DNA of 64,000 nucleotides. Origin: Thermoanaerobaculia bacterium. Its GTDB lineage: Bacteria > Acidobacteriota > Thermoanaerobaculia > Gp7-AA8. The translations under genes and the position numbers were made by a program. This document shows positions 1 to 64,000 of the stretch, piece after piece; positions within the stretch are counted from its first letter, which is position 1, and every line of letters begins with the position of its first letter. The notes under the pieces are model-generated. The model saw only the letters and a list, made by a program, of their open reading frames with translations. It made no database searches and was not told where the DNA came from. The stretch covers positions 4,477-68,476 of the forward strand of contig DASYJY010000089.1 of assembly GCA_035995985.1 (NCBI GenBank). The letters run 5' to 3'.

Positions 1-129
1 ATGCTTTTTGATAGGTCGACGAAGTGATTCGATGAGGTTCGCGATGCTTTTTGATAGGTTCACGAACCTATTCGATGAGGTTCGTGACACTCTTTGTCAG
101 ATCCCCGAAGCTGTTCGATGAGGTTCCTG
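1..129. repeat. Tandem array of three ~43-bp units (1-43, 44-86, 87-129) plus a degenerate fourth unit; truncated by the window edge
   Basis: The 13-mer TTCGATGAGGTTC recurs at 28-40, 71-83 and 114-126, an exact 43-bp period. Units 1 and 2 also share ATGCTTTTTGATAGGT. The region is visibly less GC-rich than its surroundings. Confidence 0.7.
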
Positions 130-175
130 TTGCCTTCGATACGGTTGATGAACCGAACCGGGAGATGGGGGACCG

Positions 176-1156
176 CTACTTCAACCCCGGCTGGATCTTC
201 TCCACCAACTTCTCGAACCTCATCGAAATCCCCTTCGTCACCACGATCTGCTTGAGGTAATTGAGCGACGTGATCGCGGCGGGGAGGCCGGAAATCGCGG
301 CAGGGATCGACGCGAGACGTCCCGCGAGCTGCATGGTCTTGTCGGCCACGCTGTAGTCCTGCGACATCAGATCGGCGCGCGCTTGGCCGTTGTAGGCGAT
401 CGTCAAAAGATAGATGTCCGCGATCAATTCGCGGAAGCGCATCTCGCTGCCCCAGGCGAAGCAATCGCCGCTGCGGATGTTCTCCAGGAACTCCGCCGTC
501 GTCTCGCCCCTAGACACCGTGTGCACCTTCGCAACGTGCTTGAGTGTGTGCGCGTCGGAGCCGCCGATCATCGATGCGTGGCGGCCGCCTTTCTCCACCG
601 TGTTCACGAGCTGCTGCACCATCTTGTTGTGGAACGACGCCATCGCGCCGTTCATCGCTTCGAAGATGTCGAACATCTCCAGCAGCTCCGCGATGTAGTG
701 CGCGGCCACGTTCTTCATTCGATAGTTCTGGAAGAGGTGATTGACGCCGAAGATCATCCGCTGCGACTTCATGTACGGCACCATTTCGCGGATGTTGGGA
801 CGCAGCCGCTGGATCTCGCGATGCTGCGCTTCGTTCAGCCCCCAGACGCCGACGTGGATGCGCTGCCCGGTTTCGGGGAAGTAGGTCTCGACCTCTTCGC
901 CGATGAAGAAGTCCGTCATGTCGGGATACTTGTTGAGCAGGTACAGCGCGCCATCGATCGAGTCGTGATCGGTGAGCGTCACGTACGACATCCCCCGTTC
1001 TTTCGCGATGCGATAGACGTCCTCGGGGTTGTTGTAGCAGTCGCGGGTGTTCGCGCGGCGGAAGTACTTGAACACCGAATAACGGCTGTGGCAGTGCAGA
1101 TCGGCCCGCTTGATGGTCGGATCCGCGAGGATCTGCGCCGAGGCCGTATCGTTCAT
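176..1156 (-). CDS. PHP-domain metal-dependent phosphoesterase
   Basis: 326-aa ORF. DLHCHSRYS and VTLTDHDS His/Asp motifs near the N-terminus and GGSDAH later give the metal-ligand pattern of the PHP superfamily. Antisense ORFs here are GC artefacts. Confidence 0.8.
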   Translation of the reverse strand: MNDTASAQILADPTIKRADLHCHSRYSVFKYFRRANTRDCYNNPEDVYRIAKERGMSYVTLTDHDSIDGALYLLNKYPDMTDFFIGEEVETYFPETGQRIHVGVWGLNEAQHREIQRLRPNIREMVPYMKSQRMIFGVNHLFQNYRMKNVAAHYIAELLEMFDIFEAMNGAMASFHNKMVQQLVNTVEKGGRHASMIGGSDAHTLKHVAKVHTVSRGETTAEFLENIRSGDCFAWGSEMRFRELIADIYLLTIAYNGQARADLMSQDYSVADKTMQLAGRLASIPAAISGLPAAITSLNYLKQIVVTKGISMRFEKLVEKIQPGLK

Positions 1157-1265
1157 CGAGTTTGCAGTAGTCTCAGAAATGATTGATCAACCTGTCTGTG
1201 TTTTTCCTACAATTCGCGTGCCGGTGAGGATGAGCACGGAAGTGTAGCTCACGCCGTGAACTCCG

Positions 1266-3728
1266 ATGGCCACCATCAACCGCAAACCGCCAAACCTCAG
1301 CGCATCCGAGTGGATGGAGGAGGAGATTCCGAAGCGTCTTCCGATCATCCCGCTCGTCTCGTCGGTCCTCTTTCCGAACGGCGTGCTGTCGCTGCAGGTC
1401 GGCATCGACCGCAACGTGCGGCTGCTCAAAGGCCTTGGCGATGACCAGAACCTGATCGCTGCCTTCTGCCAGAAGACCGGCGACAAAGAGAATCCGCGCG
1501 CCGAGGACCTGTCGCCGATCGGTGTGCTCGCCGCGATCGTGCAACGCCTTCCGCTGTCATCCGATCGATACCAGGTCTTCCTGCAGGGACGCCAGCGCAT
1601 CGAGCTCGTGCAGATGCTGCAAACGGAGCCGTACTTCGAAGGGATGCTGCGCGAGATCGCGCCGCGCGCGATTCCGAAGAGCGTCAAGACCGAAAACCTC
1701 ATGAACAAGGCCATGTCGCTCTTCGAGAAGCTCGTCGAAAGCGACTCGAAGTATTCAAACGAACTGCTCAACATTCTGCGGATGAACATGAGTGAAGGGC
1801 CGGACACCTTCGCCGATCTGCTCTCATCGTTCGTCAACTTTCCGCTCGAGGAAAAGCAACTCCTGCTCGAGACGGTCAATCCGGTCGAGCGTATCGAGCT
1901 GCTCATCGACTGGATCCAGCGCGACCTCGGCAAGGCCACCTTCGACAAGGAACTGCAGCGCACGATTCAGACCTCGATCGATCGCCGCGAACGCGATACC
2001 TATCTTCGCGAACAACTTCGTGTCATTCAGGACGAGCTCGGCGACACGAACAGCTCCGAGCGCGAAGCCGACACGTATCGCGATCGCGTCGAAGCGCTTC
2101 CGATCGCCGAGGAGCACAAACAGACGCTGCGCCGCGAGGTGAATCGATTTGGACAACTGTCGCCGTCATCGAGCGACTACGCCGTCATCAAAGGCCATCT
2201 CGATACCGTCTTTCAGATTCCTTGGGCAGAGAAGACGGAGGATCGGCTCGACCTCGTGCGCGCAGAGGAGATCCTCGAAGAACGCCATCACGGATTGGAG
2301 AAGGTCAAAGAGCGCGTGCTCGAGTTTCTGGCCGTGCTCAAGCTCAAGGGCGATCTCAAAGGACCGATTCTCTGCTTCGTCGGACCGCCCGGCGTCGGCA
2401 AGACTTCCCTCGGCGCTGCGATCGCGGACGCGCTCGGGCGCAAGTTCGTGCGCATGGCCGTCGGCGGCGTCACGGACGAGTCGGAGATCCGCGGACATCG
2501 CAAGACGTACATCGGCGCGATGCCGGGGAAGTTGATCCAGAGTTACATCCAGGTCGGCGTCAACAATCCGCTGATCATGATCGATGAGATCGACAAGATC
2601 GGGAAGGACTACCGTGGCGACCCTGCCTCGGCGCTTCTCGAGGTGATGGACCCGAAGCAGAACGTCGCTTTCGTCGACCGCTATCTCGAGATTCCGTTCG
2701 ATCTCTCCCACACGCTCTTCATCAGCACCGCCAACATGCTCGACACGATTCCGAGCCCGCTGCGCGATCGGATGGAGGTGATTCGACTCTCCGGCTACAC
2801 GGAGCGGGAGAAGCTCGAGATCGCGAAGAAGCATCTGATCCGCGAACTGCTCGAAAATCACGGCCTCACCGCGGCTCACGTCACGTTCAGCGACGACGCG
2901 CTGCTGATGGTCATTCGCGATTACACCGCCGAGGCAGGCGTGCGCAACCTCGAGCGCAAGCTGGCCACCATTCTCCGCAAGATCGCCCGCAAAGTGGCCA
3001 GCGGATCGGAAGAGGCTTCCTACACCGTGGAGACTTCGGAGTTGGAGTCGTACCTCGGCCTGCCGTCGTACGAGCACGAATTCGCCGAACGGAATCCCGA
3101 GGTTGGCGTCACCACTGGATTGGCTTGGACGCAGTTCGGCGGCGAGATCATGTTCATCGAAGCGACGCGCATGGCCGGCAGCGGACGCACCACCGTCACC
3201 GGCCAGCTCGGCGACGTGATGCGCGAGTCGGTGACGGCCGCGTATTCGTACGTGCGTTCGAAAGCGAAAGACCTCGACATCGACGACAAGAAGTTCACCG
3301 AGAACGACATCCACATCCATTTCCCCGCCGGCGCGATTCCGAAAGATGGACCTTCCGCCGGTGTCGCTATCGCCACGTGCATCGCCTCGGTCATGGGAGA
3401 CCGCCCGGTGCGGCACGACGTGGCCATGACCGGCGAGATCACCCTTCGCGGTAAAGTGCTCTCCGTCGGCGGAGTGAAAGAGAAAGTGATGGCGGCACAG
3501 CGCGCGAACATCAAGACCGTCGTGCTGCCGGAAGGAAATCGCAAGGATCTCACCGAGGTGCCGGAGGAAGTGAAAGTGGGACTGAATTTTATTTTCGCCG
3601 AGCGGGTCGAGAGCGTCTGGAAAGAAACCCTGATGCCGATGGTGGCGGCGCGGCTGAGCGCCCGCAAGCAGGACGACGCTGAGACAAAGATCGAGGCTCC
3701 GACGAGCGACCGGCCAGAACAACGATGA
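1266..3728 (+). CDS. lon: ATP-dependent Lon protease
   Basis: 820-aa ORF with a LON N-terminal domain (LPIIPLVSSVLFPNGV), Walker A GPPGVGKTS, Walker B-like LIMIDEIDK, the protease Ser motif PKDGPSAGVA and the Lys motif GGVKEKV. Confidence 0.95.
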   Translation: MATINRKPPNLSASEWMEEEIPKRLPIIPLVSSVLFPNGVLSLQVGIDRNVRLLKGLGDDQNLIAAFCQKTGDKENPRAEDLSPIGVLAAIVQRLPLSSDRYQVFLQGRQRIELVQMLQTEPYFEGMLREIAPRAIPKSVKTENLMNKAMSLFEKLVESDSKYSNELLNILRMNMSEGPDTFADLLSSFVNFPLEEKQLLLETVNPVERIELLIDWIQRDLGKATFDKELQRTIQTSIDRRERDTYLREQLRVIQDELGDTNSSEREADTYRDRVEALPIAEEHKQTLRREVNRFGQLSPSSSDYAVIKGHLDTVFQIPWAEKTEDRLDLVRAEEILEERHHGLEKVKERVLEFLAVLKLKGDLKGPILCFVGPPGVGKTSLGAAIADALGRKFVRMAVGGVTDESEIRGHRKTYIGAMPGKLIQSYIQVGVNNPLIMIDEIDKIGKDYRGDPASALLEVMDPKQNVAFVDRYLEIPFDLSHTLFISTANMLDTIPSPLRDRMEVIRLSGYTEREKLEIAKKHLIRELLENHGLTAAHVTFSDDALLMVIRDYTAEAGVRNLERKLATILRKIARKVASGSEEASYTVETSELESYLGLPSYEHEFAERNPEVGVTTGLAWTQFGGEIMFIEATRMAGSGRTTVTGQLGDVMRESVTAAYSYVRSKAKDLDIDDKKFTENDIHIHFPAGAIPKDGPSAGVAIATCIASVMGDRPVRHDVAMTGEITLRGKVLSVGGVKEKVMAAQRANIKTVVLPEGNRKDLTEVPEEVKVGLNFIFAERVESVWKETLMPMVAARLSARKQDDAETKIEAPTSDRPEQR

Positions 3729-4510
3729 GCGAAACGATCAAACGCGGCTGGCTGGACAACATCCTCTTCGCCGCGCTCGTGGTTCTCGCGTTCGGCGGCA
3801 GCACCTATCTCTGTTTCAATTTTTTCATCCGAGGACGATCCGTTTCGACACCGGACCTGGTCGGACGTCACCTCGATAAAGCGAAGGCGATCTGCTCCGA
3901 CCTCGGCGTCAGTCTCGTCGTCGATGCGGGCACCCGCAATTCGGACAAGATCGCCACCGGTGACGTGGTGTGGCAGAACCGCACGCCCGGCGCGACGAAC
4001 CTGATCAAGCGCGGCACCGATATTCACGTCGAGCTGAGCGCCGGGCCGCTCGTACTGCAGGTACCGGACCTCACCGGACAGTCGGCGCGCACTGCGCTGC
4101 TCCGTCTCAGCCAGAAGAATCTGAAGCTCGATGCCGTCGCACACGTGGAGAGCGCGGTACAACAGGGGATCATGTCCGAGGACCCGCCAAAAGATACGGT
4201 GGTCGCCGCGCAGACGAAGGTCTCGTTACTGGTGGGCGAGCAACCGCCGCCGCTCCCGTACGTCATGCCGGACCTCATCGACCGTCCGCTCGACACCGTA
4301 CGTCCGGCGCTGGAAAGCCGAGGTTTGATCATGTCGAACGTGAAGTTCGAGTCATATCCGGGCATCGCGGACGGCATTATCATTCGCCAGTTTCCGCTGC
4401 GCGGCGCACCGGTCAGCGGCCGCGATCCGATCACGGTCGTCGTCAGCCGGCAGGCGGAAGGCGGCATCATCGAAGGGCCCGCGGCGGTCGCGCCCACCAC
4501 TACGCAATGA
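3725..4510 (+). CDS. Membrane-anchored PASTA-repeat protein
   Basis: 261-aa ORF with an ATGA overlap with the lon stop. One N-terminal TM helix is followed by three PASTA-like repeats starting at TPDLVGRH, VPDLTGQS and MPDLIDRP. Confidence 0.7.
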   Translation: MSETIKRGWLDNILFAALVVLAFGGSTYLCFNFFIRGRSVSTPDLVGRHLDKAKAICSDLGVSLVVDAGTRNSDKIATGDVVWQNRTPGATNLIKRGTDIHVELSAGPLVLQVPDLTGQSARTALLRLSQKNLKLDAVAHVESAVQQGIMSEDPPKDTVVAAQTKVSLLVGEQPPPLPYVMPDLIDRPLDTVRPALESRGLIMSNVKFESYPGIADGIIIRQFPLRGAPVSGRDPITVVVSRQAEGGIIEGPAAVAPTTTQ

Positions 4511-5175
4511 CGAAAATTCAGATCGCGCCGTCGCTCCTCTCCGCCGACTTTTCGAAGCTCGGCGATGAGTTACGCGACATAGAGGCCGGCGGCGCGGACC
4601 TCGTGCACCTCGATGTCATGGACGGTCACTTCGTTCCGAACCTGACCATCGGTCCGGCCATCGTGAAGTCGTGCCGCGCGCAGACGAAGCTGACCTTCGA
4701 CTGCCATCTGATGATTTCCGAGCCGCAGCGTTACATCGACGAGTTCCTCAAAGCGGGCGCGAACATGATCTCGATCCATCAGGAAGCCGAGCCGCATTTG
4801 CAGCGCGCGTTGCAGATGATCCGCGACGGCGGCGCGAAGGCGGGCATCGCCATCAACCCGGCTACACCGGCGGAATCGCTGACCACCGCCATCGAGTTCT
4901 GCGACTTTGTTCTGGTGATGACGGTTAACCCCGGCTTCGGCGGACAGAAGTTCATCGAACCTGTTGTGGGCAAGATCCGTCTCATTGCACAGATGATCAG
5001 AGAGAGGGGCGTCGCGGTCGATATCGAAGTCGACGGCGGCATCGACGCGGCCACGGCGCCGCTGGTAGTGGCGGCCGGCGCGCGCATCCTCGTGGCCGGA
5101 TCGGCTGTCTTCGGACAGCCCGACCGCAAAGCGGCAATGGAAGCGATCCGAAACAGCGTTAGCGTGAGAGTTTGA
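4507..5175 (+). CDS. rpe: Ribulose-phosphate 3-epimerase
   Basis: In-frame ATG at 4507 inside the over-long ORF 3970..5175. Motifs IAPSLLSADF, HLDVMDGHFVPN and VMTVNPGFGGQKF are present. ATGA overlap with the upstream stop. Confidence 0.92.
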   Translation: MTKIQIAPSLLSADFSKLGDELRDIEAGGADLVHLDVMDGHFVPNLTIGPAIVKSCRAQTKLTFDCHLMISEPQRYIDEFLKAGANMISIHQEAEPHLQRALQMIRDGGAKAGIAINPATPAESLTTAIEFCDFVLVMTVNPGFGGQKFIEPVVGKIRLIAQMIRERGVAVDIEVDGGIDAATAPLVVAAGARILVAGSAVFGQPDRKAAMEAIRNSVSVRV

Positions 5176-6017
5176 CGTCCACCGGAGGAAATTTGAAAAA
5201 GACCTTGACCCTGATCGCGGTCCTCGCGATCGCGCTTGCCGGCTGCCGGCATACGTTCCGCGGCAAATCAGACGCCACGGGAAGCAGCAGCGCCACGCGC
5301 TCCTCGCTGCGCACGAGCTTCGACCCATCGCTGATGAAGATGAGCAAGGAACAGGTGTTCCAACTCGGCGAGGAACAGTTCGCGAAAAAGAAGTACGCGA
5401 AGGCGCGCCAGTACTACTCGCACGTCTACGAGACGTACCCGAACGATCCGCTCGGCCGGCGCGCGTTGCTTCGCGTCGCGGACGCGTACTACGAGCAGGG
5501 CGATCCGGTGAATCTCGTCGAGGCGCAGTACAAGTACCGCGATTTCATCAACCGCTATCCCGGCAGCGATCGCGCGGACTACGCCATGCTGCAGATTGCC
5601 ATGTGCTCGTACAAGCAGATGGAGCGCCCCGACCGCGATCAGCAGAAGACCCGCGAGGCGCTGGACAAGTTCAACGACGTCCTGAAGACGTATCCGCGCA
5701 GCGCCCTTCGGCCGGAGATCGACAAGCGGCACCAGGATGTCCTCGACCGGCTGGCCAAGCACGATCAGATCATCGCCCGCTACTACATCAAGCGGCGCAG
5801 CTACAACGCGGCCGTGCAGCGGCTGAATGGAATCGTCGAGCTCTATCCGAACTACCGCGAGCGCGACTCCGTCTTCTTCGACCTCGGCACGGCGTTGTCG
5901 GGACTCGGACGGACGGCCGAGGCGCGGCTTTACTTCGACCGCGTCGTGACTGAGTATCCGCAGAGTCCCTACGCCGGCAAAGCTAAACAGAAACTCGGGA
6001 CGTTGAAGACCGCATGA
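5172..6017 (+). CDS. bamD: BamD/YfiO-like TPR outer-membrane lipoprotein
   Basis: 281-aa ORF with lipobox LAGC after a signal peptide. TPR-like helices carry the BamD-style pattern (AKKKYAKARQYY..., YPNDPLGRRA, RYPGSDRADYA). TTG start overlaps the rpe stop. Confidence 0.7.
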   Translation: MTSTGGNLKKTLTLIAVLAIALAGCRHTFRGKSDATGSSSATRSSLRTSFDPSLMKMSKEQVFQLGEEQFAKKKYAKARQYYSHVYETYPNDPLGRRALLRVADAYYEQGDPVNLVEAQYKYRDFINRYPGSDRADYAMLQIAMCSYKQMERPDRDQQKTREALDKFNDVLKTYPRSALRPEIDKRHQDVLDRLAKHDQIIARYYIKRRSYNAAVQRLNGIVELYPNYRERDSVFFDLGTALSGLGRTAEARLYFDRVVTEYPQSPYAGKAKQKLGTLKTA

Positions 6018-6742
6018 AGAAGTACGTCGTTCTCCTGCTGTTGCTGACGGCCTGTGCTACGAAAAAGGCCGACGAGAACGACGTTCCGTCGCTCGTGCCG
6101 CCGCCGGAAACGTCATCCGCGGCGAACGCCGCCGCGGATGCGCGCCTTGCGGAGATGCAGACGTCGATGACGGAGTTGCTCGAACGGATCGATGTGCTCA
6201 ACGCGCGCATCGCCCGGCTCGAGTCGGCGCCGCAAGCGGAGACGCGTGTCGCGGTGCAAACGCCCTCGCGCGTTGTGGAACCTGCGCCGCGCGCGGCGCT
6301 GGAGCCGGCGCCAGTTTCAACGCCGCTTCGCGCGACGGCGCCGGTGAGCGGACCGTTGCAAAACGCTGCGATCGCCGACAGCTACCGCGGCGCGCTCATT
6401 CTCTTCGGCAAAGGTCGCATGGCCGACGCCCGCACCGCGCTCCAGCAGGTCTTCGATGCCGATCCATCCGGCGAGCTTGCCGACAACGCGCTCTACTGGA
6501 TCGGCGAGACGTACTACGCCGCCTCCGACTTCACGAACGCGATGCGCACCTACGAGCGCGTAACGAAGGAGTATCCCGAACAGAACAAAGCGCCCGACGC
6601 GATGTTCAAGATCGGACTTACCTTCGAAAAAACCGGCGACCTCGGCATGGCCCGGAAGACCTTCGATGAGGTGATCCGCCGCTATCCGTACTCGACCGCG
6701 GCGTCGTCTTCGAAGCTCGAGCTCAAGCGCGTGAAGTACTGA
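6014..6742 (+). CDS. cpoB: YbgF/CpoB-like Tol-Pal associated TPR lipoprotein
   Basis: 242-aa ORF with lipobox LTAC. An N-terminal coiled-coil segment (MTELLERIDVLNARIARLE) is followed by a C-terminal TPR triad (YWIGETYY, FKIGLTFEKTGD). ATGA overlap with bamD. Confidence 0.65.
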   Translation: MKKYVVLLLLLTACATKKADENDVPSLVPPPETSSAANAAADARLAEMQTSMTELLERIDVLNARIARLESAPQAETRVAVQTPSRVVEPAPRAALEPAPVSTPLRATAPVSGPLQNAAIADSYRGALILFGKGRMADARTALQQVFDADPSGELADNALYWIGETYYAASDFTNAMRTYERVTKEYPEQNKAPDAMFKIGLTFEKTGDLGMARKTFDEVIRRYPYSTAASSSKLELKRVKY

Positions 6743-6781
6743 CTGCAACGCTTCTTCCACACCCGATACAATCCCACCTCC

Positions 6782-7531
6782 ATGGCTGACGAAAACGAAA
6801 GCGGGGCATCGCTTCTTGCGCGGCGCGAATATGCGCGCGCGGTTCCGCTCCTCAAACGCGATCTCGACAAGTACCAGTCCAATCCTCGCATCCGGCTGCA
6901 GTACGCCGACGCGCTGGCCGGTGCCGGCCAGCACGAAGAGGCGATCGCGCAGTACGAGCACACGGCGAAGTACTACGAGGACAACGGATTAACCGTGCAA
7001 GCCATCGCCGTCGCGAAGAAGGCGGAGAAGCTGCGCGGGCAGATCGCCGCTGCCGCGCCGCAGGAGGCGACGGCGGGGAAGAGCGATCCGCTGTTCACGC
7101 GTCCCGTGCCGAAGTCGCCGCTCTTCGAGGTGTTGAATGAGGAAGAGCGCGATGCGCTGGTGCGCGAGATGGAGCTCGAATCACACGACGAGGGGAGCGT
7201 CATCATCAGCGAAGGGCAGCCCGGCGCGTCGATGTACGTCATCGCCAGCGGCGAGGTGAAGGTCTTCACGAACGGCGCCGGAGGCTCCACGCTTTATCTC
7301 GCGCGGCTCGGCGAGGGCGATTTCTTCGGCGAGGTGAGCATGCTCACCGGCAAGCCGCGCACGGCCACCATCACCGCATCGCAGCGCACCGAACTGCTTC
7401 GCCTCGATAAAGAAAAACTCGATAACGCCCTGGCGACGTATCCCGGAATCCGCAACGTGCTCAACGACTTTTATCAACGCCGCGCCGAGCACACGGTCGA
7501 GGCGATGATCGACAGTTTGAAGAGAAAGTAG
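6782..7531 (+). CDS. Cyclic-nucleotide-binding domain protein with a TPR-like N-terminal region
   Basis: 249-aa ORF whose C-terminal half has the cNMP-binding signature GEGDFFGEVSMLTGKPRTATITA. Confidence 0.8.
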   Translation: MADENESGASLLARREYARAVPLLKRDLDKYQSNPRIRLQYADALAGAGQHEEAIAQYEHTAKYYEDNGLTVQAIAVAKKAEKLRGQIAAAAPQEATAGKSDPLFTRPVPKSPLFEVLNEEERDALVREMELESHDEGSVIISEGQPGASMYVIASGEVKVFTNGAGGSTLYLARLGEGDFFGEVSMLTGKPRTATITASQRTELLRLDKEKLDNALATYPGIRNVLNDFYQRRAEHTVEAMIDSLKRK

Positions 7532-7540
7532 GAGCACGCC

Positions 7541-8056
7541 TTGGCCGTTCTTCCCATCGTCAAATACGGCGATCCCGTTTTACGCAATCCGACGCAGCCG
7601 GTCGGCGACATCGACGCGGCGTTGCAGAAGCTGATCGACGACATGGTCGACACGATGTATGCCGCGCCCGGAGTCGGACTGGCTGCGAATCAGGTAGGCG
7701 TCGCGAAGCGGCTGGCGGTGATTGATCTGACGGTCGGCAAGAAGCCGGGCAACCTGCACGTCTTCATCAATCCCGAGCTCGTGGAGATGGAAGGGCAGAT
7801 CACGGAGGAAGAGGGATGCCTCTCGATTCCTGACTTCGTCGAAGACGTCACCCGGCCGGAGCGCGTGAAGGTCCGCTTCACCGATCGCAACGGACAGCAA
7901 CGCGAGCTTCGCGGCGAAGGACTGATGGCCCGCGCTCTCTGCCATGAAATCGATCACCTCAACGGTGGGCTGTACATCGACCACGTTCGCGGCTTCAAGA
8001 AGGACCGCATCCTGAAGAAGATTCAGAAGCTGGCAAAGTCGGGGATGTGGGGATAG
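7541..8056 (+). CDS. def: Peptide deformylase
   Basis: 171-aa ORF with the three deformylase motifs GVGLAANQVG, EGCLSIP and HEIDHLNG. TTG start. Confidence 0.93.
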   Translation: MAVLPIVKYGDPVLRNPTQPVGDIDAALQKLIDDMVDTMYAAPGVGLAANQVGVAKRLAVIDLTVGKKPGNLHVFINPELVEMEGQITEEEGCLSIPDFVEDVTRPERVKVRFTDRNGQQRELRGEGLMARALCHEIDHLNGGLYIDHVRGFKKDRILKKIQKLAKSGMWG

Positions 8057-9001
8057 CTACGGCGCGACGGCGATTCCCCACGGACCGTCCGGCACTTTGA
8101 TCGTGGCGGTGACGCGGCCGGATGCGGTATCGATCACCGATACGTCGTTGGACAACCCATTTGCGGTGTAGAGCGTGCGGCCATCGCGCGTGAGGTTGAT
8201 GCCCCACGGCCGATTTCCGACGGCGATGTATTGCAGGACGCGATTCGAGGCCGTGTCGATGACGGCGACGGCGTTGCCGCGGCCGGTCGCAGCGTAGAGC
8301 CGCTTGCCGTCCGGTGAGAGGACGACGCCGACCGGATGGTCGGCCGGCCGGAGTTTGATGTGAGCGACGGCGCGGTTCTTCTTCACGTCGACGACGTTGA
8401 TGCTCCCGCCGACTTCGGAGCTGACGTACGCGCGCACGCCGTCGCGAGCGAAGACGGCGGCGCGGGGACGCGCATCGACGAAGATGTTCGCGGTGACTGC
8501 GTTGTTCTTCGGATCGATGACCGTGACGGTGTTGCTCGTCTCCGCAGTGACGTAGATCAGCGTTCCGTCGTAGCTCGCCGCCACGCCCTCGGGTTCCGTG
8601 CCGGTGACGAGCGAAACGTTCCTTCCGTTGCCGATGTCGACGATCGACGCGGTGCCGGCGTCTTCGTTCGCCACGCAAAACCGCTTGCCGTCGGGCGTGA
8701 TGGCAATGCCCTCGGGATCGGTTCCCGCTTTGTAGCGGCGGATGATCGTCAGCGTTCTAGGATCGATGGCGACCACTCCGTCCGCGGTCTTCGAAAATTG
8801 TCCGCGAAAGTGGCTGACCGCGACGTAGAGCCGTTTGCCGTCGGGACTGAGGACGATTCCGCGCGGGCGCGTGCCGACGGCGATCGTTTTGATCGTGGAG
8901 CCGTCGATCATCGTCACGCTGCCGGCGCGTTCGCTGGTGACGAAGATTTTCGCGGCTTGGATCGGCAACGCGACGAGTGCGACGAAGAAGAATGCTTTCA
9001 T
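8057..9001 (-). CDS. YVTN-type beta-propeller protein of the kind associated with PQQ-dependent catabolism
   Basis: 314-aa ORF with a signal peptide and about seven repeats of the form G..P.G....PDGKRLYV.. . 4-nt overlap with the upstream cytochrome c gene. Confidence 0.7.
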   Translation of the reverse strand: MKAFFFVALVALPIQAAKIFVTSERAGSVTMIDGSTIKTIAVGTRPRGIVLSPDGKRLYVAVSHFRGQFSKTADGVVAIDPRTLTIIRRYKAGTDPEGIAITPDGKRFCVANEDAGTASIVDIGNGRNVSLVTGTEPEGVAASYDGTLIYVTAETSNTVTVIDPKNNAVTANIFVDARPRAAVFARDGVRAYVSSEVGGSINVVDVKKNRAVAHIKLRPADHPVGVVLSPDGKRLYAATGRGNAVAVIDTASNRVLQYIAVGNRPWGINLTRDGRTLYTANGLSNDVSVIDTASGRVTATIKVPDGPWGIAVAP

Positions 9002-9348
9002 TTCAACGTGTAGAGATACGCGACGATGTCACGCGCCTCATCCGGTTTCACGCCGAGGTTCGGCATGACGTTGTCGGGATTCGTCATCTGCGGATTCTGG
9101 ATGTACGCGATCATGTTTGGCTGCGAGTTGGGGAGCTTGGCGGCGATGATCTGACGCGAGGCGACGTGTTCGAGCGACGGACCGACCATTCCTTTTGCTC
9201 CGTCGATACCGGGGACGATGTGGCAGGAGTTGCAGCCGTACTGCTCGATGAGCTGCTTGCCGCGCTTCGCGTCTCCAACGACGGGCGCCGCGGCCTCGGG
9301 GCGCTTGCAGGCGGCGAGGAGCAAAATCAAAATCACGATTCGTTTCAC
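8998..9348 (-). CDS. Small class I c-type cytochrome (lipoprotein)
   Basis: 116-aa ORF with lipobox LAAC, heme motif CNSCH and a distal Met (NVMPN). GTG start overlaps the ctaG stop. Confidence 0.8.
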   Translation of the reverse strand: MKRIVILILLLAACKRPEAAAPVVGDAKRGKQLIEQYGCNSCHIVPGIDGAKGMVGPSLEHVASRQIIAAKLPNSQPNMIAYIQNPQMTNPDNVMPNLGVKPDEARDIVAYLYTLK

Positions 9349-10244
9349 GTTCGTTCCTTTCGCAGTGCGTCACTTGTGCCGAGGGCGACGCGGCGCTCGG
9401 CTTCCCCGAGCCAGGCGGCGAAAATCGCGATGCCGAGGATCGTGAACAAGACGCCGGCCGGAATCCACATGATCAGGCCGGCGAGTTGTTGATCCTCGAT
9501 GGCGTTCAAGCCCCAAGCCGCGGTGCGCGCGCCGTAGATCGGATACCACAGATGCGGCGCGAATGTAATGAGCGCGCCGAGGGCGCCGCTGTGGCCGGCG
9601 GTGGCGAAGACGTAGATCACCGCGGCGCCGTAGCCGAGGCGGCCGTAGCGTCCGTGCGTGAGCGACCACCAGAACATCGTTGCCGTGAGGAGGAAGCTGA
9701 TGTGCTGCATCGCGTGAATCCCGTCGTTGCGCAGCGTCGCTTCGTACCACGACGGGATGTGCCAGACCCACAGCGCGATGGCGTGGACGATCGTGACGAC
9801 GAGCGCGCCGGTGATCCAGTTCCAGGTCTGCGCGATCGGCGCGCGTTGGAAAAAGCGCCCGACCGGTACACGCCATCGTTGCGGCAAAGCCCAGAGAAAC
9901 GCGACGAGCGGACGTCCGAAGACGAGCAGCGGGGCGGCGACGATCATCAGCATTTCGTGTTGCGCCATGTGCGCGGAGAAAAGGATTTCGCCAAGCGCGT
10001 CGAGCGGCGAGACGAGCGCAATGACGAGCGCGATCCATCCGGCGGCGAAGGATGCGATCTGCCATTTGCGAATCCCTTTCATCCGCACGACGCCGATCGC
10101 GTACATCGCGCCGGTGATCGCAAGTGGGAGGATGACGAACGGTTCCCACGACCACCAGCGCATGAACGTGGACGGCTCGAGGTGATGGTGACCGGCGTGC
10201 GCGTATGCGTTGGCGGGAAGTAACAGCGCCGTGAGCACTGTCAT
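9345..10244 (-). CDS. ctaG: caa3-type cytochrome c oxidase assembly factor CtaG
   Basis: In-frame ATG at 10244 within the artefactual 660-aa ORF 9345..11327. Polytopic membrane protein with HMAQHEMLMIVAAPLLVFGRP and IHAMQHISF motifs typical of the Bacillus-type CtaG family. The start codon lies inside a repeat element. Confidence 0.78.
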   Translation of the reverse strand: MTVLTALLLPANAYAHAGHHHLEPSTFMRWWSWEPFVILPLAITGAMYAIGVVRMKGIRKWQIASFAAGWIALVIALVSPLDALGEILFSAHMAQHEMLMIVAAPLLVFGRPLVAFLWALPQRWRVPVGRFFQRAPIAQTWNWITGALVVTIVHAIALWVWHIPSWYEATLRNDGIHAMQHISFLLTATMFWWSLTHGRYGRLGYGAAVIYVFATAGHSGALGALITFAPHLWYPIYGARTAAWGLNAIEDQQLAGLIMWIPAGVLFTILGIAIFAAWLGEAERRVALGTSDALRKERT

Positions 10245-10428
10245 CCTGAGCCGCCGGAGCGACGGAGCCGAAGGCGCAGTCGCGGAGGACGGTCGAAGGA
10301 ACCCCTGATTGCTATCCCGGGTCGGGTGGTGGTCGCCGCCACCCGAATTACCAGACTGGGGGTCCTTCGACCGTCCTGCGGCGTTCCGCGCTTCGCGCTC
10401 CAACGCCTTCGGCGGCTCAGGATGACAG
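10238..10428. mobile_element. MITE/REP-like composite: two inverted ~70-bp GTCATCCTGAGC-type repeats flanking a ~50-bp core
   Basis: 10238-10305 and the reverse complement of 10358-10428 share the head CTGTCATCCTGAGCCGCCG and the tail GGACGGTCGAAGGA(A/C)CCCC. A third copy is at 14353-14423. No ORF for a transposase. Confidence 0.75.
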
Positions 10429-10432
10429 CGCG

Positions 10433-10774
10433 TCACTCGCAGGCTCCGAGGTACAAGTGCGGGATGGCCATGGCGACGATCGACATCGCGAACGCCGCGT
10501 TGAGTGTCAGTCCGCCGATGCCCATGAAACGCACGCGTCGCGTGTCTTCGCCGTTTTTCAATCCGCGCCACGATTCGAATGCGCCGAATGCGCAGAGCAG
10601 GAGTGCCATCGCGGTGATCAGCCAGAAAATCCACTCCGCTTTGTGATCGCAGATCCAGTCGATCATCGCGTACTTGGTCGTGAACGCCACCGCGAAGGCG
10701 AACGGGCTGCTGAGGATGCCGGTCCAGAGCTGCGGCGATGACGGTCGGATATCGAACGGCTTGGTCGTCTCCAT
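10433..10774 (-). CDS. Small integral membrane protein, possible oxidase subunit IV equivalent
   Basis: 113-aa ORF with about three hydrophobic helices. It starts 3 nt downstream of the ctaE stop and occupies the ctaF position of Bacillus-type caa3 operons. No motif-level support. Confidence 0.5.
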   Translation of the reverse strand: METTKPFDIRPSSPQLWTGILSSPFAFAVAFTTKYAMIDWICDHKAEWIFWLITAMALLLCAFGAFESWRGLKNGEDTRRVRFMGIGGLTLNAAFAMSIVAMAIPHLYLGACE

Positions 10775-10777
10775 CCG

Positions 10778-11395
10778 TCAGCTTCCTTTGCGCTGCATCC
10801 ACGGCTCGATGAAGATGATGAAGTAGAACGGCACCCACACCAGCGCGACGAAATACCAGTAGACGGCGGTGCAGCGGAAATCGAGCAGGTGCTTTTTCAC
10901 GACCGGCTTGAAGAGACTGTAGATGAACAGGAGCGCTGTCTCGCCGGTGGCCGCCACCATGTGCAATGTGTGCATGCCGATGATGACCCAGACCACCGAG
11001 CCGTATGCGTGAGAGCTCCACTTGTAGCCGAGGTTCGGGACGATGATCGCGTACTGGATGTAGAGGAAGACCAGTCCGACCGCGATGGAGATTGCCTGGC
11101 CGATGCGGATCGGTAGCATGTTCTTCGTGATCGATGCGCGGTCGATGACGAATGCCGGGATGCAACTGAGCAGCAGCATGACCGTGTTGATGGTCGGCAT
11201 CATCAGATCGGGTTTGGGGACGGTGCTCGGCGGCCAGTCCAGGTTCGTGCTGCGCAGGTAGAGGTACGTGGCCATGGCCATCGCGAACATCGTTCCTTCG
11301 ATGGCCAGCATGGCCAGGTTGCCCCACCAGATCAGCGCGCGGCTGTCCGCGGTGCCTTCAGTGAGCGCGGAGACGTCGAGCACGCGCTGCGTCAA
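10778..11395 (-). CDS. ctaE: Heme-copper oxidase subunit III
   Basis: 205-aa polytopic ORF (IWWGNLAMLAIEGTMFA..., HTLHMVAATGE, AVYWYFVALVW). 4-nt overlap with ctaD. Confidence 0.85.
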   Translation of the reverse strand: MTQRVLDVSALTEGTADSRALIWWGNLAMLAIEGTMFAMAMATYLYLRSTNLDWPPSTVPKPDLMMPTINTVMLLLSCIPAFVIDRASITKNMLPIRIGQAISIAVGLVFLYIQYAIIVPNLGYKWSSHAYGSVVWVIIGMHTLHMVAATGETALLFIYSLFKPVVKKHLLDFRCTAVYWYFVALVWVPFYFIIFIEPWMQRKGS

Positions 11396-13359
11396 CGCAT
11401 CTCCTCTCGCGCCGGTTCAGGCATGCCGAGGTCGAGGCCACCGAGCTCACCGCGTTCGCGGAGGATGTGGTCGTGCAACTCTTCGCCGCTCGGCCAGAAC
11501 CAGCCAATGAGCGCGATGCCGCTGAGCACCGCGCCGATCGTGAACCACCAGGCAAAGAAGATGGCGCCCCACAATCCGATGCACATCGTGCTGGCGAGGA
11601 GGAACGGCCACAATGAATGCGCCGGCAATTGTTCGGTGTGATCCGGCTCCGCGTCGAGAACGTGTGTGATGAGGATTTCGCGGCGGTCGAAGCGCATGCC
11701 GGCGACGTACGGCTGATCGCGCGCCGCGTCCCAAACGGCGTTCAATCCGCTGACGGTCGGCACGTGCAGGTAGTTGTAAACCGGCGGCGGCGATGACAGC
11801 GACCACTCCAGCGTGTCGGCGTTCCACGGATTCGATCCTGCTTCGCGCCCGGAACCCCGGCTGATGAGAAAGTTGATGATCATCGTCAGCACCGACAGCG
11901 CCATGAAGACGGCGCCCGCCGAGGCCAGCACGTTCAGATTTCCCCATCGCATCCCGGGCTGGTATGTGTAGACGCGCCGAGGCATGCCGTACAGCCCGAG
12001 GATGTGCATCGGAAAAAACGTGACGTTGAAGCCGATCAGCAGGAGCCAGAAACTGATCTGCCCCATGACTTCGTTGTACATCCGGCCGGTCCATTTCGGG
12101 AACCAGAAGTGGAACGCGCCGAAGAGCGGGAAGAGCGCGCCGCCGATCAACACGTAGTGGAAGTGCGCGACGACGAAGTAGGTGTCGTGTACCTGCCAGT
12201 TGATCGGAATCGAGGCGAGCATGACGCCTGTCAATCCACCGACGATGAAGACGAGGAAGAAGCCGATCACGTACATCACCGGCGTGGCGATCCGGAATCG
12301 TCCCGACCAGATGGTCGAGATCCAGCAGAAGATCTGCACTCCCGTCGGGATGACGATCATGAGGCTGGCGGCCGTGAAAAAGCTCTCGCCGAGTTGGGGC
12401 AGGCCGGTCGCGAACATGTGATGCACCCAAACGCTGAAGCCGAGGAACGCGGTGATGACGAGCGTGGAGACCATCACTGTGTAGCCGAAGATTTTTCGCC
12501 CGGTGAAGGCGGTCAAAATCGAGCTGACAAACCCCAGCCCGGGAATGAAGATGATGTAGACCTCCGGATGCCCGAAGAACCAGAACATGTGCTGGTAAAA
12601 GAGCGGGTCGCCCCCCTCGGAACGATTGTAGAAATGCGTGCCGACCAGACGATCGAGAGAGAGGTAGCCGCTGGCGATCATGACCGCCGGCATCGCGAAC
12701 AGGATCATGAAGCTGACCACGATCATCGACCAGACGAACAGCGGGATGCGGTTGAGCGACATCCCCGGACAGCGTTGCTTGAATGTGGTGACTACCAATT
12801 CGACCGCGACGACCAGCCCCGAAATCTCGGTGAACGTGATCATCTGCGCCCACGTGTCGACGCCTTTGCCCGGCGAGTACTGCGGCCCGGCCAGCGGCAC
12901 GTAGGAGAACCAGCCGTCCTGCGGTGCGGCGTGAAGAAAGAACATGGTGTAGAGGAACAGCCCGCCGAACAGGTAGATGTAGTACCCGAAGGCGTTCAGT
13001 TTGGGGAAGGCGACGTTGTGCGTGCCTACCATCAGCGGCACGAGGTAGATGCCGAAGCCTTCCATGATCGGGACGGCGAAGAGAAACATCATCGTCGAGC
13101 CGTGCATGGTGAAGATCTGGTTGTACGCGTCCGGCCCGAGGAAGTGGTTCTCGGGTCGCAGGAGCTGGATGCGCATGAGCGCCGCTTCGACGCCGCCGGC
13201 GAGGAAGAAAAGAAACGCTGTGACGATGTAGCGGACCCCGATCTGTTTGTGGCCGGTTTCGCTGAGCCATCCGGTGACGCCGGGCCAGGAGGCCCAGGTT
13301 TTCTCCATGATCGCGCGCTCTTTGGCGAAGTCGGGCGGGGCGACGGCGAGCTCGGTCAT
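11392..13359 (-). CDS. ctaD: Cytochrome c oxidase subunit I
   Basis: 655-aa ORF with WFFGHPEVYIIFIPGLG, VWVHHMF and HFHYVLIGG heme/CuB ligand motifs. Confidence 0.95.
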   Translation of the reverse strand: MTELAVAPPDFAKERAIMEKTWASWPGVTGWLSETGHKQIGVRYIVTAFLFFLAGGVEAALMRIQLLRPENHFLGPDAYNQIFTMHGSTMMFLFAVPIMEGFGIYLVPLMVGTHNVAFPKLNAFGYYIYLFGGLFLYTMFFLHAAPQDGWFSYVPLAGPQYSPGKGVDTWAQMITFTEISGLVVAVELVVTTFKQRCPGMSLNRIPLFVWSMIVVSFMILFAMPAVMIASGYLSLDRLVGTHFYNRSEGGDPLFYQHMFWFFGHPEVYIIFIPGLGFVSSILTAFTGRKIFGYTVMVSTLVITAFLGFSVWVHHMFATGLPQLGESFFTAASLMIVIPTGVQIFCWISTIWSGRFRIATPVMYVIGFFLVFIVGGLTGVMLASIPINWQVHDTYFVVAHFHYVLIGGALFPLFGAFHFWFPKWTGRMYNEVMGQISFWLLLIGFNVTFFPMHILGLYGMPRRVYTYQPGMRWGNLNVLASAGAVFMALSVLTMIINFLISRGSGREAGSNPWNADTLEWSLSSPPPVYNYLHVPTVSGLNAVWDAARDQPYVAGMRFDRREILITHVLDAEPDHTEQLPAHSLWPFLLASTMCIGLWGAIFFAWWFTIGAVLSGIALIGWFWPSGEELHDHILRERGELGGLDLGMPEPAREEMR

Positions 13360-13384
13360 GATCGTGCTTCCGTCGTAGCGCCGC

Positions 13385-14359
13385 TCATTTCAGCGTCTCC
13401 AGATACGCGAGCAAGTCATTCATCTCCGATCCCGACAGCTGATTCGGAGGCATGAGCGTTCCCGGCTTGATCGCCGGCGCATTGGCGATCCATCCCGCCA
13501 GATTGCCGCGCGTGTTCAGCAGTTGTCCCGCGGCGAGCGTGGGGCGGCTGCGAAAGTGGGTGAGGTCGGGTCCGAGAGTGCCGTACGCGTCGAGGCCGAG
13601 GATGTTGTGGCACTTCGCGCACGGAGCGTTGAGGAAGACCTGCTGTCCGCGGAGTTGCGCAGGCGTCATCGGCGTCGGGGCGCCTTCGCCCATGTGCGAT
13701 TTCCATCGCGCGAATTCTTCCGGCGCTTCGGCCACGACCGTCAGCGCCATGTGGGCGTGCTGGTATCCGCAAAATTCGGCGCATTGACCGCGGTAGACGC
13801 CGGGCGTGTCGGCCTGAATCCAGAACTTGTTGACGCGTCCGGGGATGAGATCGCGCTTGCCGTGCAGGTTCGGAATCCAGAGCGAGTGGATGACGTCGCG
13901 CGTGTCGAGCCGCAGCAGAACCGGCGTGTGAATGGGGATGTGGATCTCGTTCGCGTCGTTGATCTGATTCGCCGGCGCGAGCGCGTCGGGATACTTCACC
14001 TCCCACCACCACTGATGCCCGGTGACCTCGATCTCCAGCTGCCGCGGATCATTTTTTCCGAACGTGCCGATGGCGTTTCCGGTGGCGACGCTGCTGAACA
14101 GGAGTCCGAACAGAGTGGCGATGGTGACCGCCGCACAGGTGCTGACGAAGATACCGAGGCGGCGATCGTGCGCGGGATCGTCGACCGCTTCCGCGCGGCG
14201 GCGGCCTCTCACTGCCGCGATGAAGAAGAAAGCGATCGTGATGATGTAGACGGCGACGCAGATCCAGAAGAAGACCCACCAGAGATGTTCGATGCTCGCC
14301 GCCTGCGGACCCGCGGAGTGAAGCGCGGATTGGACGGGAACGAGGGCGATGCCTGTCAT
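13385..14359 (-). CDS. ctaC: Cytochrome c oxidase subunit II with fused C-terminal cytochrome c domain (caa3 type)
   Basis: In-frame ATG at 14359. CuA motif CAEFCGYQHAHM, HSLWIPNLHGKRD, and a C-terminal heme motif CAKCH. The start codon lies inside repeat copy 14353-14423. Confidence 0.9.
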   Translation of the reverse strand: MTGIALVPVQSALHSAGPQAASIEHLWWVFFWICVAVYIITIAFFFIAAVRGRRRAEAVDDPAHDRRLGIFVSTCAAVTIATLFGLLFSSVATGNAIGTFGKNDPRQLEIEVTGHQWWWEVKYPDALAPANQINDANEIHIPIHTPVLLRLDTRDVIHSLWIPNLHGKRDLIPGRVNKFWIQADTPGVYRGQCAEFCGYQHAHMALTVVAEAPEEFARWKSHMGEGAPTPMTPAQLRGQQVFLNAPCAKCHNILGLDAYGTLGPDLTHFRSRPTLAAGQLLNTRGNLAGWIANAPAIKPGTLMPPNQLSGSEMNDLLAYLETLK

Positions 14360-14423
14360 CCTGAGCCGCCGGAGCCGCGTTGGCGCGAAGCGCAAACCGG
14401 CGCAGGACGGTCGAAGGACCCCC
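14353..14423. repeat. Third copy of the GTCATCCTGAGC-type ~70-bp repeat
   Basis: CTGTCATCCTGAGCCGCCGGAGCCGCGTTGGCGCGAAGCGC...GGACGGTCGAAGGACCCCC closely matches the reverse complement of 10358-10428. Confidence 0.8.
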
Positions 14424-14472
14424 AGCCGATTGCCGGGGCGGGCGGAGCGCGGAGGCGCGCTCGACGCTCGTC

Positions 14473-14967
14473 TCACTTCGGCTCCTCCGCGCGTCTCGGC
14501 ATCATCTCTTCCGATCGCGGCGACATCGCGCCCTTCGGCTCGAAGCCGCCGATGGCGCGGACGTACGTCGTTAGCTGCCAGATCTGGAAGACGGGTATGT
14601 GCCCTCCGTACGATGGCATCCCGTTCGGACGTCCCTCGGAAATCGTCGTGAAGATGTTGACCGGCGAGCTGCCGTAGATCCACTCCGCGTCCATCAGCGG
14701 CGGACCGATTCCGCCGCCGCCGTGGAAGTGGCATCCGGAACAGTTGTACTGCTCGAAGAGCTGCTGCCCCTGGCTGATCGCGTATGCGTTTCCTTCGTAC
14801 GGATTGTTGATGCCGGTCGCGGCGAGCTGCTTCGGTCCGGGCTGCAGGTCGCCCATGCGCATCGGATTGGGACGCTGTGATTCATCGGCGGTCGGTGTCA
14901 GAGGACGCCGCTCGCGATGGCAGGCGAACAGCGCGAGGATGGCCAGTAAGGCCAGTGGTCGCTTCAT
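14473..14967 (-). CDS. Monoheme c-type cytochrome, XoxG/cytochrome cL-like by position
   Basis: In-frame ATG at 14967 (164 aa). Signal peptide with LFAC lipobox and heme motif CSGCH. 4-nt overlap with xoxJ. Confidence 0.72.
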   Translation of the reverse strand: MKRPLALLAILALFACHRERRPLTPTADESQRPNPMRMGDLQPGPKQLAATGINNPYEGNAYAISQGQQLFEQYNCSGCHFHGGGGIGPPLMDAEWIYGSSPVNIFTTISEGRPNGMPSYGGHIPVFQIWQLTTYVRAIGGFEPKGAMSPRSEEMMPRRAEEPK

Positions 14968-15803
14968 ACGCGTGGCACTCCGTAGCGATCGAGAATCCGT
15001 TCGATGTCGGTGCGGCGTTTTTCGATTTCGTGATCGAGCTGATCGCGCAGCGCGTTGTCGCCGCGGCGGACGCCCATCGAAATGTCGAAGACGAAGGGGA
15101 GGAAGGGGAGATCGATCTGCGGCGAGACGGGGACGATGTCGAGCGCGACCTTCTGCTGCCGCGCGAAGTAACCCGCCTGTGGTCCCCACACCACGGCGAC
15201 GTCGACCTTGCCGTTCGCGACGGCATCGACGATGTCGCGTCCCGGTGCCTGGCTGCGATAGTCGCCATAGACGGTGTAGCCGGCGACGTTGTCGATGATG
15301 CCGCGCTTGGCCAGCGCGTGCGCGGGCGGCGAGTTGACGTGATCGTTGCCGATCATCTGGACGCCGACCTTCAACGTCTTCAGTCGCGGATCATCGAACG
15401 AGGTGATGTTGAGATGACGGTCGGAGCGGGAGACGAAGACGTAGGTCGAGCGGTAGTACGACTGCGTCGGAAGGGCCTGATCGAAATTGCTGGGTATGCC
15501 CATGATCACGTCGCAATCGCCATGGCGCAGCGTCTGGCGAACGAATCCGCGGCGCTGCGGCCACCAGGTGTAGGCGACCCGCGCGTTCAGGTCGCGCGCG
15601 ACGAGTGACGCGATTTCATTCTCGAATCCCTGCTGCTTTTCGTTGGAGTACGGGAGATTGTTTGGGTCTGCGCAGACGCGGAGCACTCGATCGGGGGTGG
15701 GGGGTCGGGGGTCGGAGGTCGTAGATTTCGCGCAAGAACAGCACAGCGCCAGAAGCACCGCTCCGACACCCGACACCCGACAAACGACTCCCGCGTATCT
15801 CAT
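14964..15803 (-). CDS. xoxJ: MxaJ/XoxJ-like periplasmic binding protein associated with quinoprotein dehydrogenases
   Basis: 279-aa ORF with a type-2 periplasmic binding fold pattern (LRVCADPNNLPYS, CDVIMGIP, VAVVWGPQAGY). ATGA overlap with the xoxF stop. Confidence 0.78.
   Translation of the reverse strand: MRYAGVVCRVSGVGAVLLALCCSCAKSTTSDPRPPTPDRVLRVCADPNNLPYSNEKQQGFENEIASLVARDLNARVAYTWWPQRRGFVRQTLRHGDCDVIMGIPSNFDQALPTQSYYRSTYVFVSRSDRHLNITSFDDPRLKTLKVGVQMIGNDHVNSPPAHALAKRGIIDNVAGYTVYGDYRSQAPGRDIVDAVANGKVDVAVVWGPQAGYFARQQKVALDIVPVSPQIDLPFLPFVFDISMGVRRGDNALRDQLDHEIEKRRTDIERILDRYGVPRV
15692..15786. repeat. Inverted repeat embedded in the 5' coding region of xoxJ
   Basis: GTCGGGGGTCGGAG (15705-15718) pairs with CTCCGACACCCGAC (15761-15774) with one mismatch. 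The arms are G-run and C-run rich like the intergenic repeats elsewhere in the window. Confidence 0.6.
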
Positions 15804-17677
15804 GGCAGTGCAAACGTGTAGAGCATCCCGCCCTTGGTCGTTGCCTTCGGCAGGTCGGACATCGCGTTGACGAATCCGAGGGCGGCGGTGCCGTCGTGCG
15901 GGTCGAGTTGGCCGGCGACGATTGCGCCGGCCCAGCCGCCGACTCCGGAGAGGATCGAGACGTACTGTTTTCCGTCAGGGCCCTGGTAGGTCACCGGCTG
16001 CCCGATGATCCCGGAGCCGCATTTGAACTGCCAGAGGAGCTGGCCGGAGCGCGCGTCGATCGCTTTGAACCACCCTTCCATCGTGCCGTAGAAGACGACG
16101 TTGCCGGCGGTGGCGACGGCACCGCTCCAGACCGGGAAGTTCTCTTTGATCGTCCAGATCTTCTTGCCGGCCACCGGATCCCACGCATCGAACTCGCCGC
16201 GATGTCCGCCCGGACCCGCGTACATCTTCACATTCGCGCCGACGTACGGCGTTCCGGCGATGTAATTGGCTTGGACACCTTCCGCGTCCTCGCAGAGGTT
16301 CGCGTGCGGGATGTAGAGCAGCTTCGTGACCGGCGAGTACGCGGAGGGCTCCCAATCCTTCGCGCCCGGCGCGGGAGGACAGATCATGCGCGTCACGCGT
16401 CCAAAGCCGGGCGCCTTTTCCTGCACCGGTTTCAGGCGGCCGGTCTTCAGGTCCACGCCGCTGCTGGTGGTGATGAACGCGAACGGATTCGCCGACAGCA
16501 CCTGGCCCGTAGTGCGGTCGAGGACGTAGACGTAGCCGTTGCGCTCGGGGCGGACGAGTACCTTGCGGACCTGGCCGTTGATCGGCAGATCGAGCAGGAC
16601 CAGCTCGTTGATGCCGTCGTGATCGTAGAGATCGTGCGGGCTCCACTGATACGCCCACACTGCCTCGCCCGTGTCGGGCCGGCGCGCGAACATCCCGCAC
16701 GTCCACTTGTTGTCGCCGGGACGCTGTTCCGGATTCCACGGGCCGGGATTGCCGGTGCCGTAGTAAATGAGATCGAGCGCGGGGTCGTACGAGATCCAGC
16801 CCCAGGTCGTGCCGCCGCCGATCTTCCACGCATCGGGCGGCCAGCTCTTCACGCCGAGGTCCTGACCTTTGTCGGAGTCGTAGAAAGGATGGAAGCCGGG
16901 GCCGATCAGGCAGTCGTTGTCGGGACCGGTGCTGTACGCCTTCCAGACCTGTTTGCCGGTTTCGCTGTCGAGCGCCGTGAGTGATCCGCGAACGCCGAAC
17001 TCGCCGCCGCTGTCGCCGACGAGGACCTTGTTCTTCACTACCAGCGGCGCCATCGTGATCGATTCGCCGCGATTGATGTCGGCCACCTGCGACACCCACA
17101 CTTCATCGCCGGTCTGCGCGTTGACTGCGGCCGTTTTGCCGTCGAGCGTGTTGAAAAAGATCTTGCCATTCGCGTAGACGCAGCCGCGGTTGACCCAATC
17201 GCAGCAAGCCACGCCCTTCGCGGAGTTGTTCAGGTCCTTCGGCTTGTAGCTCCACTTCGCCGGCGCGCCCGGTTGCGTCAGATCGAGCGCGTAGAGCGTG
17301 TTCGGAAACGGCGTGACGATGTACATCGTGTTGTTCACGACGATCGGCGCCGCTTCTTCGCCGCGGTCGCTGCCGGTGGAGAAGGTCCACGCCACTTTGA
17401 GGTTCTTCACGTTGGCGGTGTTAATCTGATTGAGGCCGGAGAAACGCGTCGACGCGTAGTTCTTCGCGGGCATGATCCATTGCCCGTCTTCGCCCTCAAG
17501 CTTGACCAGATCCGTCTTCTCGGAGGGGTTGGAGGAGTAGCGCTGGAGGAAGGGGAAGGTCTTGTTGTCCGGCGCCTTCGACTTGCACCCGACGCAAATC
17601 AGCACGACCAACAAAATCGCATGGCCCCCCAAGCATCGTGGCCGCATCTGAACGCGACCGGTTGCTCCCAGCATCAC
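15800..17677 (-). CDS. xoxF: PQQ-dependent methanol/ethanol-family dehydrogenase, XoxF-like (lanthanide-type signature)
   Basis: 625-aa ORF with vicinal Cys motif VACCDWVNRG, GDSGGEFGVRG and GTGNPGPWN. HDLYDHDG has Asp-x-Asp (codons at 16616-16624) where Ca-type MxaF has Asp-x-Ala. The start could instead be the internal Met at 17647. Confidence 0.88.
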   Translation of the reverse strand: MMLGATGRVQMRPRCLGGHAILLVVLICVGCKSKAPDNKTFPFLQRYSSNPSEKTDLVKLEGEDGQWIMPAKNYASTRFSGLNQINTANVKNLKVAWTFSTGSDRGEEAAPIVVNNTMYIVTPFPNTLYALDLTQPGAPAKWSYKPKDLNNSAKGVACCDWVNRGCVYANGKIFFNTLDGKTAAVNAQTGDEVWVSQVADINRGESITMAPLVVKNKVLVGDSGGEFGVRGSLTALDSETGKQVWKAYSTGPDNDCLIGPGFHPFYDSDKGQDLGVKSWPPDAWKIGGGTTWGWISYDPALDLIYYGTGNPGPWNPEQRPGDNKWTCGMFARRPDTGEAVWAYQWSPHDLYDHDGINELVLLDLPINGQVRKVLVRPERNGYVYVLDRTTGQVLSANPFAFITTSSGVDLKTGRLKPVQEKAPGFGRVTRMICPPAPGAKDWEPSAYSPVTKLLYIPHANLCEDAEGVQANYIAGTPYVGANVKMYAGPGGHRGEFDAWDPVAGKKIWTIKENFPVWSGAVATAGNVVFYGTMEGWFKAIDARSGQLLWQFKCGSGIIGQPVTYQGPDGKQYVSILSGVGGWAGAIVAGQLDPHDGTAALGFVNAMSDLPKATTKGGMLYTFALP

Positions 17678-17848
17678 TCCGCGCTCCTTTCCCTGTCCTC
17701 TGTTTTCGCCCCGAATTGCAGAAGCCGCGCCAAACTGGAGCGTACGGGAGCAGACCCCGTTGCGCGTCCGGTTTGCTTCTCGCGCAACGCGGTTAGAGCG
17801 ATCGTCGGCACGCGCGGCGTGAACTCAAACGCCGTGGAGCTGCCGGTG

Positions 17849-18448
17849 ATGACGATGACGCGAGGCACGCTCGTTGCGCCTTGCAGTTGCGTGCCTCCGG
17901 CTGGCTTCACATACGTCGACGACTTTCTGACCGCGGATCAGGAGCAGGCCGTGATCGCCGAAGTTGAGCGGCTTCCCTTCCACGAAGTGCGCATGCATGG
18001 CGTCGTCGCGCGGCGCACCGTCATCCACTTTGGATTCGATTACGACTACGAGGGATGGTCGATCCGCGAAACCGATCCACCGCCGCCGTTTCTCGTCGAG
18101 CTTCGCGACCGCGCTGCGGCGATTGCGAACATCGATCCGCTCGTGCTCGAACAATTTCTGATCGCGCGCTATCCGCCCGGCGCGACGATCGGCTGGCATC
18201 GCGACGCCCCCATGTTCGGATCGCCGGTCATCGGCATTTCGCTCGGCGCCGCCGCCCGCATGCGTTTTCGCCGAAAGACCGCCGATGGTTTCGAGACGGA
18301 CGTGCAACTGCTGCAACCGCGATCGCTCTACATCCTCGCCGGCGCGGCGCGCACGGTTTGGCAGCACCACATTCCGGCCGCGAAGGAGCTGCGCTACTCA
18401 ATTTCGATGCGGACTGTCATCTCGAAATCGCGACTGCGTCGCGCGTAG
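17849..18448 (+). CDS. AlkB-like Fe(II)/2-oxoglutarate-dependent dioxygenase
   Basis: In-frame ATG at 17849 in ORF 17273..18448. HxD motif IGWHRDAP, distal His in VWQHHI, and RYSISMR resembling the AlkB RxSxTxR motif. Confidence 0.72.
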   Translation: MTMTRGTLVAPCSCVPPAGFTYVDDFLTADQEQAVIAEVERLPFHEVRMHGVVARRTVIHFGFDYDYEGWSIRETDPPPPFLVELRDRAAAIANIDPLVLEQFLIARYPPGATIGWHRDAPMFGSPVIGISLGAAARMRFRRKTADGFETDVQLLQPRSLYILAGAARTVWQHHIPAAKELRYSISMRTVISKSRLRRA

Positions 18449-18477
18449 CGGGTTAGCAATTTCAGGCGCTGTACCTT

Positions 18478-18585
18478 GCCACAGCACAGACAAGAGTGTC
18501 TGTGCCACACCAACTCGCGCACGCATCACCATTCATCCGAGCTCGGCAGGATTTTTGTGGCACAGACACGCTGGTCTGTGCCGGT
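18478..18585. repeat. Two oppositely oriented TGTGGCACAGACAC-type hairpins
   Basis: Hairpin stems GCACAGAC/GTCTGTGC at 18484-18505 and GGCACAGAC/GTCTGTGCC at 18559-18582. The 14-mer TGTGGCACAGACAC occurs at 18557 (plus strand), 18496-18509 (reverse complement) and 21107. Confidence 0.75.
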
Positions 18586-18605
18586 GCTCGGGAGCAGTGA
18601 GAAAT

Positions 18606-19475
18606 TTACGCATCCATCCCCTTCCCACCCGCCACCACCTGCGCGTGATTGATCGCCGCCACCAGCGCTACGCCGCCGATCGTGTTGCCGAGCAGCGCGG
18701 GAACGATGAAGCTGTCGACGCACTGCACCCACGAGATGCGGCCGATGAATGCGAGGTACATCGTCTCGGTCGCGCCGGCGATCACGTGCGAGAAGCCGCC
18801 GAGGCCGACCAGGTAGGTGATGATGACGATCACCCACACCCGCGCTGATTCGGCGAACGGCAGCAGCCAGACCATCATCGCGATCAGCCAGCCGCCGAAG
18901 ATGCCGCGGAGGAGCGTCGTGGCGAAGGCGGCGCGCGTTGCTTCGTCGCCGAGGGCCGTGAAGGCGCCGGTTATGTTGCTGTCGAATGCAGTCGTTTTGG
19001 CGAGCACGAGCGCGAAGAGAAACGCGCCGGCGAGGTTGGCGAGAAACACCGTCACCCAGAGCCGCGCCACATTTCGCAGCGTCGCTCCATCGCGTTTCAC
19101 GAGCAGCGGCAGGATCACCGTCAGCGTGTTTTCGGTGAAGAGCTGCTGCCTGCCGAGGACCACGATCAGGAAGCCGACGCTGTAGCCGAAGTTCACGATG
19201 AGCGGACGCCAGCTCGTGTCCGGAATGTGCGAGCGGAGCAGCGCCTGCGTCACGAACGAGAAGCCCATCGAGAGCCCGGCGGCGAGCCCCGACCACATCA
19301 GCGCGGACGTTGGCCGTTTCAGCTCTTCGTCCCCCTCGGCACGGATGGCGTGATAGACCACCGCGCCCGAGGGCGACGTCCGCTCCTCGGCCTCTTCTTT
19401 TTCCTTTTCCTCGGCCGCCATTGGCGTCGCGCCGTGCAAGAACTCAACCGTTTTGGCAAAGGGATTGCTTTTCAT
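18606..19475 (-). CDS. Formate/nitrite transporter (FNT) family channel
   Basis: 289-aa polytopic ORF. GRQQLFTENT and FIVPALLGNTIGG resemble the FNT constriction motifs. Acidic N-terminal extension. Confidence 0.75.
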   Translation of the reverse strand: MKSNPFAKTVEFLHGATPMAAEEKEKEEAEERTSPSGAVVYHAIRAEGDEELKRPTSALMWSGLAAGLSMGFSFVTQALLRSHIPDTSWRPLIVNFGYSVGFLIVVLGRQQLFTENTLTVILPLLVKRDGATLRNVARLWVTVFLANLAGAFLFALVLAKTTAFDSNITGAFTALGDEATRAAFATTLLRGIFGGWLIAMMVWLLPFAESARVWVIVIITYLVGLGGFSHVIAGATETMYLAFIGRISWVQCVDSFIVPALLGNTIGGVALVAAINHAQVVAGGKGMDA

Positions 19476-19522
19476 CAGACGAAAAATCTGACGCGGTTGA
19501 CCACGAAGCAGGGGAGGCTAAC

Positions 19523-19762
19523 TTGCAATTTACGATCGAGAGCCGGCAGCTTACGAACGAGTACACGCATCGCCCGTCATTCGACGCAGAAACGAGGCAG
19601 ACGTTCATCGAAGCCGGAACGCCGGATGACGCAATCGGCGAGTTTGTGCGGCAAAACGAGTCGGAGCTGGTCAGCGTGACCAGGCCCGTTCGCGGGGAGG
19701 AGTCGATTGCCACCGTGAAGAAGAACGACTCGGTGTTTCTCGTGCGCGTCTACGCGGCGTAG
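19523..19762 (+). CDS. Hypothetical small protein
   Basis: 79-aa reading frame from a TTG preceded by GGGGAGG. No recognisable motifs. The upstream part of ORF 19310..19762 is antisense to the FNT gene. Confidence 0.35.
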   Translation: MQFTIESRQLTNEYTHRPSFDAETRQTFIEAGTPDDAIGEFVRQNESELVSVTRPVRGEESIATVKKNDSVFLVRVYAA

Positions 19763-19813
19763 AACATGGCTTTGCGTTAGACGCAAACGAGGCGTGCAAT
19801 CGCGTTTCATTGG

Positions 19814-20284
19814 ATGTATCGTGTCTCAACCCAGCGCATCGTCCCCATGTCCCGCTCGGATCCTCCGTTCGCTGCACGTCAGGTGATCGTCGTCGACGAT
19901 GATCCGGCACTGCGAACTCTCTTCATCGCCATGTTGGAGCGGAAAGGCTTCACCGTCGACGTCGCGCCCGACGGCCGCGCCGCGTACGACCAGATCAGCC
20001 GCAACGCGTACGCGGCGATCCTGCTCGACCTGATGATGCCGGACGTGAACGGCTTCGAGCTGCTGGAACGGCTGGCGCGCGAATGTCCCGCACTGCTTTC
20101 ACGCGTGATCGTGATGACCGGCGCCAGCCGCCGCGTCGTGCAGACGCTCGACACGACGTCGATCTGGGGCCTGATCCGCAAACCGTTCGACATCGACGAG
20201 CTGGTGAACGCCGTCACCGCCTGCAGCGACGGCCGGCCGCGCGTGCCGCCGCCGGTATCGCGCGCGCCGAAGCAGTTGATGTGA
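19814..20284 (+). CDS. Stand-alone CheY-like response regulator receiver
   Basis: 156-aa ORF with acidic pocket VVDDDP, phospho-acceptor context ILLDLMMPDVNG, VIVMTG and IRKPF. No output domain. The start may be the Met at 19847. Confidence 0.85.
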   Translation: MYRVSTQRIVPMSRSDPPFAARQVIVVDDDPALRTLFIAMLERKGFTVDVAPDGRAAYDQISRNAYAAILLDLMMPDVNGFELLERLARECPALLSRVIVMTGASRRVVQTLDTTSIWGLIRKPFDIDELVNAVTACSDGRPRVPPPVSRAPKQLM

Positions 20285-20285
20285 A

Positions 20286-20349
20286 CCTGGGAACGCGCGC
20301 GTCCCGCCCGCTTTTGAAATCGTGCGGGCGAGACGCCCGCGTTCCCAGG
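20286..20349. repeat. Long imperfect hairpin (26-nt arms, 12-nt loop) 2 nt after the response-regulator stop
   Basis: CCTGGGAACGCGCGCGTCCCGCCCGC (20286-20311) pairs with GCGGGCGAGACGCCCGCGTTCCCAGG (20324-20349) with two mismatches. No U-tract follows. Confidence 0.75.
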
Positions 20350-20368
20350 AGGTTAGACTGCCCGCCGC

Positions 20369-21091
20369 ATGAGCGCGCTCTACGCCCTCGCGGCATTCGC
20401 GATGACCCTTGCCGGCGGTGCGTTCGCGTTCCGCTACCAGCGCTATCTCCTCTACATCATGGCCTTCTCCTCGGGGCTGCTGATTGGCGTCGCGTTTCTC
20501 GATCTCATCCCCGAGGTTGCCGCGCTGGCGCAGCAGCATGCGATTGACATCCGGTCGCTGATGTTCACCGTCATCGCCGGATTTCTGGCCATCTTCCTGC
20601 TCGAGAAGCTAACCATCATCCATGGTGAAAAGCAGCACGACGCGCCGGGACATCATCACAACGTCGGACTGGTCGGTGCGATCGGACTCTCGTTTCACAG
20701 CTTCCTCGACGGACTGGCCATCGGCGTCGGATTCAAAGCGGGGACGCAGGTCGGATTGATCGTGCTGCTGGCTGTCGTCGCGCACGATTTCGCCGACGGC
20801 TTGAACACTGTCACCTTCATGCTGGCCACACGCAATAGCCGCTGGCGCACCGGCGCGCTGCTGGTCATCGACGCCAGCGCGCCGGTCCTCGGCGCATTGT
20901 GCGCGGGCGTGTTGAACATCGCGCCGCGTCTGCTCGCCTTCCAACTATCGTTCTTCGCGGGCTTCCTTCTTTACCTCGGCGCGAGCGATCTCCTGCCGCA
21001 GGTGCATGCGAAGACGCGCGGGGCGCTGATCGCTGCGACGATTGCCGGCGTGGCGATGGCGGGGCTGCTCGTCTACGCGCTGCAGGTATGA
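20369..21091 (+). CDS. ZIP-family divalent metal transporter
   Basis: 240-aa polytopic ORF with a His-rich loop (PGHHHN) and the motifs HSFLDGLAIG and AHDFADGL. Confidence 0.85.
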   Translation: MSALYALAAFAMTLAGGAFAFRYQRYLLYIMAFSSGLLIGVAFLDLIPEVAALAQQHAIDIRSLMFTVIAGFLAIFLLEKLTIIHGEKQHDAPGHHHNVGLVGAIGLSFHSFLDGLAIGVGFKAGTQVGLIVLLAVVAHDFADGLNTVTFMLATRNSRWRTGALLVIDASAPVLGALCAGVLNIAPRLLAFQLSFFAGFLLYLGASDLLPQVHAKTRGALIAATIAGVAMAGLLVYALQV

Positions 21092-23490
21092 CCATTCGCA
21101 CCGGCATGTGGCACAGACACTCCTGTCTGTGCGCGATCGCGCTGCTGCTCGCGCTGCTGACGATTGCGTACGCCGACATCCTCTTCATGGGCCGCGGCTT
21201 CTACATCAGCGACCTCGGCGTCTATCACTATCCGATGAAGCATGTGGTGCGCGAGGCGGTGCGCAGCGGCGAATTTCCGTATTGGAACCCGCTCTACTCC
21301 GGCGGCGCACCGCTGGCGGCAAATCCGGCGTACGAACTTTTTTATCCGCCGCAGTGGCTCGTGTACGTGCTGCCGTTTCACTTCGGCGTGCAGTTCCATA
21401 TCCTGCTGCACTTCGCCATCGCGATGACCGGCATGTTCCTCCTGCTGCGCCGCCTCGGCATCTCGATCGCCGCGGCGATCTTCGGCAGCATCGCCTTCGT
21501 TTTCTGCGGAAGCTACGTCTCGCTCTCGTCGAAGCTGCCGATCCTCTTCTCAATTTCCTGGCTGCCGCTCGCGCTATGGCTGCTGATGCGCTTCTTCGAA
21601 TCGCGAACGGCCACACGCCTGCTTCCACTCGCGGCGGTCCTGGCGATGCAGTGGATCCTCGGCGAACCGACGGTGGCGATGCAGACGTGGACGATCATCG
21701 GCGGCTACTCGCTGCTGCGAATTTTGCGCAGGGCGGATGGAGCGAAACGGATCGCAGCCGCCCTCGGCATCGTGATCGCGGCATCCTTGCTGCTCGCCGC
21801 GGTGCAACTGCTGCCGGCAATCGACTTCGCCCGCGACACCGTCCGCACGAAGACGTTCGACTTTCGTGTCGTCGCAAACTGGAGCACGCCGCCGATTCGA
21901 CTGGTGGAGTTGATCCTGCCCGGGGTTCTGCGCCACGTCGCCGCCGCGAATGGGAGCGCGCTGATCACGACGATCTACCCATTTCGTGCGGACGCGTATC
22001 TGACGGAAATCTACGCCGGGCTGCTCATCGTCCTGCTGGCGATCGCCGGCGTTTTCGCAGGCGTCCGCGGACGATGGCTTTTCCTCGGCACGACCGCCGC
22101 GGGCGTGATCGTGGCGATGGGCGACCACACGCCGCTGCTGCGAATCCTCTACGACATGCGACTCTTCTCCGCCGTCCGTTTTCCGGAGAAGTTCCTCCTC
22201 ACCGCGGCGTTCGCGATGTCCGTTTGGGGCGCGATCGTGTTCGATCGGCTGCTGGCCGGCGATCGTCGCGTCCTTCGATGGACGTTCGGCCTTTCGATCA
22301 TCTGGCTGCTCATCTCGATCGCGCTGCTGCTCAATTTTGACGATAGGCGTTACGTCGTCATCAACTGCAGCCGCGCCGCGGTCGTCGCGGCGTGGTTGTG
22401 GCTGATGCGGACAAGGCGCTCGAATGCGACTGCGATCGCCGGCGTCGTACTCCTCGCGGCAGATCTCTGGTACGGCACGCTCAACGCTGTTCCGCGCGCG
22501 CGGCGCGAGTTTTTCGATGCACCGCAGATCCTCGCGGCAGCCGACGCCTCGCAGCCATATCGCGTCTTCAACGAAGTGGCGTGGCAGGGATGGGAAGGCG
22601 ATCCGGTCGTCAATCAGCTATTCGATGTTCCACCCGGTCCCGGATTGTGGTGGCTGATCCGCAACAGCGCGTTTCCCGAAATCCCCGCGATGCGAAATCT
22701 TCCGCTGGCGATGGAGGACGATATCGACCTCACCTCACTCACGAACACCGACGATTTCCGCCAGGCCTTCAAAGGCGCACGATCGACGCATCTTCCCGAC
22801 GCGGACGTGCCCTACGCGCGAATGTCGAATGTCGGGTGGCGCGTACGCCTGCGTCCCGTCACCACCCCGATCGCTGACGTAACGAAGGCTGCGCCCGTCG
22901 AAATCGTTCCGGTCCCGCGCATCGAACGCTACTCGTTCGCCGGCCGCCTCGAGCGCGTTCCGGACGCCGGCGGATTCCGCTACGCCGTCGAGCACAACGC
23001 CGCCGATCCATCGGTCGCCTACATCGCCGCCGAACCGTTCGCGCCCGCGAGCGCGCGCGTGACGCGCGTTCGCGAAAGCGCCAACACCGCCACGATCGAC
23101 ATCACCGCCGCCGGCCGCGCATTCCTCGTCGCCAGCGTGACCGGACATCGATACTGGTCCGCCACGATCGACGGCCATCCCGCACCGCTGATTGCGACGA
23201 ACCTCGCCTACCAGGGATTGATCGTGCCGCAAGGCACGCACACGATCGCGATGCGCTATCGCAATCCGCTCGTCCCGATCGGCACCGCGATTTCTATTCT
23301 GACGCTCATCGCGTTAGCCGGAGCCGCATGGCGAGCCACAACGGACGCTCGGCGCAATCCGGGGGCGAACTTCGTCGCGCGCGAAGGCGCGCTTGACAAT
23401 CCAGCCCCGGGCTCTGCCCGGGGACCGCGATGCGAAGCAGGGTCGCGGCCGCGGAGGCGGCCGCCACAAAGATTCGCGCGGACGTTGTAG
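21088..23490 (+). CDS. YfhO-like large polytopic membrane protein (putative glycosyl-transfer/ligase family)
   Basis: In-frame ATG at 21088 with an ATGA overlap with the ZIP stop. YHYPMKHVVREAVRSGEFPYWNPLYSGGAPLAANP resembles the conserved YfhO N-terminal loop. Many TM helices are followed by a large extracytoplasmic C-terminal domain. The last ~40 codons read into a repeat element. Confidence 0.65.
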   Translation: MTIRTGMWHRHSCLCAIALLLALLTIAYADILFMGRGFYISDLGVYHYPMKHVVREAVRSGEFPYWNPLYSGGAPLAANPAYELFYPPQWLVYVLPFHFGVQFHILLHFAIAMTGMFLLLRRLGISIAAAIFGSIAFVFCGSYVSLSSKLPILFSISWLPLALWLLMRFFESRTATRLLPLAAVLAMQWILGEPTVAMQTWTIIGGYSLLRILRRADGAKRIAAALGIVIAASLLLAAVQLLPAIDFARDTVRTKTFDFRVVANWSTPPIRLVELILPGVLRHVAAANGSALITTIYPFRADAYLTEIYAGLLIVLLAIAGVFAGVRGRWLFLGTTAAGVIVAMGDHTPLLRILYDMRLFSAVRFPEKFLLTAAFAMSVWGAIVFDRLLAGDRRVLRWTFGLSIIWLLISIALLLNFDDRRYVVINCSRAAVVAAWLWLMRTRRSNATAIAGVVLLAADLWYGTLNAVPRARREFFDAPQILAAADASQPYRVFNEVAWQGWEGDPVVNQLFDVPPGPGLWWLIRNSAFPEIPAMRNLPLAMEDDIDLTSLTNTDDFRQAFKGARSTHLPDADVPYARMSNVGWRVRLRPVTTPIADVTKAAPVEIVPVPRIERYSFAGRLERVPDAGGFRYAVEHNAADPSVAYIAAEPFAPASARVTRVRESANTATIDITAAGRAFLVASVTGHRYWSATIDGHPAPLIATNLAYQGLIVPQGTHTIAMRYRNPLVPIGTAISILTLIALAGAAWRATTDARRNPGANFVAREGALDNPAPGSARGPRCEAGSRPRRRPPQRFARTL
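21107..21133. repeat. Third TGTGGCACAGACAC-type hairpin, inside the first codons of the YfhO-like gene
   Basis: TGTGGCACAGACACTCCTGTCTGTGCG with stem GCACAGACA/TGTCTGTGC. It is translated as WHRHSCLC. Confidence 0.75.
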
Positions 23491-23579
23491 TGGCCGCCTC
23501 CGCGGCCACAACTTCACCCACGCCCCCGAAACCCCGCGCGGAGCGCGGGGCTGCGTTGTGACGCGCGCCTTCGCGCGCG
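23376..23579. repeat. ~200-bp composite of nested GC-rich hairpins bounded by a perfect 17-bp inverted repeat
   Basis: The outer arms CGCGCGCGAAGGCGCGC (23376-23392) and GCGCGCCTTCGCGCGCG (23563-23579) are perfect reverse complements. Inner hairpins are CCCCGGG/CCCGGGG (23405-23423), GGCCGCGGAGGCGGCCGCCACAA with TTGTAGTGGCCGCCTCCGCGGCC (23448-23507), and CCCCGCGC/GCGCGGGG (23532-23550). Confidence 0.75.
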
Positions 23580-23648
23580 TTGCGCAAGAAATCGTCGCGA
23601 GCACGTTCACCGCGTGGTTACGGCGCACATCCCGACCACGAAACTACA

Positions 23649-25763
<2,115 letters not shown>

Positions 25764-25866
25764 GGGGTGGGGAGTGGGGGGTGGGGAGTGGGGAGTGGGA
25801 GAACGGCCCGCTGTGGGAAGCGCGGGCTTCATCTCCCACTCCCCACCCCCTACTCCCCCACACCCC
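25764..25866. repeat. G-run / C-run inverted repeat between convergent genes
   Basis: The plus strand has six consecutive G3-G6 runs (25763-25799). GGGGAGTGGGAGA (25790-25802) pairs with TCTCCCACTCCCC (25832-25844). The loop contains its own GCCCGC/GCGGGC hairpin. Confidence 0.75.
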
Positions 25867-25870
25867 GGAA

Positions 25871-26857
25871 TCACTTCGCGTCGGGGAACGTCACGACCTT
25901 GTTCTCGATCGGCTTGACCGTCTTCAGGTAGTCGTAAATCGAGCCGAGGTCGTTTTCCGTTATGCCGGAGAAGGCAATCCACGGCATGACCGTGTTGTGG
26001 CCGGCCGGAGCATCAGGTGCGCTGTTCGCGTCCATCGACGCGTACGCCTTGAAGCGGCCGATGAACTCTTCCTTCGTCGCGTGCGACATGTACGAACCGG
26101 CGGGCGTCAGGTTCGCCGTGAAATTGCGGCCCCACGGCCCCTTCATTTCCCATCCACCGGCGAACGGCTTGTCCGCGACGAGCGCGTTGTGATCGTCGTG
26201 CGGCGTGTGGCATTCGTAGCAGCCGCCGATCGTGGTCAGGTACTTGCCGTACGCGACGCTGTCGTGCGGATCGGGCGACTTCACCGCGCCCTCGACCGGC
26301 TTCGGCGCGAACTTGATCATCAGGTTGACCGGAAAATCGATGTGCTTCGCCGGAACTCCGCTGTGAATCGGCTTCAGCGTCCGCAGGTAGACGACCACCG
26401 ACTTCACGTCCTCGTCGCTCATGCTGCGGAAGTGCTCGTACGGCATCATCGGGAAGAGCGCCTCGCCCTTGTTGTCGATGCCTTCGCGGACGGCGCGGAT
26501 GATTTCTCCGTCGGTCCACTTGCCGAGTCCGAATTCCGAGTCCGCGGTGATGTTCTGCGCGGCTACGACACCGGGAAATCCGATGTTCTTGTCGAAGATC
26601 ATCCCGCCTCGTCCCTCGGTTCCCGGCTTCACCGGCACGCCAAACTTGACGACGTGATCGGAATGGCAATCGAGACACGGCGCGACATGCCCGACCAGGT
26701 ACTTCCCTCGGGCCATCCGCTCCGGGGTGGCCTGAATCTTCTCCGCGGACGCGGGCTGCGACACCGGTTTCCTCGCCATCAGCCAGATCACTCCGCACGC
26801 GATGAGCGCGACGGCGACCAACACAACTCCGCCAACGATCTTCAAAAAGGTCTTCAT
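25871..26857 (-). CDS. Membrane-anchored diheme c-type cytochrome
   Basis: 328-aa ORF with an N-terminal TM helix and two heme motifs, CLDCH and CYECH. Confidence 0.8.
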   Translation of the reverse strand: MKTFLKIVGGVVLVAVALIACGVIWLMARKPVSQPASAEKIQATPERMARGKYLVGHVAPCLDCHSDHVVKFGVPVKPGTEGRGGMIFDKNIGFPGVVAAQNITADSEFGLGKWTDGEIIRAVREGIDNKGEALFPMMPYEHFRSMSDEDVKSVVVYLRTLKPIHSGVPAKHIDFPVNLMIKFAPKPVEGAVKSPDPHDSVAYGKYLTTIGGCYECHTPHDDHNALVADKPFAGGWEMKGPWGRNFTANLTPAGSYMSHATKEEFIGRFKAYASMDANSAPDAPAGHNTVMPWIAFSGITENDLGSIYDYLKTVKPIENKVVTFPDAK

Positions 26858-26910
26858 CTATCTCTCTCTGAGTTGAACGATTTCGGACATTTTACGGGAC
26901 AATCCGCCAA

Positions 26911-28419
26911 ATGGTTCTCTCCGCGATCCTCCTCGCCGCCACCTTGCAGACGAACGTCGCCTCGGTCACAAAGATCTACGACCGCGACTACGCGAAGAAG
27001 CTCGTCCCGATGCTCACCGAGGTGATCAGCTTCCCCACGACGCAGAACGATACCGAGGGCCACGCCGCGCAAAAAGCGTGGCTCGCGAAAACCGCGGGCG
27101 ACCTCGGCTTCACCTATCGCGATGCTGGATTGATCAGCGAGATCGAGCTTCCCGGTCCCGCGAATGCGCCGGTGCTCGGGCTCATGGTTCATGGCGACGT
27201 GCAGCCAGCCGAGGCCGATGCCTGGTCGTTCGCGCCGTTCTCGGGCAAGGCGGATGCGACCTATGTCTACGGCCGCGGATCGGCGGATGACAAAGGTCCG
27301 CTGGTGCAGGCGCTGCTGGCGATGAAGGCGCTCGCGGACAGCCGCATCGCGCGCACGCACACGGTGCGGCTGCTCGTCGGCAGCGATGAGGAATCGAACA
27401 ACACCGACGTCGCGGAGTACCTGAAGACGCATCAGCCGCCCGACTACACACTGGTCATCGATTCGGAGTTTCCGGTCGTCGTCGGCGAGAAGGCGTGGAA
27501 CTCATTGACGTTGACGACCAATGCCAAATCGGAACGCCCCGGCGTCACGAAACCGTACGGGGTGTCGTTCATCGAGGCGGGACTCTCGGCGAGCATCGTC
27601 CCCGATCGCGCCGAGGTGAAGTTGTTTTGGACGCGCGAAGGAGTGGCGGATTGGGAGCCGGTGATCGCCGCGGTGAAAGCCGCGAAGCTGCCCGCGGACA
27701 CGCGCATCGCCACGCAGGCGATCGGGACAACATTGCGAATCGTTGCGTACGGACATTCATCGCACGCTGGCGTGAACCTCGAAAGCGGACGCAACGCGCT
27801 CGTCGCGCTGGCGCGAGCGCTCGATGGATTGCTCCCGACCGGAGGCGCGAACGACCTCCTTGCCTTCGTCCGCACCGCCGGCGCCGACATCTACGGCACC
27901 GGCCTCGGCATCGCCGACTCCGATCCGCTCTGGGGCCGCTACGCCGTCAACATCGCCACGATCAAACCAAACCTGGACAATCCGAAACTCTCCACGATGA
28001 CGATCAACATCCGCCGCACGCCGCCACGCACCGGTCCGCAACTGAAGGCGAAGATGGACGAGCTCGTAGTCGCGTTCAATCAACGCACCGGCGCGTCGCT
28101 CGTGCCGGCCGGTTTCTACGGCGACGAGCCGTTAGCATTCGATCCGAATTCGAAAATCGTCCGCCGCCTGCTCGCCGACTACGCTGCCGCGACCGGGACG
28201 AAAAATCCGAAGCCCGCCATCTCCGGCGGCGGAACGTACGCGAAGAGACTCCCGAACTCGATCGCCTTCGGCATGTGGTTCCACGACAAGCCCTACCCCG
28301 GCCACGACGTCGACGAAAAGAACCCGATCGCCGACCTGCAGAAGGGGACGAAGGTGCTGATTCACGCGCTGGTGGATATCGCGACCGGTCCGAAGATCGA
28401 GAACGCGTTCAAGCCGTGA
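26911..28419 (+). CDS. M20-family dipeptidase (PepV/Sapep-like)
   Basis: 502-aa ORF with the metal-ligand motifs HGDVQP and GRGSADDKGP and a large lid insertion. Confidence 0.85.
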   Translation: MVLSAILLAATLQTNVASVTKIYDRDYAKKLVPMLTEVISFPTTQNDTEGHAAQKAWLAKTAGDLGFTYRDAGLISEIELPGPANAPVLGLMVHGDVQPAEADAWSFAPFSGKADATYVYGRGSADDKGPLVQALLAMKALADSRIARTHTVRLLVGSDEESNNTDVAEYLKTHQPPDYTLVIDSEFPVVVGEKAWNSLTLTTNAKSERPGVTKPYGVSFIEAGLSASIVPDRAEVKLFWTREGVADWEPVIAAVKAAKLPADTRIATQAIGTTLRIVAYGHSSHAGVNLESGRNALVALARALDGLLPTGGANDLLAFVRTAGADIYGTGLGIADSDPLWGRYAVNIATIKPNLDNPKLSTMTINIRRTPPRTGPQLKAKMDELVVAFNQRTGASLVPAGFYGDEPLAFDPNSKIVRRLLADYAAATGTKNPKPAISGGGTYAKRLPNSIAFGMWFHDKPYPGHDVDEKNPIADLQKGTKVLIHALVDIATGPKIENAFKP

Positions 28420-28426
28420 AACGGAT

Positions 28427-28624
28427 TTAATGCCCGTTGCGCGACGCGGCCCGGAACGCTGTCCCGTTCTGCAATTCGCCGACGACGCGGTCGAGGCCTT
28501 GATTGCTCTGCAGCGCGACGTGCTGCGCGTATTCATCGCAGACGGGGCAGAGTTGACGACTCAGATCGGCGTCCTGAACGCGGCTACCACACAGTCGACA
28601 AGTGGAGTCAGCGTTCGATGGCAT
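28427..28624 (-). CDS. Possible small zinc-ribbon protein
   Basis: 65 aa from the in-frame ATG at 28624. It contains CRLC...CPVC (CxxC-x16-CxxC). No other support. It fills the gap between the M20 gene and der. Confidence 0.3.
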   Translation of the reverse strand: MPSNADSTCRLCGSRVQDADLSRQLCPVCDEYAQHVALQSNQGLDRVVGELQNGTAFRAASRNGH

Positions 28625-28689
28625 GGGCGACAGTGTAGCATTCGCCGTGCCCGCAGCCCTCCGGCGCGCTTTGCACCGCACGAAAAACC

Positions 28690-30039
28690 ATGGCCACCAA
28701 TCTCAAGAAAGTTGTCATTGTCGGACGCCCGAATGTGGGCAAGTCGACCCTCTTTAATCGCCTCGCCGGGAAACGCCGCGCGCTCACACATGACATGCCC
28801 GGCATGACGCGCGACCGCCTGTCGGACATCATCACGCTCGACGACGGCCGGCGCTACGAGCTCACCGACACCGGCGGACTCGAGTACGGCGATTCGCCGA
28901 TGTCCGCGTTCGCGGGCGAGATCCGCGATCAGGCGCGTCGCGCGCTCGACACCGCCGACTTCATCCTCTTCGTCGTGGATGGCGCCGCGGGTGTGCTGAC
29001 CGAGGATCGCGACATCGCTACGGAGTTGCGTCCGGCGGCGGGACGCACGCTGCTGCTGGTCAACAAAGTCGATCGCCGCGATGCCGAGGCGAACGTGCCG
29101 GAGTTTTACGAGCTTGGATTTGAGCGGATGCTGCCGCTGTCGGCCGAGCATGGCGAGGGGATCGACGAGCTGTTCGACACCATCGGCGAGATCGTTCCCG
29201 CCGATTCGGTAACGGAGATCGACGAAGACGACAAGGGTCCGATTCGCATCGCCATCATCGGACGTCCGAACGTCGGCAAGTCCTCGCTGCTGAATCGTCT
29301 GGCCGCGGAAGAGCGCGCCGTCGTCTCGCCGATCTCCGGCACTACGCGCGACGCGATCGACATGGAGATCGTGCGCGGCGGGCAGCAATACATGATCATC
29401 GACACGGCCGGAATCCGCCGCAAAGGGAAGACGCACGACGAGGCGGAGAAGCTGTCGGTGATCTCCGCGCGCAAAGCGATCGAGCGTTGCGAGATCGCGC
29501 TGGTGATGATCGACGCCGAGGATGGCGTTACCGGGCAGGATGCAACCGTCGCCGGGTACGCGGAAGATGCTGGCAAAGCCGCGATGCTGCTCGTGAACAA
29601 GTGGGATGCCGCCGCGCACGAGCAGGACGACTACAAGAAAGTCGAAGAAGAAATACGCTTCAAGCTGAAGTTTCTCCCGTACGCGCCGGTGGAGTTCATT
29701 TCTGCGAAGACCGGCCGCCGCGTCGAAAAGATTTTCCCGAGCATCGACAAGATCGTGGCCGGCTACCGCAAACGTTTCGGGACCTCGGAGTTGAACCAGA
29801 TCCTCGAACGCGCCATCGCCGGCCACCAGCCGCCGGCGGTGAAAGGCCGTCCGCGCCGTTTCTATTACACGACCCAACTCAAAACACAGCCGACGACAAT
29901 CGCGCTCTTCTCCAACGTCGACGAGCCGCTGCATTTTTCGTACAAGCGGTATCTGGAGAATCAGTTTCGGGAGGGGTTGGGCTTAGTCGGATGCCCCATC
30001 CATCTCGTGCTTCGGGCGAGAAAGGGAATGAAGAAATGA
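28690..30039 (+). CDS. der: Ribosome-associated GTPase Der (EngA)
   Basis: 449-aa ORF with two tandem G domains (GRPNVGKSTLFNRL and GRPNVGKSSLLNRL, DTGG/DTAG, NKVD/NKWD) and a KH-like C-terminus. Confidence 0.95.
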   Translation: MATNLKKVVIVGRPNVGKSTLFNRLAGKRRALTHDMPGMTRDRLSDIITLDDGRRYELTDTGGLEYGDSPMSAFAGEIRDQARRALDTADFILFVVDGAAGVLTEDRDIATELRPAAGRTLLLVNKVDRRDAEANVPEFYELGFERMLPLSAEHGEGIDELFDTIGEIVPADSVTEIDEDDKGPIRIAIIGRPNVGKSSLLNRLAAEERAVVSPISGTTRDAIDMEIVRGGQQYMIIDTAGIRRKGKTHDEAEKLSVISARKAIERCEIALVMIDAEDGVTGQDATVAGYAEDAGKAAMLLVNKWDAAAHEQDDYKKVEEEIRFKLKFLPYAPVEFISAKTGRRVEKIFPSIDKIVAGYRKRFGTSELNQILERAIAGHQPPAVKGRPRRFYYTTQLKTQPTTIALFSNVDEPLHFSYKRYLENQFREGLGLVGCPIHLVLRARKGMKK

Positions 30040-30332
30040 ACGCAGCGAAAAAGCGGCGACTGCTGATCGGCCTATTGATTGTCGTCAGCGCGATCGCCGT
30101 GGTCGCCACGGGGCTGTTCTTTGCGCAAGGCGGCTTTGGCGGCGGTCATGGCAGCTTCGATCAAGTTCTATTCGTCTTGGCATTGCCGTGGTCGATGGTT
30201 CCGTGGCCAGAGCCCTTGACGACCAATGACTTTACGTGGCTGGTCGTATTACCCTTTTTTCTCAATTTGGCAGTCGTCGCAGTCTTGAGCTTGTTAGGCA
30301 GGGGAGACGTTATCTGGGAAACGCCTCCTTGA
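30036..30332 (+). CDS. Hypothetical small membrane protein
   Basis: 98 aa from an ATG that overlaps the der stop (ATGA). Two or three hydrophobic helices and no motifs. Confidence 0.45.
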   Translation: MNAAKKRRLLIGLLIVVSAIAVVATGLFFAQGGFGGGHGSFDQVLFVLALPWSMVPWPEPLTTNDFTWLVVLPFFLNLAVVAVLSLLGRGDVIWETPP

Positions 30333-32301
30333 CCCCGCCATCCACGGGCAGCATCGCGCCGGTAGTTTTCGCCGATCGTGGGCCAGCCAGAAAGAGCGCG
30401 GCCTCGGCGACGTCATCCGCGGTGACCTCGGTCTTCAGCAACGTCCGATTGCGATAAAAGTCGGGGAGGTTCTCGGACGAGATGCCGTACGCCGTTGCGC
30501 GCATCGATCGCATCTCGTCGCTCCAGAATCGGGAGCCGCCGAAGATGGCGTCGGGGTTGAGCATGTTGGCGCGGATGCCGAACTCGCCGCCCTCCAGCGC
30601 CACGATGCGGCACAACTGCGCCTCGGCGGCTTTGCTCACGCTGTACGCGCCGAACTCCTTGCCGGGCGCGGTTACGTTCTTCGACGCGTTGAAGACGAGG
30701 CTGCCGCCGGTTTTCTGCTGTTTCATGATCCACAGCGCCGCGCGCGCGACGAGGAAATGTCCGCGCGCGTTGACGGCGAACGCGCGATCCCAATCGGCGG
30801 CGGGGAGGACGTCGAGGCTTCCGAACGAGGAGATGCCGGCATTGCTGACGATGATGTCGACGCCGCCGTAAACGGCGATCGTTTCCGCGTACGCGCGCTC
30901 GACGTCGTCTTCCCTGGAGACATCGAGCCGCAGCGCGATCGCGCGACGCAATCCATGCTTTGCCACGATGCCCTTCGCGACCTCCTCGGCCAGCGCGACA
31001 TCGACGTCGGTGACGACGACGTGCGCGCCCTCCTCGGCGAAGCGTTCCGCGCACGCGCGGCCGATGCCGCTCGCGGCGCCGGTGATGATCGCGACCTTTC
31101 CCGCCAGCTCTTTTTCCTTCGGCAGCAGCGTGAGTTTGTACAACTCCAGCGGCCAGTACTCTGCGTGAAACGCATCCTCATCGTTCAGCGTCTCGTAGCC
31201 GTCCGCGCCCTCGGCGGATTCGATGATGCGCATGGTGTGGCGGTAGATGTCGCGCACGATCCGCGCCGCGCGCGCGTCTTTGCCCGCCGTCCACATGCCC
31301 GCGCCGGGAACGAGGACGACGCGCGGATGCGCATCGAGCATCGCGAATTCGCTCGGATAGTTTTCGTAATGCGCTTTGTATCGTTCGACGTGATCGCCGA
31401 GCGCTTTCGAAACGTCGTCGCCCGCATCGAGAAAGAGTGGAAAGCGTTTCGTGTGCAGCAAGTGATCGGGCGTGGCCGGACCGATCTGCGTGATGCGCTT
31501 CGCGTCCTCGCGAGCGAGGAAGCGGAGCACGTCGTCGCTGCCGTCGAATTCGAGGATGACCGAACGCTTCGTGCCGAGGGCGCCGCGGATGACGGGAGCG
31601 AGCGTTGTTGTGTCGACGCTTGCCGAAGCCGAAACCGATGGACGCGATCGCAAGGCCAGCCACTCCTCCGCCTTCGTCACGAGCGCGATGTGCTTCTCGT
31701 ACGCCTCCCGCGCGTTCTCGCCCCAAGTGATCAGCCCATGATTCATGAGTACGAGTCCCTCGGCATCGGGCTTTGACGCGAATGCATCGGCGACATCGCG
31801 GCTCAATCGAAATCCCGGACGAAGATAGGGAACGGAGATCACCGAATCGCCGAAACATGCGCGCACCGTTGACTCACGGCCGCGTGTATTCGTTAGTCCG
31901 AGGATCGCATCCGCGTGTGTGTGCAGGACCGCGCGAGCGGGGAGGAACGCGTGCAGCAGCGTCTCGATCGACGGACGCCGGCTCGACGGATCGACGAGGC
32001 AGCGCGCCAGGTAGTCGACCATCTCCTGATCGCTCATCTCGCCTTCCCGTATCCGCAGCGGCTCGATGTAGTCGAGGCGCACCGCGGGAAACTCTTTCGG
32101 CACGATCGTCTTCATGTCGCTGCCGCTCGACTTGATGTACATCACCGGAATTGGTGTGCCGAGGAGGTCCGTGGATTGGGACTTGACGCTGTTGTTTCCG
32201 CCGCCCCACAGCACGAGCGATTCTTCGGCGCCGACGAGGCGCGACTGGTAGACGAGTTGGTCGATTTCGTTGTCGGGCGTCTCCGCCCAGCGGTTAATCA
32301 T
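30310..32301 (-). CDS. Bifunctional class II aldolase/adducin-domain protein fused to a short-chain dehydrogenase (rhamnulose-1-phosphate aldolase/alcohol dehydrogenase type)
   Basis: 663-aa ORF. The N-terminal half has aldolase-like His motifs (AVLHTHAD). The C-terminal half is an SDR with TGAASGIGRA, NAG and YSVSK. Confidence 0.85.
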   Translation of the reverse strand: MINRWAETPDNEIDQLVYQSRLVGAEESLVLWGGGNNSVKSQSTDLLGTPIPVMYIKSSGSDMKTIVPKEFPAVRLDYIEPLRIREGEMSDQEMVDYLARCLVDPSSRRPSIETLLHAFLPARAVLHTHADAILGLTNTRGRESTVRACFGDSVISVPYLRPGFRLSRDVADAFASKPDAEGLVLMNHGLITWGENAREAYEKHIALVTKAEEWLALRSRPSVSASASVDTTTLAPVIRGALGTKRSVILEFDGSDDVLRFLAREDAKRITQIGPATPDHLLHTKRFPLFLDAGDDVSKALGDHVERYKAHYENYPSEFAMLDAHPRVVLVPGAGMWTAGKDARAARIVRDIYRHTMRIIESAEGADGYETLNDEDAFHAEYWPLELYKLTLLPKEKELAGKVAIITGAASGIGRACAERFAEEGAHVVVTDVDVALAEEVAKGIVAKHGLRRAIALRLDVSREDDVERAYAETIAVYGGVDIIVSNAGISSFGSLDVLPAADWDRAFAVNARGHFLVARAALWIMKQQKTGGSLVFNASKNVTAPGKEFGAYSVSKAAEAQLCRIVALEGGEFGIRANMLNPDAIFGGSRFWSDEMRSMRATAYGISSENLPDFYRNRTLLKTEVTADDVAEAALFLAGPRSAKTTGAMLPVDGGVKEAFPR

Positions 32302-32339
32302 GCGGCGTATTATCGACAGACAACGAAAAGGGGGAAGTC

Positions 32340-32762
32340 ATGAATCGTCTGCTGTCCGTTGTTCTCATCGCAGTCGCGGCATCGCTCTTCCTGGCCGCGG
32401 CGCCTGTGACCTCCGTATCGGCGACGGCATCGATCGATCTGAGCATCGAGATTGCGCCGACGTCGTATGGCCCCTACGAGTTGTTGCGCGAACAACATCG
32501 CGGCACCTTCACCTGCTGCGCGATGTGGCTCGATGAGCCGAACCATCGCATCTACGGATCGGTGAGCGTCGTGGTCCATCCGGGCGAGGAGCAGACGGAG
32601 ACATCCATCGCCGGCGGCGTGAAGATGACGATGAAAGGGCGCGTCGACTCCGGCCGCACTGGCGCGACCGCCGAGGTCACCGTTGTACGCGACGGAGTTC
32701 TGATCGCGCATCAGCAGAGCCGCGTGAAGTTGACGGGATCCGGCCGTTCACAGGTGTACTGA
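32340..32762 (+). CDS. Hypothetical secreted protein
   Basis: 140-aa ORF with a signal peptide (LIAVAASLFLAAAP), preceded by a GGGGGAAG RBS-like sequence. No motifs recognised. Confidence 0.5.
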   Translation: MNRLLSVVLIAVAASLFLAAAPVTSVSATASIDLSIEIAPTSYGPYELLREQHRGTFTCCAMWLDEPNHRIYGSVSVVVHPGEEQTETSIAGGVKMTMKGRVDSGRTGATAEVTVVRDGVLIAHQQSRVKLTGSGRSQVY

Positions 32763-32816
32763 ACGCGCCGGCGCCCCGGTGCTACACTCAGCGCCTCATC
32801 AACAAGGAGGCATTGC

Positions 32817-33299
32817 ATGCGTCACGTTGCCGGGGCGTTGCTCGTGGTTTTTCTCGTCGCACTGCCGGCCTTCGCTATCGATCCTGGACACGCCGAGGGG
32901 AGCTTGACTATCGATGCGAACAAGATCCCGCTCAACTACGCGTACGCCGTGGCGAAGCAGAAGAATGAGCTCTCCGGCCGCAACGAGATGACGCGCATCA
33001 TCCTCACCGAAAAGCCGCTGCCCGACGGCGCGAAGCTGACGGAGATGGACAACAACCTTCCCGGCAATCTGAACGGCGTGATCATCTGCATCGACAAACT
33101 CGGACGCGTCGGCCACGTCGCCGTCCAGCACCCGAAGGGAACGTACGACGGCGGCTACTTCGAGGGCGTTCCCGATTACGAGTTCAAGCAGCGCAAGGGC
33201 GAGTCGGGAACGTACGGCGGCACCGTTTCGTCGATGAGCATCAAGACGAACACGATGACGTTCTCCTACGATGCGACATTCGTCGCCTCGCTCCGGTAA
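32817..33299 (+). CDS. Hypothetical secreted protein
   Basis: 160-aa ORF with a signal peptide (LLVVFLVALPAFA) and an AAGGAGG RBS 6 nt upstream. No motifs recognised. Confidence 0.6.
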   Translation: MRHVAGALLVVFLVALPAFAIDPGHAEGSLTIDANKIPLNYAYAVAKQKNELSGRNEMTRIILTEKPLPDGAKLTEMDNNLPGNLNGVIICIDKLGRVGHVAVQHPKGTYDGGYFEGVPDYEFKQRKGESGTYGGTVSSMSIKTNTMTFSYDATFVASLR

Positions 33300-33320
33300 A
33301 CCGTTACACTTTCGCGGTTC

Positions 33321-35825
33321 ATGGCGCTCTTCTCCAACGAAGTCAGCGATGCGGTGAAGCGTCTGGCGGCGAAGTCGTACGCGACGCAGGAAGAGCGCGA
33401 CGAGTTGCTCGGCCGCGTCGAATCGGCAGACGGCGTGCGGGCGCGCGACGTCATCTGGATGTTGTTCCGGCCGGACCGTGCGCTCCGCGACAGTGCCGCG
33501 CGCGTGCTGCTGCGCGTTCGCGACGCCGAAACGCTCGACGTTTTTCTTGCCGAATCGAAAGGGAAACCGGAACAGGCTCTGCGCGCCGCGGCCGCGGCTC
33601 TCTTTGCGCTCGGGCTGCCGGCGATTGACGCGCGTCTAGTCCAACTTCTTGCGCCGCCGCCGAAGGAGACGAAGGAAACGCGCGAGCTGCAGGATGCCGT
33701 GCGGCGTCTGCTGGCCGAGGCGCCGATGTCGCGGCAATTGGAGCCGGTGCTGTGGCAGCTTGCGTCTTCCGGCAATCCCGACGAGCGCCTGCCGTTTCTC
33801 AACAAGCTCGCATCGAGTGAGATCGACGAGAACGCAGCGCGCCGCTGGCGGCGGATCGCTGCCGATCCCAGCCCGGCCGTGCGCGACAAAGCGATCGAAG
33901 TTCTGGCTGCGAAAGCGCCGCAGCATTCGCTCGATCTGCTGATCGAAGCGCTGCCACGCGCCGGTTATGCTGTGCAGCAAACGATCGTCGAGGCGATGAC
34001 GAAGCTGGCCGCCGGACAAGGCGCCGCATTCGCCGACCGTCTTCTTCCCGCGCTGGCGTCCGGCGACGCCGCCACGCGCACCGCCGTTCTGAAAATACTC
34101 CTCGGCATCGGCGATCCGGCCGGCGTCATCAAACGCTACATCCGTTTCTCCAGCACGCTGGCCGGCTTCATCCGCGACCGCGCGCTCGATTCGCTGCGCG
34201 AGTTTGGCGCCGCGCTCATCGAGCCGGTCATCGAACTGCTGCACGATGCCGATCCTGACACGCGCTCCGGCGCGATGGCCGTCGCCGGCGGATTCGAAGA
34301 TGTGCGCATCGTCCCCGCGACGGTTCAACTGCTGCGCGATCCCGACTGGTGGATTCGGATTTCCGCCGCCGACATGCTCGGACGCCTCAAGGATCCGCGC
34401 GCCGTCGAGCCACTCGTGGCGACGCTGGCCGATCCCGACATGAAGTGGGCCGCCGTCGAAGCGCTCGGCCGGATCGGCGATCCGCGCGCATTGCCTGCGC
34501 TGGGAAAGATGCTCGCCGACCCGCTGCCCGACGTTCGCATCGAAGTCATGCTGGCGTTGAAGAACTTCCAGCATCCGCAGGTTCGCAATGCGCTGACGAG
34601 CGTCGCGCAAAACGATCCCGATCGCGGCGTCCGGACGCACGCGATCGAAATTCTCGATGAGCTTGCCGCGACCGATCGCCAGTCGCAGTCGGGCATCGAC
34701 GCGATTCGCAAAGCGGCGCTGACGGTCGCCGTCGCACAGGGCGAGCCGCGGCTCAATACGCTGCTGATCGCTACGCGCAATCAGGGCGGATCAGACTTTC
34801 ACCTCTCCGTCGGCCAGCCGCCGATCGTCCGCCTCTCCGCCGATCTGCTGCGCGCGCAGGGCGAGCCGTTTACCGCGGCGCAGACGGAGTCGATGCTGAA
34901 GGAAGTGCTCAGCGACGCGCAGTGGGCCACGCTGCAGACGCAGACGCAGATCGACTTCTGCTACGTCGTCCCGCAAGGCGGCCGCTATCGCGCGAACGTT
35001 TTCTTCGATCATCACGGCTACAACGGCGTCTTCCGCGTCATCCCGGAGAAGCCGCCAACGATCGTCGACCTCGGGCTGCCCGCGCATCTCGCGGAGATCT
35101 CCGACTATCACCAGGGACTCGTGCTCGTCTGCGGTCCGTCCGGTTCGGGCAAGTCGACGACGCTCGCGGCGCTCGTGAATCTGTTCAACGAGACGCGCAA
35201 CGATCACATCCTGACGATGGAGGACCCGGTCGAGTTCGTCCATCCGTTCAAGAATTGCCTCATCAATCAGCGCGAAGTCGGGTCGCACACGAATTCATTC
35301 GCGCGCGCACTGCGGGCGGCGTTGCGCGAAGACCCCGACGTGATCGTGATCGGCGAGCTGCGCGACAACGAATCGATCACGCTCGCCCTCACCGCCGCCG
35401 AGACCGGCCACATAGTCCTCGGCACGCTGAACTCCACCAGCGCACCGAAAGCAATCGATCGCATCCTCTCCAGTTTCCCCGCCGACGAGCAGCCGCAGAT
35501 TCGCGCGTCGCTCTCCGAGTCGCTGCGGTATTGCATCGCGCAGCGCCTGCTGCCGGCGCGGGAAGGACGCCGCCAGGTTGCCGCCTTCGAAGTACTCAAA
35601 GGCACGAGCAACATCGGCACGATGATTCGCGACCAGAAGACCTACCAGATTTACTCGGCGATGCAGATCGGACGTTCCCTCGGCATGCAGACGTTCGACG
35701 AGGCGCTCAAGGACTTGCTGCGCCGCGAACAGATCAGCGCGGAGACGGCGTACCTCGCAGCGCTGAAAAAAGAAGATTTCGAATCGATGGTCAGCCCCGA
35801 GTTCATCGCCCGAGGAAAAGCGTAA
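33321..35825 (+). CDS. HEAT-repeat domain fused to a PilT-like type IV pilus retraction ATPase
   Basis: 834-aa ORF. About 470 aa of HEAT/PBS-lyase-type repeats (DPDWWIRISAADMLGRLKDPRAVEPLV, DPDMKWAAVEALGRIGDPRALPAL, DPLPDVRIEVMLAL) are followed by a PilT core with Walker A GPSGSGKST, Asp box MEDPVEFVH and Walker B DVIVIGELRD. The His box reads GTLNS instead of GTLHT. Confidence 0.85.
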   Translation: MALFSNEVSDAVKRLAAKSYATQEERDELLGRVESADGVRARDVIWMLFRPDRALRDSAARVLLRVRDAETLDVFLAESKGKPEQALRAAAAALFALGLPAIDARLVQLLAPPPKETKETRELQDAVRRLLAEAPMSRQLEPVLWQLASSGNPDERLPFLNKLASSEIDENAARRWRRIAADPSPAVRDKAIEVLAAKAPQHSLDLLIEALPRAGYAVQQTIVEAMTKLAAGQGAAFADRLLPALASGDAATRTAVLKILLGIGDPAGVIKRYIRFSSTLAGFIRDRALDSLREFGAALIEPVIELLHDADPDTRSGAMAVAGGFEDVRIVPATVQLLRDPDWWIRISAADMLGRLKDPRAVEPLVATLADPDMKWAAVEALGRIGDPRALPALGKMLADPLPDVRIEVMLALKNFQHPQVRNALTSVAQNDPDRGVRTHAIEILDELAATDRQSQSGIDAIRKAALTVAVAQGEPRLNTLLIATRNQGGSDFHLSVGQPPIVRLSADLLRAQGEPFTAAQTESMLKEVLSDAQWATLQTQTQIDFCYVVPQGGRYRANVFFDHHGYNGVFRVIPEKPPTIVDLGLPAHLAEISDYHQGLVLVCGPSGSGKSTTLAALVNLFNETRNDHILTMEDPVEFVHPFKNCLINQREVGSHTNSFARALRAALREDPDVIVIGELRDNESITLALTAAETGHIVLGTLNSTSAPKAIDRILSSFPADEQPQIRASLSESLRYCIAQRLLPAREGRRQVAAFEVLKGTSNIGTMIRDQKTYQIYSAMQIGRSLGMQTFDEALKDLLRREQISAETAYLAALKKEDFESMVSPEFIARGKA

Positions 35826-36889
35826 TGGCGATGCAGAAGATCGATCGCTTCCTCAAGCTGATGAACGATCGCGGCGCGTCCGATTTTCATCTCACCGTCG
35901 GCCGTCCGCCGATGCTGCGTGCGTCGGGGACGATGGAGTCGATCCGCTATCGCACGCTGACCGAGGGCGATTTCGCGGAGATGATCAAGCCGGTCACGCC
36001 GGCCAGGTTGTGGGACGAATACCAGCAGACCGGCGACGTCGATTTCTCGTACGAGATTCCGGACGTGGCCCGCTACCGCGTCAATCTCTTTCGCCAGCAG
36101 CGCGGTGGCGGCGCGGTCTTCCGCGTCATCCCTACGAAGATCATGACGCTCGAACAGCTCGGCCTTCCCGATCCGGTGCGCCGCATCGCCTCGATTCGCA
36201 GCGGTCTGGTGCTCGTGACCGGCCCGACCGGTTCCGGCAAGTCGACGACACTCGCGGCCATCATCGATCTGATCAACGAGACGCGCGGACTGCACATCAT
36301 CACAATTGAGGACCCAATCGAATTCGTGCATCCGAACAAGAAATGCCTCGTACACCAGCGCGAGATCGGCACGCATGCGAAATCGTTCGCCGAGGCGCTG
36401 AAGGCCGCCGGCCGCGAAGATCCGGACGTGATCCTGGTCGGCGAAATGCGCGATCTGGAAACGATCGCCATGGCCCTTTCCGCCGCGGAGCGCGGCACGC
36501 TCGTCTTCGGCACGCTCCACACGAACAACGCTGCGAAGACGATGGACCGCATCATCAGCGTCTTCCCGGCCTCGGAACAGGAAGGCGTCCGCAACGTGCT
36601 CGGCGAAACAATTCGCGGCGTCGTCGCCCAGCAACTGATGCCGAAAGTCGGCGGTGGCCGCATCGCCGCTGTGGAGATCCTCTTCGCCTCGCCCGCTATC
36701 GGCAACATGATCCGCGAGGGTAAGACTTCGCAGGTGACCAGCGCGATCCAGACCGGCGTGAAGGAAGGGATGATCGACATGGACGGCTCCATCCGCCGCC
36801 TCTACGACGCCGGCCTCGTCACCGCCCGCGCCGCCTACGACAAGGCGATCGACAAGGAGCAGTTCAAGGACTTGCTGGAGACGGCTTGA
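35825..36889 (+). CDS. pilT: Type IV pilus twitching-motility ATPase PilT (canonical)
   Basis: 354 aa from an ATG overlapping the upstream stop (TAATG). Walker A GPTGSGKST, IEDPIEFVH, DVILVGEMRD, His box GTLHTNNA and the C-terminal motif AIGNMIREGK. Confidence 0.92.
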   Translation: MAMQKIDRFLKLMNDRGASDFHLTVGRPPMLRASGTMESIRYRTLTEGDFAEMIKPVTPARLWDEYQQTGDVDFSYEIPDVARYRVNLFRQQRGGGAVFRVIPTKIMTLEQLGLPDPVRRIASIRSGLVLVTGPTGSGKSTTLAAIIDLINETRGLHIITIEDPIEFVHPNKKCLVHQREIGTHAKSFAEALKAAGREDPDVILVGEMRDLETIAMALSAAERGTLVFGTLHTNNAAKTMDRIISVFPASEQEGVRNVLGETIRGVVAQQLMPKVGGGRIAAVEILFASPAIGNMIREGKTSQVTSAIQTGVKEGMIDMDGSIRRLYDAGLVTARAAYDKAIDKEQFKDLLETA

Positions 36890-36999
36890 CTCAACCTAAG
36901 GACGCCCTCGAAATCGAGTCAGCGAAGCTCGATCGTGAAGAGGAGCAGGCCATGGCTGATGAAAGCTGTGTCGCCGAAATCGACCTTTCGGAATCCGAT

Positions 37000-37041
37000 G
37001 CGTTTTATACGTAGAGTTCGCGAACTCTGCGTATAAAACGC
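37000..37041. repeat. 42-bp AT-rich near-perfect palindrome abutting the stop of the cNMP/DUF1003 gene
   Basis: GCGTTTTATACGTAGAGTTCG (37000-37020) and CGAACTCTGCGTATAAAACGC (37021-37041) are reverse complements with one mismatch and no loop. It lies between convergent genes. Confidence 0.7.
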
Positions 37042-37883
37042 TAACCCTTCCTGAGCAGCCCTTCCATCATCGCGAACCGCTCCAGCATTTCCGTGTAGAT
37101 GCGGTCGGTCTTTTCGTGGAGATGCGCGACTTCGAGCTCCGCTTTGATGTTGACCTCGTATTCGACGTCGGAGCGGACGTGATCTTTTTCGGCCTGGCGG
37201 TTCTGGCTGATCAGAACGAAGCAGGAGAGGAAGATTGCTTCCAGCGAGACGATCATCGTCAACAGGCCGAACGGATATGGATCGAACGCGGGGATGCCGA
37301 GGCGGAAGGTGTTGACGATGATCCAGGCGCCGAACCAAATGAGGTTGATGAGCAGGAACGGCATGCTGCCGCTGAACCAGGCGATCCAGTCGGCGATTTT
37401 CTGGAGCGCGCTGAGGTTTTCCTCGACCTCGATGTTGACGTTGCGGGAGACGCGCGTTTGGAGGAGCTCGTCCGCTTTTCGCGTCATGTGTCCGACTGCT
37501 GCCAGCAGCCGCACAGCCGCCTCGGGTGTTTTCCGGAAGAGGAGCAGCAGGTCGTCGCGATCGAGCTCAAGCAATTCGGTGTCTACGAGCGCAAGCGCGG
37601 TGGCAGTGCGGGCGCCGCGGTCGAGGAGTGCCAGCTCGCCGAAGATCTCGCCGTCGCGCGCGACCGTGAGCACGATCTTCTGTCCGGCCGTGTCTTTGAT
37701 GAACAACTCGACCTCGCCCGCAGTGACGACGAACAGCGATTCGCCCGGCTCGCCGGCTTGAAAGAGCGTCGTTCCCGCCTTCAGCTCGCGCCGATCGACG
37801 ACAAGCGCTAACTGCGTGCGATCCTCTTCGGTAAGCTGCTCAAAAAGCTCGTTCTTCGCGAGCATCCCTGCATCACACGGCAT
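37041..37883 (-). CDS. Cyclic-nucleotide-binding domain fused to a DUF1003 membrane domain
   Basis: 280-aa ORF. The N-terminal cNMP-binding domain has IFGELALLDRGARTATA. The C-terminal part has two TM helices plus the coiled tail characteristic of DUF1003 (FDPYPFGLLTMIVSLEAIFLSCFVLISQNRQ). Confidence 0.78.
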   Translation of the reverse strand: MPCDAGMLAKNELFEQLTEEDRTQLALVVDRRELKAGTTLFQAGEPGESLFVVTAGEVELFIKDTAGQKIVLTVARDGEIFGELALLDRGARTATALALVDTELLELDRDDLLLLFRKTPEAAVRLLAAVGHMTRKADELLQTRVSRNVNIEVEENLSALQKIADWIAWFSGSMPFLLINLIWFGAWIIVNTFRLGIPAFDPYPFGLLTMIVSLEAIFLSCFVLISQNRQAEKDHVRSDVEYEVNIKAELEVAHLHEKTDRIYTEMLERFAMMEGLLRKG

Positions 37884-37967
37884 ACGTCCCTCCGTTGAGT
37901 CGCGGGAGTGTAGCCGGAGACGGCGATCGCGACGTGATGAAGGTCGGCCCTTCGATTCTGATGGGCC

Positions 37968-39029
37968 CTAGGGCTTTGCCCGCTGGTATTGATCCGGCCA
38001 CGGAATGTCGACGCCGAGGATGTGGGCGGCGTGGAGCGGCCAGTAGGGATCGCGCAGAAGTTCGCGGGCCAGCAGCACCGCGTCGGCTGAACCGCTGCGG
38101 ATGATTTCGTCGGCTTGATGCGCATCGGTGATCAGGCCGACCGCTCCCGTCGCGACGCCAGCCTCGGCGCGGATGGCGCGCGCGAACGGCACCTGGTAGC
38201 CCGGACCGATCTCGATCTTCGCGCCGGGAACCGCGCCGCCGCTGGAGCAGTCGATGAGATCGACGCCGAGGTCGCGCAGGCGCTTCGCGAATTCGATTGA
38301 GTCGTGCAGGTCCCAGCCGCCTTCGGCCCAATCGGACGCGGAGATGCGTACGAAGAGGGGCAGGTGACCGGGCCAGATTTCTCGGACGCGTTCCGCGACA
38401 CGGAGCGGAAAGCGCATGCGGTCTTCGAGCGCTCCGCCGTAATCGTCCGTCCGTACATTGCTGAGCGGGGAGAGGAACTCGTGCAGAAGATAACCGTGCG
38501 CCATATGGAGCTCGACGACGCGAAATCCTGCATCGAATGCCAGCTTGGTCGATCGGACGAATTGCTCGACGATCTCATCGATCTCGCCGGCCGTCAGCTC
38601 GTGCGGAACCGGCTCGCCTTCGCGAAATGGAATCGGACTAGGGGCCACCGTCTGCCAGGAATGCGGACCTTCGCGGATGACGCGGCCGCCGCGCCACGGT
38701 GCGTCGGTCGACGCCTTTCGTCCCGCGTGCGCAAGCTGAATTCCGGCAACGGCGCCGTTGCTCTCGATGAACGCGACGATGCGGCGGAATGCATCGGCAT
38801 GTTGCTGCGACCAGATGCCGCTGTCCCACGCGGTGATGCGGCCCGCGGGCGAGACGCCGCTCGCTTCGACCATGACTAGTCCCGCGCCGCCCGTGGCGCG
38901 GCTGCCGAGGTGCACAAGGTGCCAGTCGTTGGGGAGACCGTCATCGCTCGAGTATTGACACATCGGCGAGACGAAAATGCGGTTGCGGAAGGTGACGGCG
39001 CGGATCGTGTAGCTGTCGAAAAGGTGCAT
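37968..39029 (-). CDS. Old Yellow Enzyme family NADPH:flavin oxidoreductase (YqjM/NamA type)
   Basis: 353-aa ORF with the motifs FVSPMCQYSS, HLVHLGSRATGGAG and HMAHGYLLHEFLSP. Confidence 0.9.
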   Translation of the reverse strand: MHLFDSYTIRAVTFRNRIFVSPMCQYSSDDGLPNDWHLVHLGSRATGGAGLVMVEASGVSPAGRITAWDSGIWSQQHADAFRRIVAFIESNGAVAGIQLAHAGRKASTDAPWRGGRVIREGPHSWQTVAPSPIPFREGEPVPHELTAGEIDEIVEQFVRSTKLAFDAGFRVVELHMAHGYLLHEFLSPLSNVRTDDYGGALEDRMRFPLRVAERVREIWPGHLPLFVRISASDWAEGGWDLHDSIEFAKRLRDLGVDLIDCSSGGAVPGAKIEIGPGYQVPFARAIRAEAGVATGAVGLITDAHQADEIIRSGSADAVLLARELLRDPYWPLHAAHILGVDIPWPDQYQRAKP

Positions 39030-39159
39030 GGTGTTCGTAAAACCGCCGGAGTATAGCCGTGGCCGTCAGGGGACGTTTGCTGCGTCCCATTCGTATACCG
39101 TTCGGCTACCATGCCACAGCGCCGCGCTGATCGCGGCGCGACCGATCAAAGGAGATTTC

Positions 39160-39891
39160 ATGACTCTTGTTTCCCGCATTTCCATCTGCATCCTGATCGC
39201 GGCGGCGGCGATCCCCGCCGTGGCGCAGACGTCGCGTCGCCGCGCTGTGTCGCCGGCGATCGCGAGCGCACCTACGACTCCGGTTGTCATCACGGTGAAG
39301 GACGGGTCGAACGGGCTCGCAGTCGCAACCGCCACGGTTACGTACGCCGGCAAACCGCAGATCACAAACGGCACTGGCCAGGCCGCCCTCAGTCTGCCCA
39401 TCGGAAAACCGGCTGTCGTTTCGGTGGAACACCCCGCCTTCCTGCCGTTTTCGCAGACGATCACAGCGCAGTCCGGCGGCACTTACGAGTTGACTCTTAC
39501 GGAGAAGCCGTCCGTTACGATCAAAACGAAGACGAATGAAACGCACATCGTCGACATCGGCACTGCGCAGTTTGCGAACGCGGCGACTTTCAGCAATCCG
39601 TCGCGGTCCGACACGGGCAACTTCTGCAAAGAGGACGGATCCGATTTCACGCCCGACAAGACTGAATTCGTGCGCATCGTCGGTCCCGGCGTGCTGGAGA
39701 GTGCGGCGCAATGTTGCCAGTTCGGCAAGGTGGTTTCGGCGAATGTGGAGATGAAGTCGGGCGCCCACCTGAAGGTCTACTTCAAGGACAGTTGCTCCGG
39801 TAACGAAGTCGATTTCGTCGGACGCGAGAAGTCGACGGGGCTGTATCAGTACTACCGCTTCACCGACATCGCTGAGATCGACTTTCCGTAG
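39160..39891 (+). CDS. Hypothetical secreted protein with an Ig-like/carboxypeptidase-regulatory-like N-terminal domain
   Basis: 243 aa from an ATG preceded by AAAGGAG. Signal peptide ending AVAQ. VVITVKDGSNGLAVATATVTYAGKPQITNGTGQAAL resembles a CarboxypepD_reg-type beta sandwich. The C-terminal part is Cys-containing. Confidence 0.55.
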   Translation: MTLVSRISICILIAAAAIPAVAQTSRRRAVSPAIASAPTTPVVITVKDGSNGLAVATATVTYAGKPQITNGTGQAALSLPIGKPAVVSVEHPAFLPFSQTITAQSGGTYELTLTEKPSVTIKTKTNETHIVDIGTAQFANAATFSNPSRSDTGNFCKEDGSDFTPDKTEFVRIVGPGVLESAAQCCQFGKVVSANVEMKSGAHLKVYFKDSCSGNEVDFVGREKSTGLYQYYRFTDIAEIDFP

Positions 39892-39932
39892 TGCGCGTCG
39901 GGCAATCGGGCATGGCGCGGTAGACTGCCATT

Positions 39933-41333
39933 GTGGTCAGCATCGATCCGCGCTTTGCCCTTGCCGGCGCGTCCGACGACATCGAACGCATCTACGCGAA
40001 GCAGCGCGCCAACCGCGATCGCGTAGCGGCTACGTCAGCCACCGAACGGATCGAGAAGCTCCGCCGTTTCCACACTGCGATGTTCGCGCACCGCGAAGAC
40101 TTTTACGGCGCGCTCTGGGCGGACTACCAGAAGCCCGCGCCGGAAGTGGACATGTCCGAGATCTATCCGGTCGTGTCCGAGGCGCGGCACGCCATTCGTC
40201 ACCTGCGGCGCTGGATGCGGCCACGCCGCGTGGCCACGCCGCTCGCGCTCCTCGGATCGCGTTCGCGCATCGTGCACGAGGCCAAAGGCGTCGTACTGAT
40301 CCTCTCGCCGTGGAACTTCCCGGTGAACCTCACGTTCGGGCCGTTCGTGTCCGCGATCGCGGCAGGCAACTGCGTGATGATCAAGCCGTCGGAAATGACG
40401 CCGCACACGAGCGCGCTGATGAAACGGATCATCGGCGAGCTGTTCGACGAGAGCGAAGCGGCTGTCATCGAAGGTGATGCGGGCGTTGCCGAGGCGCTGC
40501 TGCGGAAGAAGTGGGACCACATTTTCTTCACCGGCAGTCCCGCCGTCGGACGCGTCGTCATGAAGGCCGCCGCAGAGCATCTGACGCCGGTCACGCTCGA
40601 GCTGGGCGGCAAGTCGCCGGTCATCGTCGACCGCACCGCGAATCTCGACGAGGCCGCGAAGAAGATCGCCTGGGGCAAGTTCCTCAACTGCGGACAGATC
40701 TGCATCGCGCCTGACTATCTGCTGATCGATGAAACGATCCAGGCACCGTTCGTCGAAAAACTGCGTGCCGCGATCGCGCCGGAGACGGGACTCATCGTCA
40801 ACGACCGCCACGCCGCACGCGTCAAGCATCTGTTCGATGACGCCGTTGCAGGCGGCGCGGAAGTCGTCGCGGGCGGCGGCTTCGATCAGCGCGCCATCAC
40901 GCCGACCTTGCTGGCGAACGTCGATCCGGAGTCGCCCGTGATGCAACAGGAGATCTTCGGGCCGCTGCTGCCGATGATCACGTACCGCACGCTCGACGAC
41001 GCGTTGCGCATCATCGCCGCGCGCGAAAAGCCGCTCGTGCTCTACCTCTTCAGCCGCAGCCGGAAAGTGATCGACGACGTGTTGCGGCGCACGACAGCAG
41101 GCGGCACGGCCATCAACGACACGCTGGTGCAGTTCTACCAACTCAATCTGCCGTTCGGCGGAGTGGGGGAGAGCGGCGTCGGCAAGGCGCATGGCCAGTT
41201 CGGATTCGAAGCATTCTCGAACGCGCGCGGCGTCTTCGAGCAGCCGATGCGCTTCAGCGCCATTCAACTGCTGTATCCGCCGTATACCAAGTTCAAGAAG
41301 AAATTGATCGACCTGACCCTTCGCTACTTTTAG
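39933..41333 (+). CDS. NAD(P)-dependent aldehyde dehydrogenase (class 3-like)
   Basis: 466-aa ORF with a GTG start. It has ELGGKSP, the catalytic Cys context NCGQICIAPDY and EIFGPLLP. Confidence 0.9.
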   Translation: MVSIDPRFALAGASDDIERIYAKQRANRDRVAATSATERIEKLRRFHTAMFAHREDFYGALWADYQKPAPEVDMSEIYPVVSEARHAIRHLRRWMRPRRVATPLALLGSRSRIVHEAKGVVLILSPWNFPVNLTFGPFVSAIAAGNCVMIKPSEMTPHTSALMKRIIGELFDESEAAVIEGDAGVAEALLRKKWDHIFFTGSPAVGRVVMKAAAEHLTPVTLELGGKSPVIVDRTANLDEAAKKIAWGKFLNCGQICIAPDYLLIDETIQAPFVEKLRAAIAPETGLIVNDRHAARVKHLFDDAVAGGAEVVAGGGFDQRAITPTLLANVDPESPVMQQEIFGPLLPMITYRTLDDALRIIAAREKPLVLYLFSRSRKVIDDVLRRTTAGGTAINDTLVQFYQLNLPFGGVGESGVGKAHGQFGFEAFSNARGVFEQPMRFSAIQLLYPPYTKFKKKLIDLTLRYF

Positions 41334-41339
41334 CGCGCG

Positions 41340-42263
41340 TCACACGGTCCGCAGCACGGCGAAGAGTGAAACCGACGAAATCGCGATCCAGAGCAGGATG
41401 CCGAGGATGAGCGGACGCGCACCGACGGCCGCGATCGATTTGCGGGAGAGGCCGGCGCCGATCAGGAACAACGTAATGGTCAATCCGATACGAGCGAGCA
41501 TCGTCAGCGTCGACCACACCTCTGGCGGCGCCGCGATGTAGGTTCGCAGCACCGAGGCGACGACGAACCAGAAGATGAACCACGGGATCGTCAGCTTTGC
41601 CGATTTTCGTTTGAAGAAAAACGCGGTTGCGAGCGTCACAGGCACGATCCAGAGTGCGCGCGTCAGCTTTACCGTCGTCGCGATCTGCAACGCGTCCGCG
41701 CCGTATTTCGCGGCCGCGCCGACGACCGAACTGGTGTCGTGAATGGCGATCGCGGCCCACACGCCGAACTGCGGCTGCGTCATGCCGAGGCGATGGCCGA
41801 TCATCGGAAAGATGAAGAGCGCGATCGAGTTGAGGATGAAGACCGTGCCGAGAGCGACCGACATCTCCTCATCCGTCGCGTTGACGACGGGGCCGACCGC
41901 GGCGATCGCACTGCCGCCGCAGATTGCTGTCCCCGACGAGATAAGGTGCGACGTCGTGCGGCTGATGTTCATCGCACGGCCGAGAAGAAAGCCGAGAAGC
42001 AACGTGCCGACGATCGTGACGATGGTGAAGACGAATCCGGTGCGGCCGGCTTCGACGACCTTCTGCAGATTCATCCCGAAGCCGAGGAGGACAACGGATG
42101 TTTGCAGCAGGAGCTTCGTCGCTTTCGAGTTGCGCGACGCGAACGGATGACCGAGCGTCAGCGCGAGCGCGAGGCCGAGGGCGAGCGCGATCGGCGGCGA
42201 CGCCCACGGCGTGACGCAGAAAATCAGCAGCGCGGCGAAGACAGCGACGCGAAGCGCTTGCAC
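41340..42263 (-). CDS. YeiH/UPF0324-family membrane protein (putative sulfate exporter family)
   Basis: Polytopic ORF. I favour the GTG at 42263, which overlaps the upstream stop by 1 nt, over the ATG at 42305, which would overlap the upstream gene by 43 nt. Confidence 0.72.
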   Translation of the reverse strand: MQALRVAVFAALLIFCVTPWASPPIALALGLALALTLGHPFASRNSKATKLLLQTSVVLLGFGMNLQKVVEAGRTGFVFTIVTIVGTLLLGFLLGRAMNISRTTSHLISSGTAICGGSAIAAVGPVVNATDEEMSVALGTVFILNSIALFIFPMIGHRLGMTQPQFGVWAAIAIHDTSSVVGAAAKYGADALQIATTVKLTRALWIVPVTLATAFFFKRKSAKLTIPWFIFWFVVASVLRTYIAAPPEVWSTLTMLARIGLTITLFLIGAGLSRKSIAAVGARPLILGILLWIAISSVSLFAVLRTV

Positions 42264-42925
42264 TACGTGAGATGCGCTTTGAAGAACGCGACCGCGTGCT
42301 GCCACGCGTCTTCCGCGGCCTCGGCGTTGTAGTTTTTGCCCGTATTGTTGAAGAAGGCATGATCCGTCTTCGGATAGACGAGCAAGCGCACGTCCTTGCC
42401 CATTTCCTCGAGTTGCTTCGCGAGCGCGCGGCCGTTGGCGACCGGGACGCCCTGATCGTTTTCAGCGTAGATCAGCAGGATCGGTGCGCTGAGATTCGCC
42501 CAGTCGTACGCAACTTTCTTGAAGCCGCCGTAGAAACTCACGGCCACGCCGACGTTCGGGTCTTTCGTCGCGGTGTACTGCGCGAGCGCGCCGCCCATGC
42601 AGAAACCGATGACGCCGTACGACTTCGATGTGCACTCAGGACGGCCGAGAAGGTACGCGCCGGCAGCCGCGATGTCTTTCTCGGCGCGGTCGGCATCGAG
42701 CTCCATCAGCAGGCGGCCGGCTTCATCGGGAGACGTCGCCGTCTTACCGTGAAACAGGTCGGGCGCAATTGCGGAGTAGCCTTCGCCGGCGAAACGATCC
42801 ACGATCTCTTCGATGTGCGGCACGAGCCCCCACCACTCCTGAATGACGACGATGCCGGGACCTTTGCCCGCGAAGTAGCCCTGACACGTGTGGCCGTTCG
42901 ACGGAAATTCAACGCGTTCACCCAT
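42263..42925 (-). CDS. Dienelactone hydrolase family protein
   Basis: 220-aa ORF with GIVVIQEWWGL, the nucleophile elbow GFCMGG and a C-terminal His (TDHAF). Confidence 0.88.
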   Translation of the reverse strand: MGERVEFPSNGHTCQGYFAGKGPGIVVIQEWWGLVPHIEEIVDRFAGEGYSAIAPDLFHGKTATSPDEAGRLLMELDADRAEKDIAAAGAYLLGRPECTSKSYGVIGFCMGGALAQYTATKDPNVGVAVSFYGGFKKVAYDWANLSAPILLIYAENDQGVPVANGRALAKQLEEMGKDVRLLVYPKTDHAFFNNTGKNYNAEAAEDAWQHAVAFFKAHLT

Positions 42926-43029
42926 CGGATCCTCCAGAAAATCGCGCGAATTCTAATGCAGCACGGAACCGATGCCGCGCGTGGCGCGTATTCATGGCAG
43001 AATAACCAGACCCGGAGAGAGGGAATCCA

Positions 43030-43284
43030 ATGACATTGACGAAGGAACAGGTTTCCGGACTGGCCAAAACACCGCGCTGTCCGCGTTGCGACCTCAACAA
43101 GACGATCGGCAATGCCCTTTGCCGCAGCTGCCGCGCGAAGCTTCCCGAGAATATGCGCCTGGCGCTGGAGCGGATCCCGTCGAAAGATGCGTGGACTGTT
43201 TCGCGCGCCGTACGCGCGGCCGCCCGCTACTTCGATGTGCATTTTCAGTCGGTGCGGAACTTCGGCGGCGGACGCCACCGGTAG
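43030..43284 (+). CDS. Hypothetical small Cys4 (zinc-ribbon-like) protein
   Basis: 84-aa ORF with a GGAGAGAGGG RBS upstream and CPRC-x12-CRSC. Confidence 0.45.
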   Translation: MTLTKEQVSGLAKTPRCPRCDLNKTIGNALCRSCRAKLPENMRLALERIPSKDAWTVSRAVRAAARYFDVHFQSVRNFGGGRHR

Positions 43285-44529
43285 TTACCGGTAGCGCACA
43301 GACTGTTCGGCGATATCCGCGAGCTCGTCGATGTGCGCTTCGCGCGCTTTCGCGACGATCTCCTCCGTCTGTTTCTTCGATTGCAGCGCGCGCGCCCACG
43401 CCGCTGCCAGCGAAACGCGCTTCATCCGCGACGACGCTTCGTTCCAGTGACGCAGATCGGCGACGCGCAGCGTGCTTTTCGCGTCGCCCGCGCGAACGGT
43501 GGCGATGGTCTCATCCGTCTTCGCGTTCGGTTTGAACTCGATTTCGTACAACGCGGTTTCATTCGCTGCGACGGAGCCGGTCATCGGACGATGAACCGCC
43601 ACGGCGTCGCCGAACGTGAGCTCGATCGGCGCTGACGTTTTGCCCGGAGCATCGACGGAAACGCGCAGCAGCCATTTGGTGGAGTCGAGCGGCGCCGCCG
43701 ATGCTTCGAGGTCGACGCGCAAATCGGCAGGCTTGCGCTCCGGCGCGGCGAAGTGCTGCACGAACGCGTAGGTGTCGGCGTCGCGCGGCGTTTCGCCGTG
43801 CGAGATCGCCTGCTGGATCGCGTAGAAGTTGTGGACAGGAGGCGCTGATGGCGGTGCATTGAGCGAATCGGCCGCCGACGATTTTGCGAACGTCCGTTCG
43901 CGCGCCGCGCCTCCGTCGGCGGTCATCACCGGCGCTTCCGCCGCCGGCGGTGGCGGCGCTGGAGCAGCGATCGGAGCCGCAGGAACCGCATTGACGATCG
44001 AAGTGCTCTCCGTAATCGGCATCGTCTGGCCCGCATCGGCGATGTAGACGGGAGTTGCCGTGGACATCGCGACCGATTCCTCATGCTTCGCTTCCGCGAT
44101 GCGCTCACGCGGCGGCTGCGCGGCAATTCTCGTCGGCGGCGGCACGCGCGGAAGGGGCGGGAGATCCGTGTGCTCCGGCACGCGAGCGCTGCCCGGCGCG
44201 GGAGGCGTGTTCGGAAGTGCGACGGCCACGCGCGGCGCCGGCGCGGCGATGTCCTTCGTTGTCATCATCGACCGCGTATCGATGTTCGCTCCGTTTTGCG
44301 AGACCAAGTGCAGCGCGAGGTACACCGAGGAGACGAGCAGGATGATCGACGCGGCAATGCGCAGATTGAACATCGTCGACTTGCGGAACCGCCTGCGCTC
44401 GCTTTCTGCCTGAAATACGAAGTGCTCCGGGATATCGCTCTTGATCCGGTCTGCCAGACCGGCTGGCGGCTTCGCTACCGGCGCCATGGTCAGCTTTCGC
44501 TGCAGATCAGCTTTGCGGTTAAGGGTCAT
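43285..44529 (-). CDS. Single-pass membrane anti-sigma-factor-like protein with a Pro-rich linker and large extracytoplasmic domain
   Basis: 414-aa ORF with a 4-nt overlap with the upstream ECF sigma gene. One TM helix (IAASIILLVSSVYLALHLV). No zf-HC2 motif seen. Confidence 0.6.
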   Translation of the reverse strand: MTLNRKADLQRKLTMAPVAKPPAGLADRIKSDIPEHFVFQAESERRRFRKSTMFNLRIAASIILLVSSVYLALHLVSQNGANIDTRSMMTTKDIAAPAPRVAVALPNTPPAPGSARVPEHTDLPPLPRVPPPTRIAAQPPRERIAEAKHEESVAMSTATPVYIADAGQTMPITESTSIVNAVPAAPIAAPAPPPPAAEAPVMTADGGAARERTFAKSSAADSLNAPPSAPPVHNFYAIQQAISHGETPRDADTYAFVQHFAAPERKPADLRVDLEASAAPLDSTKWLLRVSVDAPGKTSAPIELTFGDAVAVHRPMTGSVAANETALYEIEFKPNAKTDETIATVRAGDAKSTLRVADLRHWNEASSRMKRVSLAAAWARALQSKKQTEEIVAKAREAHIDELADIAEQSVRYR

Positions 44530-45140
44530 TGTCTTTCTTCCTCAACGTTCCCGCCGAGGGCTTGTTCCAGCAGGGAAAACGCCTTGTGTAGCCGCTTGCG
44601 GATGGCTACGGTTGTGATCTCTTCGATCGCGGCAATCTCCTTCACCGCGAGGCCGCCCCAGAAATGCGCGGTGACGGTGAATCGGAGGTCTTCCGGCAGC
44701 CGCAGCACTGCTTCCCTCAGATGTCCGGCTTCCTCGGCGTTGCCAAGCACCTCGTCGACACCCGGTGATTTGTCCGGCGTCTCGGGCATGTTTTCGTCGT
44801 CGAGCGATTTCATCAGTCGCGGACGGCGGATGTGATTCAGAAACGTCGTGTACCCGATGCGATAGAGCCACGTGAAAAACTGCGACTGGCCGTTGAATCC
44901 CGGCAGCGCTTCCCACGCTTTGCGATAGGTGTCCTGGGTGAGGTCGGAGGCAAGTTCGCGGTCGCCGCAAAGCCTGCACATCGACGCGAAAACCGACGAG
45001 TAGGTGCGATCGACCAACTCCTCCGCGGCGCTGCGATCACCGCCGCGGATTGCGGCGAGGAGGCGGTGTTCCTCATTCCAGGAGGGAATCACCGCATCAT
45101 GCTCCGGCCGCATCGCCGGAAAGGGGGCCACATTGCTCAC
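44526..45140 (-). CDS. ECF-type RNA polymerase sigma-70 family factor
   Basis: 204-aa ORF. Region 2 (DLTQDTYRKAWEAL, FFTWLYRIGYTTFLNHIRR) and region 4 (AIEEITTVAIRKRLHKA). GTG start. Confidence 0.88.
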   Translation of the reverse strand: MSNVAPFPAMRPEHDAVIPSWNEEHRLLAAIRGGDRSAAEELVDRTYSSVFASMCRLCGDRELASDLTQDTYRKAWEALPGFNGQSQFFTWLYRIGYTTFLNHIRRPRLMKSLDDENMPETPDKSPGVDEVLGNAEEAGHLREAVLRLPEDLRFTVTAHFWGGLAVKEIAAIEEITTVAIRKRLHKAFSLLEQALGGNVEEERQ

Positions 45141-45200
45141 CCCGATAGGACACGGTTCTGCGACATTTCGAAACCACGGTTTGAGTATCCTATCCGACCG

Positions 45201-46094
45201 ATGAAATCCGCTTTCGCCCTCCTGCTCGTCCTCCTCACCGCCGCCTGCCGCTACGAACCTCCCGCCGGAAGGATCGACGGTTCATCGATTCAGAAGGACG
45301 AGGACGCCTGGCGCGCGCATCGCGCCGACCGGCTCAAGGCGCCCGACGGCTGGCTGACGCTGGCGGGTCTCTATTGGCTTTCCGGCGGCAACAACGATGT
45401 CTCGCTTCCCGCGAAGCAGCCGGTTCCCGCGCAGTTCGTGCTGCAGAACGGGAAGGTGACGCTGCAGGCGAATCCGTCGCTGACGATCGACGGCAAGCCG
45501 GTCACGGCGCCGGTCGTGCTCCACGACGACACGGAAGCGAAACCGACAGTCGTGCGAACGGGAACGCTCTCGTTTGTCGCCATCCGCCGCGAAGATGCGA
45601 CGCACGGACCGCGCTTCGGAATCCGCGTTCGCGATACCGGCGCGGACGCTCGCGCGCACTTCAAAGGGCTCGACTACTTCCCGGTCGATCCGACCTCGCG
45701 CGTGGAAGCGCGCTTCGAGCCGTACAACCCTCCGAAGAAGATTCCGATCACGAACGTCCTCGGCATGACCAGCAACGAGATCTCGCCCGGCGCGCTCGTC
45801 TTCACATTGCAGGGCCGCGAGTTCCGCATCGATCCGATCCTGGAGCAGGGCGAGACGGACTACTTCATCATCTTCAAAGACGCGACGAGCGGAAAAGAGA
45901 CCTACGGAGCCGCGCGCTATCTCTACGCACATCCGCCCGACGCGAACGGGAAGACGATCGTCGACTTCAACAAGTCGTACAACCCGCCATGCGCGTTCAC
46001 GCCGTACGCGACGTGTCCGCTGCCGCCGCCGCAGAACCGGCTGCCCATTCGCATCGAAGCGGGAGAGAAAAAGTACGCCGGCGGGCACGCCTAG
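45201..46094 (+). CDS. DUF1684-domain lipoprotein
   Basis: In-frame ATG at 45201 and lipobox TAAC. DGWLTLAGLYWL, FKDATSGKETYGAARYLY, NPPCAF and ATCPLPP match my recollection of DUF1684. Confidence 0.75.
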   Translation: MKSAFALLLVLLTAACRYEPPAGRIDGSSIQKDEDAWRAHRADRLKAPDGWLTLAGLYWLSGGNNDVSLPAKQPVPAQFVLQNGKVTLQANPSLTIDGKPVTAPVVLHDDTEAKPTVVRTGTLSFVAIRREDATHGPRFGIRVRDTGADARAHFKGLDYFPVDPTSRVEARFEPYNPPKKIPITNVLGMTSNEISPGALVFTLQGREFRIDPILEQGETDYFIIFKDATSGKETYGAARYLYAHPPDANGKTIVDFNKSYNPPCAFTPYATCPLPPPQNRLPIRIEAGEKKYAGGHA

Positions 46095-46100
46095 GCGGCG

Positions 46101-47510
46101 TTACGCGTTGTTCCGTTCGTCCGCGAGCACCTGCGCGACGCAGGCAGTCACGTTTTTCCCCGTCTGGATGTCGAGGAACTCGTTCGGTCCGTGCGCGTTG
46201 CTGTGCGGCCCTAGTACACCTGTGATGAGGAACTGCGCGTTCGGAAAGCGCTGGCCGAGCATTCCCATGAACGGAATCGATCCGCCTTCGCCCCACGTCG
46301 TAGCCGGTTTGCCGAAGAAATTCTGCGACGCGGAGTCGATCGACTTCTCCAGCCACGGCTGCACTTTCGGCACTTCCCATCCGCCCGCGCCTTTCTCTGG
46401 CTCGAACGTGACCCGCGCGCCGTACGGCGGATCGCTTTCCAGCAACTCTTTCAACTTGCCATCGAGATTCGTGGCGTCGAGCGTCGGCGGAACGCGCAGG
46501 GAAAGCTTGATCGAGGTCTTGGGCCGCAGGACATTTCCGCCCTGCACGAGGTCGGGAAGGCCGGCCTGTCCGGTATACGACAGCATCGGCCGCCACGTAC
46601 GGTTCAGCAGCAGTTCGACAGGATCGGTGGCCATCGGCGTCATGCCCGGGAGGAACGGGAACTTGTTGTGGATCTCCTCGCCCAGAATCCGCGCGGTTTC
46701 CCGCACCTCGGCCATCCGATCCGGCGGAACGTCGGCGTGCAGCCATTCGGGGATGATGTGACCCGTCTGCGCGTCTTCGAGGCGATCGAGAAGGATGCGG
46801 ATGATGCGAAAACTCGATGGAACGATCCCGCTCGCGTCGCCGGAGTGAACGCCCTCGCTGAGAACTTCGACGGTGAGATTGCCGACGATCGATCCGCGGA
46901 GCGACGTCGTCATCCAGAGCTGTTCGTAGTTGCCGCAGCCACTGTCGAGGCAGATGACAAGGCCCGGCGTTCCGATCTTCTCCGAGAGCAGGTCGATGTA
47001 CGCCGGCAGATCGAGCGATCCGCTCTCCTCGCAGCATTCGATAATGACCACGATGCGCGAATGCGCCGCGTTCTGCGCCTTCACCGCGCGGATGGCGGAG
47101 ACGGCAGCGAAGATTGCGTAGCCGTCGTCAGCGCCGCCGCGTCCGAAGAGCTTGCCGTCGCGCAGGACCGGAGTCCACGGGCCGAGGCCGGCGTCCCATC
47201 CGATCATGGCCGGTTGCTTGTCGAGATGGCCGTACATCAGCACCGTCGAGGACGCGTCGCCATCGACTTCGATGAAGATGAGCGGCGTGCGTCCCTTCAG
47301 CTCGTGCGTTTCGATGCGCAGGCCTTCGATCTGCTGCTCTTCCACCCACGACTTCGCCAGCGCCACCGCTTCGTGCATGTGGCCGTTCTGCTTCCAGTCG
47401 GGATCGAAAAGAGGGGATTGGTTGGGGATGCGGATGTAGCGCTGGAGCGTGGGAACGATCGAAGCGTCCCAAATTTGATCGACGCTGCGGGCGATCTGTT
47501 CTGAATTCAT
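46101..47510 (-). CDS. M20-family metallopeptidase (dipeptidase type)
   Basis: 469-aa ORF with the motifs YGHLDKQP and GRGGADDGY and a dimerisation-lid insertion. Confidence 0.88.
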   Translation of the reverse strand: MNSEQIARSVDQIWDASIVPTLQRYIRIPNQSPLFDPDWKQNGHMHEAVALAKSWVEEQQIEGLRIETHELKGRTPLIFIEVDGDASSTVLMYGHLDKQPAMIGWDAGLGPWTPVLRDGKLFGRGGADDGYAIFAAVSAIRAVKAQNAAHSRIVVIIECCEESGSLDLPAYIDLLSEKIGTPGLVICLDSGCGNYEQLWMTTSLRGSIVGNLTVEVLSEGVHSGDASGIVPSSFRIIRILLDRLEDAQTGHIIPEWLHADVPPDRMAEVRETARILGEEIHNKFPFLPGMTPMATDPVELLLNRTWRPMLSYTGQAGLPDLVQGGNVLRPKTSIKLSLRVPPTLDATNLDGKLKELLESDPPYGARVTFEPEKGAGGWEVPKVQPWLEKSIDSASQNFFGKPATTWGEGGSIPFMGMLGQRFPNAQFLITGVLGPHSNAHGPNEFLDIQTGKNVTACVAQVLADERNNA

Positions 47511-47774
47511 CGACTTACCTTCTGCGGGCGGCGTTTGCGACGGCGGAGGATAGCATCAGTACGCGGCCTCTTCGGGAATCGGGCCATCCTGTCCGTCAAA
47601 AATCAGCGACACCTTTCCGCTACTAATCGGATATGATGCGCGAACTCCAGAAACGCTCCAGTCGAATAAATTGACGTCCGAACGGAAATTTGTACGTTTC
47701 AGATTTCGTGGTATGGTCTGCGCATCTCGTCCATAATTATCGACTCGCAGCTTCCGAGAGAGAGGACCGCGGTC

Positions 47775-48374
47775 GTGCTTGATCCAAACGTGCTCGAAAC
47801 GCTTACAAGCGCTCCCCTGACCATGCCCGCCGCGGAGGTAGATCGCGTGCTGCCGCCGCCCGCGCCGGCGCCCGATCCGCAGCCCGAAGAGATCGGCGAG
47901 CTCTACGTTCGTCACCGTCCGCTGCTGCTCCATGTCGGCTGTCGCAAGTTCCGCATCCCGGAACAGGACGCGGAAGGCTTGATCCAGGAAGTCTTCGTCT
48001 CCTTCATGACCACGACCACGAAGGTCGAGAACACGCGCGCCTGGCTGGTGGCTGCGATGTGCAACGCCAGCCGCCACTACTGGCGCGGCCAGGGGCGCAC
48101 GGAACCGCTACCGGACGATTTCGACGATCACACCGATCCGTCATCGACCGGGATCGCTGACAAGCTGGCCATGATTATCACCATGCAGCAGGCCCTCGGC
48201 TACCTCCAGCCGCGCTGCCGCGAGACCCTCTACCTCCACTACTACGAAGGCCGCTCCGCGAACGATGTCGCCGTATCACTCGATACGACGTCGCGCTACG
48301 CGGAGAAGCTTATTCACAACTGTCTGAAACGGGTTCGGGAGATCTACCTCAGCATCACGGCGGTGAAGCGATGA
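47775..48374 (+). CDS. ECF-type sigma-70 family factor with a Pro-rich N-terminal extension
   Basis: 199-aa ORF with a GTG start. Region 2 (EGLIQEVFVSF, WLVAAMCNASRHYWR) and region 4 (CRETLYLHYYEGRSANDVA, YAEKLIHNCLKRV). Confidence 0.8.
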   Translation: MLDPNVLETLTSAPLTMPAAEVDRVLPPPAPAPDPQPEEIGELYVRHRPLLLHVGCRKFRIPEQDAEGLIQEVFVSFMTTTTKVENTRAWLVAAMCNASRHYWRGQGRTEPLPDDFDDHTDPSSTGIADKLAMIITMQQALGYLQPRCRETLYLHYYEGRSANDVAVSLDTTSRYAEKLIHNCLKRVREIYLSITAVKR

Positions 48375-49699
48375 TGATCGAACAGCATTACGACGAAGAA
48401 GTGCTCGCCGGTTTCCTCGCGGAACCGATCGATTCCGCGGCGCGCGACCGTCACCTGGCCGGCTGCTCGCTTTGCAAACAGACACTCAACTCGATCCGCG
48501 ACACCGCCGGCCTGCTCAAGCAGCCAGACGTCTGGAGCCGCGAGTCATTCTCCAGCGCCCCCCGCCCCGAAACGCTGGCCTTCCTCCGCAACGTGCAGCG
48601 AACGATGTCCGACGAAGACGCCGCCGCCGAGGTGTATGTCAAACGGCTTTTGACCGGATCGCGCGACACCTGGGCGGCACGCCTTGCGGAACACCCGGAG
48701 TGGCGCACGGCAGGGGTGGTGAGGAAGCTGATCGCGGCAACGGATCGGGCCATCGATTTGATGCCTGCAGATGCGGTTGAGATCACCCGATTGGCGTCCC
48801 ACGTCGCGGACAATTTGGCTGATTCAGATAGCGCTGCGCAACTACGCGGAAGCGCGTGGTACGAGTTCGGATACGCGCTCCTGTACACAGGCGCGTACGG
48901 TGACGCCCTCGCTGCACTCGCAACTGCGGAATCGCATTTTTTCGCGGTCCGAGTCGCGAACCACGAGCTAGGGCGCCTCTATCTCGTTCGCGCAATGGTT
49001 TACCGAGCACTGGAAAGGAGCGGCGATTCGCTACCGGCAATTGCGGCCGCAGCTGCGATCTTCCGCGAGTATGGCGACAAGGACCGTTCCTATGCGGCGA
49101 AACTTGCGGAAGGTCTTGCGTTGTATAGCAATCGCCGCTTCCGCGAAGCTCTCAGACTGAATCTCGAAATCGCGAATGAAGAAACGATTGCTGCCCGCTG
49201 GCGTGCAGCCGCTCAGCAGAATGCTGCGACGTGCTACCGCGAACTCGGCGAATTTGATGCGGCAACCGAACACTTCGTCAAGGCCATTAGCGCGTTCGAA
49301 TCCGCGGGGATGATGTCCTTCCGCGCCAAAGCGAGGTGGACGCTTGCACGCATCTTCGTCGCTCGAACCCAGTACGAGCCAGCGCTGCGCATGCTCAGCG
49401 AGCTTCGCGGAGAATTCGGCGAACTTGGGATGGCCAATGACGTGGCCATGGTGTCGCTCGACATCGCCGAAGTCCTGATTGCGACCGAACGGCACAGCGA
49501 GATAGCCGCCGCTTGCAGACCGGCAATGGCCTACTTCGAAAACGCGCAGCTCACCGCGTCGGAAGCCGCCCGGACTGCGGTGACGTACTTGTGCGAAGCA
49601 GCCTTGGCAGGTAACGCGACCAGCGCACTCGTTTCGGATTTGCGGATGGCGTTTGACGCCCAACCGAAGCGTCCTGAGTTGATTCAGGCGTACTGCTGA
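48371..49699 (+). CDS. Soluble TPR-rich anti-sigma-like protein
   Basis: 442-aa ORF with an ATGA overlap with the sigma gene. N-terminal H..C..C motif (DRHLAGCSLCKQ, zf-HC2-like), no TM helix found by eye, and long TPR-like helical repeats. Confidence 0.6.
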   Translation: MMIEQHYDEEVLAGFLAEPIDSAARDRHLAGCSLCKQTLNSIRDTAGLLKQPDVWSRESFSSAPRPETLAFLRNVQRTMSDEDAAAEVYVKRLLTGSRDTWAARLAEHPEWRTAGVVRKLIAATDRAIDLMPADAVEITRLASHVADNLADSDSAAQLRGSAWYEFGYALLYTGAYGDALAALATAESHFFAVRVANHELGRLYLVRAMVYRALERSGDSLPAIAAAAAIFREYGDKDRSYAAKLAEGLALYSNRRFREALRLNLEIANEETIAARWRAAAQQNAATCYRELGEFDAATEHFVKAISAFESAGMMSFRAKARWTLARIFVARTQYEPALRMLSELRGEFGELGMANDVAMVSLDIAEVLIATERHSEIAAACRPAMAYFENAQLTASEAARTAVTYLCEAALAGNATSALVSDLRMAFDAQPKRPELIQAYC

Positions 49700-49803
49700 G
49701 TAGCAATCTTGACAATCATGGGTAGGGAAAAGTTGGCGCCAGACACTCCTAGGTAAGGGCGCCCTCCAAACAAACGAGTTCATCCGAACTCGACGGAGGG
49801 TGT

Positions 49804-49998
49804 ATGTCTACAAGATCGAAAACTAGAGTTGCTGCGTTCGTACTTCTCGTCGCGCTGAGCAGTGGCATTGCATCCGCCGCTCCGAAGCGTCAAGACCCGC
49901 AGGGCGGTTTCTTCAGCAGGATCGGTCAGATCGTCGACCAGATTCGTAAGATCCTGCACCCGGTACCGTTCGACGATCCATCCTTCCCCAAACCCTGA
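49804..49998 (+). CDS. Small secreted peptide precursor (hypothetical)
   Basis: 64-aa ORF with GGAGGG 4 nt upstream of the ATG. Sec-type signal peptide ending ASA|AP. The 39-aa mature part has an amphipathic helix, FFSRIGQIVDQIRKIL. Confidence 0.45.
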   Translation: MSTRSKTRVAAFVLLVALSSGIASAAPKRQDPQGGFFSRIGQIVDQIRKILHPVPFDDPSFPKP

Positions 49999-50037
49999 CC
50001 CCCTCCCGCTTACAATACGGCCGGCTGATCGGGGAGC

Positions 50038-50961
50038 TTGCGCATGTCGGTTGTGTTGGCGGTTCGGGATGTGGTGAAGACGTTTGGGGCTGTGCGAGCG
50101 GTGGACGGAGTCTCGTTCACCGTCCAGCGCGGCACGATTACGGGGTTGCTCGGCCGGAACGGCGCGGGAAAGACGACGACCATCCGGATGATTACCGGCG
50201 TCTTCTTTCCTGACGCCGGCTCGATCGAGTGGCTCGGCAGTGATCGTGACGCGCGCGACCGCATCGGCTATCTGCCGGAAGAGCGCGGGCTCTACCGGCA
50301 GATGAAGGTCAAAGAGCATCTGTTGTTTCTTGCCGAGATCAAAGGCAAGCGCGGCAGCTCCGTCGCCTCCGCTGCCGAGCGCTGGCTCAAACGATTCGAG
50401 CTTTGGGACAAGCGTGACGCCAAGGTCGAGGAGTTGTCGAAGGGCAACCAGCAGAAGGTCCAGCTCATCGGAACCTTACTGCACGATCCGGAGCTCATCA
50501 TTCTCGATGAGCCGCAGTCAGGACTTGATCCCGTCAACATGCTCCTCGTTCGCAACCTTCTGCGCGAGTTGAAGGAAGAAGGTCGGACCATCCTGCTCTC
50601 CACGCACATGATGGCCGAGGCGGAGAGGATGGCCGACGAGATCATTTTGGTGCACAAAGGGAAGGTCGTTCTCGCCGGCGCGCTCGATGCCGTTCGCGAC
50701 TCCTTCGGTAAGAACACGTTGCACATCGACTACGAAGGCGACGGCGGATTTCTCGAACAGCTTCCCCAGGTCAAGCGGGCCACGATCGTTCCAAACGGTG
50801 CCGAGATCAGTCTCGCGGACGGAGCCGATCCGCAGCTGATCCTCGAGGCCACCATCGGCAAATTGCGCATCCGGAGGTTCGAGCTGGCGGCGCCGTCGCT
50901 CGAAGAGATCTTCATCGAGCAAGTCGGCGCCGAGACCATGACCATGGAGGCCAATCGATGA
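50038..50961 (+). CDS. ABC transporter ATP-binding protein (NatA-like)
   Basis: 307-aa ORF with Walker A GRNGAGKTT, signature LSKGNQQKV and Walker B LIILDEP. The start may be the ATG at 50044. Confidence 0.92.
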   Translation: MRMSVVLAVRDVVKTFGAVRAVDGVSFTVQRGTITGLLGRNGAGKTTTIRMITGVFFPDAGSIEWLGSDRDARDRIGYLPEERGLYRQMKVKEHLLFLAEIKGKRGSSVASAAERWLKRFELWDKRDAKVEELSKGNQQKVQLIGTLLHDPELIILDEPQSGLDPVNMLLVRNLLRELKEEGRTILLSTHMMAEAERMADEIILVHKGKVVLAGALDAVRDSFGKNTLHIDYEGDGGFLEQLPQVKRATIVPNGAEISLADGADPQLILEATIGKLRIRRFELAAPSLEEIFIEQVGAETMTMEANR

Positions 50962-52280
50962 ACAAGATGTTCGCAGTCATCAAGCGCGAATACCTGCAGG
51001 CCGTGCGAAAAAAGATGTTCATCTTCATGACGATCTTCTTCCCGGTTCTCATGGCCGCGCTGTTCGTTCTGCCGGGACTTCTCATGGCGCGTGGTCTGGG
51101 AGGAAAAAAAGTCGCCGTGGTCGACGGTACAGGCGCGCTGCGCAGCTCATTCACGCGGCACATCGAACCGGAAGCGCCCGATCCGAAGAAGGCGCTTTCC
51201 GGCAAGAGCCGGGGAGAGTTGCCGCAGTCGATTGACATCGAATATGCCGATGCCCACCTCCAGACTCCTTCGGACGGGGTGAAGCCATATCTCGACCGCC
51301 TCAATGTTCCTAAGGAAGCGGGGAATCGGCTCGACGCCGTCCTGACGATTCCGGCGAATGCGTTCGAAGGCAACGACGCGAAGATGACCTACTACAGCCG
51401 CTCGTCGGCGGATGTAATCTCGCAGGACAGGCTCGCGTCGATTGCGAACCGGGCCATTCAGAAGCAGCGCCTGGCGGCGCGTGGGATTGCTGCGGAGGCA
51501 GTTGATACCTTGACTCGCGAAGTTCCAACGGAGGGCGTGCAGCTCTCGAAGAGCGGCGAGCAGAAGACAGGCAGCGAATTCAACTTCATCATTGGAATGA
51601 TTTTCGCCGGCCTCCTGATCATCCCCTCGTTCATCTACGGACTGGAAACGATGCGCGGAATCGTCCAGGAGAAGAGCGAGCGCATCGTGGAAGTGCTCAT
51701 CTCCTCGATGTCTCCGCGAGAGCTGCTGACCGGCAAGATTCTCGGTGTGGCCGCAGTCGGCCTGACCCAGATTACAGCCTGGCTGACCATCATCGCCGCC
51801 GGCGGAGCCTTCGCCGCTGCGAGCGCCAAAGTCGCCGGCTTCAATGTTTCGCAGTTTCTCCGGCCCATGGTCTTCATTTACTTCGCGCTCTTCTTCATCC
51901 TCGGCTATCTGACCTTTGTCTGTATCTACGCCATCGCCGGAGCGGCGTGCAACACGGATAAGGAAGCGCAGCAACTCGTCGCTCCCGTCCAGATGATCAT
52001 GATGGTGCCGTGGTTTGTGATGTTTCCGATCATCACCAATCCCGATTCCACAATGGCCGTGACGCTTTCGATGATGCCGGTCTACGGACCGCTGACGATG
52101 TTCGCCCGGACACTCGTCTCGGAGCCGCCGGTCTGGCACGTGTTGCTCTCGATCGCTGTCTCCATCGTCACCATCGCTGTCTTCTTCTACGTCACCGCGA
52201 AGATCTTTCGCGTCGGCATCCTCTCGTACGGAAAGCGGCCGACCATTCCCGAACTGTGGCGCTGGCTCAAAGTGGCCTGA
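50958..52280 (+). CDS. ABC-2 type exporter permease (NatB-like)
   Basis: 440-aa ORF with an ATGA overlap with the ATPase gene. One N-terminal TM helix, a large extracytoplasmic loop, then five C-terminal TM helices. Confidence 0.82.
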   Translation: MNKMFAVIKREYLQAVRKKMFIFMTIFFPVLMAALFVLPGLLMARGLGGKKVAVVDGTGALRSSFTRHIEPEAPDPKKALSGKSRGELPQSIDIEYADAHLQTPSDGVKPYLDRLNVPKEAGNRLDAVLTIPANAFEGNDAKMTYYSRSSADVISQDRLASIANRAIQKQRLAARGIAAEAVDTLTREVPTEGVQLSKSGEQKTGSEFNFIIGMIFAGLLIIPSFIYGLETMRGIVQEKSERIVEVLISSMSPRELLTGKILGVAAVGLTQITAWLTIIAAGGAFAAASAKVAGFNVSQFLRPMVFIYFALFFILGYLTFVCIYAIAGAACNTDKEAQQLVAPVQMIMMVPWFVMFPIITNPDSTMAVTLSMMPVYGPLTMFARTLVSEPPVWHVLLSIAVSIVTIAVFFYVTAKIFRVGILSYGKRPTIPELWRWLKVA

Positions 52281-52331
52281 CGCATCAAGTATGATCCGCG
52301 CCTAATCCACACAACACAGGGGGCTGCGCGG

Positions 52332-54155
52332 ATGGAGATCAAGACTCTCAACGACATCTACACCGTCACCTGCTCGCTGGATCGTCCGGCGGCGCTCAAA
52401 TACAAACGGGATGGAAAGTGGGTCGACACCAGCGTCGACGAATTCCGCGACACCGTCCGCTACCTCGCCACCGGTTTACGCCTCCTCGGACTCAAAGCCG
52501 GCGACCGCGTAGCCATCCTTTCCGAAAACCGGCCGGAGTGGGCGATGGCCGACTTCGCCATCCTCGCCAGCGCCGCCGTCACCGTTCCTGTCTACCCGAC
52601 GCTTCTCGGCTGGCAGATCGAGTACATCCTGAATGATTCAAGTTCCGTCGCAGTGATCTGCTCGAACGAAGAGCAGATGAAGAAGGTTGCCGGCATCCGC
52701 GATCACTGCCCGCACATTCACAACGTCATCGTCTGCGATCCGCCGCCGAAACTGCCGGCAGGCGCTCGCAGTTTTGCCGATGTCGTCGATAGCGGACGGA
52801 AGGCCGATGACGCCGCCGCGCAGACCTGGTTCGACGACACGCGCGCCCGGCCGAAGCCCGATGATCTGGCCACGCTCGTCTACACCTCGGGAACGACCGG
52901 GAATCCGAAGGGCGCGATGCTCACGCATGGCAACATCACCAGCAACGTTCTCGCGACAGCGAATGTGCTTCCGATTGGCAAAGGGATGGTCGGCCTCTCC
53001 ATCCTGCCGCTTTCACACATCCTCGAGCGGATGGGCGACTACACCTACTTCTACCGCGGCTGCACCATCGCGTACGCCGAGAGCGTCGTGAAAGTCAGCG
53101 ACAACCTGCGCGAGATCAGGCCGGAGCTCTTCGCCGCCGTGCCGCGGCTGTTCGAGAAGATGCGCACCGCAATCCTCGACAACGTCGCCGTGCAGCCGGC
53201 GTCGAAGCAGAAGATCTTCAAATGGGCGCTCGGCATCGCCGAACAACGGCTGCCGTATCGCGTCTCGCGCAAATCGATGCCGTTCGGTTTGAGCATGAAA
53301 TCGTTCATTGCCGACAAACTCGTCTTCAGCAAAATCCTGGCGCGGCTCGGCGGACGCGTGAAGATGGTCCTCTCCGGCGGCGCGCCCCTCTCCGCCGAGC
53401 TGGCCGCATTCTTCATCGGCGCGGGGCTCGACATCTACGAAGGCTACGGCCTCACCGAGACCTCGCCGGTCATCGCCGTCAACACGCCCGAGTGGCGCCG
53501 CGTCGGAACGGTCGGCCGGATCATCCCCGGTGTCGAAGTGCGGATTGCCGAAGATGGCGAGATTTTGAGCAGAGGCCCGCACATTATGAAGGGGTATTGG
53601 AACAACGATGACGCCACGAAGCAGGCCATCGACGACGACGGCTGGTTCCACACCGGGGACATCGGCGAGATCGACAAGGACGGCTTCCTCAAGATCACCG
53701 ACCGCAAGAAAGACATCATCATCAACGCCTACGGCAAGAACATCGCCCCGCAGCCGCTGGAAGCACTCCTGAAAAGCTCGCCGTACATCGGCACGCCGGT
53801 GCTCATCGGCGATCGCCGCAAGTACCTGGTGGCGCTGCTCGTCCCGAATTTCGACAAGCTCGAGCGCGATGCCTCGGCCATGGGCGTGCAGTTTGCGAAT
53901 CGCGACGAATTGATCGGCAACGAGAAAGTCCGGCAGATTTACCAGACCGAGATCGACCGCTTCAACACGAACCTCGACCGGCAGGAAAAGATCCGCCGTT
54001 TCGCCCTTTTGCCGCGCGATTTCAGTATCGACGAGGACGAGATCACCCCGTCGCTCAAGGTGAAGCGGAAGATGATCGACAAGAAATACAAAGAGAGCAT
54101 CGACCTCATGTACATCGACGAAGACGCCGATGAGCGCGAAGGAAAACGGGCCTGA
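52332..54155 (+). CDS. fadD: Long-chain fatty acid--CoA ligase (AMP-dependent synthetase)
   Basis: 607-aa ORF with the AMP-binding motif YTSGTTGNPKGAM, GYGLTETS, GWFHTGDIG and ITDRKKDII. Confidence 0.9.
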   Translation: MEIKTLNDIYTVTCSLDRPAALKYKRDGKWVDTSVDEFRDTVRYLATGLRLLGLKAGDRVAILSENRPEWAMADFAILASAAVTVPVYPTLLGWQIEYILNDSSSVAVICSNEEQMKKVAGIRDHCPHIHNVIVCDPPPKLPAGARSFADVVDSGRKADDAAAQTWFDDTRARPKPDDLATLVYTSGTTGNPKGAMLTHGNITSNVLATANVLPIGKGMVGLSILPLSHILERMGDYTYFYRGCTIAYAESVVKVSDNLREIRPELFAAVPRLFEKMRTAILDNVAVQPASKQKIFKWALGIAEQRLPYRVSRKSMPFGLSMKSFIADKLVFSKILARLGGRVKMVLSGGAPLSAELAAFFIGAGLDIYEGYGLTETSPVIAVNTPEWRRVGTVGRIIPGVEVRIAEDGEILSRGPHIMKGYWNNDDATKQAIDDDGWFHTGDIGEIDKDGFLKITDRKKDIIINAYGKNIAPQPLEALLKSSPYIGTPVLIGDRRKYLVALLVPNFDKLERDASAMGVQFANRDELIGNEKVRQIYQTEIDRFNTNLDRQEKIRRFALLPRDFSIDEDEITPSLKVKRKMIDKKYKESIDLMYIDEDADEREGKRA

Positions 54156-54158
54156 TCA

Positions 54159-56294
54159 ATGACCAGCGTGGCGGAAACTCCATCCCGAATCGGCTCCGCG
54201 TTCCGCATCGAACGCGACGAAGATCTCGCCATCGTCTGGTTCGATCTCCCCGGCGAGAAGGTCAATAAATTCTCGACCGCGGTGATGTCCGAGTTCGCCG
54301 CCGTCGTCGACGAGCTCGAAAACGATCGCGATATCAAGCGCGTCATCGTCGCCTCCGGCAAGCCAGCCATCTTCATCGCCGGCGCTGACGTCACCGAGTT
54401 TTCGAAAGCGACGTCGGCGGACCAGGCCGCTGAGTACACCCGCTTCGGCCAGCAAACTATTCACCGCTTCTCAAAACTGCCGCAGGTGACTGTCGCCGCG
54501 ATCAACGGCGCCGCGCTCGGCGGCGGATGCGAGCTGGCCATCACCTGCGACTACCGCGTCATGTCCGACAGCCCGCGTGCGCAGATCGGATTGCCGGAAA
54601 CGAAGCTCGGCATCTTCCCCGCGTGGGGCGGCACCACCAGATTGCCGCGCCTGATCGGACTCCCCGCCGCGCTCGACATCATCCTCAACGGCAAGACCCT
54701 GGACGGAAAACGCGCCAAGCGGATGGGGCTCGTCGACGAAGTTGTTCCCGCCGCGATCCTGCTCGACATCGCCAAAGAATTCTCGACGAAACCCAAGCGC
54801 CGCGTCGGCGGGCGCACGAAGTTCTATGTCGAAGGCAATCCGATCGCGCGCCGCGTAATCTTCAGCAAAGCGCGCAAAGCGGTCATGGCGCAAACGCACG
54901 GCCACTATCCCGCGCCGCTGGCGGCCATCGACGTCATGGAGTACGGCATGTCCGCCGGCGTCGAGCGCGGCCTCGCGCGCGAAGTCGAAGCCGTCGTGCC
55001 GCTCATCGTGGGACCGCAGGCCGAAGTCGCGCAGAATCTCATCCGGCTTTTCTTCATGATGGAAGAGTCGAAGAAAGAGCGGATCGCCGCGACTCCGGTC
55101 GAAGTGCGCGACGCCGGCGCGCTCGGCGCAGGCATCATGGGCGGCGGCATCGCCCAGCTCATCGCCGACAAGACCGACGCCTCGGTTCGCATGCGCGACA
55201 TCAACTGGAAAGCGATCGCCGGCGGCATGAAAGCGGCCGCGAAAATCTGGAAGAAGAAAGTCGAGCGCCGCCGCATGACCCGAGGGGAGATGCAGCGGAA
55301 ACTGGCGCGCATCACCTCCACGACGGACTGGACCGGCTTCGAGCGCTGCCAGGTGGTCGTCGAAGCCGTCGTCGAAAACGTCGACGTCAAGCGCCAGGTG
55401 CTCAGCGAATTCGAAGCGATCGCTGGACCGAACGCGATCTTCGCCACGAACACTTCGACGATTCCCATCACCGACATTGCCGCGCAGGCCAAACGTCCCG
55501 AGAACGTCGCCGGCATGCACTTCTTCAATCCCGTCGACCGCATGCCGCTCGTCGAAGTCATCCGAGGCGCGAGGACGTCCGACGTAGCGATGGTCACCGT
55601 CGCCAACTTCGCCCGGAAGCTCGGCAAGACCGTCGTCTACTGCAACGACGGGCCCGGCTTCGTCGTCAACCGAATCCTCGGGCCGTACATGAACGAGTCG
55701 GGCTTCCTGCTCGAAGAAGGCAATTCGATTGAATCGCTCGACAAAGCGATGATCGATTTCGGGATGCCGATGGGACCGATGGCGCTCCTCGACGAAGTCG
55801 GCATCGACGTCGCCGCGAAAGTGGCCAAGATCCTCGGCGGCGCGTTCGGCGACCGCATGGAACCGTCGCACGTCGTTGAGACGCTTTACGCCGACGGCCG
55901 CTACGGCAAGAAAAACGGCAAGGGCCTGTACGTCTACGAAGGTGGTAAGCGCCAGGGTCCCGATCCCTCGGTCTACAAACTGCTGAACATCCGTTCAACG
56001 CATCCCGCTGACCCCACCGCAGTCGTCGAGCGGATGATTTTCGCGATGGTCAATGAAGCGGCCATGATCCTCGACGAAAAAATCGTGGCCTCGCCCGCGG
56101 AGCTCGATCTGGCCATGATCATGGGCACCGGCTTCCCACCATTCCGCGGAGGCCTGCTGCGCTACGCCGACAAACTCGGTCTGCCATACATCCTGGCGCG
56201 GCTCGACGATCTGTTCCAGAAGCACGGCAAACGCTTCCTCGCCACCGCCGCGCTGCGCAAACTCGCCGAACGTGACGGGAAGTTCTATCGATGA
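54159..56294 (+). CDS. Fatty-acid oxidation multifunctional protein: enoyl-CoA hydratase / 3-hydroxyacyl-CoA dehydrogenase (FadB/FadJ type)
   Basis: 711-aa ORF. N-terminal crotonase fold (FIAGADV, GGGCELA, LPETKLGIFP). Central Rossmann motif GAGIMGGGIAQ. 3HCDH C-terminal repeats. Confidence 0.9.
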   Translation: MTSVAETPSRIGSAFRIERDEDLAIVWFDLPGEKVNKFSTAVMSEFAAVVDELENDRDIKRVIVASGKPAIFIAGADVTEFSKATSADQAAEYTRFGQQTIHRFSKLPQVTVAAINGAALGGGCELAITCDYRVMSDSPRAQIGLPETKLGIFPAWGGTTRLPRLIGLPAALDIILNGKTLDGKRAKRMGLVDEVVPAAILLDIAKEFSTKPKRRVGGRTKFYVEGNPIARRVIFSKARKAVMAQTHGHYPAPLAAIDVMEYGMSAGVERGLAREVEAVVPLIVGPQAEVAQNLIRLFFMMEESKKERIAATPVEVRDAGALGAGIMGGGIAQLIADKTDASVRMRDINWKAIAGGMKAAAKIWKKKVERRRMTRGEMQRKLARITSTTDWTGFERCQVVVEAVVENVDVKRQVLSEFEAIAGPNAIFATNTSTIPITDIAAQAKRPENVAGMHFFNPVDRMPLVEVIRGARTSDVAMVTVANFARKLGKTVVYCNDGPGFVVNRILGPYMNESGFLLEEGNSIESLDKAMIDFGMPMGPMALLDEVGIDVAAKVAKILGGAFGDRMEPSHVVETLYADGRYGKKNGKGLYVYEGGKRQGPDPSVYKLLNIRSTHPADPTAVVERMIFAMVNEAAMILDEKIVASPAELDLAMIMGTGFPPFRGGLLRYADKLGLPYILARLDDLFQKHGKRFLATAALRKLAERDGKFYR

Positions 56295-56340
56295 CTCGAC
56301 ACGTTGAACGTGAGAATTAGGCCTTCCAGGGAAGGTATCC

Positions 56341-57129
56341 ATGCTCGCGTTCGAGGCAGAAGTCGCACAGATTTATGACGACATCAGCGCGAATTATGGC
56401 GAAACGATCGACCAATTCCAAAGTCTGCCCGCCGCCAATCAGTATCGAAAGCTCTATGAATTAGCGGAAACCTACGTCGCGCCCGGCTCGGCCGTGCTCG
56501 ACTGGGGTTGCGGACGCGGTCATTTCTCGTACTACCTGCTCAAACGAGGTTACCGGGTTACGGCGTACTCCCTGGAAGACCCTCCGCACGTCTTCACGAC
56601 GTTGACTGCAGAAGAACGCAGCCGGCTCACAGTCATCCGCGGCGACGCTCCGGTTCTTCTACCCTTTCCTGCGAATTCGTTTGACGCGGCTTTCAGCGTC
56701 GGTGTTCTTGAGCATGTTCGAGAAGTCGGCGGCACAGAGTCGGAGAGTTTGAAGGAGCTGCGAAGGGTATTGTCGTCCGCGGGAACAGTGATCGCGTATC
56801 ACATCCCGAACCGGCTCAGTTACATTGAGGCTCTGGCGCGCATTACGTATGGCCGCCGGTATCGCCATGTGACGGAGAGCGTCAAATTTCACAAATACCG
56901 TTTCGGCGCCTCCGACCTCACCGCTCTTGTGGAAGGCGCCGGGTTTCGAATGGCCGAATTCGGGCGCTACGGTTTTCTGCCTCGCAATTCATTCAATCGA
57001 CTGCCGGCCGCTCTGCGTTCCCGCCGGCGGCTGACTTCGGCCGTCAATATTGCCGATCATTTTCTGGAGCGTCTCTTCGCACCTGTAGTTCAGAACTTCT
57101 ATTTCGTTGCTCGGGCGAAGGAAGCGTGA
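56341..57129 (+). CDS. Class I SAM-dependent methyltransferase
   Basis: 262-aa ORF with motif I VLDWGCGRGH and post-I/II motifs (FDAAFSVGVLEHV). Confidence 0.85.
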   Translation: MLAFEAEVAQIYDDISANYGETIDQFQSLPAANQYRKLYELAETYVAPGSAVLDWGCGRGHFSYYLLKRGYRVTAYSLEDPPHVFTTLTAEERSRLTVIRGDAPVLLPFPANSFDAAFSVGVLEHVREVGGTESESLKELRRVLSSAGTVIAYHIPNRLSYIEALARITYGRRYRHVTESVKFHKYRFGASDLTALVEGAGFRMAEFGRYGFLPRNSFNRLPAALRSRRRLTSAVNIADHFLERLFAPVVQNFYFVARAKEA

Positions 57130-58898
57130 TGGATTTTACCCAACCACCTTCTTCGCTGACGCCGTATCAGCGCCTTTTATTTTGGCTTCTCGCATTGTTT
57201 TGTGCGGGAACGCGGTTTCTTGCGATGGCGCGAACTCTCTGGGATTGGGATGAGGCGCTTTTGTGCCTCGGGATGCGTTCTTATGACGTAACCCTTCACC
57301 ATCCCCATCCGCCTGGCTTCCCCGTCTACATCGCTCTCGGCAGAATTGTGCAGACCGTCATTCCGAATGAGTTTCGCGCTCTTCAGGCGGTCAATCTCGC
57401 TGCGGGGATGCTCGTCTTTCCGGCGATCTTTTTGCTAGCGCGCGAATTACGGCTCCCGTTCGTCACTGCGACGATCGCCGGTGCGCTCTGCGCCTTTTTT
57501 CCGAATGTCTGGTTCTTCGGCGGTGGTGCGTTCAGCGACGTTCCATCCCTCGTGCTGGTCGTTTTCGCAGTGGCGTTTCTCTTCCGCGGATGCCGCGATG
57601 CGAACGCGTATCTGATCGGGGCGGCGCTGCTGGCGCTTGCGGCCGGAATTCGTCCGCAGAACTTTCTGGTAGGGCTCGCGCCCGGCCTGCTGGCGACCAC
57701 GTATCGCGCTCGCGCCGCTTGGCGGGACGTCGTCTTTGCCGCGCTGGTCGGCACGACCATTGTCGTGGTCGCGTTCGGAGGCGCGATCGCGGCGACCGGC
57801 GGACCAAAGCCGTACTTCGCCTCGGCCAAAGAGCACGGCCAGTACATCACCCGCGTCGACTCCTTCCGCAGCCCTTCCCGCCCGCCGTTGTGGCGCCTCT
57901 TCGATCGTTTCTTCATCAAGCAATACCAGTCGATCGCCCTCGGCTTCATCACCTCGATCCCGGTTTTCGTTTCCATCGGCGGCGCCATCGCCTCGCGTGA
58001 CCGCGCCATCGGGTGGCTCGCGCTCAGCTTCGGGCCGTTTGCGGTTTTCGCCTGGATGATGCTCGACCGCTACAGCATCAACCGCTTCTCCCTCGGATAC
58101 TGCCCGCTGTTCGCGATCCTGGCCGCCGACGGCATCCGCCGGCTCACGCGCGCCTGGCCGCGAGTCGAGGCATTCGCCGGCGCAACCCTCATCGCATCGT
58201 TCTTCGTCTGGACGCTGCCCGCTCTGGCCGTGGTCCGCAACACCAAGCCTCCCTCGGTGCTCGCCGTCGAAGCCGTGGCGCAGCACCTCGATCGCCGCAC
58301 CGACGAGCTGTTCGTCGCGGGCGACATCGACCCCTTCCTCCTGTATCTCTTGCCGCGCTATCCGTACGTGCACGTGCTCGACAAGCGCGCCATGCCGCTG
58401 TCGATCGGCAGCCGCAGGCCGTGGGTGCTCGCCGAGGCCGGGGCGAAGGATCGAGGAGCCTTGGTGTTTCATCGCGAGCGCGGACACCTCTGGAACATCG
58501 CCCGGCGCCATTACTTTGACGCGGAGGTCATCCCGGTGCCGACTCCTCCGCAATTTCTCGCCGGCTGGTATCCGGCTGTGCGCGAGACGCCGTTCGAAAT
58601 GCGAGCGATGACCGGTCACTCCGTGACGCGGCTCCCTCAGTCGCGCGGCGAGACGATCCTGCGGATTCAATTTCGCGTGCCCGACGCGTTGGTCGCGGCG
58701 CACGCCACGATTACCATCGCGCTGAACGGCCGCGTCATCGATCGTTTCGCAGCCGTTGATGAGGATGATCGCGACTACCAAGTCACGCCCGCCGCGAACG
58801 CGAAGGCCAATGTGCTGGAAATGTCGATCGATCGAACGATTCACGAACCGCGCGAGTTGGGGATGACGATTCGCGGCCTGTCGTTTGGACCGGGTTGA
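57126..58898 (+). CDS. GT-C fold polytopic membrane glycosyltransferase-like protein (PMT/ArnT/DUF2723-like)
   Basis: 590-aa ORF whose start overlaps the methyltransferase stop (GTGATG). More than 10 TM helices. The first loop carries the acidic WDWDE motif followed by HHPHPPGFPVY, which resembles the HPPG(Y/F)P motif I recall in DUF2723/TMEM260-type mannosyltransferases. Soluble C-terminal domain. Confidence 0.6.
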   Translation: MMDFTQPPSSLTPYQRLLFWLLALFCAGTRFLAMARTLWDWDEALLCLGMRSYDVTLHHPHPPGFPVYIALGRIVQTVIPNEFRALQAVNLAAGMLVFPAIFLLARELRLPFVTATIAGALCAFFPNVWFFGGGAFSDVPSLVLVVFAVAFLFRGCRDANAYLIGAALLALAAGIRPQNFLVGLAPGLLATTYRARAAWRDVVFAALVGTTIVVVAFGGAIAATGGPKPYFASAKEHGQYITRVDSFRSPSRPPLWRLFDRFFIKQYQSIALGFITSIPVFVSIGGAIASRDRAIGWLALSFGPFAVFAWMMLDRYSINRFSLGYCPLFAILAADGIRRLTRAWPRVEAFAGATLIASFFVWTLPALAVVRNTKPPSVLAVEAVAQHLDRRTDELFVAGDIDPFLLYLLPRYPYVHVLDKRAMPLSIGSRRPWVLAEAGAKDRGALVFHRERGHLWNIARRHYFDAEVIPVPTPPQFLAGWYPAVRETPFEMRAMTGHSVTRLPQSRGETILRIQFRVPDALVAAHATITIALNGRVIDRFAAVDEDDRDYQVTPAANAKANVLEMSIDRTIHEPRELGMTIRGLSFGPG

Positions 58899-58899
58899 T

Positions 58900-59286
58900 A
58901 TGACTGATCAAGACGTCTTCCTCCGAATCATTGTCGAGAATCCACCGGTTCGCTTTGCCGTGCAACGCGGAAAGGACGAATTGCTCGAAGCAACTTCGGC
59001 GAGTGCGAAGCAACAGGTCTTTGAGTTTCCGTCCGCGCCCGCGACGACGGGTGGCGCTCCGAATTTTCTCGGCCCGTTCGCGCAAGGTCCCGTTGGCGGC
59101 CGGTTCGTTTACGTGAACTCCGAGGGCCGCCGCGCGAAGGTTCCCCTGGGCGGCATCACGTGGAGTGTCATCAGAGACGCTGCGGGTTCCGTGATCGAGG
59201 CGCGCATCTCCGGAACGGCGCGCGACGGAGGACCCGCCTGCGCGACCGTGCCGTTGCTCGGCGGAGGCTGGAAACTCGCTCAGTAG
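58900..59286 (+). CDS. Hypothetical protein
   Basis: 128 aa from an ATG 1 nt after the upstream stop (the ORF track starts at a TTG at 58885). No secure motif; there is a weak resemblance to small DUF families. Confidence 0.45.
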   Translation: MTDQDVFLRIIVENPPVRFAVQRGKDELLEATSASAKQQVFEFPSAPATTGGAPNFLGPFAQGPVGGRFVYVNSEGRRAKVPLGGITWSVIRDAAGSVIEARISGTARDGGPACATVPLLGGGWKLAQ

Positions 59287-59492
59287 CGCCAGTAACCGTC
59301 CACCCACACGCGGCGGAATTGGCGGCGCTCCCAGTGCGGCGCGATCCAGACGGCACCCGCGCGTGGTGCCGCAACCCAGCGGCCTTCGACGAGCACGAGA
59401 CCCGGCCGCGGCGGACGGGCGACGACAGTGGTGGTGCACGCGGCGGTCATCAGGCTGGCCGCGATGATCGATGCTGAGACGAGTCGTTTCAT
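59280..59492 (-). CDS. Small lipoprotein with W-x-x-G-x-W-like repeats
   Basis: 70-aa ORF with lipobox TAAC. Its C-terminal part is EGRWVAAP..., VWIAPHWE and VWVDGYWRY. Confidence 0.5.
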   Translation of the reverse strand: MKRLVSASIIAASLMTAACTTTVVARPPRPGLVLVEGRWVAAPRAGAVWIAPHWERRQFRRVWVDGYWRY

Positions 59493-59552
59493 GGCGTGTA
59501 GCTCCTTCTCCGATCAGACGAAGAAGTCCGTCAACTTGTTGACGATCGGCGA

Positions 59553-59587
59553 GCAAATAAAAACGCGCCTGCTCGCACCGGCGCGTT
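59553..59587 (-). terminator. Rho-independent terminator candidate downstream of the DUF4142 gene
   Basis: On the minus strand, stem AACGCGCC/GGCGCGTT (59562-59569 / 59580-59587) has a 10-nt loop and is followed by TTTTATTTG. It lies about 30 nt after the stop at 59615. Confidence 0.55.
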
Positions 59588-59614
59588 CGTAAACATCGGT
59601 CGAAAACGAAACGT

Positions 59615-60280
59615 CTACTTCACTTTCGCCTTTGTTTCTTTCGCCATTTTCAGATGATCCTGAAGTGTCGGCAGGGTTTTCGCGGCCCATGCTTTCAGGT
59701 CGGGGTCCTTGGCGTCCTTCGACGCCTTCTCGAACTCCTTCACATCCTTCTCGTGGTCATCGACCATGCCGCTGATGTACTGCTTGTCGAAATCCTTGCC
59801 GCTCGCGGCGTTGAGCTTGTCGGACATCTTCTTGCTTTCGTCGTCGACGTCGGCGGGAAGGGCCATCCCTTTGTTCTGTGCGAGCTGCTTCAGCTCATCG
59901 TTTGCTTTGCCGTGGTCGCTGACCATGCGGTTGCCGAAGTTCTTCACGTCCGGGCTGGTGCCCTTCGTCGACGCCATCTGCCCGAGCATCACTTCGGCCA
60001 TGCCGCCCTGCGCCGCCTTCATGACGAAGTCCTTGTCGGCGGGATCGAGCGAGCTGACCGTGCCGCCGCTGGAACCGGTGCTGGTCGTGCTCGTCGTGCC
60101 CGATGTCTCGGTCCCGCTGGTGTCGACCGTCGATGTCGTGGCCGACGTATCAGTGGCGCTGGTAGTCGTCGTCGAGGTGTCCGTATTGTTGGTGTCGTTT
60201 TCGTGATGGCAGGCAAAGGCCATCATCGCCACGGCGCAGACGAGCGCCAGGATCCACGGGTGTTTTTTCATTTTCCTCAT
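59615..60280 (-). CDS. DUF4142-domain lipoprotein with a Thr/Ser-rich linker
   Basis: Start taken at MRKMKKH inside ORF 59615..60331 and lipobox AFAC. A ~45-aa T/S/G linker is followed by the four-helix DUF4142 pattern (DKDFVMKAAQGGMAEV, MVSDHGKANDEL, FDKQYISGMVDDHEKDV). Coordinates are frame-consistent with the ORF track. Confidence 0.78.
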   Translation of the reverse strand: MRKMKKHPWILALVCAVAMMAFACHHENDTNNTDTSTTTTSATDTSATTSTVDTSGTETSGTTSTTSTGSSGGTVSSLDPADKDFVMKAAQGGMAEVMLGQMASTKGTSPDVKNFGNRMVSDHGKANDELKQLAQNKGMALPADVDDESKKMSDKLNAASGKDFDKQYISGMVDDHEKDVKEFEKASKDAKDPDLKAWAAKTLPTLQDHLKMAKETKAKVK

Positions 60281-60343
60281 TTTTCTAATCGCTCCTTTCG
60301 TGTCACGGTACCGCTCGGCTGATGTGCACAAAGTGCTCCAGCG

Positions 60344-61306
60344 TCAGTGGACCGAGGCCGGCTTCTTCTTGGGAGCCTTGCGCGCGACCACGGTTTTCTT
60401 CTTCTTCGCCACAGGCGGGTACTGCTTCGCGGCGACGGCGTTGACGTAGCGCACGAACTTCGCGAAGAGCTGCTCGCTGCGGTCGACGGGAGCGGCGGCG
60501 CGGGAGAGCTCATCCACGTAGCTGCCGGAACTGAGTTGCAGCTGCGAATCGCGCGTCAGCATGGCCGTCATCATGTCGGAGACCGCGAACTCCGTCGGAG
60601 GGGTGATGCCGAGGGATTTGGCGGAATCGGTGATGGCCCGGCGGGCGGAAGGGGAGAGCTCGGCAATCTTGCCGGCCAGCGTCGTCTCGATGTGGCTCGA
60701 CTCCGGCGTGATGATCATGACCGCGCTGCGCGAGGCCACGAAATCCGGCGACGCGTTGACGATCCCTTTCGTCGCCGGGAGAAAAAGCTTGTCGCCATTG
60801 TTCGGATCGAGCTGGTTGTAAATCGCAGGACGCAGCAGCCGTCCCGAATTGCAGGCGCTGATGATCACGTAGTAAATCCCTTCCGGTTCCAGCCGCTGCT
60901 GCAGCGCGCCTGCGGAAATGTAGGAGCGGCTCGCGTCGGGGTCGTAACTCGTCTGCAGCTTCAGGCCATTGCCGTTCGTGCCATGCGTTTCGAGGATCAG
61001 CGTGAAGATGCGCCGCTCCGGATACAGCACGTTGTGGCGGTGAACGTCGTCGAGGACCTTCTCCCAGTCGGCATCCTGAAAACAGGCGAAGCCGAGCGAC
61101 TCGTAGAAACGGCAGTTGCCGGCAACGGAGAGGTCGGGACTGAAGACGACGCCGACGCCGCGTCCGATCTCACTCACGCGGCGCGACGCGACGTCGGGCC
61201 AGGCGCGATCGAGAAGCGCGAGACTGCTGTTGCCGGCCGCGGCGGAAAGGGGGGCCGCGAAAAGAAAAACGAGTGTGGCGAGGAAGGGGACGTGGCGTGA
61301 GGTCAT
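60344..61306 (-). CDS. Secreted hypothetical protein with a caspase/CHAT-like His...Cys strand pattern and a Lys-rich tail
   Basis: 320-aa ORF with a signal peptide (ATLVFLFAAPLSAAA). RIFTLILETHG and IYYVIISACNSG are hydrophobic strands ending in HG and in C-x-S-G. The C-terminus is KKKKTVVARKAPKKKPASVH. Confidence 0.6.
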   Translation of the reverse strand: MTSRHVPFLATLVFLFAAPLSAAAGNSSLALLDRAWPDVASRRVSEIGRGVGVVFSPDLSVAGNCRFYESLGFACFQDADWEKVLDDVHRHNVLYPERRIFTLILETHGTNGNGLKLQTSYDPDASRSYISAGALQQRLEPEGIYYVIISACNSGRLLRPAIYNQLDPNNGDKLFLPATKGIVNASPDFVASRSAVMIITPESSHIETTLAGKIAELSPSARRAITDSAKSLGITPPTEFAVSDMMTAMLTRDSQLQLSSGSYVDELSRAAAPVDRSEQLFAKFVRYVNAVAAKQYPPVAKKKKTVVARKAPKKKPASVH

Positions 61307-61350
61307 GAGGATGGCGGAGCGCTCCGGTCGAAACGCTCCGCCGGAAACGC

Positions 61351-62361
61351 TTACTCCTTGTGCATCGCGCGATGGCGATGATGACGTCCGCTGCCGGTGC
61401 TGGTGCCGCTGTCGCTGGTCGTTGATCCGGACGAACTGGACATCGACCCGCTTGTCGATCCGGTCGTATCCGTGCCGCTCATGCCGCTCATCGAGCCGGA
61501 GGTTCCGGTGCCGCTCGTCGAGCCGCTCGTGTTGCCGGTTCCGCTGCTGTTGAAGTTCGAGCTGCCCGTGGACCCGCTGCCGGTGCCGGTCGACCGAGTT
61601 CCGGTCCGACTCGTCGTCGTGCCGCTAGTCGTGCCGGAGCCGCTGGTCTGGCCGTTGGTCATCGAGCCGCTGGTGTTGTTCGTGTTTCCTGTCGTGCCGC
61701 TGGTCTGACCATACGAGCTGCTGCTGCTCATGCCGTTGTTGGTGCCGTTGTTCGTGATGCCGCTGGTGGTGCCGATGTTCGCCGACGTGTCAGTCGTCGC
61801 GGCTGAATTGATGTCGGTCGCCGTCGTGCTGTTGCCAGCCGTCGTGCCGTAGTTCGTGGTCGGGTTCGTCGTGTTGTTCGCGGTCGTGCCGCTGCTCTGC
61901 ACGCCCGTGTTCATCGCACCGTTGTTGTTGCTCGTGCTCGAGGTCGTGCCAGTGCCGGAGAAGTTGTTTCCGTACGATCTGCTGTTGCCCGAGCTCGTGC
62001 CGGTCGTGCCGCTGTTGTTCGTCCCGTACGTTGCGGTCGTTCCGGTCGTAGCGGCCGTGCCGCCGTAGTTGGTCGAGCCGCTGGTGGTTCCGGAGGAGTT
62101 CATGTCGCCCATCGAACCGGAGCTCGAGCTCGACATGCTCGAGCCGTTGCCAGACGTGCTGCCGTTGTTGCTGGTGCCGCTGGTGGTCCCGCTCGTCGTG
62201 CCACCGCTCGTGCCGCTGCTGATTCCGCTTGACATCGTGCTGCTGGTGCCGTTGTCCGTGCCCGTGCCGTTGGTGCTGCCGGTCGTACTGCAACCGAATA
62301 ACGCCAGGCTCAGAGTGAGTACGGCGATGAGAGTGAGAACTGCGCTATGCGTTCGTTTCAT
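61351..62361 (-). CDS. Extremely Ser/Thr/Gly/Asn-rich lipoprotein
   Basis: Start taken at MKRTHSAV (62361), preceded by a CAGGAGG RBS. Lipobox LFGC. About 300 aa consist almost only of S, T, G and N, with scattered M/Y/A. The C-terminus is GSGRHHRHRAMHKE. Confidence 0.6.
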   Translation of the reverse strand: MKRTHSAVLTLIAVLTLSLALFGCSTTGSTNGTGTDNGTSSTMSSGISSGTSGGTTSGTTSGTSNNGSTSGNGSSMSSSSSGSMGDMNSSGTTSGSTNYGGTAATTGTTATYGTNNSGTTGTSSGNSRSYGNNFSGTGTTSSTSNNNGAMNTGVQSSGTTANNTTNPTTNYGTTAGNSTTATDINSAATTDTSANIGTTSGITNNGTNNGMSSSSSYGQTSGTTGNTNNTSGSMTNGQTSGSGTTSGTTTSRTGTRSTGTGSGSTGSSNFNSSGTGNTSGSTSGTGTSGSMSGMSGTDTTGSTSGSMSSSSGSTTSDSGTSTGSGRHHRHRAMHKE

Positions 62362-62469
62362 CGTTTTGGTCCTCCTGAGATTTCTCCTCTGTTTTTCGCG
62401 GAGCGGTTCCGCTTCGCTCGGGGTGACGTACTTCAAAACTCAGACCCATTTTTGCGCGCGATGAAAACC

Positions 62470-62763
62470 TCAATGCGTGCCGGTCGAGCCTGTCGTTGCC
62501 GAGGTTGACGTCGTTCCGGTTGGCGTCGTGCCGGTGGTGGATGTCCCGTTCGTCGACGTTCCGCCGCTGCCATCAGCGTTGCCGCTGGACGTCGTGGCGC
62601 TGTTCGTGACCGGAGCGCCTGCGCCGGTTTCCGTCGCGGTGGTGCCGGTCGGTGCCGGCTGGAGCGTGTCGGTCGAGCCGGTCGTGGTTTCCGCCGGCTT
62701 GCGGTTGCAAGCGGTGCAAAGAAGAAGAATGGCGATGACGCTGATGACTCCTCGGGTGCGCAT
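62470..62763 (-). CDS. Small Thr/Ser/Gly-rich lipoprotein
   Basis: 97-aa ORF with lipobox CTAC. The mature part is dominated by T, S, G and A and ends in TGSTGTH. Confidence 0.5.
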   Translation of the reverse strand: MRTRGVISVIAILLLCTACNRKPAETTTGSTDTLQPAPTGTTATETGAGAPVTNSATTSSGNADGSGGTSTNGTSTTGTTPTGTTSTSATTGSTGTH

Positions 62764-62846
62764 AGATGATCCTCCGCGCGCGTGCCGAGCAATCGTCGCG
62801 CCTGGTTGGCGCGCGACGTGAACGCCGTCTCCGGCGGAGGTGCAGT

Positions 62847-63266
62847 ATGGCTGAGGTTATCGGACGCTTTTCCGCCCACACATTCGCGCTCTTGCGCATC
62901 GTCGCAGGTCTTATGTTCGCGATGCATGGAACGCAAAAACTTCTTGGATGGCCTGCAATGCCGCCGGGAATGAGCGGTCCGTTGCCGCCACTGATGAAAG
63001 TGGCAGGCGGCATTGAACTGGTGTGCGGTCTGCTGATCGCCATCGGCCTCTTCACCGGCATCACCGCGTTCATCGCCAGCGGTGAGATGGCGGTCGCGTA
63101 CTTTATGGGTCATGCGTCGCACGGCGGCTTCTGGCCGCTCGAAAACAAAGGCGAGCTGGCGGTGCTCTATTGCTTCGGATTTCTCTTCATTGCCGCGCAC
63201 GGAGCGGGGATCTGGAGCATCGACAACGCCATGCGGCGGCGGACTCCGGTGGTCACGACCGCGTGA
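62847..63266 (+). CDS. DoxX-family membrane protein
   Basis: In-frame ATG at 62847 (139 aa). Four TM helices with FALLRIVAGLMFAMHGTQKL typical of DoxX. Confidence 0.85.
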   Translation: MAEVIGRFSAHTFALLRIVAGLMFAMHGTQKLLGWPAMPPGMSGPLPPLMKVAGGIELVCGLLIAIGLFTGITAFIASGEMAVAYFMGHASHGGFWPLENKGELAVLYCFGFLFIAAHGAGIWSIDNAMRRRTPVVTTA

Positions 63267-63849
63267 GTTGTCGCAGCGCGGCCTTGAGCAGCGCGGAGAG
63301 TTCGGCCTCGTTGCCGAGCTCTTTGCGCGCGATGTCGAGCGCTGACTCGGCGTCCTTCGGGCGGTAGCCGAGGTTGATGAGCGCGGAGTGGACATCGTCG
63401 TCGACCGAGGTGCGCGTCGACGGCGCCGGCTGCTCCCGCGCCGACTCCGGAATGAGCAGCTTGTCGCGCAATTCGAGGACGATGCGGTCCGCCGTCTTTT
63501 TCCCGACGCCCGGGATCGACGACAACTTCTTCACGTCTCCGCGCGCCACGGCCTGGGCGAGATCGGGCGCATCGATTCCCGAAAGGATCTTCTGCGCCAG
63601 CGTCGGCCCGATCCCGGAGATCGAGATCAACTTCTCGAACGCGAATTTCTCCTCGCCCGAGGCGAAGCCGTAAAGCGAGAGCGCATCCTCGCGTACGTGC
63701 GTGTAAATCGTGAGCGCGACGTCGCGCTGCCCTTCGAGCTTGTAGTACGTCTGCAGCGAGATGTGTACCTCGTAACCCACGCCGCCCGCGATGACGAGCG
63801 CGCGCGTGGCGTCGAGTTGTTTGAGGGCGCCTTCGAGGTAGCCGATCAT
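63253..63849 (-). CDS. ruvA: Holliday junction branch-migration complex subunit RuvA
   Basis: 198-aa ORF with an N-terminal OB fold (MIGYLEGAL...GGVGYEV), helix-hairpin-helix motifs (ISGIGPTLAQKIL, IPGVGKKTADRIVLEL) and C-terminal domain III. Confidence 0.93.
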   Translation of the reverse strand: MIGYLEGALKQLDATRALVIAGGVGYEVHISLQTYYKLEGQRDVALTIYTHVREDALSLYGFASGEEKFAFEKLISISGIGPTLAQKILSGIDAPDLAQAVARGDVKKLSSIPGVGKKTADRIVLELRDKLLIPESAREQPAPSTRTSVDDDVHSALINLGYRPKDAESALDIARKELGNEAELSALLKAALRQLTRS

Positions 63850-63882
63850 GTTTTTCCGAGTCTACCCTGCGGGTTTCCTAAA

Positions 63883-63990
63883 TCCATCCTGCGCGAAGAC
63901 GCAGGATCTCCGGTGGCGCCCCGCTGGTTGGCATTTCAATCAACATCTGCGCGGTATTACGAGAGATCCTGCGTCTACGCGCAGGATGGA
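63883..63990. repeat. 28-bp terminal inverted repeat element (each arm itself a hairpin) upstream of ruvA
   Basis: TCCATCCTGCGCGAAGACGCAGGATCTC (63883-63910) pairs with GAGATCCTGCGTCTACGCGCAGGATGGA (63963-63990) with one mismatch. Within each arm ATCCTGCG pairs with CGCAGGAT. Confidence 0.75.
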
Positions 63991-64000
63991 GTCGTCAGGC

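Follow-up and report, generated by a model that had tools for sequence, protein, structure and literature searches.

At positions 8057-17677 of the 64,000-nucleotide stretch of DNA analysed here (the window), which comes from a soil acidobacterium, open reading frame calls and translations place ten consecutive genes on the minus strand (Table 1). Gene identities, assigned by Pfam and NCBIfam profile matches, all agree with those proposed in an earlier sequence-only reading. That reading counted eleven genes and ten junctions; its own list holds ten names, and there are nine junctions. Recomputed from the coordinates, five of these are 4-nt overlaps (xoxF/xoxJ, xoxJ/cytc, coxI/coxIII, ctaG/cytc and cytc/YVTN), and two are short gaps, of 3 nt between coxIII and the gene for a 113-aa membrane protein and of 25 nt between coxII and coxI, reproducing the earlier figures. 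The sole junctions exceeding 25 nt lie at 14360-14472 (113 nt) and 10245-10432 (188 nt). On both sides of the string lie housekeeping genes unrelated to it; one of them, def, is convergent with the YVTN gene and ends with its stop codon directly against it at 8056/8057.

Table 1. Genes and repeat elements of the string, with supporting profile matches (cut-offs given where they apply).
Feature	Position	Strand	Evidence or location
XoxF	15800-17677	-	TIGR03075, 652.7 bits (cut-off 480)
XoxJ, periplasmic binding-protein-like accessory protein	14964-15803	-	TIGR03871, 315.8 (cut-off 212)
Class I c-type cytochrome lipoprotein, XoxG/cytochrome cL position	14473-14967	-	PF13442 and PF00034
CoxII with fused cytochrome c	13385-14359	-	TIGR02866, 159.8 (cut-off 147.7); PF00116 and PF00034
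CoxI, A-family heme-copper oxidase	11392-13359	-	TIGR02891, 684.3 (cut-off 670.75)
Short CoxIII, 205 aa	10778-11395	-	PF00510, E 1.3e-12
113-aa membrane protein	10433-10774	-	no family
CtaG, Bacillus-type assembly factor	9345-10244	-	PF09678, 191.6 bits
Small mitochondrial/c2-type cytochrome c lipoprotein	8998-9348	-	PF00034
YVTN propeller	8057-9001	-	TIGR02276 repeats, score 179; TIGR03866, 273 (below cut-off 287.3)
Palindromic repeat, single copy	14353..14425		cytc/coxII gap
Palindromic repeat, inverted pair	10235..10431		113-aa protein gene (hyp)/ctaG gap

Translation of xoxF probably starts at 17674 with an ATG kept in two relatives (L001 and L002), and the N terminus resembles a lipoprotein signal (…LLVVLICVGC). 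Its best solved structure is 4MAE, the XoxF2-clade enzyme of Methylacidiphilum fumariolicum SolV (707 bits, ~56% identity), followed by XoxF1 (573 bits), XoxF5 (566 bits) and MxaF (~557 bits), with ethanol dehydrogenases at ~340 bits. Across 115 homologues, C148/C149, E216, N300, D342, the lanthanide-specific D344 and R369 are invariant; all of the lanthanide and PQQ ligands checked are shared with 4MAE, which represents another clade and another host, whereas the predicted lipoprotein N terminus is a feature of the window protein. For XoxJ, the best solved structure is 6ONP, itself a XoxJ (E 3e-49). By score the dehydrogenase groups with methanol dehydrogenases, and so does not fall outside the methanol and ethanol clades. 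These features point to an XoxF3-type lanthanide/PQQ methanol (alcohol) dehydrogenase, with methanol as the predicted substrate. That the string instead serves as a general periplasmic alcohol oxidase, acting on other alcohols, on aldehydes or on formaldehyde only, rather than as a methylotrophy module, seems to us rather unlikely given the distance in score between the methanol (707 to ~557 bits) and ethanol enzymes, and given that 20 loci have a formate/nitrite transporter gene near the cluster, consistent with C1 oxidation to formate. This alternative draws on the lack of biochemical characterisation of any XoxF3 enzyme (PMC10875860), on the absence from the window of genes for C1 assimilation or formaldehyde oxidation and on the fact that the YVTN and XoxJ-type families also accompany ethanol and phenylethanol dehydrogenases (TIGR03866 and TIGR03871 descriptions; PedA2). 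In Methylocella silvestris, one XoxF3 showed hardly any expression and no response to lanthanides (PMC9291206).

The CoxII translation shows two N-terminal helices that are hydrophobic by eye, then the motifs of a CuA site (H…CAEFCGYQHAHM) and, at the C terminus, of a cytochrome c domain (CAKCH); because a cytochrome c is fused, it is a caa3-type subunit II. CoxI retains GHPEVY and all of the histidine ligands. Alignment to M. smegmatis CtaD, together with 137 relatives, places Gln342 at the position of the K-channel lysine and Asn115 at that of the D-channel entrance aspartate; in a subunit that departs from both canonical residues, standard energetics, or even activity, should not be assumed. 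The K-channel has been lost repeatedly in family A oxidases (PMC8239418). A C-terminal extension of CoxI (~115 aa) includes two helices that are hydrophobic by eye and matches PF12270 weakly, and CtaG is of the caa3_CtaG type, not Cox11. Between coxIII and ctaG, the 113-aa protein has three hydrophobic helices by eye and two cysteines (Cys42 and Cys112) that are invariant in an alignment of homologues and are both predicted to lie on the periplasmic side. Searches of Pfam and the PDB returned no family or structure for it, and it is not a recognisable CtaF/COX4_pro, yet of the 89 loci with coxIII and ctaG calls, 87 have a comparable open reading frame at this place, although for 3 of the 87 the frame called is probably wrong. 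It is a candidate for an extra oxidase subunit or a copper/assembly factor.

The cytochrome encoded after xoxJ is related to the cytochrome cL structures 2D0W and 2C8S (E 7e-10 to 2e-7) and also to CcoP domains; its TIGR03872 score of 39.8 bits is far under the MoxG equivalog cut-off of 147.8. It is presumed to be the direct electron acceptor of XoxF. The small cytochrome after ctaG has a LAAC lipobox, and among solved structures it is closest to cytochromes c of the mitochondrial type. Of 38 loci, 28 have a homologue no more than 600 nt beyond ctaG; the protein is a candidate cytochrome cH analogue that would link the cL-like cytochrome to the oxidase. Homologue alignments show lipoboxes on the cytochromes (93 of 98 homologues for the cL-like protein), on XoxJ and on many XoxF, so most of the periplasmic components look lipid-anchored, consistent with a membrane-tethered chain. 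The YVTN protein has an ordinary signal peptide and is a seven-bladed beta-propeller of the ‘PQQ-dependent catabolism-associated’ kind (PedA2-like).

A synteny survey, as the sequence-only reading had proposed, was run here in both directions and shows the linkage to be conserved across phyla. Among species-representative genomes with a close XoxF relative, coxI lies on the same strand and at most 5 kb downstream of xoxF in 58 of 62 informative species-level loci, and the seven core genes xoxF-xoxJ-cytc-coxII-coxI-coxIII-ctaG are colinear in 48 of 52. Linked loci occur in Acidobacteriota, Gemmatimonadota, Binatia and some Alphaproteobacteria, and median junction gaps, estimated over ~100 loci, range from -17 to +41 nt. 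In two further cases (L076 and L078) xoxF and the oxidase genes are still linked, but their order has changed and the oxidase stands upstream; two Phenylobacterium loci have a close XoxF and no oxidase within 10 kb. In the reverse survey, XoxF was present in 28 of 29 informative metagenome loci with a CoxI of at least 54% identity. The gene string is thus real and conserved across phyla, and the linkage of xoxF to the oxidase is not due to chance. The earlier description of an oxidase embedded in a PQQ island holds for this locus, where PQQ-associated genes stand on both sides; among the 42 relatives with full coverage, only 17 have a same-strand YVTN gene downstream.

These results bear on the possibility that the oxidase is a general aa3/caa3 enzyme serving all cytochrome c donors, which the xox genes merely adjoin. 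We regard this as very improbable: the linkage persists in at least four phyla and two gene orders, CoxI relatives at or above the identity threshold are nearly all XoxF-linked, the junctions are operon-like and the oxidase is flanked on both sides by PQQ-associated genes in the window lineage. Speaking for it are the generic Bacillus-like order ctaC-D-E-(small protein)-ctaG, the generic contexts of more distant members of the Gln-type CoxI lineage (for example, beside a Rieske protein in L156) and a window that offers no other oxidase for comparison.

Both large gaps, which the earlier reading had described as filled by repeat elements, carry copies of one palindromic repeat (GTCATCCTGAGCCGCCGGAG); the window contains 3 copies against 0.01 expected. 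The gap at 14360-14472 has a single copy, the end of which provides the coxII ATG, and its folding is ordinary (z -0.3). The gap at 10245-10432 has an inverted pair that, as RNA, forms a hairpin of ~195 nt pairing over the ctaG AUG (minimum free energy -144.3 kcal/mol, z -12.7) and has no Rfam match. The repeat also occurs at the cytc/coxII junction in L001, L006, L081, L082 and L129, and at the junction preceding ctaG in L001, L003, L081, L082, L129 and L137. Being the only breaks in an otherwise compact string, these gaps could divide it into three transcription units (xoxFJG; coxII-I-III-hyp; ctaG-cytc-YVTN) coupled by co-regulation only. The hairpin in the second gap would fit such a division, as would the cytc-to-coxII junction, which across loci is looser than any other core junction (median estimate 41 nt, 90th percentile 190 nt). 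We nevertheless doubt it: the repeats are lineage-specific insertions, with short gaps in relatives that lack them, and a scan of both gaps found no promoter-like or terminator-like sites, and the hairpin lacks a U-tract, although the scan is weak for Acidobacteria, which leaves this evidence soft either way.

We consider it likely, from the sequence and its comparison with relatives, that the string is an XoxF3-type methanol-oxidation operon in which a lanthanide/PQQ methanol (alcohol) dehydrogenase has its own respiratory branch. XoxF, aided by XoxJ, would oxidise methanol, and possibly formaldehyde, at the outer face of the cytoplasmic membrane and pass electrons to the lipid-anchored cL-like cytochrome in the XoxG position, then, in the presumed order, probably to the small lipoprotein cytochrome of c2 type. 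The cytochrome c domain of CoxII would receive them next and relay them through CuA and heme a to the heme a3-CuB centre of CoxI, where O2 would be reduced; CtaG would load CuB, the 113-aa protein would act as an extra subunit or assembly factor of the linked oxidase and the propeller would be an accessory protein. The ten genes would most likely share one transcript, in which the repeat hairpins may modulate segment stability or ctaG translation. In the classical scheme of Anthony's methanol oxidase, electrons pass from MDH through cytochrome cL and cytochrome cH to an aa3 oxidase, and the match of four components of the string to this chain counts for the dedicated branch. Counting against it are the low MoxG score of the cL-like cytochrome, the CoxI channel residues, the Phenylobacterium loci without an oxidase, the scant expression of the Methylocella silvestris XoxF3 and its indifference to lanthanides, the repeat-filled gaps that could split transcription and the composition of the window, in which no pqq genes and no ctaA or ctaB for heme A synthesis were found among the ORFs scanned with Pfam. 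The proposal of a periplasmic chain from alcohol through cytochrome c to O2 is supported as far as sequence and comparison reach; ‘complete’ and ‘self-contained’ apply to the structural genes and not to the synthesis of heme A or PQQ.

In Methylobacterium and Paracoccus, electrons pass from MxaFI or XoxF through cytochrome cL/XoxG and cytochrome cH to an aa3 oxidase, the same four-step path and protein classes as in the window; there, cytochrome cH and the oxidase have their genes elsewhere and also serve other donors, whereas here all lie in one string with lipoprotein cytochromes. The caa3 oxidase operon of Bacillus subtilis (ctaCDEF-ctaG) has the same order of fused subunit II, I, III, small membrane protein and caa3-type CtaG (PF09678). 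The string analysed here differs in that its small protein is not a recognisable CtaF, its CoxI has Gln at the key K-channel position and Asn at that of the D-channel, and neither ctaA nor ctaB is nearby. The implied unusualness of an oxidase within a xox cluster is out of date, as the arrangement is already known as the XoxF3 system, described in Acidobacteria, Gemmatimonadetes and Verrucomicrobia (Voutsinos et al. 2024, BMC Biol, PMC10875860); that paper cites the review of Keltjens et al. 2014 as noting cox/ctaG in xoxF3 operons. Its clusters share XoxF3, XoxJ, XoxG, CoxII, CoxI, CoxIII, CtaG, CytC and a YncE/PQQ-associated propeller with the window, as well as a conserved hypothetical protein of ~110-130 aa between CoxIII and CtaG. 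The transporter highlighted there is NRAMP, whereas a ZIP-family transporter lies upstream in the window lineage, which also differs by the palindromic repeats in two junctions. A search of its text found neither ‘proton’ nor ‘ZIP’, and it does not discuss channel residues, lipid anchors or the Cys pair; as far as we found, the CoxI channel substitutions, the cysteine pair of the small protein and the lipid anchoring are unpublished. The ped cluster of Pseudomonas putida (PedH/PedE, PedF, PedA1A2BC) likewise combines a lanthanide PQQ alcohol dehydrogenase with a periplasmic binding protein and a YVTN homologue, PedA2, part of a transporter that lanthanide-dependent growth requires (PMC6839425); that propeller sits in an ABC-transporter operon and the cluster has no oxidase, whereas the window propeller has no adjoining ABC genes. 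In the rus operon of Acidithiobacillus ferrooxidans (cyc2-cyc1-coxBACD-rus, cited in PMC8239418) the donors differ (Fe(II) and rusticyanin), and the likeness is one of concept: a substrate-specific periplasmic donor system and a dedicated aa3-type oxidase encoded in one operon.

The minus-strand gene string at 8057–17677 comprises ten consecutive genes, for xoxF, xoxJ, a cL-like cytochrome c, coxII, coxI, coxIII, a 113-aa protein, ctaG, a small cytochrome c and a YVTN propeller, as defined by ORFs and translations and identified with Pfam and NCBIfam. The sequence-only reading had counted eleven genes and ten junctions, one too many of each; nine junctions are present. Its claim that a PQQ dehydrogenase module and a cytochrome c oxidase share one same-strand string is confirmed by the Pfam and NCBIfam assignments, and its description of the junctions also stands: five are 4-nt overlaps, two are short gaps (3 and 25 nt), and the two larger gaps, at 14360–14472 (gap 1, cytochrome/coxII) and 10245–10432 (gap 2, 113-aa protein/ctaG), both hold repeats, which are of one type. 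Across about 100 loci, estimated junction gaps have medians of −17 to +41 nt.

Coordinates of repeats and genes in and around the xox–cox string.
Feature	Position	Strand	Remark
def	7541–8056	+	Convergent on the YVTN gene
Palindromic MITE/REP-like element, paired copy	10235–10431	.	Gap 2
Palindromic MITE/REP-like element, single copy	14353–14425	.	Gap 1; ends TGTCATCCTGAGC…
AlkB-like 2OG-Fe(II) oxygenase ORF	17273–18448	+	Pfam domain at ~18026–18388; between the transporter gene and xoxF
Formate/nitrite transporter	18606–19475	-	PF01226; upstream of xoxF
Single-domain response regulator	19814–20284	+	Upstream of xoxF
ZIP-family metal transporter	20369–21091	+	Upstream of xoxF
328-aa protein, weak cytochrome c domain	25871–26857	-	Homologues in L001, L003, L004 and L005

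With each species represented by one genome, our scan yielded 290 XoxF relatives, of which the best 80 (65–95% identity) were fetched with 10-kb flanks. Among these best 80 of 290, coxI lies no more than 5 kb downstream of xoxF, on its strand, in 58 of the 62 loci with enough downstream DNA, and the order xoxF–xoxJ–cytochrome c–coxII–coxI–coxIII–ctaG is colinear in 48 of 52. The carriers include Thermoanaerobaculia, Blastocatellia/Pyrinomonadaceae, Terriglobales, Bryobacteraceae, Gemmatimonadaceae, Longimicrobiaceae, Binatia and Chelativorans sp. J32 (L080 among our related loci, L001–L160), whose record names a strain rather than a MAG and whose gene order is the same. The linkage is kept with the oxidase upstream in two alphaproteobacterial loci and is absent from two Phenylobacterium loci. 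In the reverse test, for which CoxI was searched against metagenome contigs, XoxF accompanied CoxI in 28 of the 29 informative loci in which CoxI was at least 54% identical. Below 54%, XoxF lay upstream in 0 of 7 loci, and a distinct subgroup in this range shows the order coxI–coxIII–cytochrome c–xoxF. The synteny survey that the sequence-only reading had proposed thus finds the linkage kept across phyla. A general-purpose oxidase that merely neighbours the xox genes is one rival explanation, and linkage that is two-way, multi-phylum and multi-arrangement speaks against it. The further claim that the oxidase is embedded on both sides holds in part: xox–cox linkage is general, but the two-sided embedding is a lineage feature, because no more than 17 of the 42 loci with full coverage have the YVTN gene after the string.

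The dehydrogenase scores 652.7 bits against TIGR03075 (PQQ-dependent dehydrogenase, methanol/ethanol family; cut-off 480.05). Of the solved structures, it comes closest to 4MAE, the lanthanide XoxF from Methylacidiphilum fumariolicum SolV, with 707 bits and about 56% identity; XoxF1 (573 bits), XoxF5 (566) and MxaF (from about 557 to 464) rank next. The residues used to recognize the lanthanide type, namely SolV Asp301 (the extra lanthanide-coordinating Asp), Glu172, Asn256, Asp299 and the vicinal Cys103–Cys104, are represented by D344, E216, N300, D342 and C148/C149, which are invariant in 115 homologues, as is an active-site Arg. By these residues, the enzyme is predicted to be a lanthanide-dependent XoxF-type methanol dehydrogenase. 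A substrate other than methanol is an alternative, and against it methanol remains the substrate that we would favour; the score against ethanol dehydrogenases is about 340 bits. The neighbourhood (cox genes, ctaG, a hypothetical protein of ~110 aa, cytochrome c and a propeller) matches that published for XoxF3 systems (Voutsinos et al. 2024, PMC10875860), and we infer the XoxF3 label from this match; among solved structures, the window XoxF is nearest to XoxF2 (56% identity). The adjoining XoxJ scores 315.8 against TIGR03871 (quinoprotein-dehydrogenase-associated binding protein; cut-off 212.15) and matches the solved XoxJ 6ONP (E = 3e-49).

The cL-like cytochrome, of class I, falls below the equivalog cut-off of TIGR03872 (cytochrome cL/MoxG; 39.8 against 147.8 bits) and bears only a distant likeness to cytochrome cL structures and CcoP domains; we term it XoxG-like for its position and class rather than for family membership. 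The second small cytochrome c is of the mitochondrial/c2 type. The propeller scores slightly under the TIGR03866 cut-off (273 against 287.3), and no ABC transporter genes adjoin it among the adjacent window genes. Lipoprotein-type signal peptides were read at 14473–14967, 8998–9348 and 14964–15803, and probably at the xoxF 5′ end (about 17580–17674), with the lipobox-type sequences LFAC, LAAC and …CVGC in the cytochromes, XoxJ and probably XoxF. A lipobox is present in 93 of 98 homologues of the cL-like cytochrome, and the N-termini of XoxJ, of the second cytochrome and of most XoxF proteins likewise end in a lipobox-like Cys.

Besides Met1, only two residues of the 113-aa membrane protein (10433–10774) are invariant in its alignment: Cys42, which comes after predicted helix 1, and the C-terminal Cys112. 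By-eye hydropathy and the positive-inside rule suggest that both face the periplasm. The protein has no Pfam or PDB family, and resembles ctaF only in position and size. We rejected its identification as subunit IV (CtaF/COX4_pro, CyoD or QoxD), since Pfam gave no consistent hit across 30 members and a profile search against PDB produced no match. The ~110-aa hypothetical protein of PMC10875860 was reported with a ‘vesicle-transport-like’ fold similarity.

We assigned CoxI by a score above cut-off together with six His ligands and a GHPEVY motif with the A1-type Glu. It scores 684.3 against TIGR02891 (A-family heme-copper oxidase subunit I; cut-off 670.75), and H264, H313, H314, H399, H401, Y268 and E266 are conserved in the alignment of relatives, with an A1-type GHPEVY motif. 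CoxII scores 159.8 against TIGR02866 (147.7) and has both a CuA motif and a C-terminal CxxCH domain (PF00034, residues 237–324), with CAEFCGYQHAHM and CAKCH in the translation; this fused cytochrome c domain would make the oxidase caa3-type. CtaG, of the Bacillus type, scores 191.6 against PF09678 (caa3_CtaG; gathering threshold 27.7) and 55 against the narrower Bacillus equivalog TIGR02737, well below its cut-off of 279. CoxIII is short.

The proton channels of CoxI depart from the canonical pattern. Pairwise alignment with Mycobacterium smegmatis CtaD places PTGVQ against PTGIK and GTHN against GAPD, so that Gln342 and Asn115 replace the canonical K-channel Lys and D-channel entrance Asp, which we take to correspond to bovine K319 (PTGVK) and D91 (GAPD). 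Gln occupies the Lys position in 135 of 137 aligned relatives, and Asn the Asp position in 74 of 88 XoxF-linked relatives of at least 54% identity. Every metal ligand is retained, as are the cross-linked Tyr and the Glu of GHPEV. In Escherichia coli bo3, Asn for the D-channel entrance Asp abolishes pumping. Canonical K-channels have repeatedly been lost in family A (PMC8239418).

A second XoxF-linked lineage (L076, L078, L142, L143, L147, L148, L150, L151 and L152), with CoxI 45–47% identical and the order coxI–coxIII–cytochrome c–xoxF, keeps the D-channel entrance Asp and has GHPWV, with Trp for the D-channel Glu; xoxF is present in 9 of 9 of its loci with enough downstream DNA. More distant Gln-type oxidases (L140, L156 and L157) have generic gene neighbourhoods, and the proposal that Gln-type oxidases are always linked to periplasmic dehydrogenases was rejected on these loci. 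Gln is therefore a lineage trait, and it is the D-pathway changes that track XoxF linkage. There may be two types: the window lineage, with Asn at the D-channel entrance, and an independent XoxF-linked lineage with GHPWV, both carrying Gln. We tentatively raise the possibility, which we regard as rather doubtful, that XoxF3-co-encoded oxidases are specialized A-family enzymes, possibly non-pumping or alternatively gated, that would join the two-Cys subunit and the lipid-anchored proteins (XoxF, XoxJ and the cytochromes) in a supercomplex, a ‘methanol oxidase’ tethered to the membrane and unusual in its energetics. Our literature searches found no description of such a specialized or non-pumping oxidase supercomplex.

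The repeat copies, ending TGTCATCCTGAGC…, number 3 in the window against 0.01 expected, and the start codons (ATG) of coxII and ctaG are each provided by the end of a copy. As RNA, the inverted pair in gap 2 forms a predicted hairpin of ~195 nt (−144 kcal/mol, z = −12.7), the base of which covers the ctaG AUG. A structured RNA in gap 1 was rejected, as the single copy folds no better than shuffles (z = −0.3). No Rfam family matched at E values up to 1 across 7500–19800. Several close relatives also carry the repeat at these two junctions, in differing numbers of copies, and distant ones lack it. The hairpins may have a regulatory effect. In a scan for sigma-70 promoters and intrinsic terminators, which carries no information for this phylum, no site resembled a promoter and sites resembling terminators did not rise above chance. 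The string could comprise three separate transcription units; we consider co-transcription of all ten genes the more probable arrangement.

Unrelated genes lie at both ends of the string. The stop codon of def abuts that of the YVTN gene (8057–9001, minus strand) at 8056/8057, leaving zero intergenic bases for a terminator, and past def are genes for a cNMP-binding protein, TPR proteins, a BamD-like protein, Rpe, a PASTA protein and Lon. Upstream of the string lie the AlkB-like ORF, the formate/nitrite transporter, the response regulator and the ZIP transporter. The AlkB-like ORF is present in L002 and absent from L001, in which the response regulator gene is directly upstream of xoxF. Homologues of the formate/nitrite transporter lie close to the cluster in 20 of the 160 loci, and in Pyrinomonadaceae (for example, L015 and L016) the gene directly follows the second cytochrome on the same strand; this recurrence may reflect formate handling downstream of C1 oxidation. 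Within the window’s clade, 24 loci (72–98% identity) have the ZIP gene conserved upstream of xoxF; for other clades, PMC10875860 reports NRAMP. Homologues of the 328-aa protein (69–91% identity) share its relative position in all four loci in which they were found. The window ORFs scanned with Pfam include no gene for C1 assimilation, no pqq gene and no ctaA/ctaB.

All acidobacterial XoxF systems in PMC10875860 are XoxF3, the commonest methanol dehydrogenase type in the granite and soil metagenomes of that study (340 of 411 sequences), and that paper describes XoxF3 systems as being without experimental study or biochemistry. The inclusion of cox genes and ctaG in some xoxF3 operons was noted earlier by Keltjens et al. 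(2014), as cited there. Of the proteobacterial XoxF3 enzymes, that of Methylocella silvestris is barely expressed (PMC9291206) and that of Methylosinus trichosporium OB3b is cerium-induced (PMC12482762), with no oxidase mentioned in either case. Literature searches for xoxF–oxidase operons or their expression data found none beyond PMC10875860 and its preprint. The arrangement is therefore already known; our finding is thus a further example, with quantitative two-way synteny and residue-level oddities of the linked oxidases, the last of which might be the only new part.

Given the gene identities, ligand residues and linkage observed, the best-supported reading is that one operon would encode a dedicated, membrane-tethered chain from methanol (or alcohol) to O2; the alcohol-to-cytochrome c-to-O2 chain of the sequence-only reading thus gains support from comparative evidence. 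If the oxidase is dedicated, many Acidobacteria and Gemmatimonadota would be able to oxidize methanol, or volatile alcohols related to it, with O2 directly, by way of a short branch that depends on lanthanides, which would be relevant to soil methanol and lanthanide cycling. Chelativorans sp. J32 could serve as an experimental host. In the textbook chain, electrons pass from methanol dehydrogenase to cytochrome cL, cytochrome cH and aa3; the four redox components of the string mirror this chain, with the cytochromes presumably acting in the same order.

Follow-up and report, generated by a model that had tools for sequence, protein, structure and literature searches.

Two overlapping genes of the 64-kb window (the whole stretch of 64,000 nucleotides analysed here, from a soil Acidobacteriota genome) encode PilT-family ATPases that lack different histidines of one catalytic motif and consequently probably work as a pair. 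The long protein (gene A) joins a HEAT-repeat solenoid to a PilT-type core and retains the first His-box histidine (His-1) with Asn in place of the second (His-2), while the short protein (gene B) retains His-2 and has lost His-1 (Table 1). Long and short genes of this kind form a two-gene module that is conserved in more than one phylum and co-diversifies, which makes a functional partnership very likely. From their sequences we favour, with moderate confidence, the reading that A and B make up a self-contained, translationally coupled module, an obligate pair of PilT paralogues within one assembly, in which B would be the competent motor and A an attenuated docking or regulatory partner. Proteins of this module currently all go by the annotation "twitching motility protein PilT", a label that conceals the difference between them.

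Table 1. Features of genes A and B and of their junction (positions in the window).
Feature	Coordinates	Strand	Basis or remark
Gene A, HEAT-solenoid::PilT-family ATPase fusion (long subunit), 834 aa	33321..35825, stop codon included	+	ORF, Pfam and NCBIfam matches
Gene A N-terminal alpha-solenoid, aa 1-472 (~470 aa)	33321..34736	+	Pfam, AlphaFold2, Foldseek
Gene A DPDWWxR motif, invariant, within solenoid	34338-34361	+	conserved alignment columns
Gene A PilT-family ATPase core, aa 473-834	34737..35822	+	TIGR01420, 3jvu match
Gene A putative Arg-finger arginines, RxR in GRYRANVF and FR in GVFRVIP	34980-35045	+	our own reading, no cited source
Gene A Walker A, GPSGSGKST	35133-35159	+	motif reading
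Gene A Asp box, MEDPVEF	35217-35237	+	motif reading
Gene A Walker B with Glu, DPDVIVIGELRD	35331-35366	+	motif reading
Gene A His box, ETGHIVLGTLNSTSA	35400..35444	+	His-1 kept; His-2 (PaPilT H229 equivalent) is Asn
Gene A AIRNLIRE equivalent, NIGTMIRDQK	35610..35639	+	motif reading
Coupling junction A/B	35812..35827	+	Shine-Dalgarno-like GAGGA 35812-35816, then TAATG
Gene B, PilT-family ATPase (short subunit), 354 aa	35825..36889	+	TIGR01420, 438.5 bits vs cutoff 319.1
Gene B Walker A, GPTGSGKST	36221-36247	+	motif reading
Gene B Asp box, IEDPIEF	36305-36325	+	motif reading
Gene B Walker B, DPDVILVGEMRD	36419-36454	+	motif reading
Gene B His box, ERGTLVFGTLHTNNA (reads ERGTLVFGTLHT)	36488..36532	+	T-G-H to R-G-T; His-2 kept, GTLHTNNA
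Gene B AIGNMIREGK	36695-36724	+	motif reading, close to AIRNLIRE

The HEAT-repeat::PilT fusion described in the first-pass annotation is borne out by the single ORF and by its domain matches. TIGR01420 (NCBIfam, PilT/PilU family; curated cutoff 319.1 bits, core of ~340 aa) matches aa 478-818 of gene A with 407.7 bits, T2SSE (Pfam) scores 134 bits and the PaPilT structure 3jvu aligns at E=3.5e-96. Gene A has at least 949 homologues, the best 120 of which are all full-length (67-97% identity); the architecture is far beyond chance. The N-terminus (MALF...) is kept across homologues. That a HEAT gene and a PilT gene were falsely joined by an assembly or frameshift artefact, a possibility raised at the outset, is refuted to the point of being negligible: nothing of the kind was found for gene A itself, its interdomain region is conserved, and hundreds of independently assembled homologues (818-862 aa; JGI, ENA, NCBI, Logan), on contigs reaching up to 3.6 Mb, show the same continuous fusion, which is therefore genuine and widespread.

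Repeats of the HEAT/PBS-lyase type are detectable by sequence at about aa 170 to 450 of gene A, and the Pfam profiles HEAT_2 (PF13646; 123.2 bits, cutoff 27.7), HEAT (46.7 bits) and HEAT_PBS (PF03130; 40.6 bits) all match the protein. The N-terminal alpha-solenoid claimed for it was recovered by AlphaFold2, which models about aa 6-467 as all-helical with 28 helices (pLDDT mostly 84-92), and Foldseek matches it to alphaRep, PP2A-A and CAND1; the C-terminal domain of the ATPase was modelled with low confidence (pLDDT <50, pTM 0.49). Its HEAT profile scores pass their cutoffs, and in repeat signature and predicted alpha-alpha solenoid fold gene A agrees with bacterial PBS-lyase-type HEAT proteins (HEAT_2, HEAT_PBS; NblB, CpcE; synthetic alphaRep). 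It differs from them in that it stands outside any lyase context and that an ATPase is fused covalently to its repeats, which carry the family-specific, invariant DPDWWxR motif.

Both A and B match the full ~340-aa core of PilT (P. aeruginosa, 3jvu; Geobacter PilT4, 5zfq and 6ojx) at E 1e-96 to 1e-110, the PaPilT alignment with gene B reaching E=1.6e-110. Both exceed the TIGR01420 cutoff and, like PilT, have Walker A, the Asp box, an atypical Walker B followed by the catalytic Glu, and putative Arg-finger arginines. Their AIRNLIRE-type C-terminal motif is close to that of PilT in gene B (AIGNMIRE) and diverged in gene A (NIGTMIRD; long-family consensus NIANMIRD). PilT is a protein of about 350 aa without any extra domain, a format that gene B follows and gene A, with its 470 additional residues of HEAT solenoid, does not. 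PilT also has both His-box histidines, a pair stated to be required for function in PilT/PilU (PMC6762196). Neither protein of the module retains this pair (TGH...TLH), since gene A reads ETGH...TLN and gene B ERGT...TLH.

Walker A, the Asp box and the Walker B Glu of gene A are intact and its GTLHT motif has become GTLNS (Asn codon AAC at 35430-35432), both as first read. Among the 120 close homologues, the His-2 position is mostly Asn, with Ser in about 10, Thr in 1 and His in none, while N, S, T, Q, P and H all occur across the wider long family. On these alignments, Asn at His-2 is a clade trait and not a defining trait of long proteins. The altered AIxNxIRE motif reported earlier stands for gene A (NIGTMIRDQK) but not as a general trait: it is restricted to the close clade of gene A, and the commonest long-protein form, NIANMIRDEK, keeps I-x-N-x-I-R-[DE]. 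In distant lineages and clusters, Walker A varies in long subunits, and the Walker B Glu is replaced by Asp in the long subunit of five related loci (L039, L048, L049, L052 and L060). Erosion of catalytic residues (His-2, Walker B Glu, Walker A) is confined to the long subunit, a pattern that fits an attenuated or regulatory role for it. Attenuated catalysis may hold in some lineages only, since His-2 is retained by the Myxococcota-type long proteins at L063 and L067-L073, though replaced by Asn at L083.

Gene B was initially described as a textbook PilT. The GTLHTNNA and AIGNMIREGK motifs on which this rested are indeed present, but His-1 is lost: TGH reads RGT, with Thr (codon ACG at 36497-36499) at the His-1 position and Arg at the preceding Thr. 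An orthologue at L001 shares 85% identity with gene B, and His-1 is missing in 120/120 homologues of a Myxococcota-type short partner. By its residues, gene B belongs to a distinct clade invariably devoid of His-1.

The TAATG overlap noted in the first-pass annotation lies at 35823-35827, where the TAA stop codon of gene A (35823-35825) shares its last base with the gene B start codon, ATG (35825-35827). Another ATG in the same frame follows at 35831. A stop/start overlap of long and short genes was found in 38 of 56 related loci. Soil metatranscriptome contigs, for which DNA carry-over is possible, are ~90-93% identical along both genes. One of these spans the junction and carries an A>G change at 35825, which turns the stop codon into TAG and the start codon into GTG.

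The short gene directly follows the long gene in 53 loci from Thermoanaerobaculia, Vicinamibacteria, other Acidobacteriota and Myxococcota-type MAGs. In these loci, the long subunit has His-1 in 53/53 and N (37), S (10) or H (6) at His-2; the short subunit has His-2 in 53/53 and T (44), L (5) or I, F, V and S (one each) at the His-1 position, never H. The His-box pattern of the pair is reciprocal and invariant. Reverse searches from two short-partner homologues led to a HEAT fusion immediately upstream with a 4-nt overlap. In a neighbour-joining tree the long ATPase domains and the short proteins fall into two separate clades whose internal branching orders match. The proposed pairing of the fusion with the downstream PilT is thus upheld by adjacency and by congruent trees. 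At L018 the partner is absent within 8.7 kb. A related record, L026, contains an ORF that is a hybrid of A and B, perhaps through collapse of the assembly.

Other N-extended PilTs, proline-rich at L085 and containing WD40 at L086, are also followed by short PilTs without His-1, and further long/short pairs have long forms of 455 aa (L087) and 490 aa (L088). Since WD40 and proline-rich long PilTs have short partners of the same kind, the HEAT pair is one variety of a wider class. We propose to define this long/short PilT pair as an N-extended PilT keeping TGH and, immediately downstream in the same orientation, a PilT of ~350-400 aa without His-1, a description that applies to the window, to the 53 HEAT-type loci and to the pairs with other N-extensions. 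Thermoanaerobaculia carry a second long/short pair. Proline-rich N-extensions were seen in the long/short pairs at L085, L087 and L088, all from MAGs. These pairs resemble, going by its published description, MXAN_6705/MXAN_6706 of M. xanthus, adjacent long and short PilT paralogues. They are reported as "highly conserved across Myxococcales", MXAN_6705 having a longer, disordered N-terminus, unlike the HEAT extension of gene A, and deletion of MXAN_6706 causing a partial S-motility defect (PMC13584747).

In the single-assembly reading that we prefer, gene B is most likely the catalytically competent motor; it retains His-2, which senses the gamma-phosphate, in addition to Walker A, Asp box, Walker B Glu and its putative Arg-finger arginines. 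Gene A keeps its nucleotide-binding residues and has Asn in place of the gamma-phosphate-sensing His; it most likely binds ATP with slow or partner-dependent turnover, and through its HEAT solenoid the pair would be docked or regulated at a machine resembling type IV pili or at a different partner. In PilB, the two His-box histidines sandwich T411, the backbone of which touches the neighbouring packing unit; there the His-box relay couples gamma-phosphate sensing to contact with the adjacent subunit. A and B alter this same relay at different positions, from which we infer that both act in one assembly. This could be a single ring of mixed composition, or a stack of two rings such as has been proposed for PilT/PilU. 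Because the His-box residues sit in the nucleotide-binding subunit, the losses in A and B could not simply complement each other in trans.

Adjacent PilT paralogues comprising a primary and an accessory member, probably cooperating as A and B may, are known from the PilT/PilU pairs of V. cholerae, P. aeruginosa and M. xanthus. This precedent lends some weight to a possible, though less probable, arrangement of two separate homohexamers, in which B on the platform protein would retract while a ring of A stacked beneath would add force or processivity, its HEAT domains radiating as an anchor. PilU, an accessory retraction ATPase that depends on PilT, is proposed to form an independent hexamer beneath it, AlphaFold-based ring-ring models have been published for M. 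xanthus and V. cholerae, and evidence from V. cholerae argued against PilT/PilU hetero-hexamers (PMC6762196); conservation of the AIRNLIRE-type motif in gene B and its divergence in gene A would suit such a division. However, PilU lacks an N-terminal domain and keeps both histidines, whereas the A/B pair is marked by reciprocal His-box changes and its long-then-short order is reversed relative to pilT-pilU. Identification of A or B as PilU was rejected, as PaPilT outscores PaPilU (9n32) with both proteins (326 versus 217 bits for gene A, 373 versus 227 for gene B) and neither clade joins a PilU-like branch in the neighbour-joining tree. The long protein, moreover, mostly keeps I-x-N-x-I-R-[DE], and two homohexamers leave the invariable loss of His-1 in the short subunit unexplained.

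A bolder extension of the single-assembly reading, which we regard as rather unlikely, is that long/short pairs in general would be obligate heteromeric motors (e.g., alternating A3B3 rings) whose relay is deliberately divided over the two types of subunit, giving one catalytic and one regulatory kind of interface. Their exchangeable long-subunit platform (HEAT, WD40 or disordered) would plug the motor into different cellular inputs, and they would constitute an unrecognised class of retraction motors widespread in Acidobacteriota and Myxococcota.

Gene A was first taken for a regulatory or scaffolding pseudo-ATPase. In the strictest form of this proposal the long protein would be dead, binding ATP without ever hydrolysing it and only positioning or inhibiting gene B. 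His-2 coordinates the gamma-phosphate, and the PaPilT H229A mutant loses twitching (PMC6858323); the variable His-2 position of the long family suggests lost constraint, and the Asp at the Walker B Glu in five loci points the same way. A dead enzyme would nevertheless not be expected to have a Walker A identical in 118/120 close homologues, nor an Asp box, a Walker B Glu and putative Arg-finger arginines strictly conserved in the close family. PaPilT H229A stays partly functional in vivo and is augmented by PilU (PMC12607626), and Asn could still hydrogen-bond phosphate. The term pseudo-ATPase is therefore overstated and a dead scaffold unlikely; the conserved catalytic motifs of gene A would also be compatible with a fully active ATPase.

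Type IV pilus motor ATPases whose control or location depends on an N-terminal module or a repeat-protein adaptor include MshE and PilB with the c-di-GMP-binding MshEN domain, and PilB in the FimX-PilZ-PilB and SgmX-PilB systems. These are extension ATPases relying on other domains, whereas gene A combines a retraction-type ATPase with HEAT repeats. In line with the first-pass annotation, to which no characterised PilT with such an N-terminal domain was known, we found in the literature searched no description of a retraction-type ATPase fused to a repeat platform. Few molecular motors known are as strong as those of the PilT type, and the module bears on how work is shared among PilT, PilU and extra PilT copies. 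Genes A and B offer a natural experiment, being co-inherited paralogues with reciprocal changes in a motif thought to transmit nucleotide state, one-sided catalytic erosion and a swappable protein-docking platform. If they assemble together, they would illustrate a route from a homo-hexameric rotary ATPase to a heteromeric, regulated one, as well as a means of pilus control (adhesion, motility, DNA uptake) in abundant uncultured soil Acidobacteriota.

pilT and pilU usually lie apart from the genes for pilus assembly, so that a lack of pilus genes near the module is not unusual. The 50 larger ORFs of the window, picked by a codon-position G+C ORF screen and scanned with Pfam, gave no PilB, PilC, PilMNOPQ or secretin family match. 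The absence of nearby pilus genes asserted earlier consequently stands for these families but not for small pilins, the genes of which could lie among several ORFs of ~100-200 aa and all those of <100 aa outside the scan. Together with the lack of any other conserved gene family around the module in the ~80 loci compared, and with the second pair of Thermoanaerobaculia, whereby one may have been recruited elsewhere, this could suit a module that powers or regulates a machine other than type IV pili, the HEAT domain giving specificity. We hold this to be just as unlikely as a dead scaffold: A and B lie well above the PilT/PilU cutoff, with genuine retraction ATPases as their closest matches, and defence-system matches amounted to nothing beyond generic HEAT and P-loop. 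Linkage to pilus genes, although limited to 2 of about 80 loci, also argues against it. In both of these, L025 and L015, a divergent T2SSF gene (pilC homologue) lies directly upstream of the module, and at L025 a full pilC-pilB-secretin cluster is visible beside it, comprising T2SSF, T2SSE with MshEN, four small genes and a secretin.

By profile, both genes are members of the PilT/PilU family. For gene A, the long subunit, the Pfam matches of the N-terminal half are HEAT_2 (123 bits over three stretches), HEAT and HEAT_PBS, and that of the C-terminal half is T2SSE; residues 478-818 of this protein cover the NCBIfam model TIGR01420 for PilT/PilU family type IVa pilus ATPases end to end at 407.7 bits (cutoff 319.1 bits; gene B in the table). 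For gene A and for gene B, the short subunit downstream, the closest solved structures are bona fide retraction ATPases: PaPilT (3jvu) matches with E=3.5e-96 and E=1.6e-110, respectively. PilU (9n32) scores well below PaPilT, at 217 bits for gene A and 227 bits for gene B, which rules out a PilU identity for either. Neither protein has the pair of histidines of the family, and gene A is not a single-domain PilT. The A at 35825 in the TAATG junction is common to the TAA stop of gene A and the ATG of gene B; GAGGA lies eight bases 5' of this ATG and a second in-frame ATG follows at 35831. The motifs quoted in the first-pass annotation were all found where it placed them, among them AAC at 35430-35432, the codon of Asn704. 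Scans of 32200-37200 revealed no promoter-like site, and terminator-like sites no more frequent than in shuffles.

Features of the window and of related loci in other genomes (L numbers; positions within each locus)
Feature	Source	Position	Strand	Length (aa)	Remarks
Gene A	window	33321..35825	+	834	
Gene B	window	35825-36889	+	354	TIGR01420, 438.5 bits
Small ORF	window	32340-32762	+	140	hydrophobic N-terminus; no Pfam or PADLOC match
Small ORF	window	32817-33299	+	160	hydrophobic N-terminus; no Pfam or PADLOC match; ends 21 nt before gene A
cNMP_binding + DUF1003 protein	window	37041-37883	-		convergent with gene B
TPR + cNMP_binding protein	window	6782-7531	+		
ORF	window	57126-58898	+	590	no Pfam family at E<=1e-5
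Three consecutive ORFs	window	60344-63395	-	320, 361, 320	no Pfam family at E<=1e-5
Divergent cluster	L025	1756-9890			T2SSF (PilC-like), T2SSE + MshEN (PilB-like), four small ORFs without Pfam match, secretin with TPR
T2SSF (PilC-like) gene	L015	542-1750			contig then ends
A/B hybrid ORF	L026	10004-12652		882	
Tandem-PilT gene	L068	6270-8507		~740	
Tandem-PilT gene	L069	6283-8505		~740	
Third PilT-family gene	L013	5368-6585		387-405 (three loci)	
Third PilT-family gene	L014	5496-6659			
Third PilT-family gene	L024	2178-3395			
Long/short pair	L085	6001-8846		569 (long)	Acidobacteriota; proline-rich linker in long protein
Long/short pair	L086	460-3846		730 (long)	long protein a WD40-propeller::PilT fusion; His-2 is Met
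Long/short pair	L087	6621-9068		455 (long)	Acidobacteriota
Long/short pair	L088	6519-9098		490 (long)	Acidobacteriota

An assembly or frameshift artefact as the origin of the HEAT::PilT fusion is ruled out by hundreds of full-length homologues, and the fusion described in the first-pass annotation is real. A word-indexed search returned at least 949 homologues of gene A, the best 120 of which are 824-863 aa long, cover 99-100% of the query at 67-97% identity and come from assemblies of JGI, ENA, NCBI and Logan with contigs as long as 3.6 Mb. The named ones among these 120 are called only "twitching motility protein PilT" or "PilT/PilU family type 4a pilus ATPase" and belong to Thermoanaerobaculia or Acidobacteriota MAGs. 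An exhaustive search of 50%-identity cluster representatives added dozens more full-length HEAT::PilT clusters, down to 31-45% identity, some bearing Myxococcota or Polyangiales names. A four-sequence alignment of the N-terminal (HEAT) part, scanned against one genome per species, identified 80 loci in two groups: one of Thermoanaerobaculia, Vicinamibacteria, Candidatus Sulfomarinibacteraceae and other Acidobacteriota, and a distant, Myxococcota-type one of Myxococcota and MAGs with various proteobacterial labels, with an N-terminal identity of 28-33%. One of the 80, L009, lies on a 6.6-Mb Thermoanaerobaculia chromosome (OY970284.1). One soil metagenome run contains almost the entire window; the unitigs of X1, a source-like run, are fragmented and uninformative for the HEAT/PilT junction. 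Databases already contain this architecture, labelled with a generic name; the organisms that carry it are uncultured. Literature searches gave nothing relevant on a HEAT-PilT fusion (the PilT matches were eukaryotic PIN-domain papers) and nothing useful on type IV pili in Thermoanaerobaculia.

AlphaFold2, run on a 42-sequence alignment, folds residues 6-467 of gene A into an unbroken array of 28 helices with pLDDT mostly of 84-92, and Foldseek relates this part to alphaRep designs, the PP2A A subunit and CAND1, all generic HEAT/ARM proteins, with no specific relative of the solenoid in the PDB. Consequently, the ~470 aa of HEAT-type repeats initially reported hold as a predicted fold; sequence profiles see such repeats from about residue 170 to 450 only. 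The solenoid also carries an invariant motif, DPDWWxR. Foldseek matched the C-terminal part to PilT, PilU and DotB. The C-terminal domain of the ATPase was poorly modelled (pLDDT below 50, pTM 0.49), likely because the alignment held close homologues only, and the domain arrangement was left uninterpreted.

To compare His boxes, we aligned every ATPase domain against gene B and took the residues at the motif positions, His-1 and His-2 being the first and second histidines of the PilT His box (TGH...TLH) and His-2 the equivalent of PaPilT H229. Gene B had been taken for a textbook PilT, but its His box reads ERGTLVFGTLHT where the canonical one is ETGHLVFGTLHT: His-1 (PaPilT H222 by alignment) is Thr225, and Arg223 stands in place of the Thr two positions ahead of it, so that gene B does not deserve this label. 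The pattern is reciprocal across the 53 loci holding both genes. The long subunit always keeps His-1 (53/53) and has Asn (37), Ser (10) or His (6) at His-2, and the short subunit always keeps His-2 (53/53) and never has His at His-1 (Thr in 44, Leu in 5, and Ile, Phe, Val and Ser in one each). His-1 is likewise absent from all of the 120 closest homologues of one Myxococcota-type partner (Leu 63, Val 52, Met 3, Thr 2). It is kept in the solved PaPilT and Geobacter PilT-4 sequences and in 70 of 72 other PilT-like cluster representatives, a sample biased towards relatives of the query. At His-2, the Myxococcota-type long proteins of L063 and L067-L073 have His, and that of L083, another MAG of this type, has Asn. 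The His-1-less short subunit is thus the universal mark of the module, and Asn at His-2 of the long subunit is a frequent, lineage-dependent trait. No description of a His-1-less PilT clade was found in the literature searched.

The short gene lies 3' of the long gene on the same strand, with a stop/start overlap (-1 or -4) in 38 of 56 loci, a gap of 0-30 nt in nine and of 31-300 nt in eight; the one other locus, L001, has a SnoaL-like gene inserted between them. Starting from partner homologues, a HEAT fusion was found immediately upstream in both cases sampled. In a neighbour-joining tree of the ATPase cores, which is without support values and only indicative, the long cores form one clade and the short subunits another, the branching order is the same inside both, and other N-terminally extended PilTs are the sister groups of the long clade. 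The long/short pair is, on this sequence evidence, a conserved and co-diversifying module. Exceptions are L018, without partner, L041, with a frameshifted partner in a long-read MAG, and L026, with a hybrid ORF. The latter is long-like up to the His box and partner-like beyond (ETGHVVLGTLKTNNA ... AIGNMIREGK); it stems either from a deletion between the paralogues or from a collapse during assembly. A soil metatranscriptome yielded contigs ~90-93% identical along genes A and B, where DNA carry-over is possible. One contig (run X25), from a relative, spans the A/B junction with an A>G change at 35825 that turns TAATG into TAGTG; the overlap survives, with TAG as the stop and GTG as the start.

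The HEAT fusion does not stand alone: it is one variety of a proposed class of PilT pairs in which a TGH-keeping long PilT with a variable N-terminal platform is followed by a short His-1-less PilT. Directly 3' of each of four other N-extended PilTs (L085-L088 in the table) lies a short PilT that lacks His-1 and reads EMG[AT]L... or ACGL...; those of L085, L087 and L088 read EMG[AT]LVFGTLHT. In L086, a 394-aa PilT without His-1 (ACGLLVFGTLHT) starts 10 nt after the WD40::PilT gene, and this pair follows the same logic as that of the window with another platform domain. An N-terminal stretch of the L085 long protein, LLLGRLAVHFKLLSKEQVSEAL, resembles an MshEN-type c-di-GMP-binding motif by eye only, with no profile behind it. 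His-1 is absent from 120 of 120 homologues of one such short PilT, several of them from Thermoanaerobaculia, and therefore this bacterial class appears to carry two long/short pairs. Adjacent genes MXAN_6705 and MXAN_6706 of M. xanthus are conserved in Myxococcales; MXAN_6705 has a longer, disordered N-terminus and deletion of MXAN_6706 causes a partial S-motility defect (PMC13584747). By this published description, they may belong to the proposed class of long/short pairs. The best 120 matches of a partner-clade homology search for cultured Myxococcus were all MAG proteins. In Polyangiales and Myxococcota (L063, L070, L084), the short partners carry a proline-rich, probably disordered N-extension of 100-250 aa, for a total of 550-630 aa.

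Both subunits of the module alter the His-box relay, each at another position. In Geobacter PilB, residue T411 has its side chain sandwiched between both His-box histidines, and its backbone touches the adjacent packing unit where the interface is closed and nucleotide-bound. The gamma-phosphate is coordinated by the second histidine, and the authors concluded that cooperativity between chains is mediated by the His box (PMC5424180). PaPilT H229A loses twitching, still supports phage infection and, together with PilU, sustains weak twitching (PMC6858323; PMC12607626), and is therefore impaired rather than dead. Simple trans-complementation does not explain the reciprocal losses, since His-box residues act on the nucleotide of their own subunit. 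Apart from His-1, the short subunit keeps all catalytic residues checked. Further catalytic erosion is confined to the long subunit, with Walker B Glu replaced by Asp in five loci and an unusual Walker A in distant clusters. In the close family of gene A, however, Walker A is identical in 118 of 120 and the Asp box and Walker B are strongly conserved, and the protein of the window keeps its N-domain arginines; the term pseudo-ATPase, applied to it at first, is therefore too strong. On balance, we lean slightly towards a putative obligate pair in which the short subunit would be the competent motor, the long subunit would bind nucleotide with an attenuated or partner-dependent activity, and its solenoid would dock or regulate the assembly. 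The two would either share a single ring or form two stacked rings, the latter having been proposed for PilT/PilU (PMC6762196). A testable case for heteromeric or tandem retraction motors can be built on three features: the reciprocal motif pattern, a strict pairing that holds across phyla and a platform that can be swapped.

None of the 50 larger ORFs scanned across the window is a pilus gene. Since pilT and pilU are usually unlinked from pilus assembly genes, this weighs little. In L025, a divergent cluster with PilC-like, PilB-like and secretin genes lies directly upstream of the long gene, and L015 has a PilC-like gene in the same upstream position; both hint weakly at a type IV filament connection of the module.

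A reading of the module as a defence system was discarded, PADLOC giving nothing beyond generic HEAT and P-loop matches. BLAST all-vs-all of ~4000 flank ORFs from ~80 loci revealed no third conserved family besides the pair and antisense shadow ORFs, and neither cyclic-nucleotide-binding gene of the window is conserved beside the module in other loci. The two small ORFs upstream of gene A are conserved in close relatives only; a metatranscriptome contig (33000-33348) joins the nearer one to the start of gene A. Other PilT-family genes were observed near the module in some genomes. In some Thermoanaerobaculia (L013, L014, L024), a third one with ETGHLILSTLHTSDA and a diverged AIRNLIRE equivalent, PVRNHIR, lies 3-5 kb upstream. 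In L068 and L069, the same strand encodes, ~1.5 kb upstream, a protein with two tandem complete PilT cores, both His boxes intact; a 480-aa ORF separates this gene from the module.
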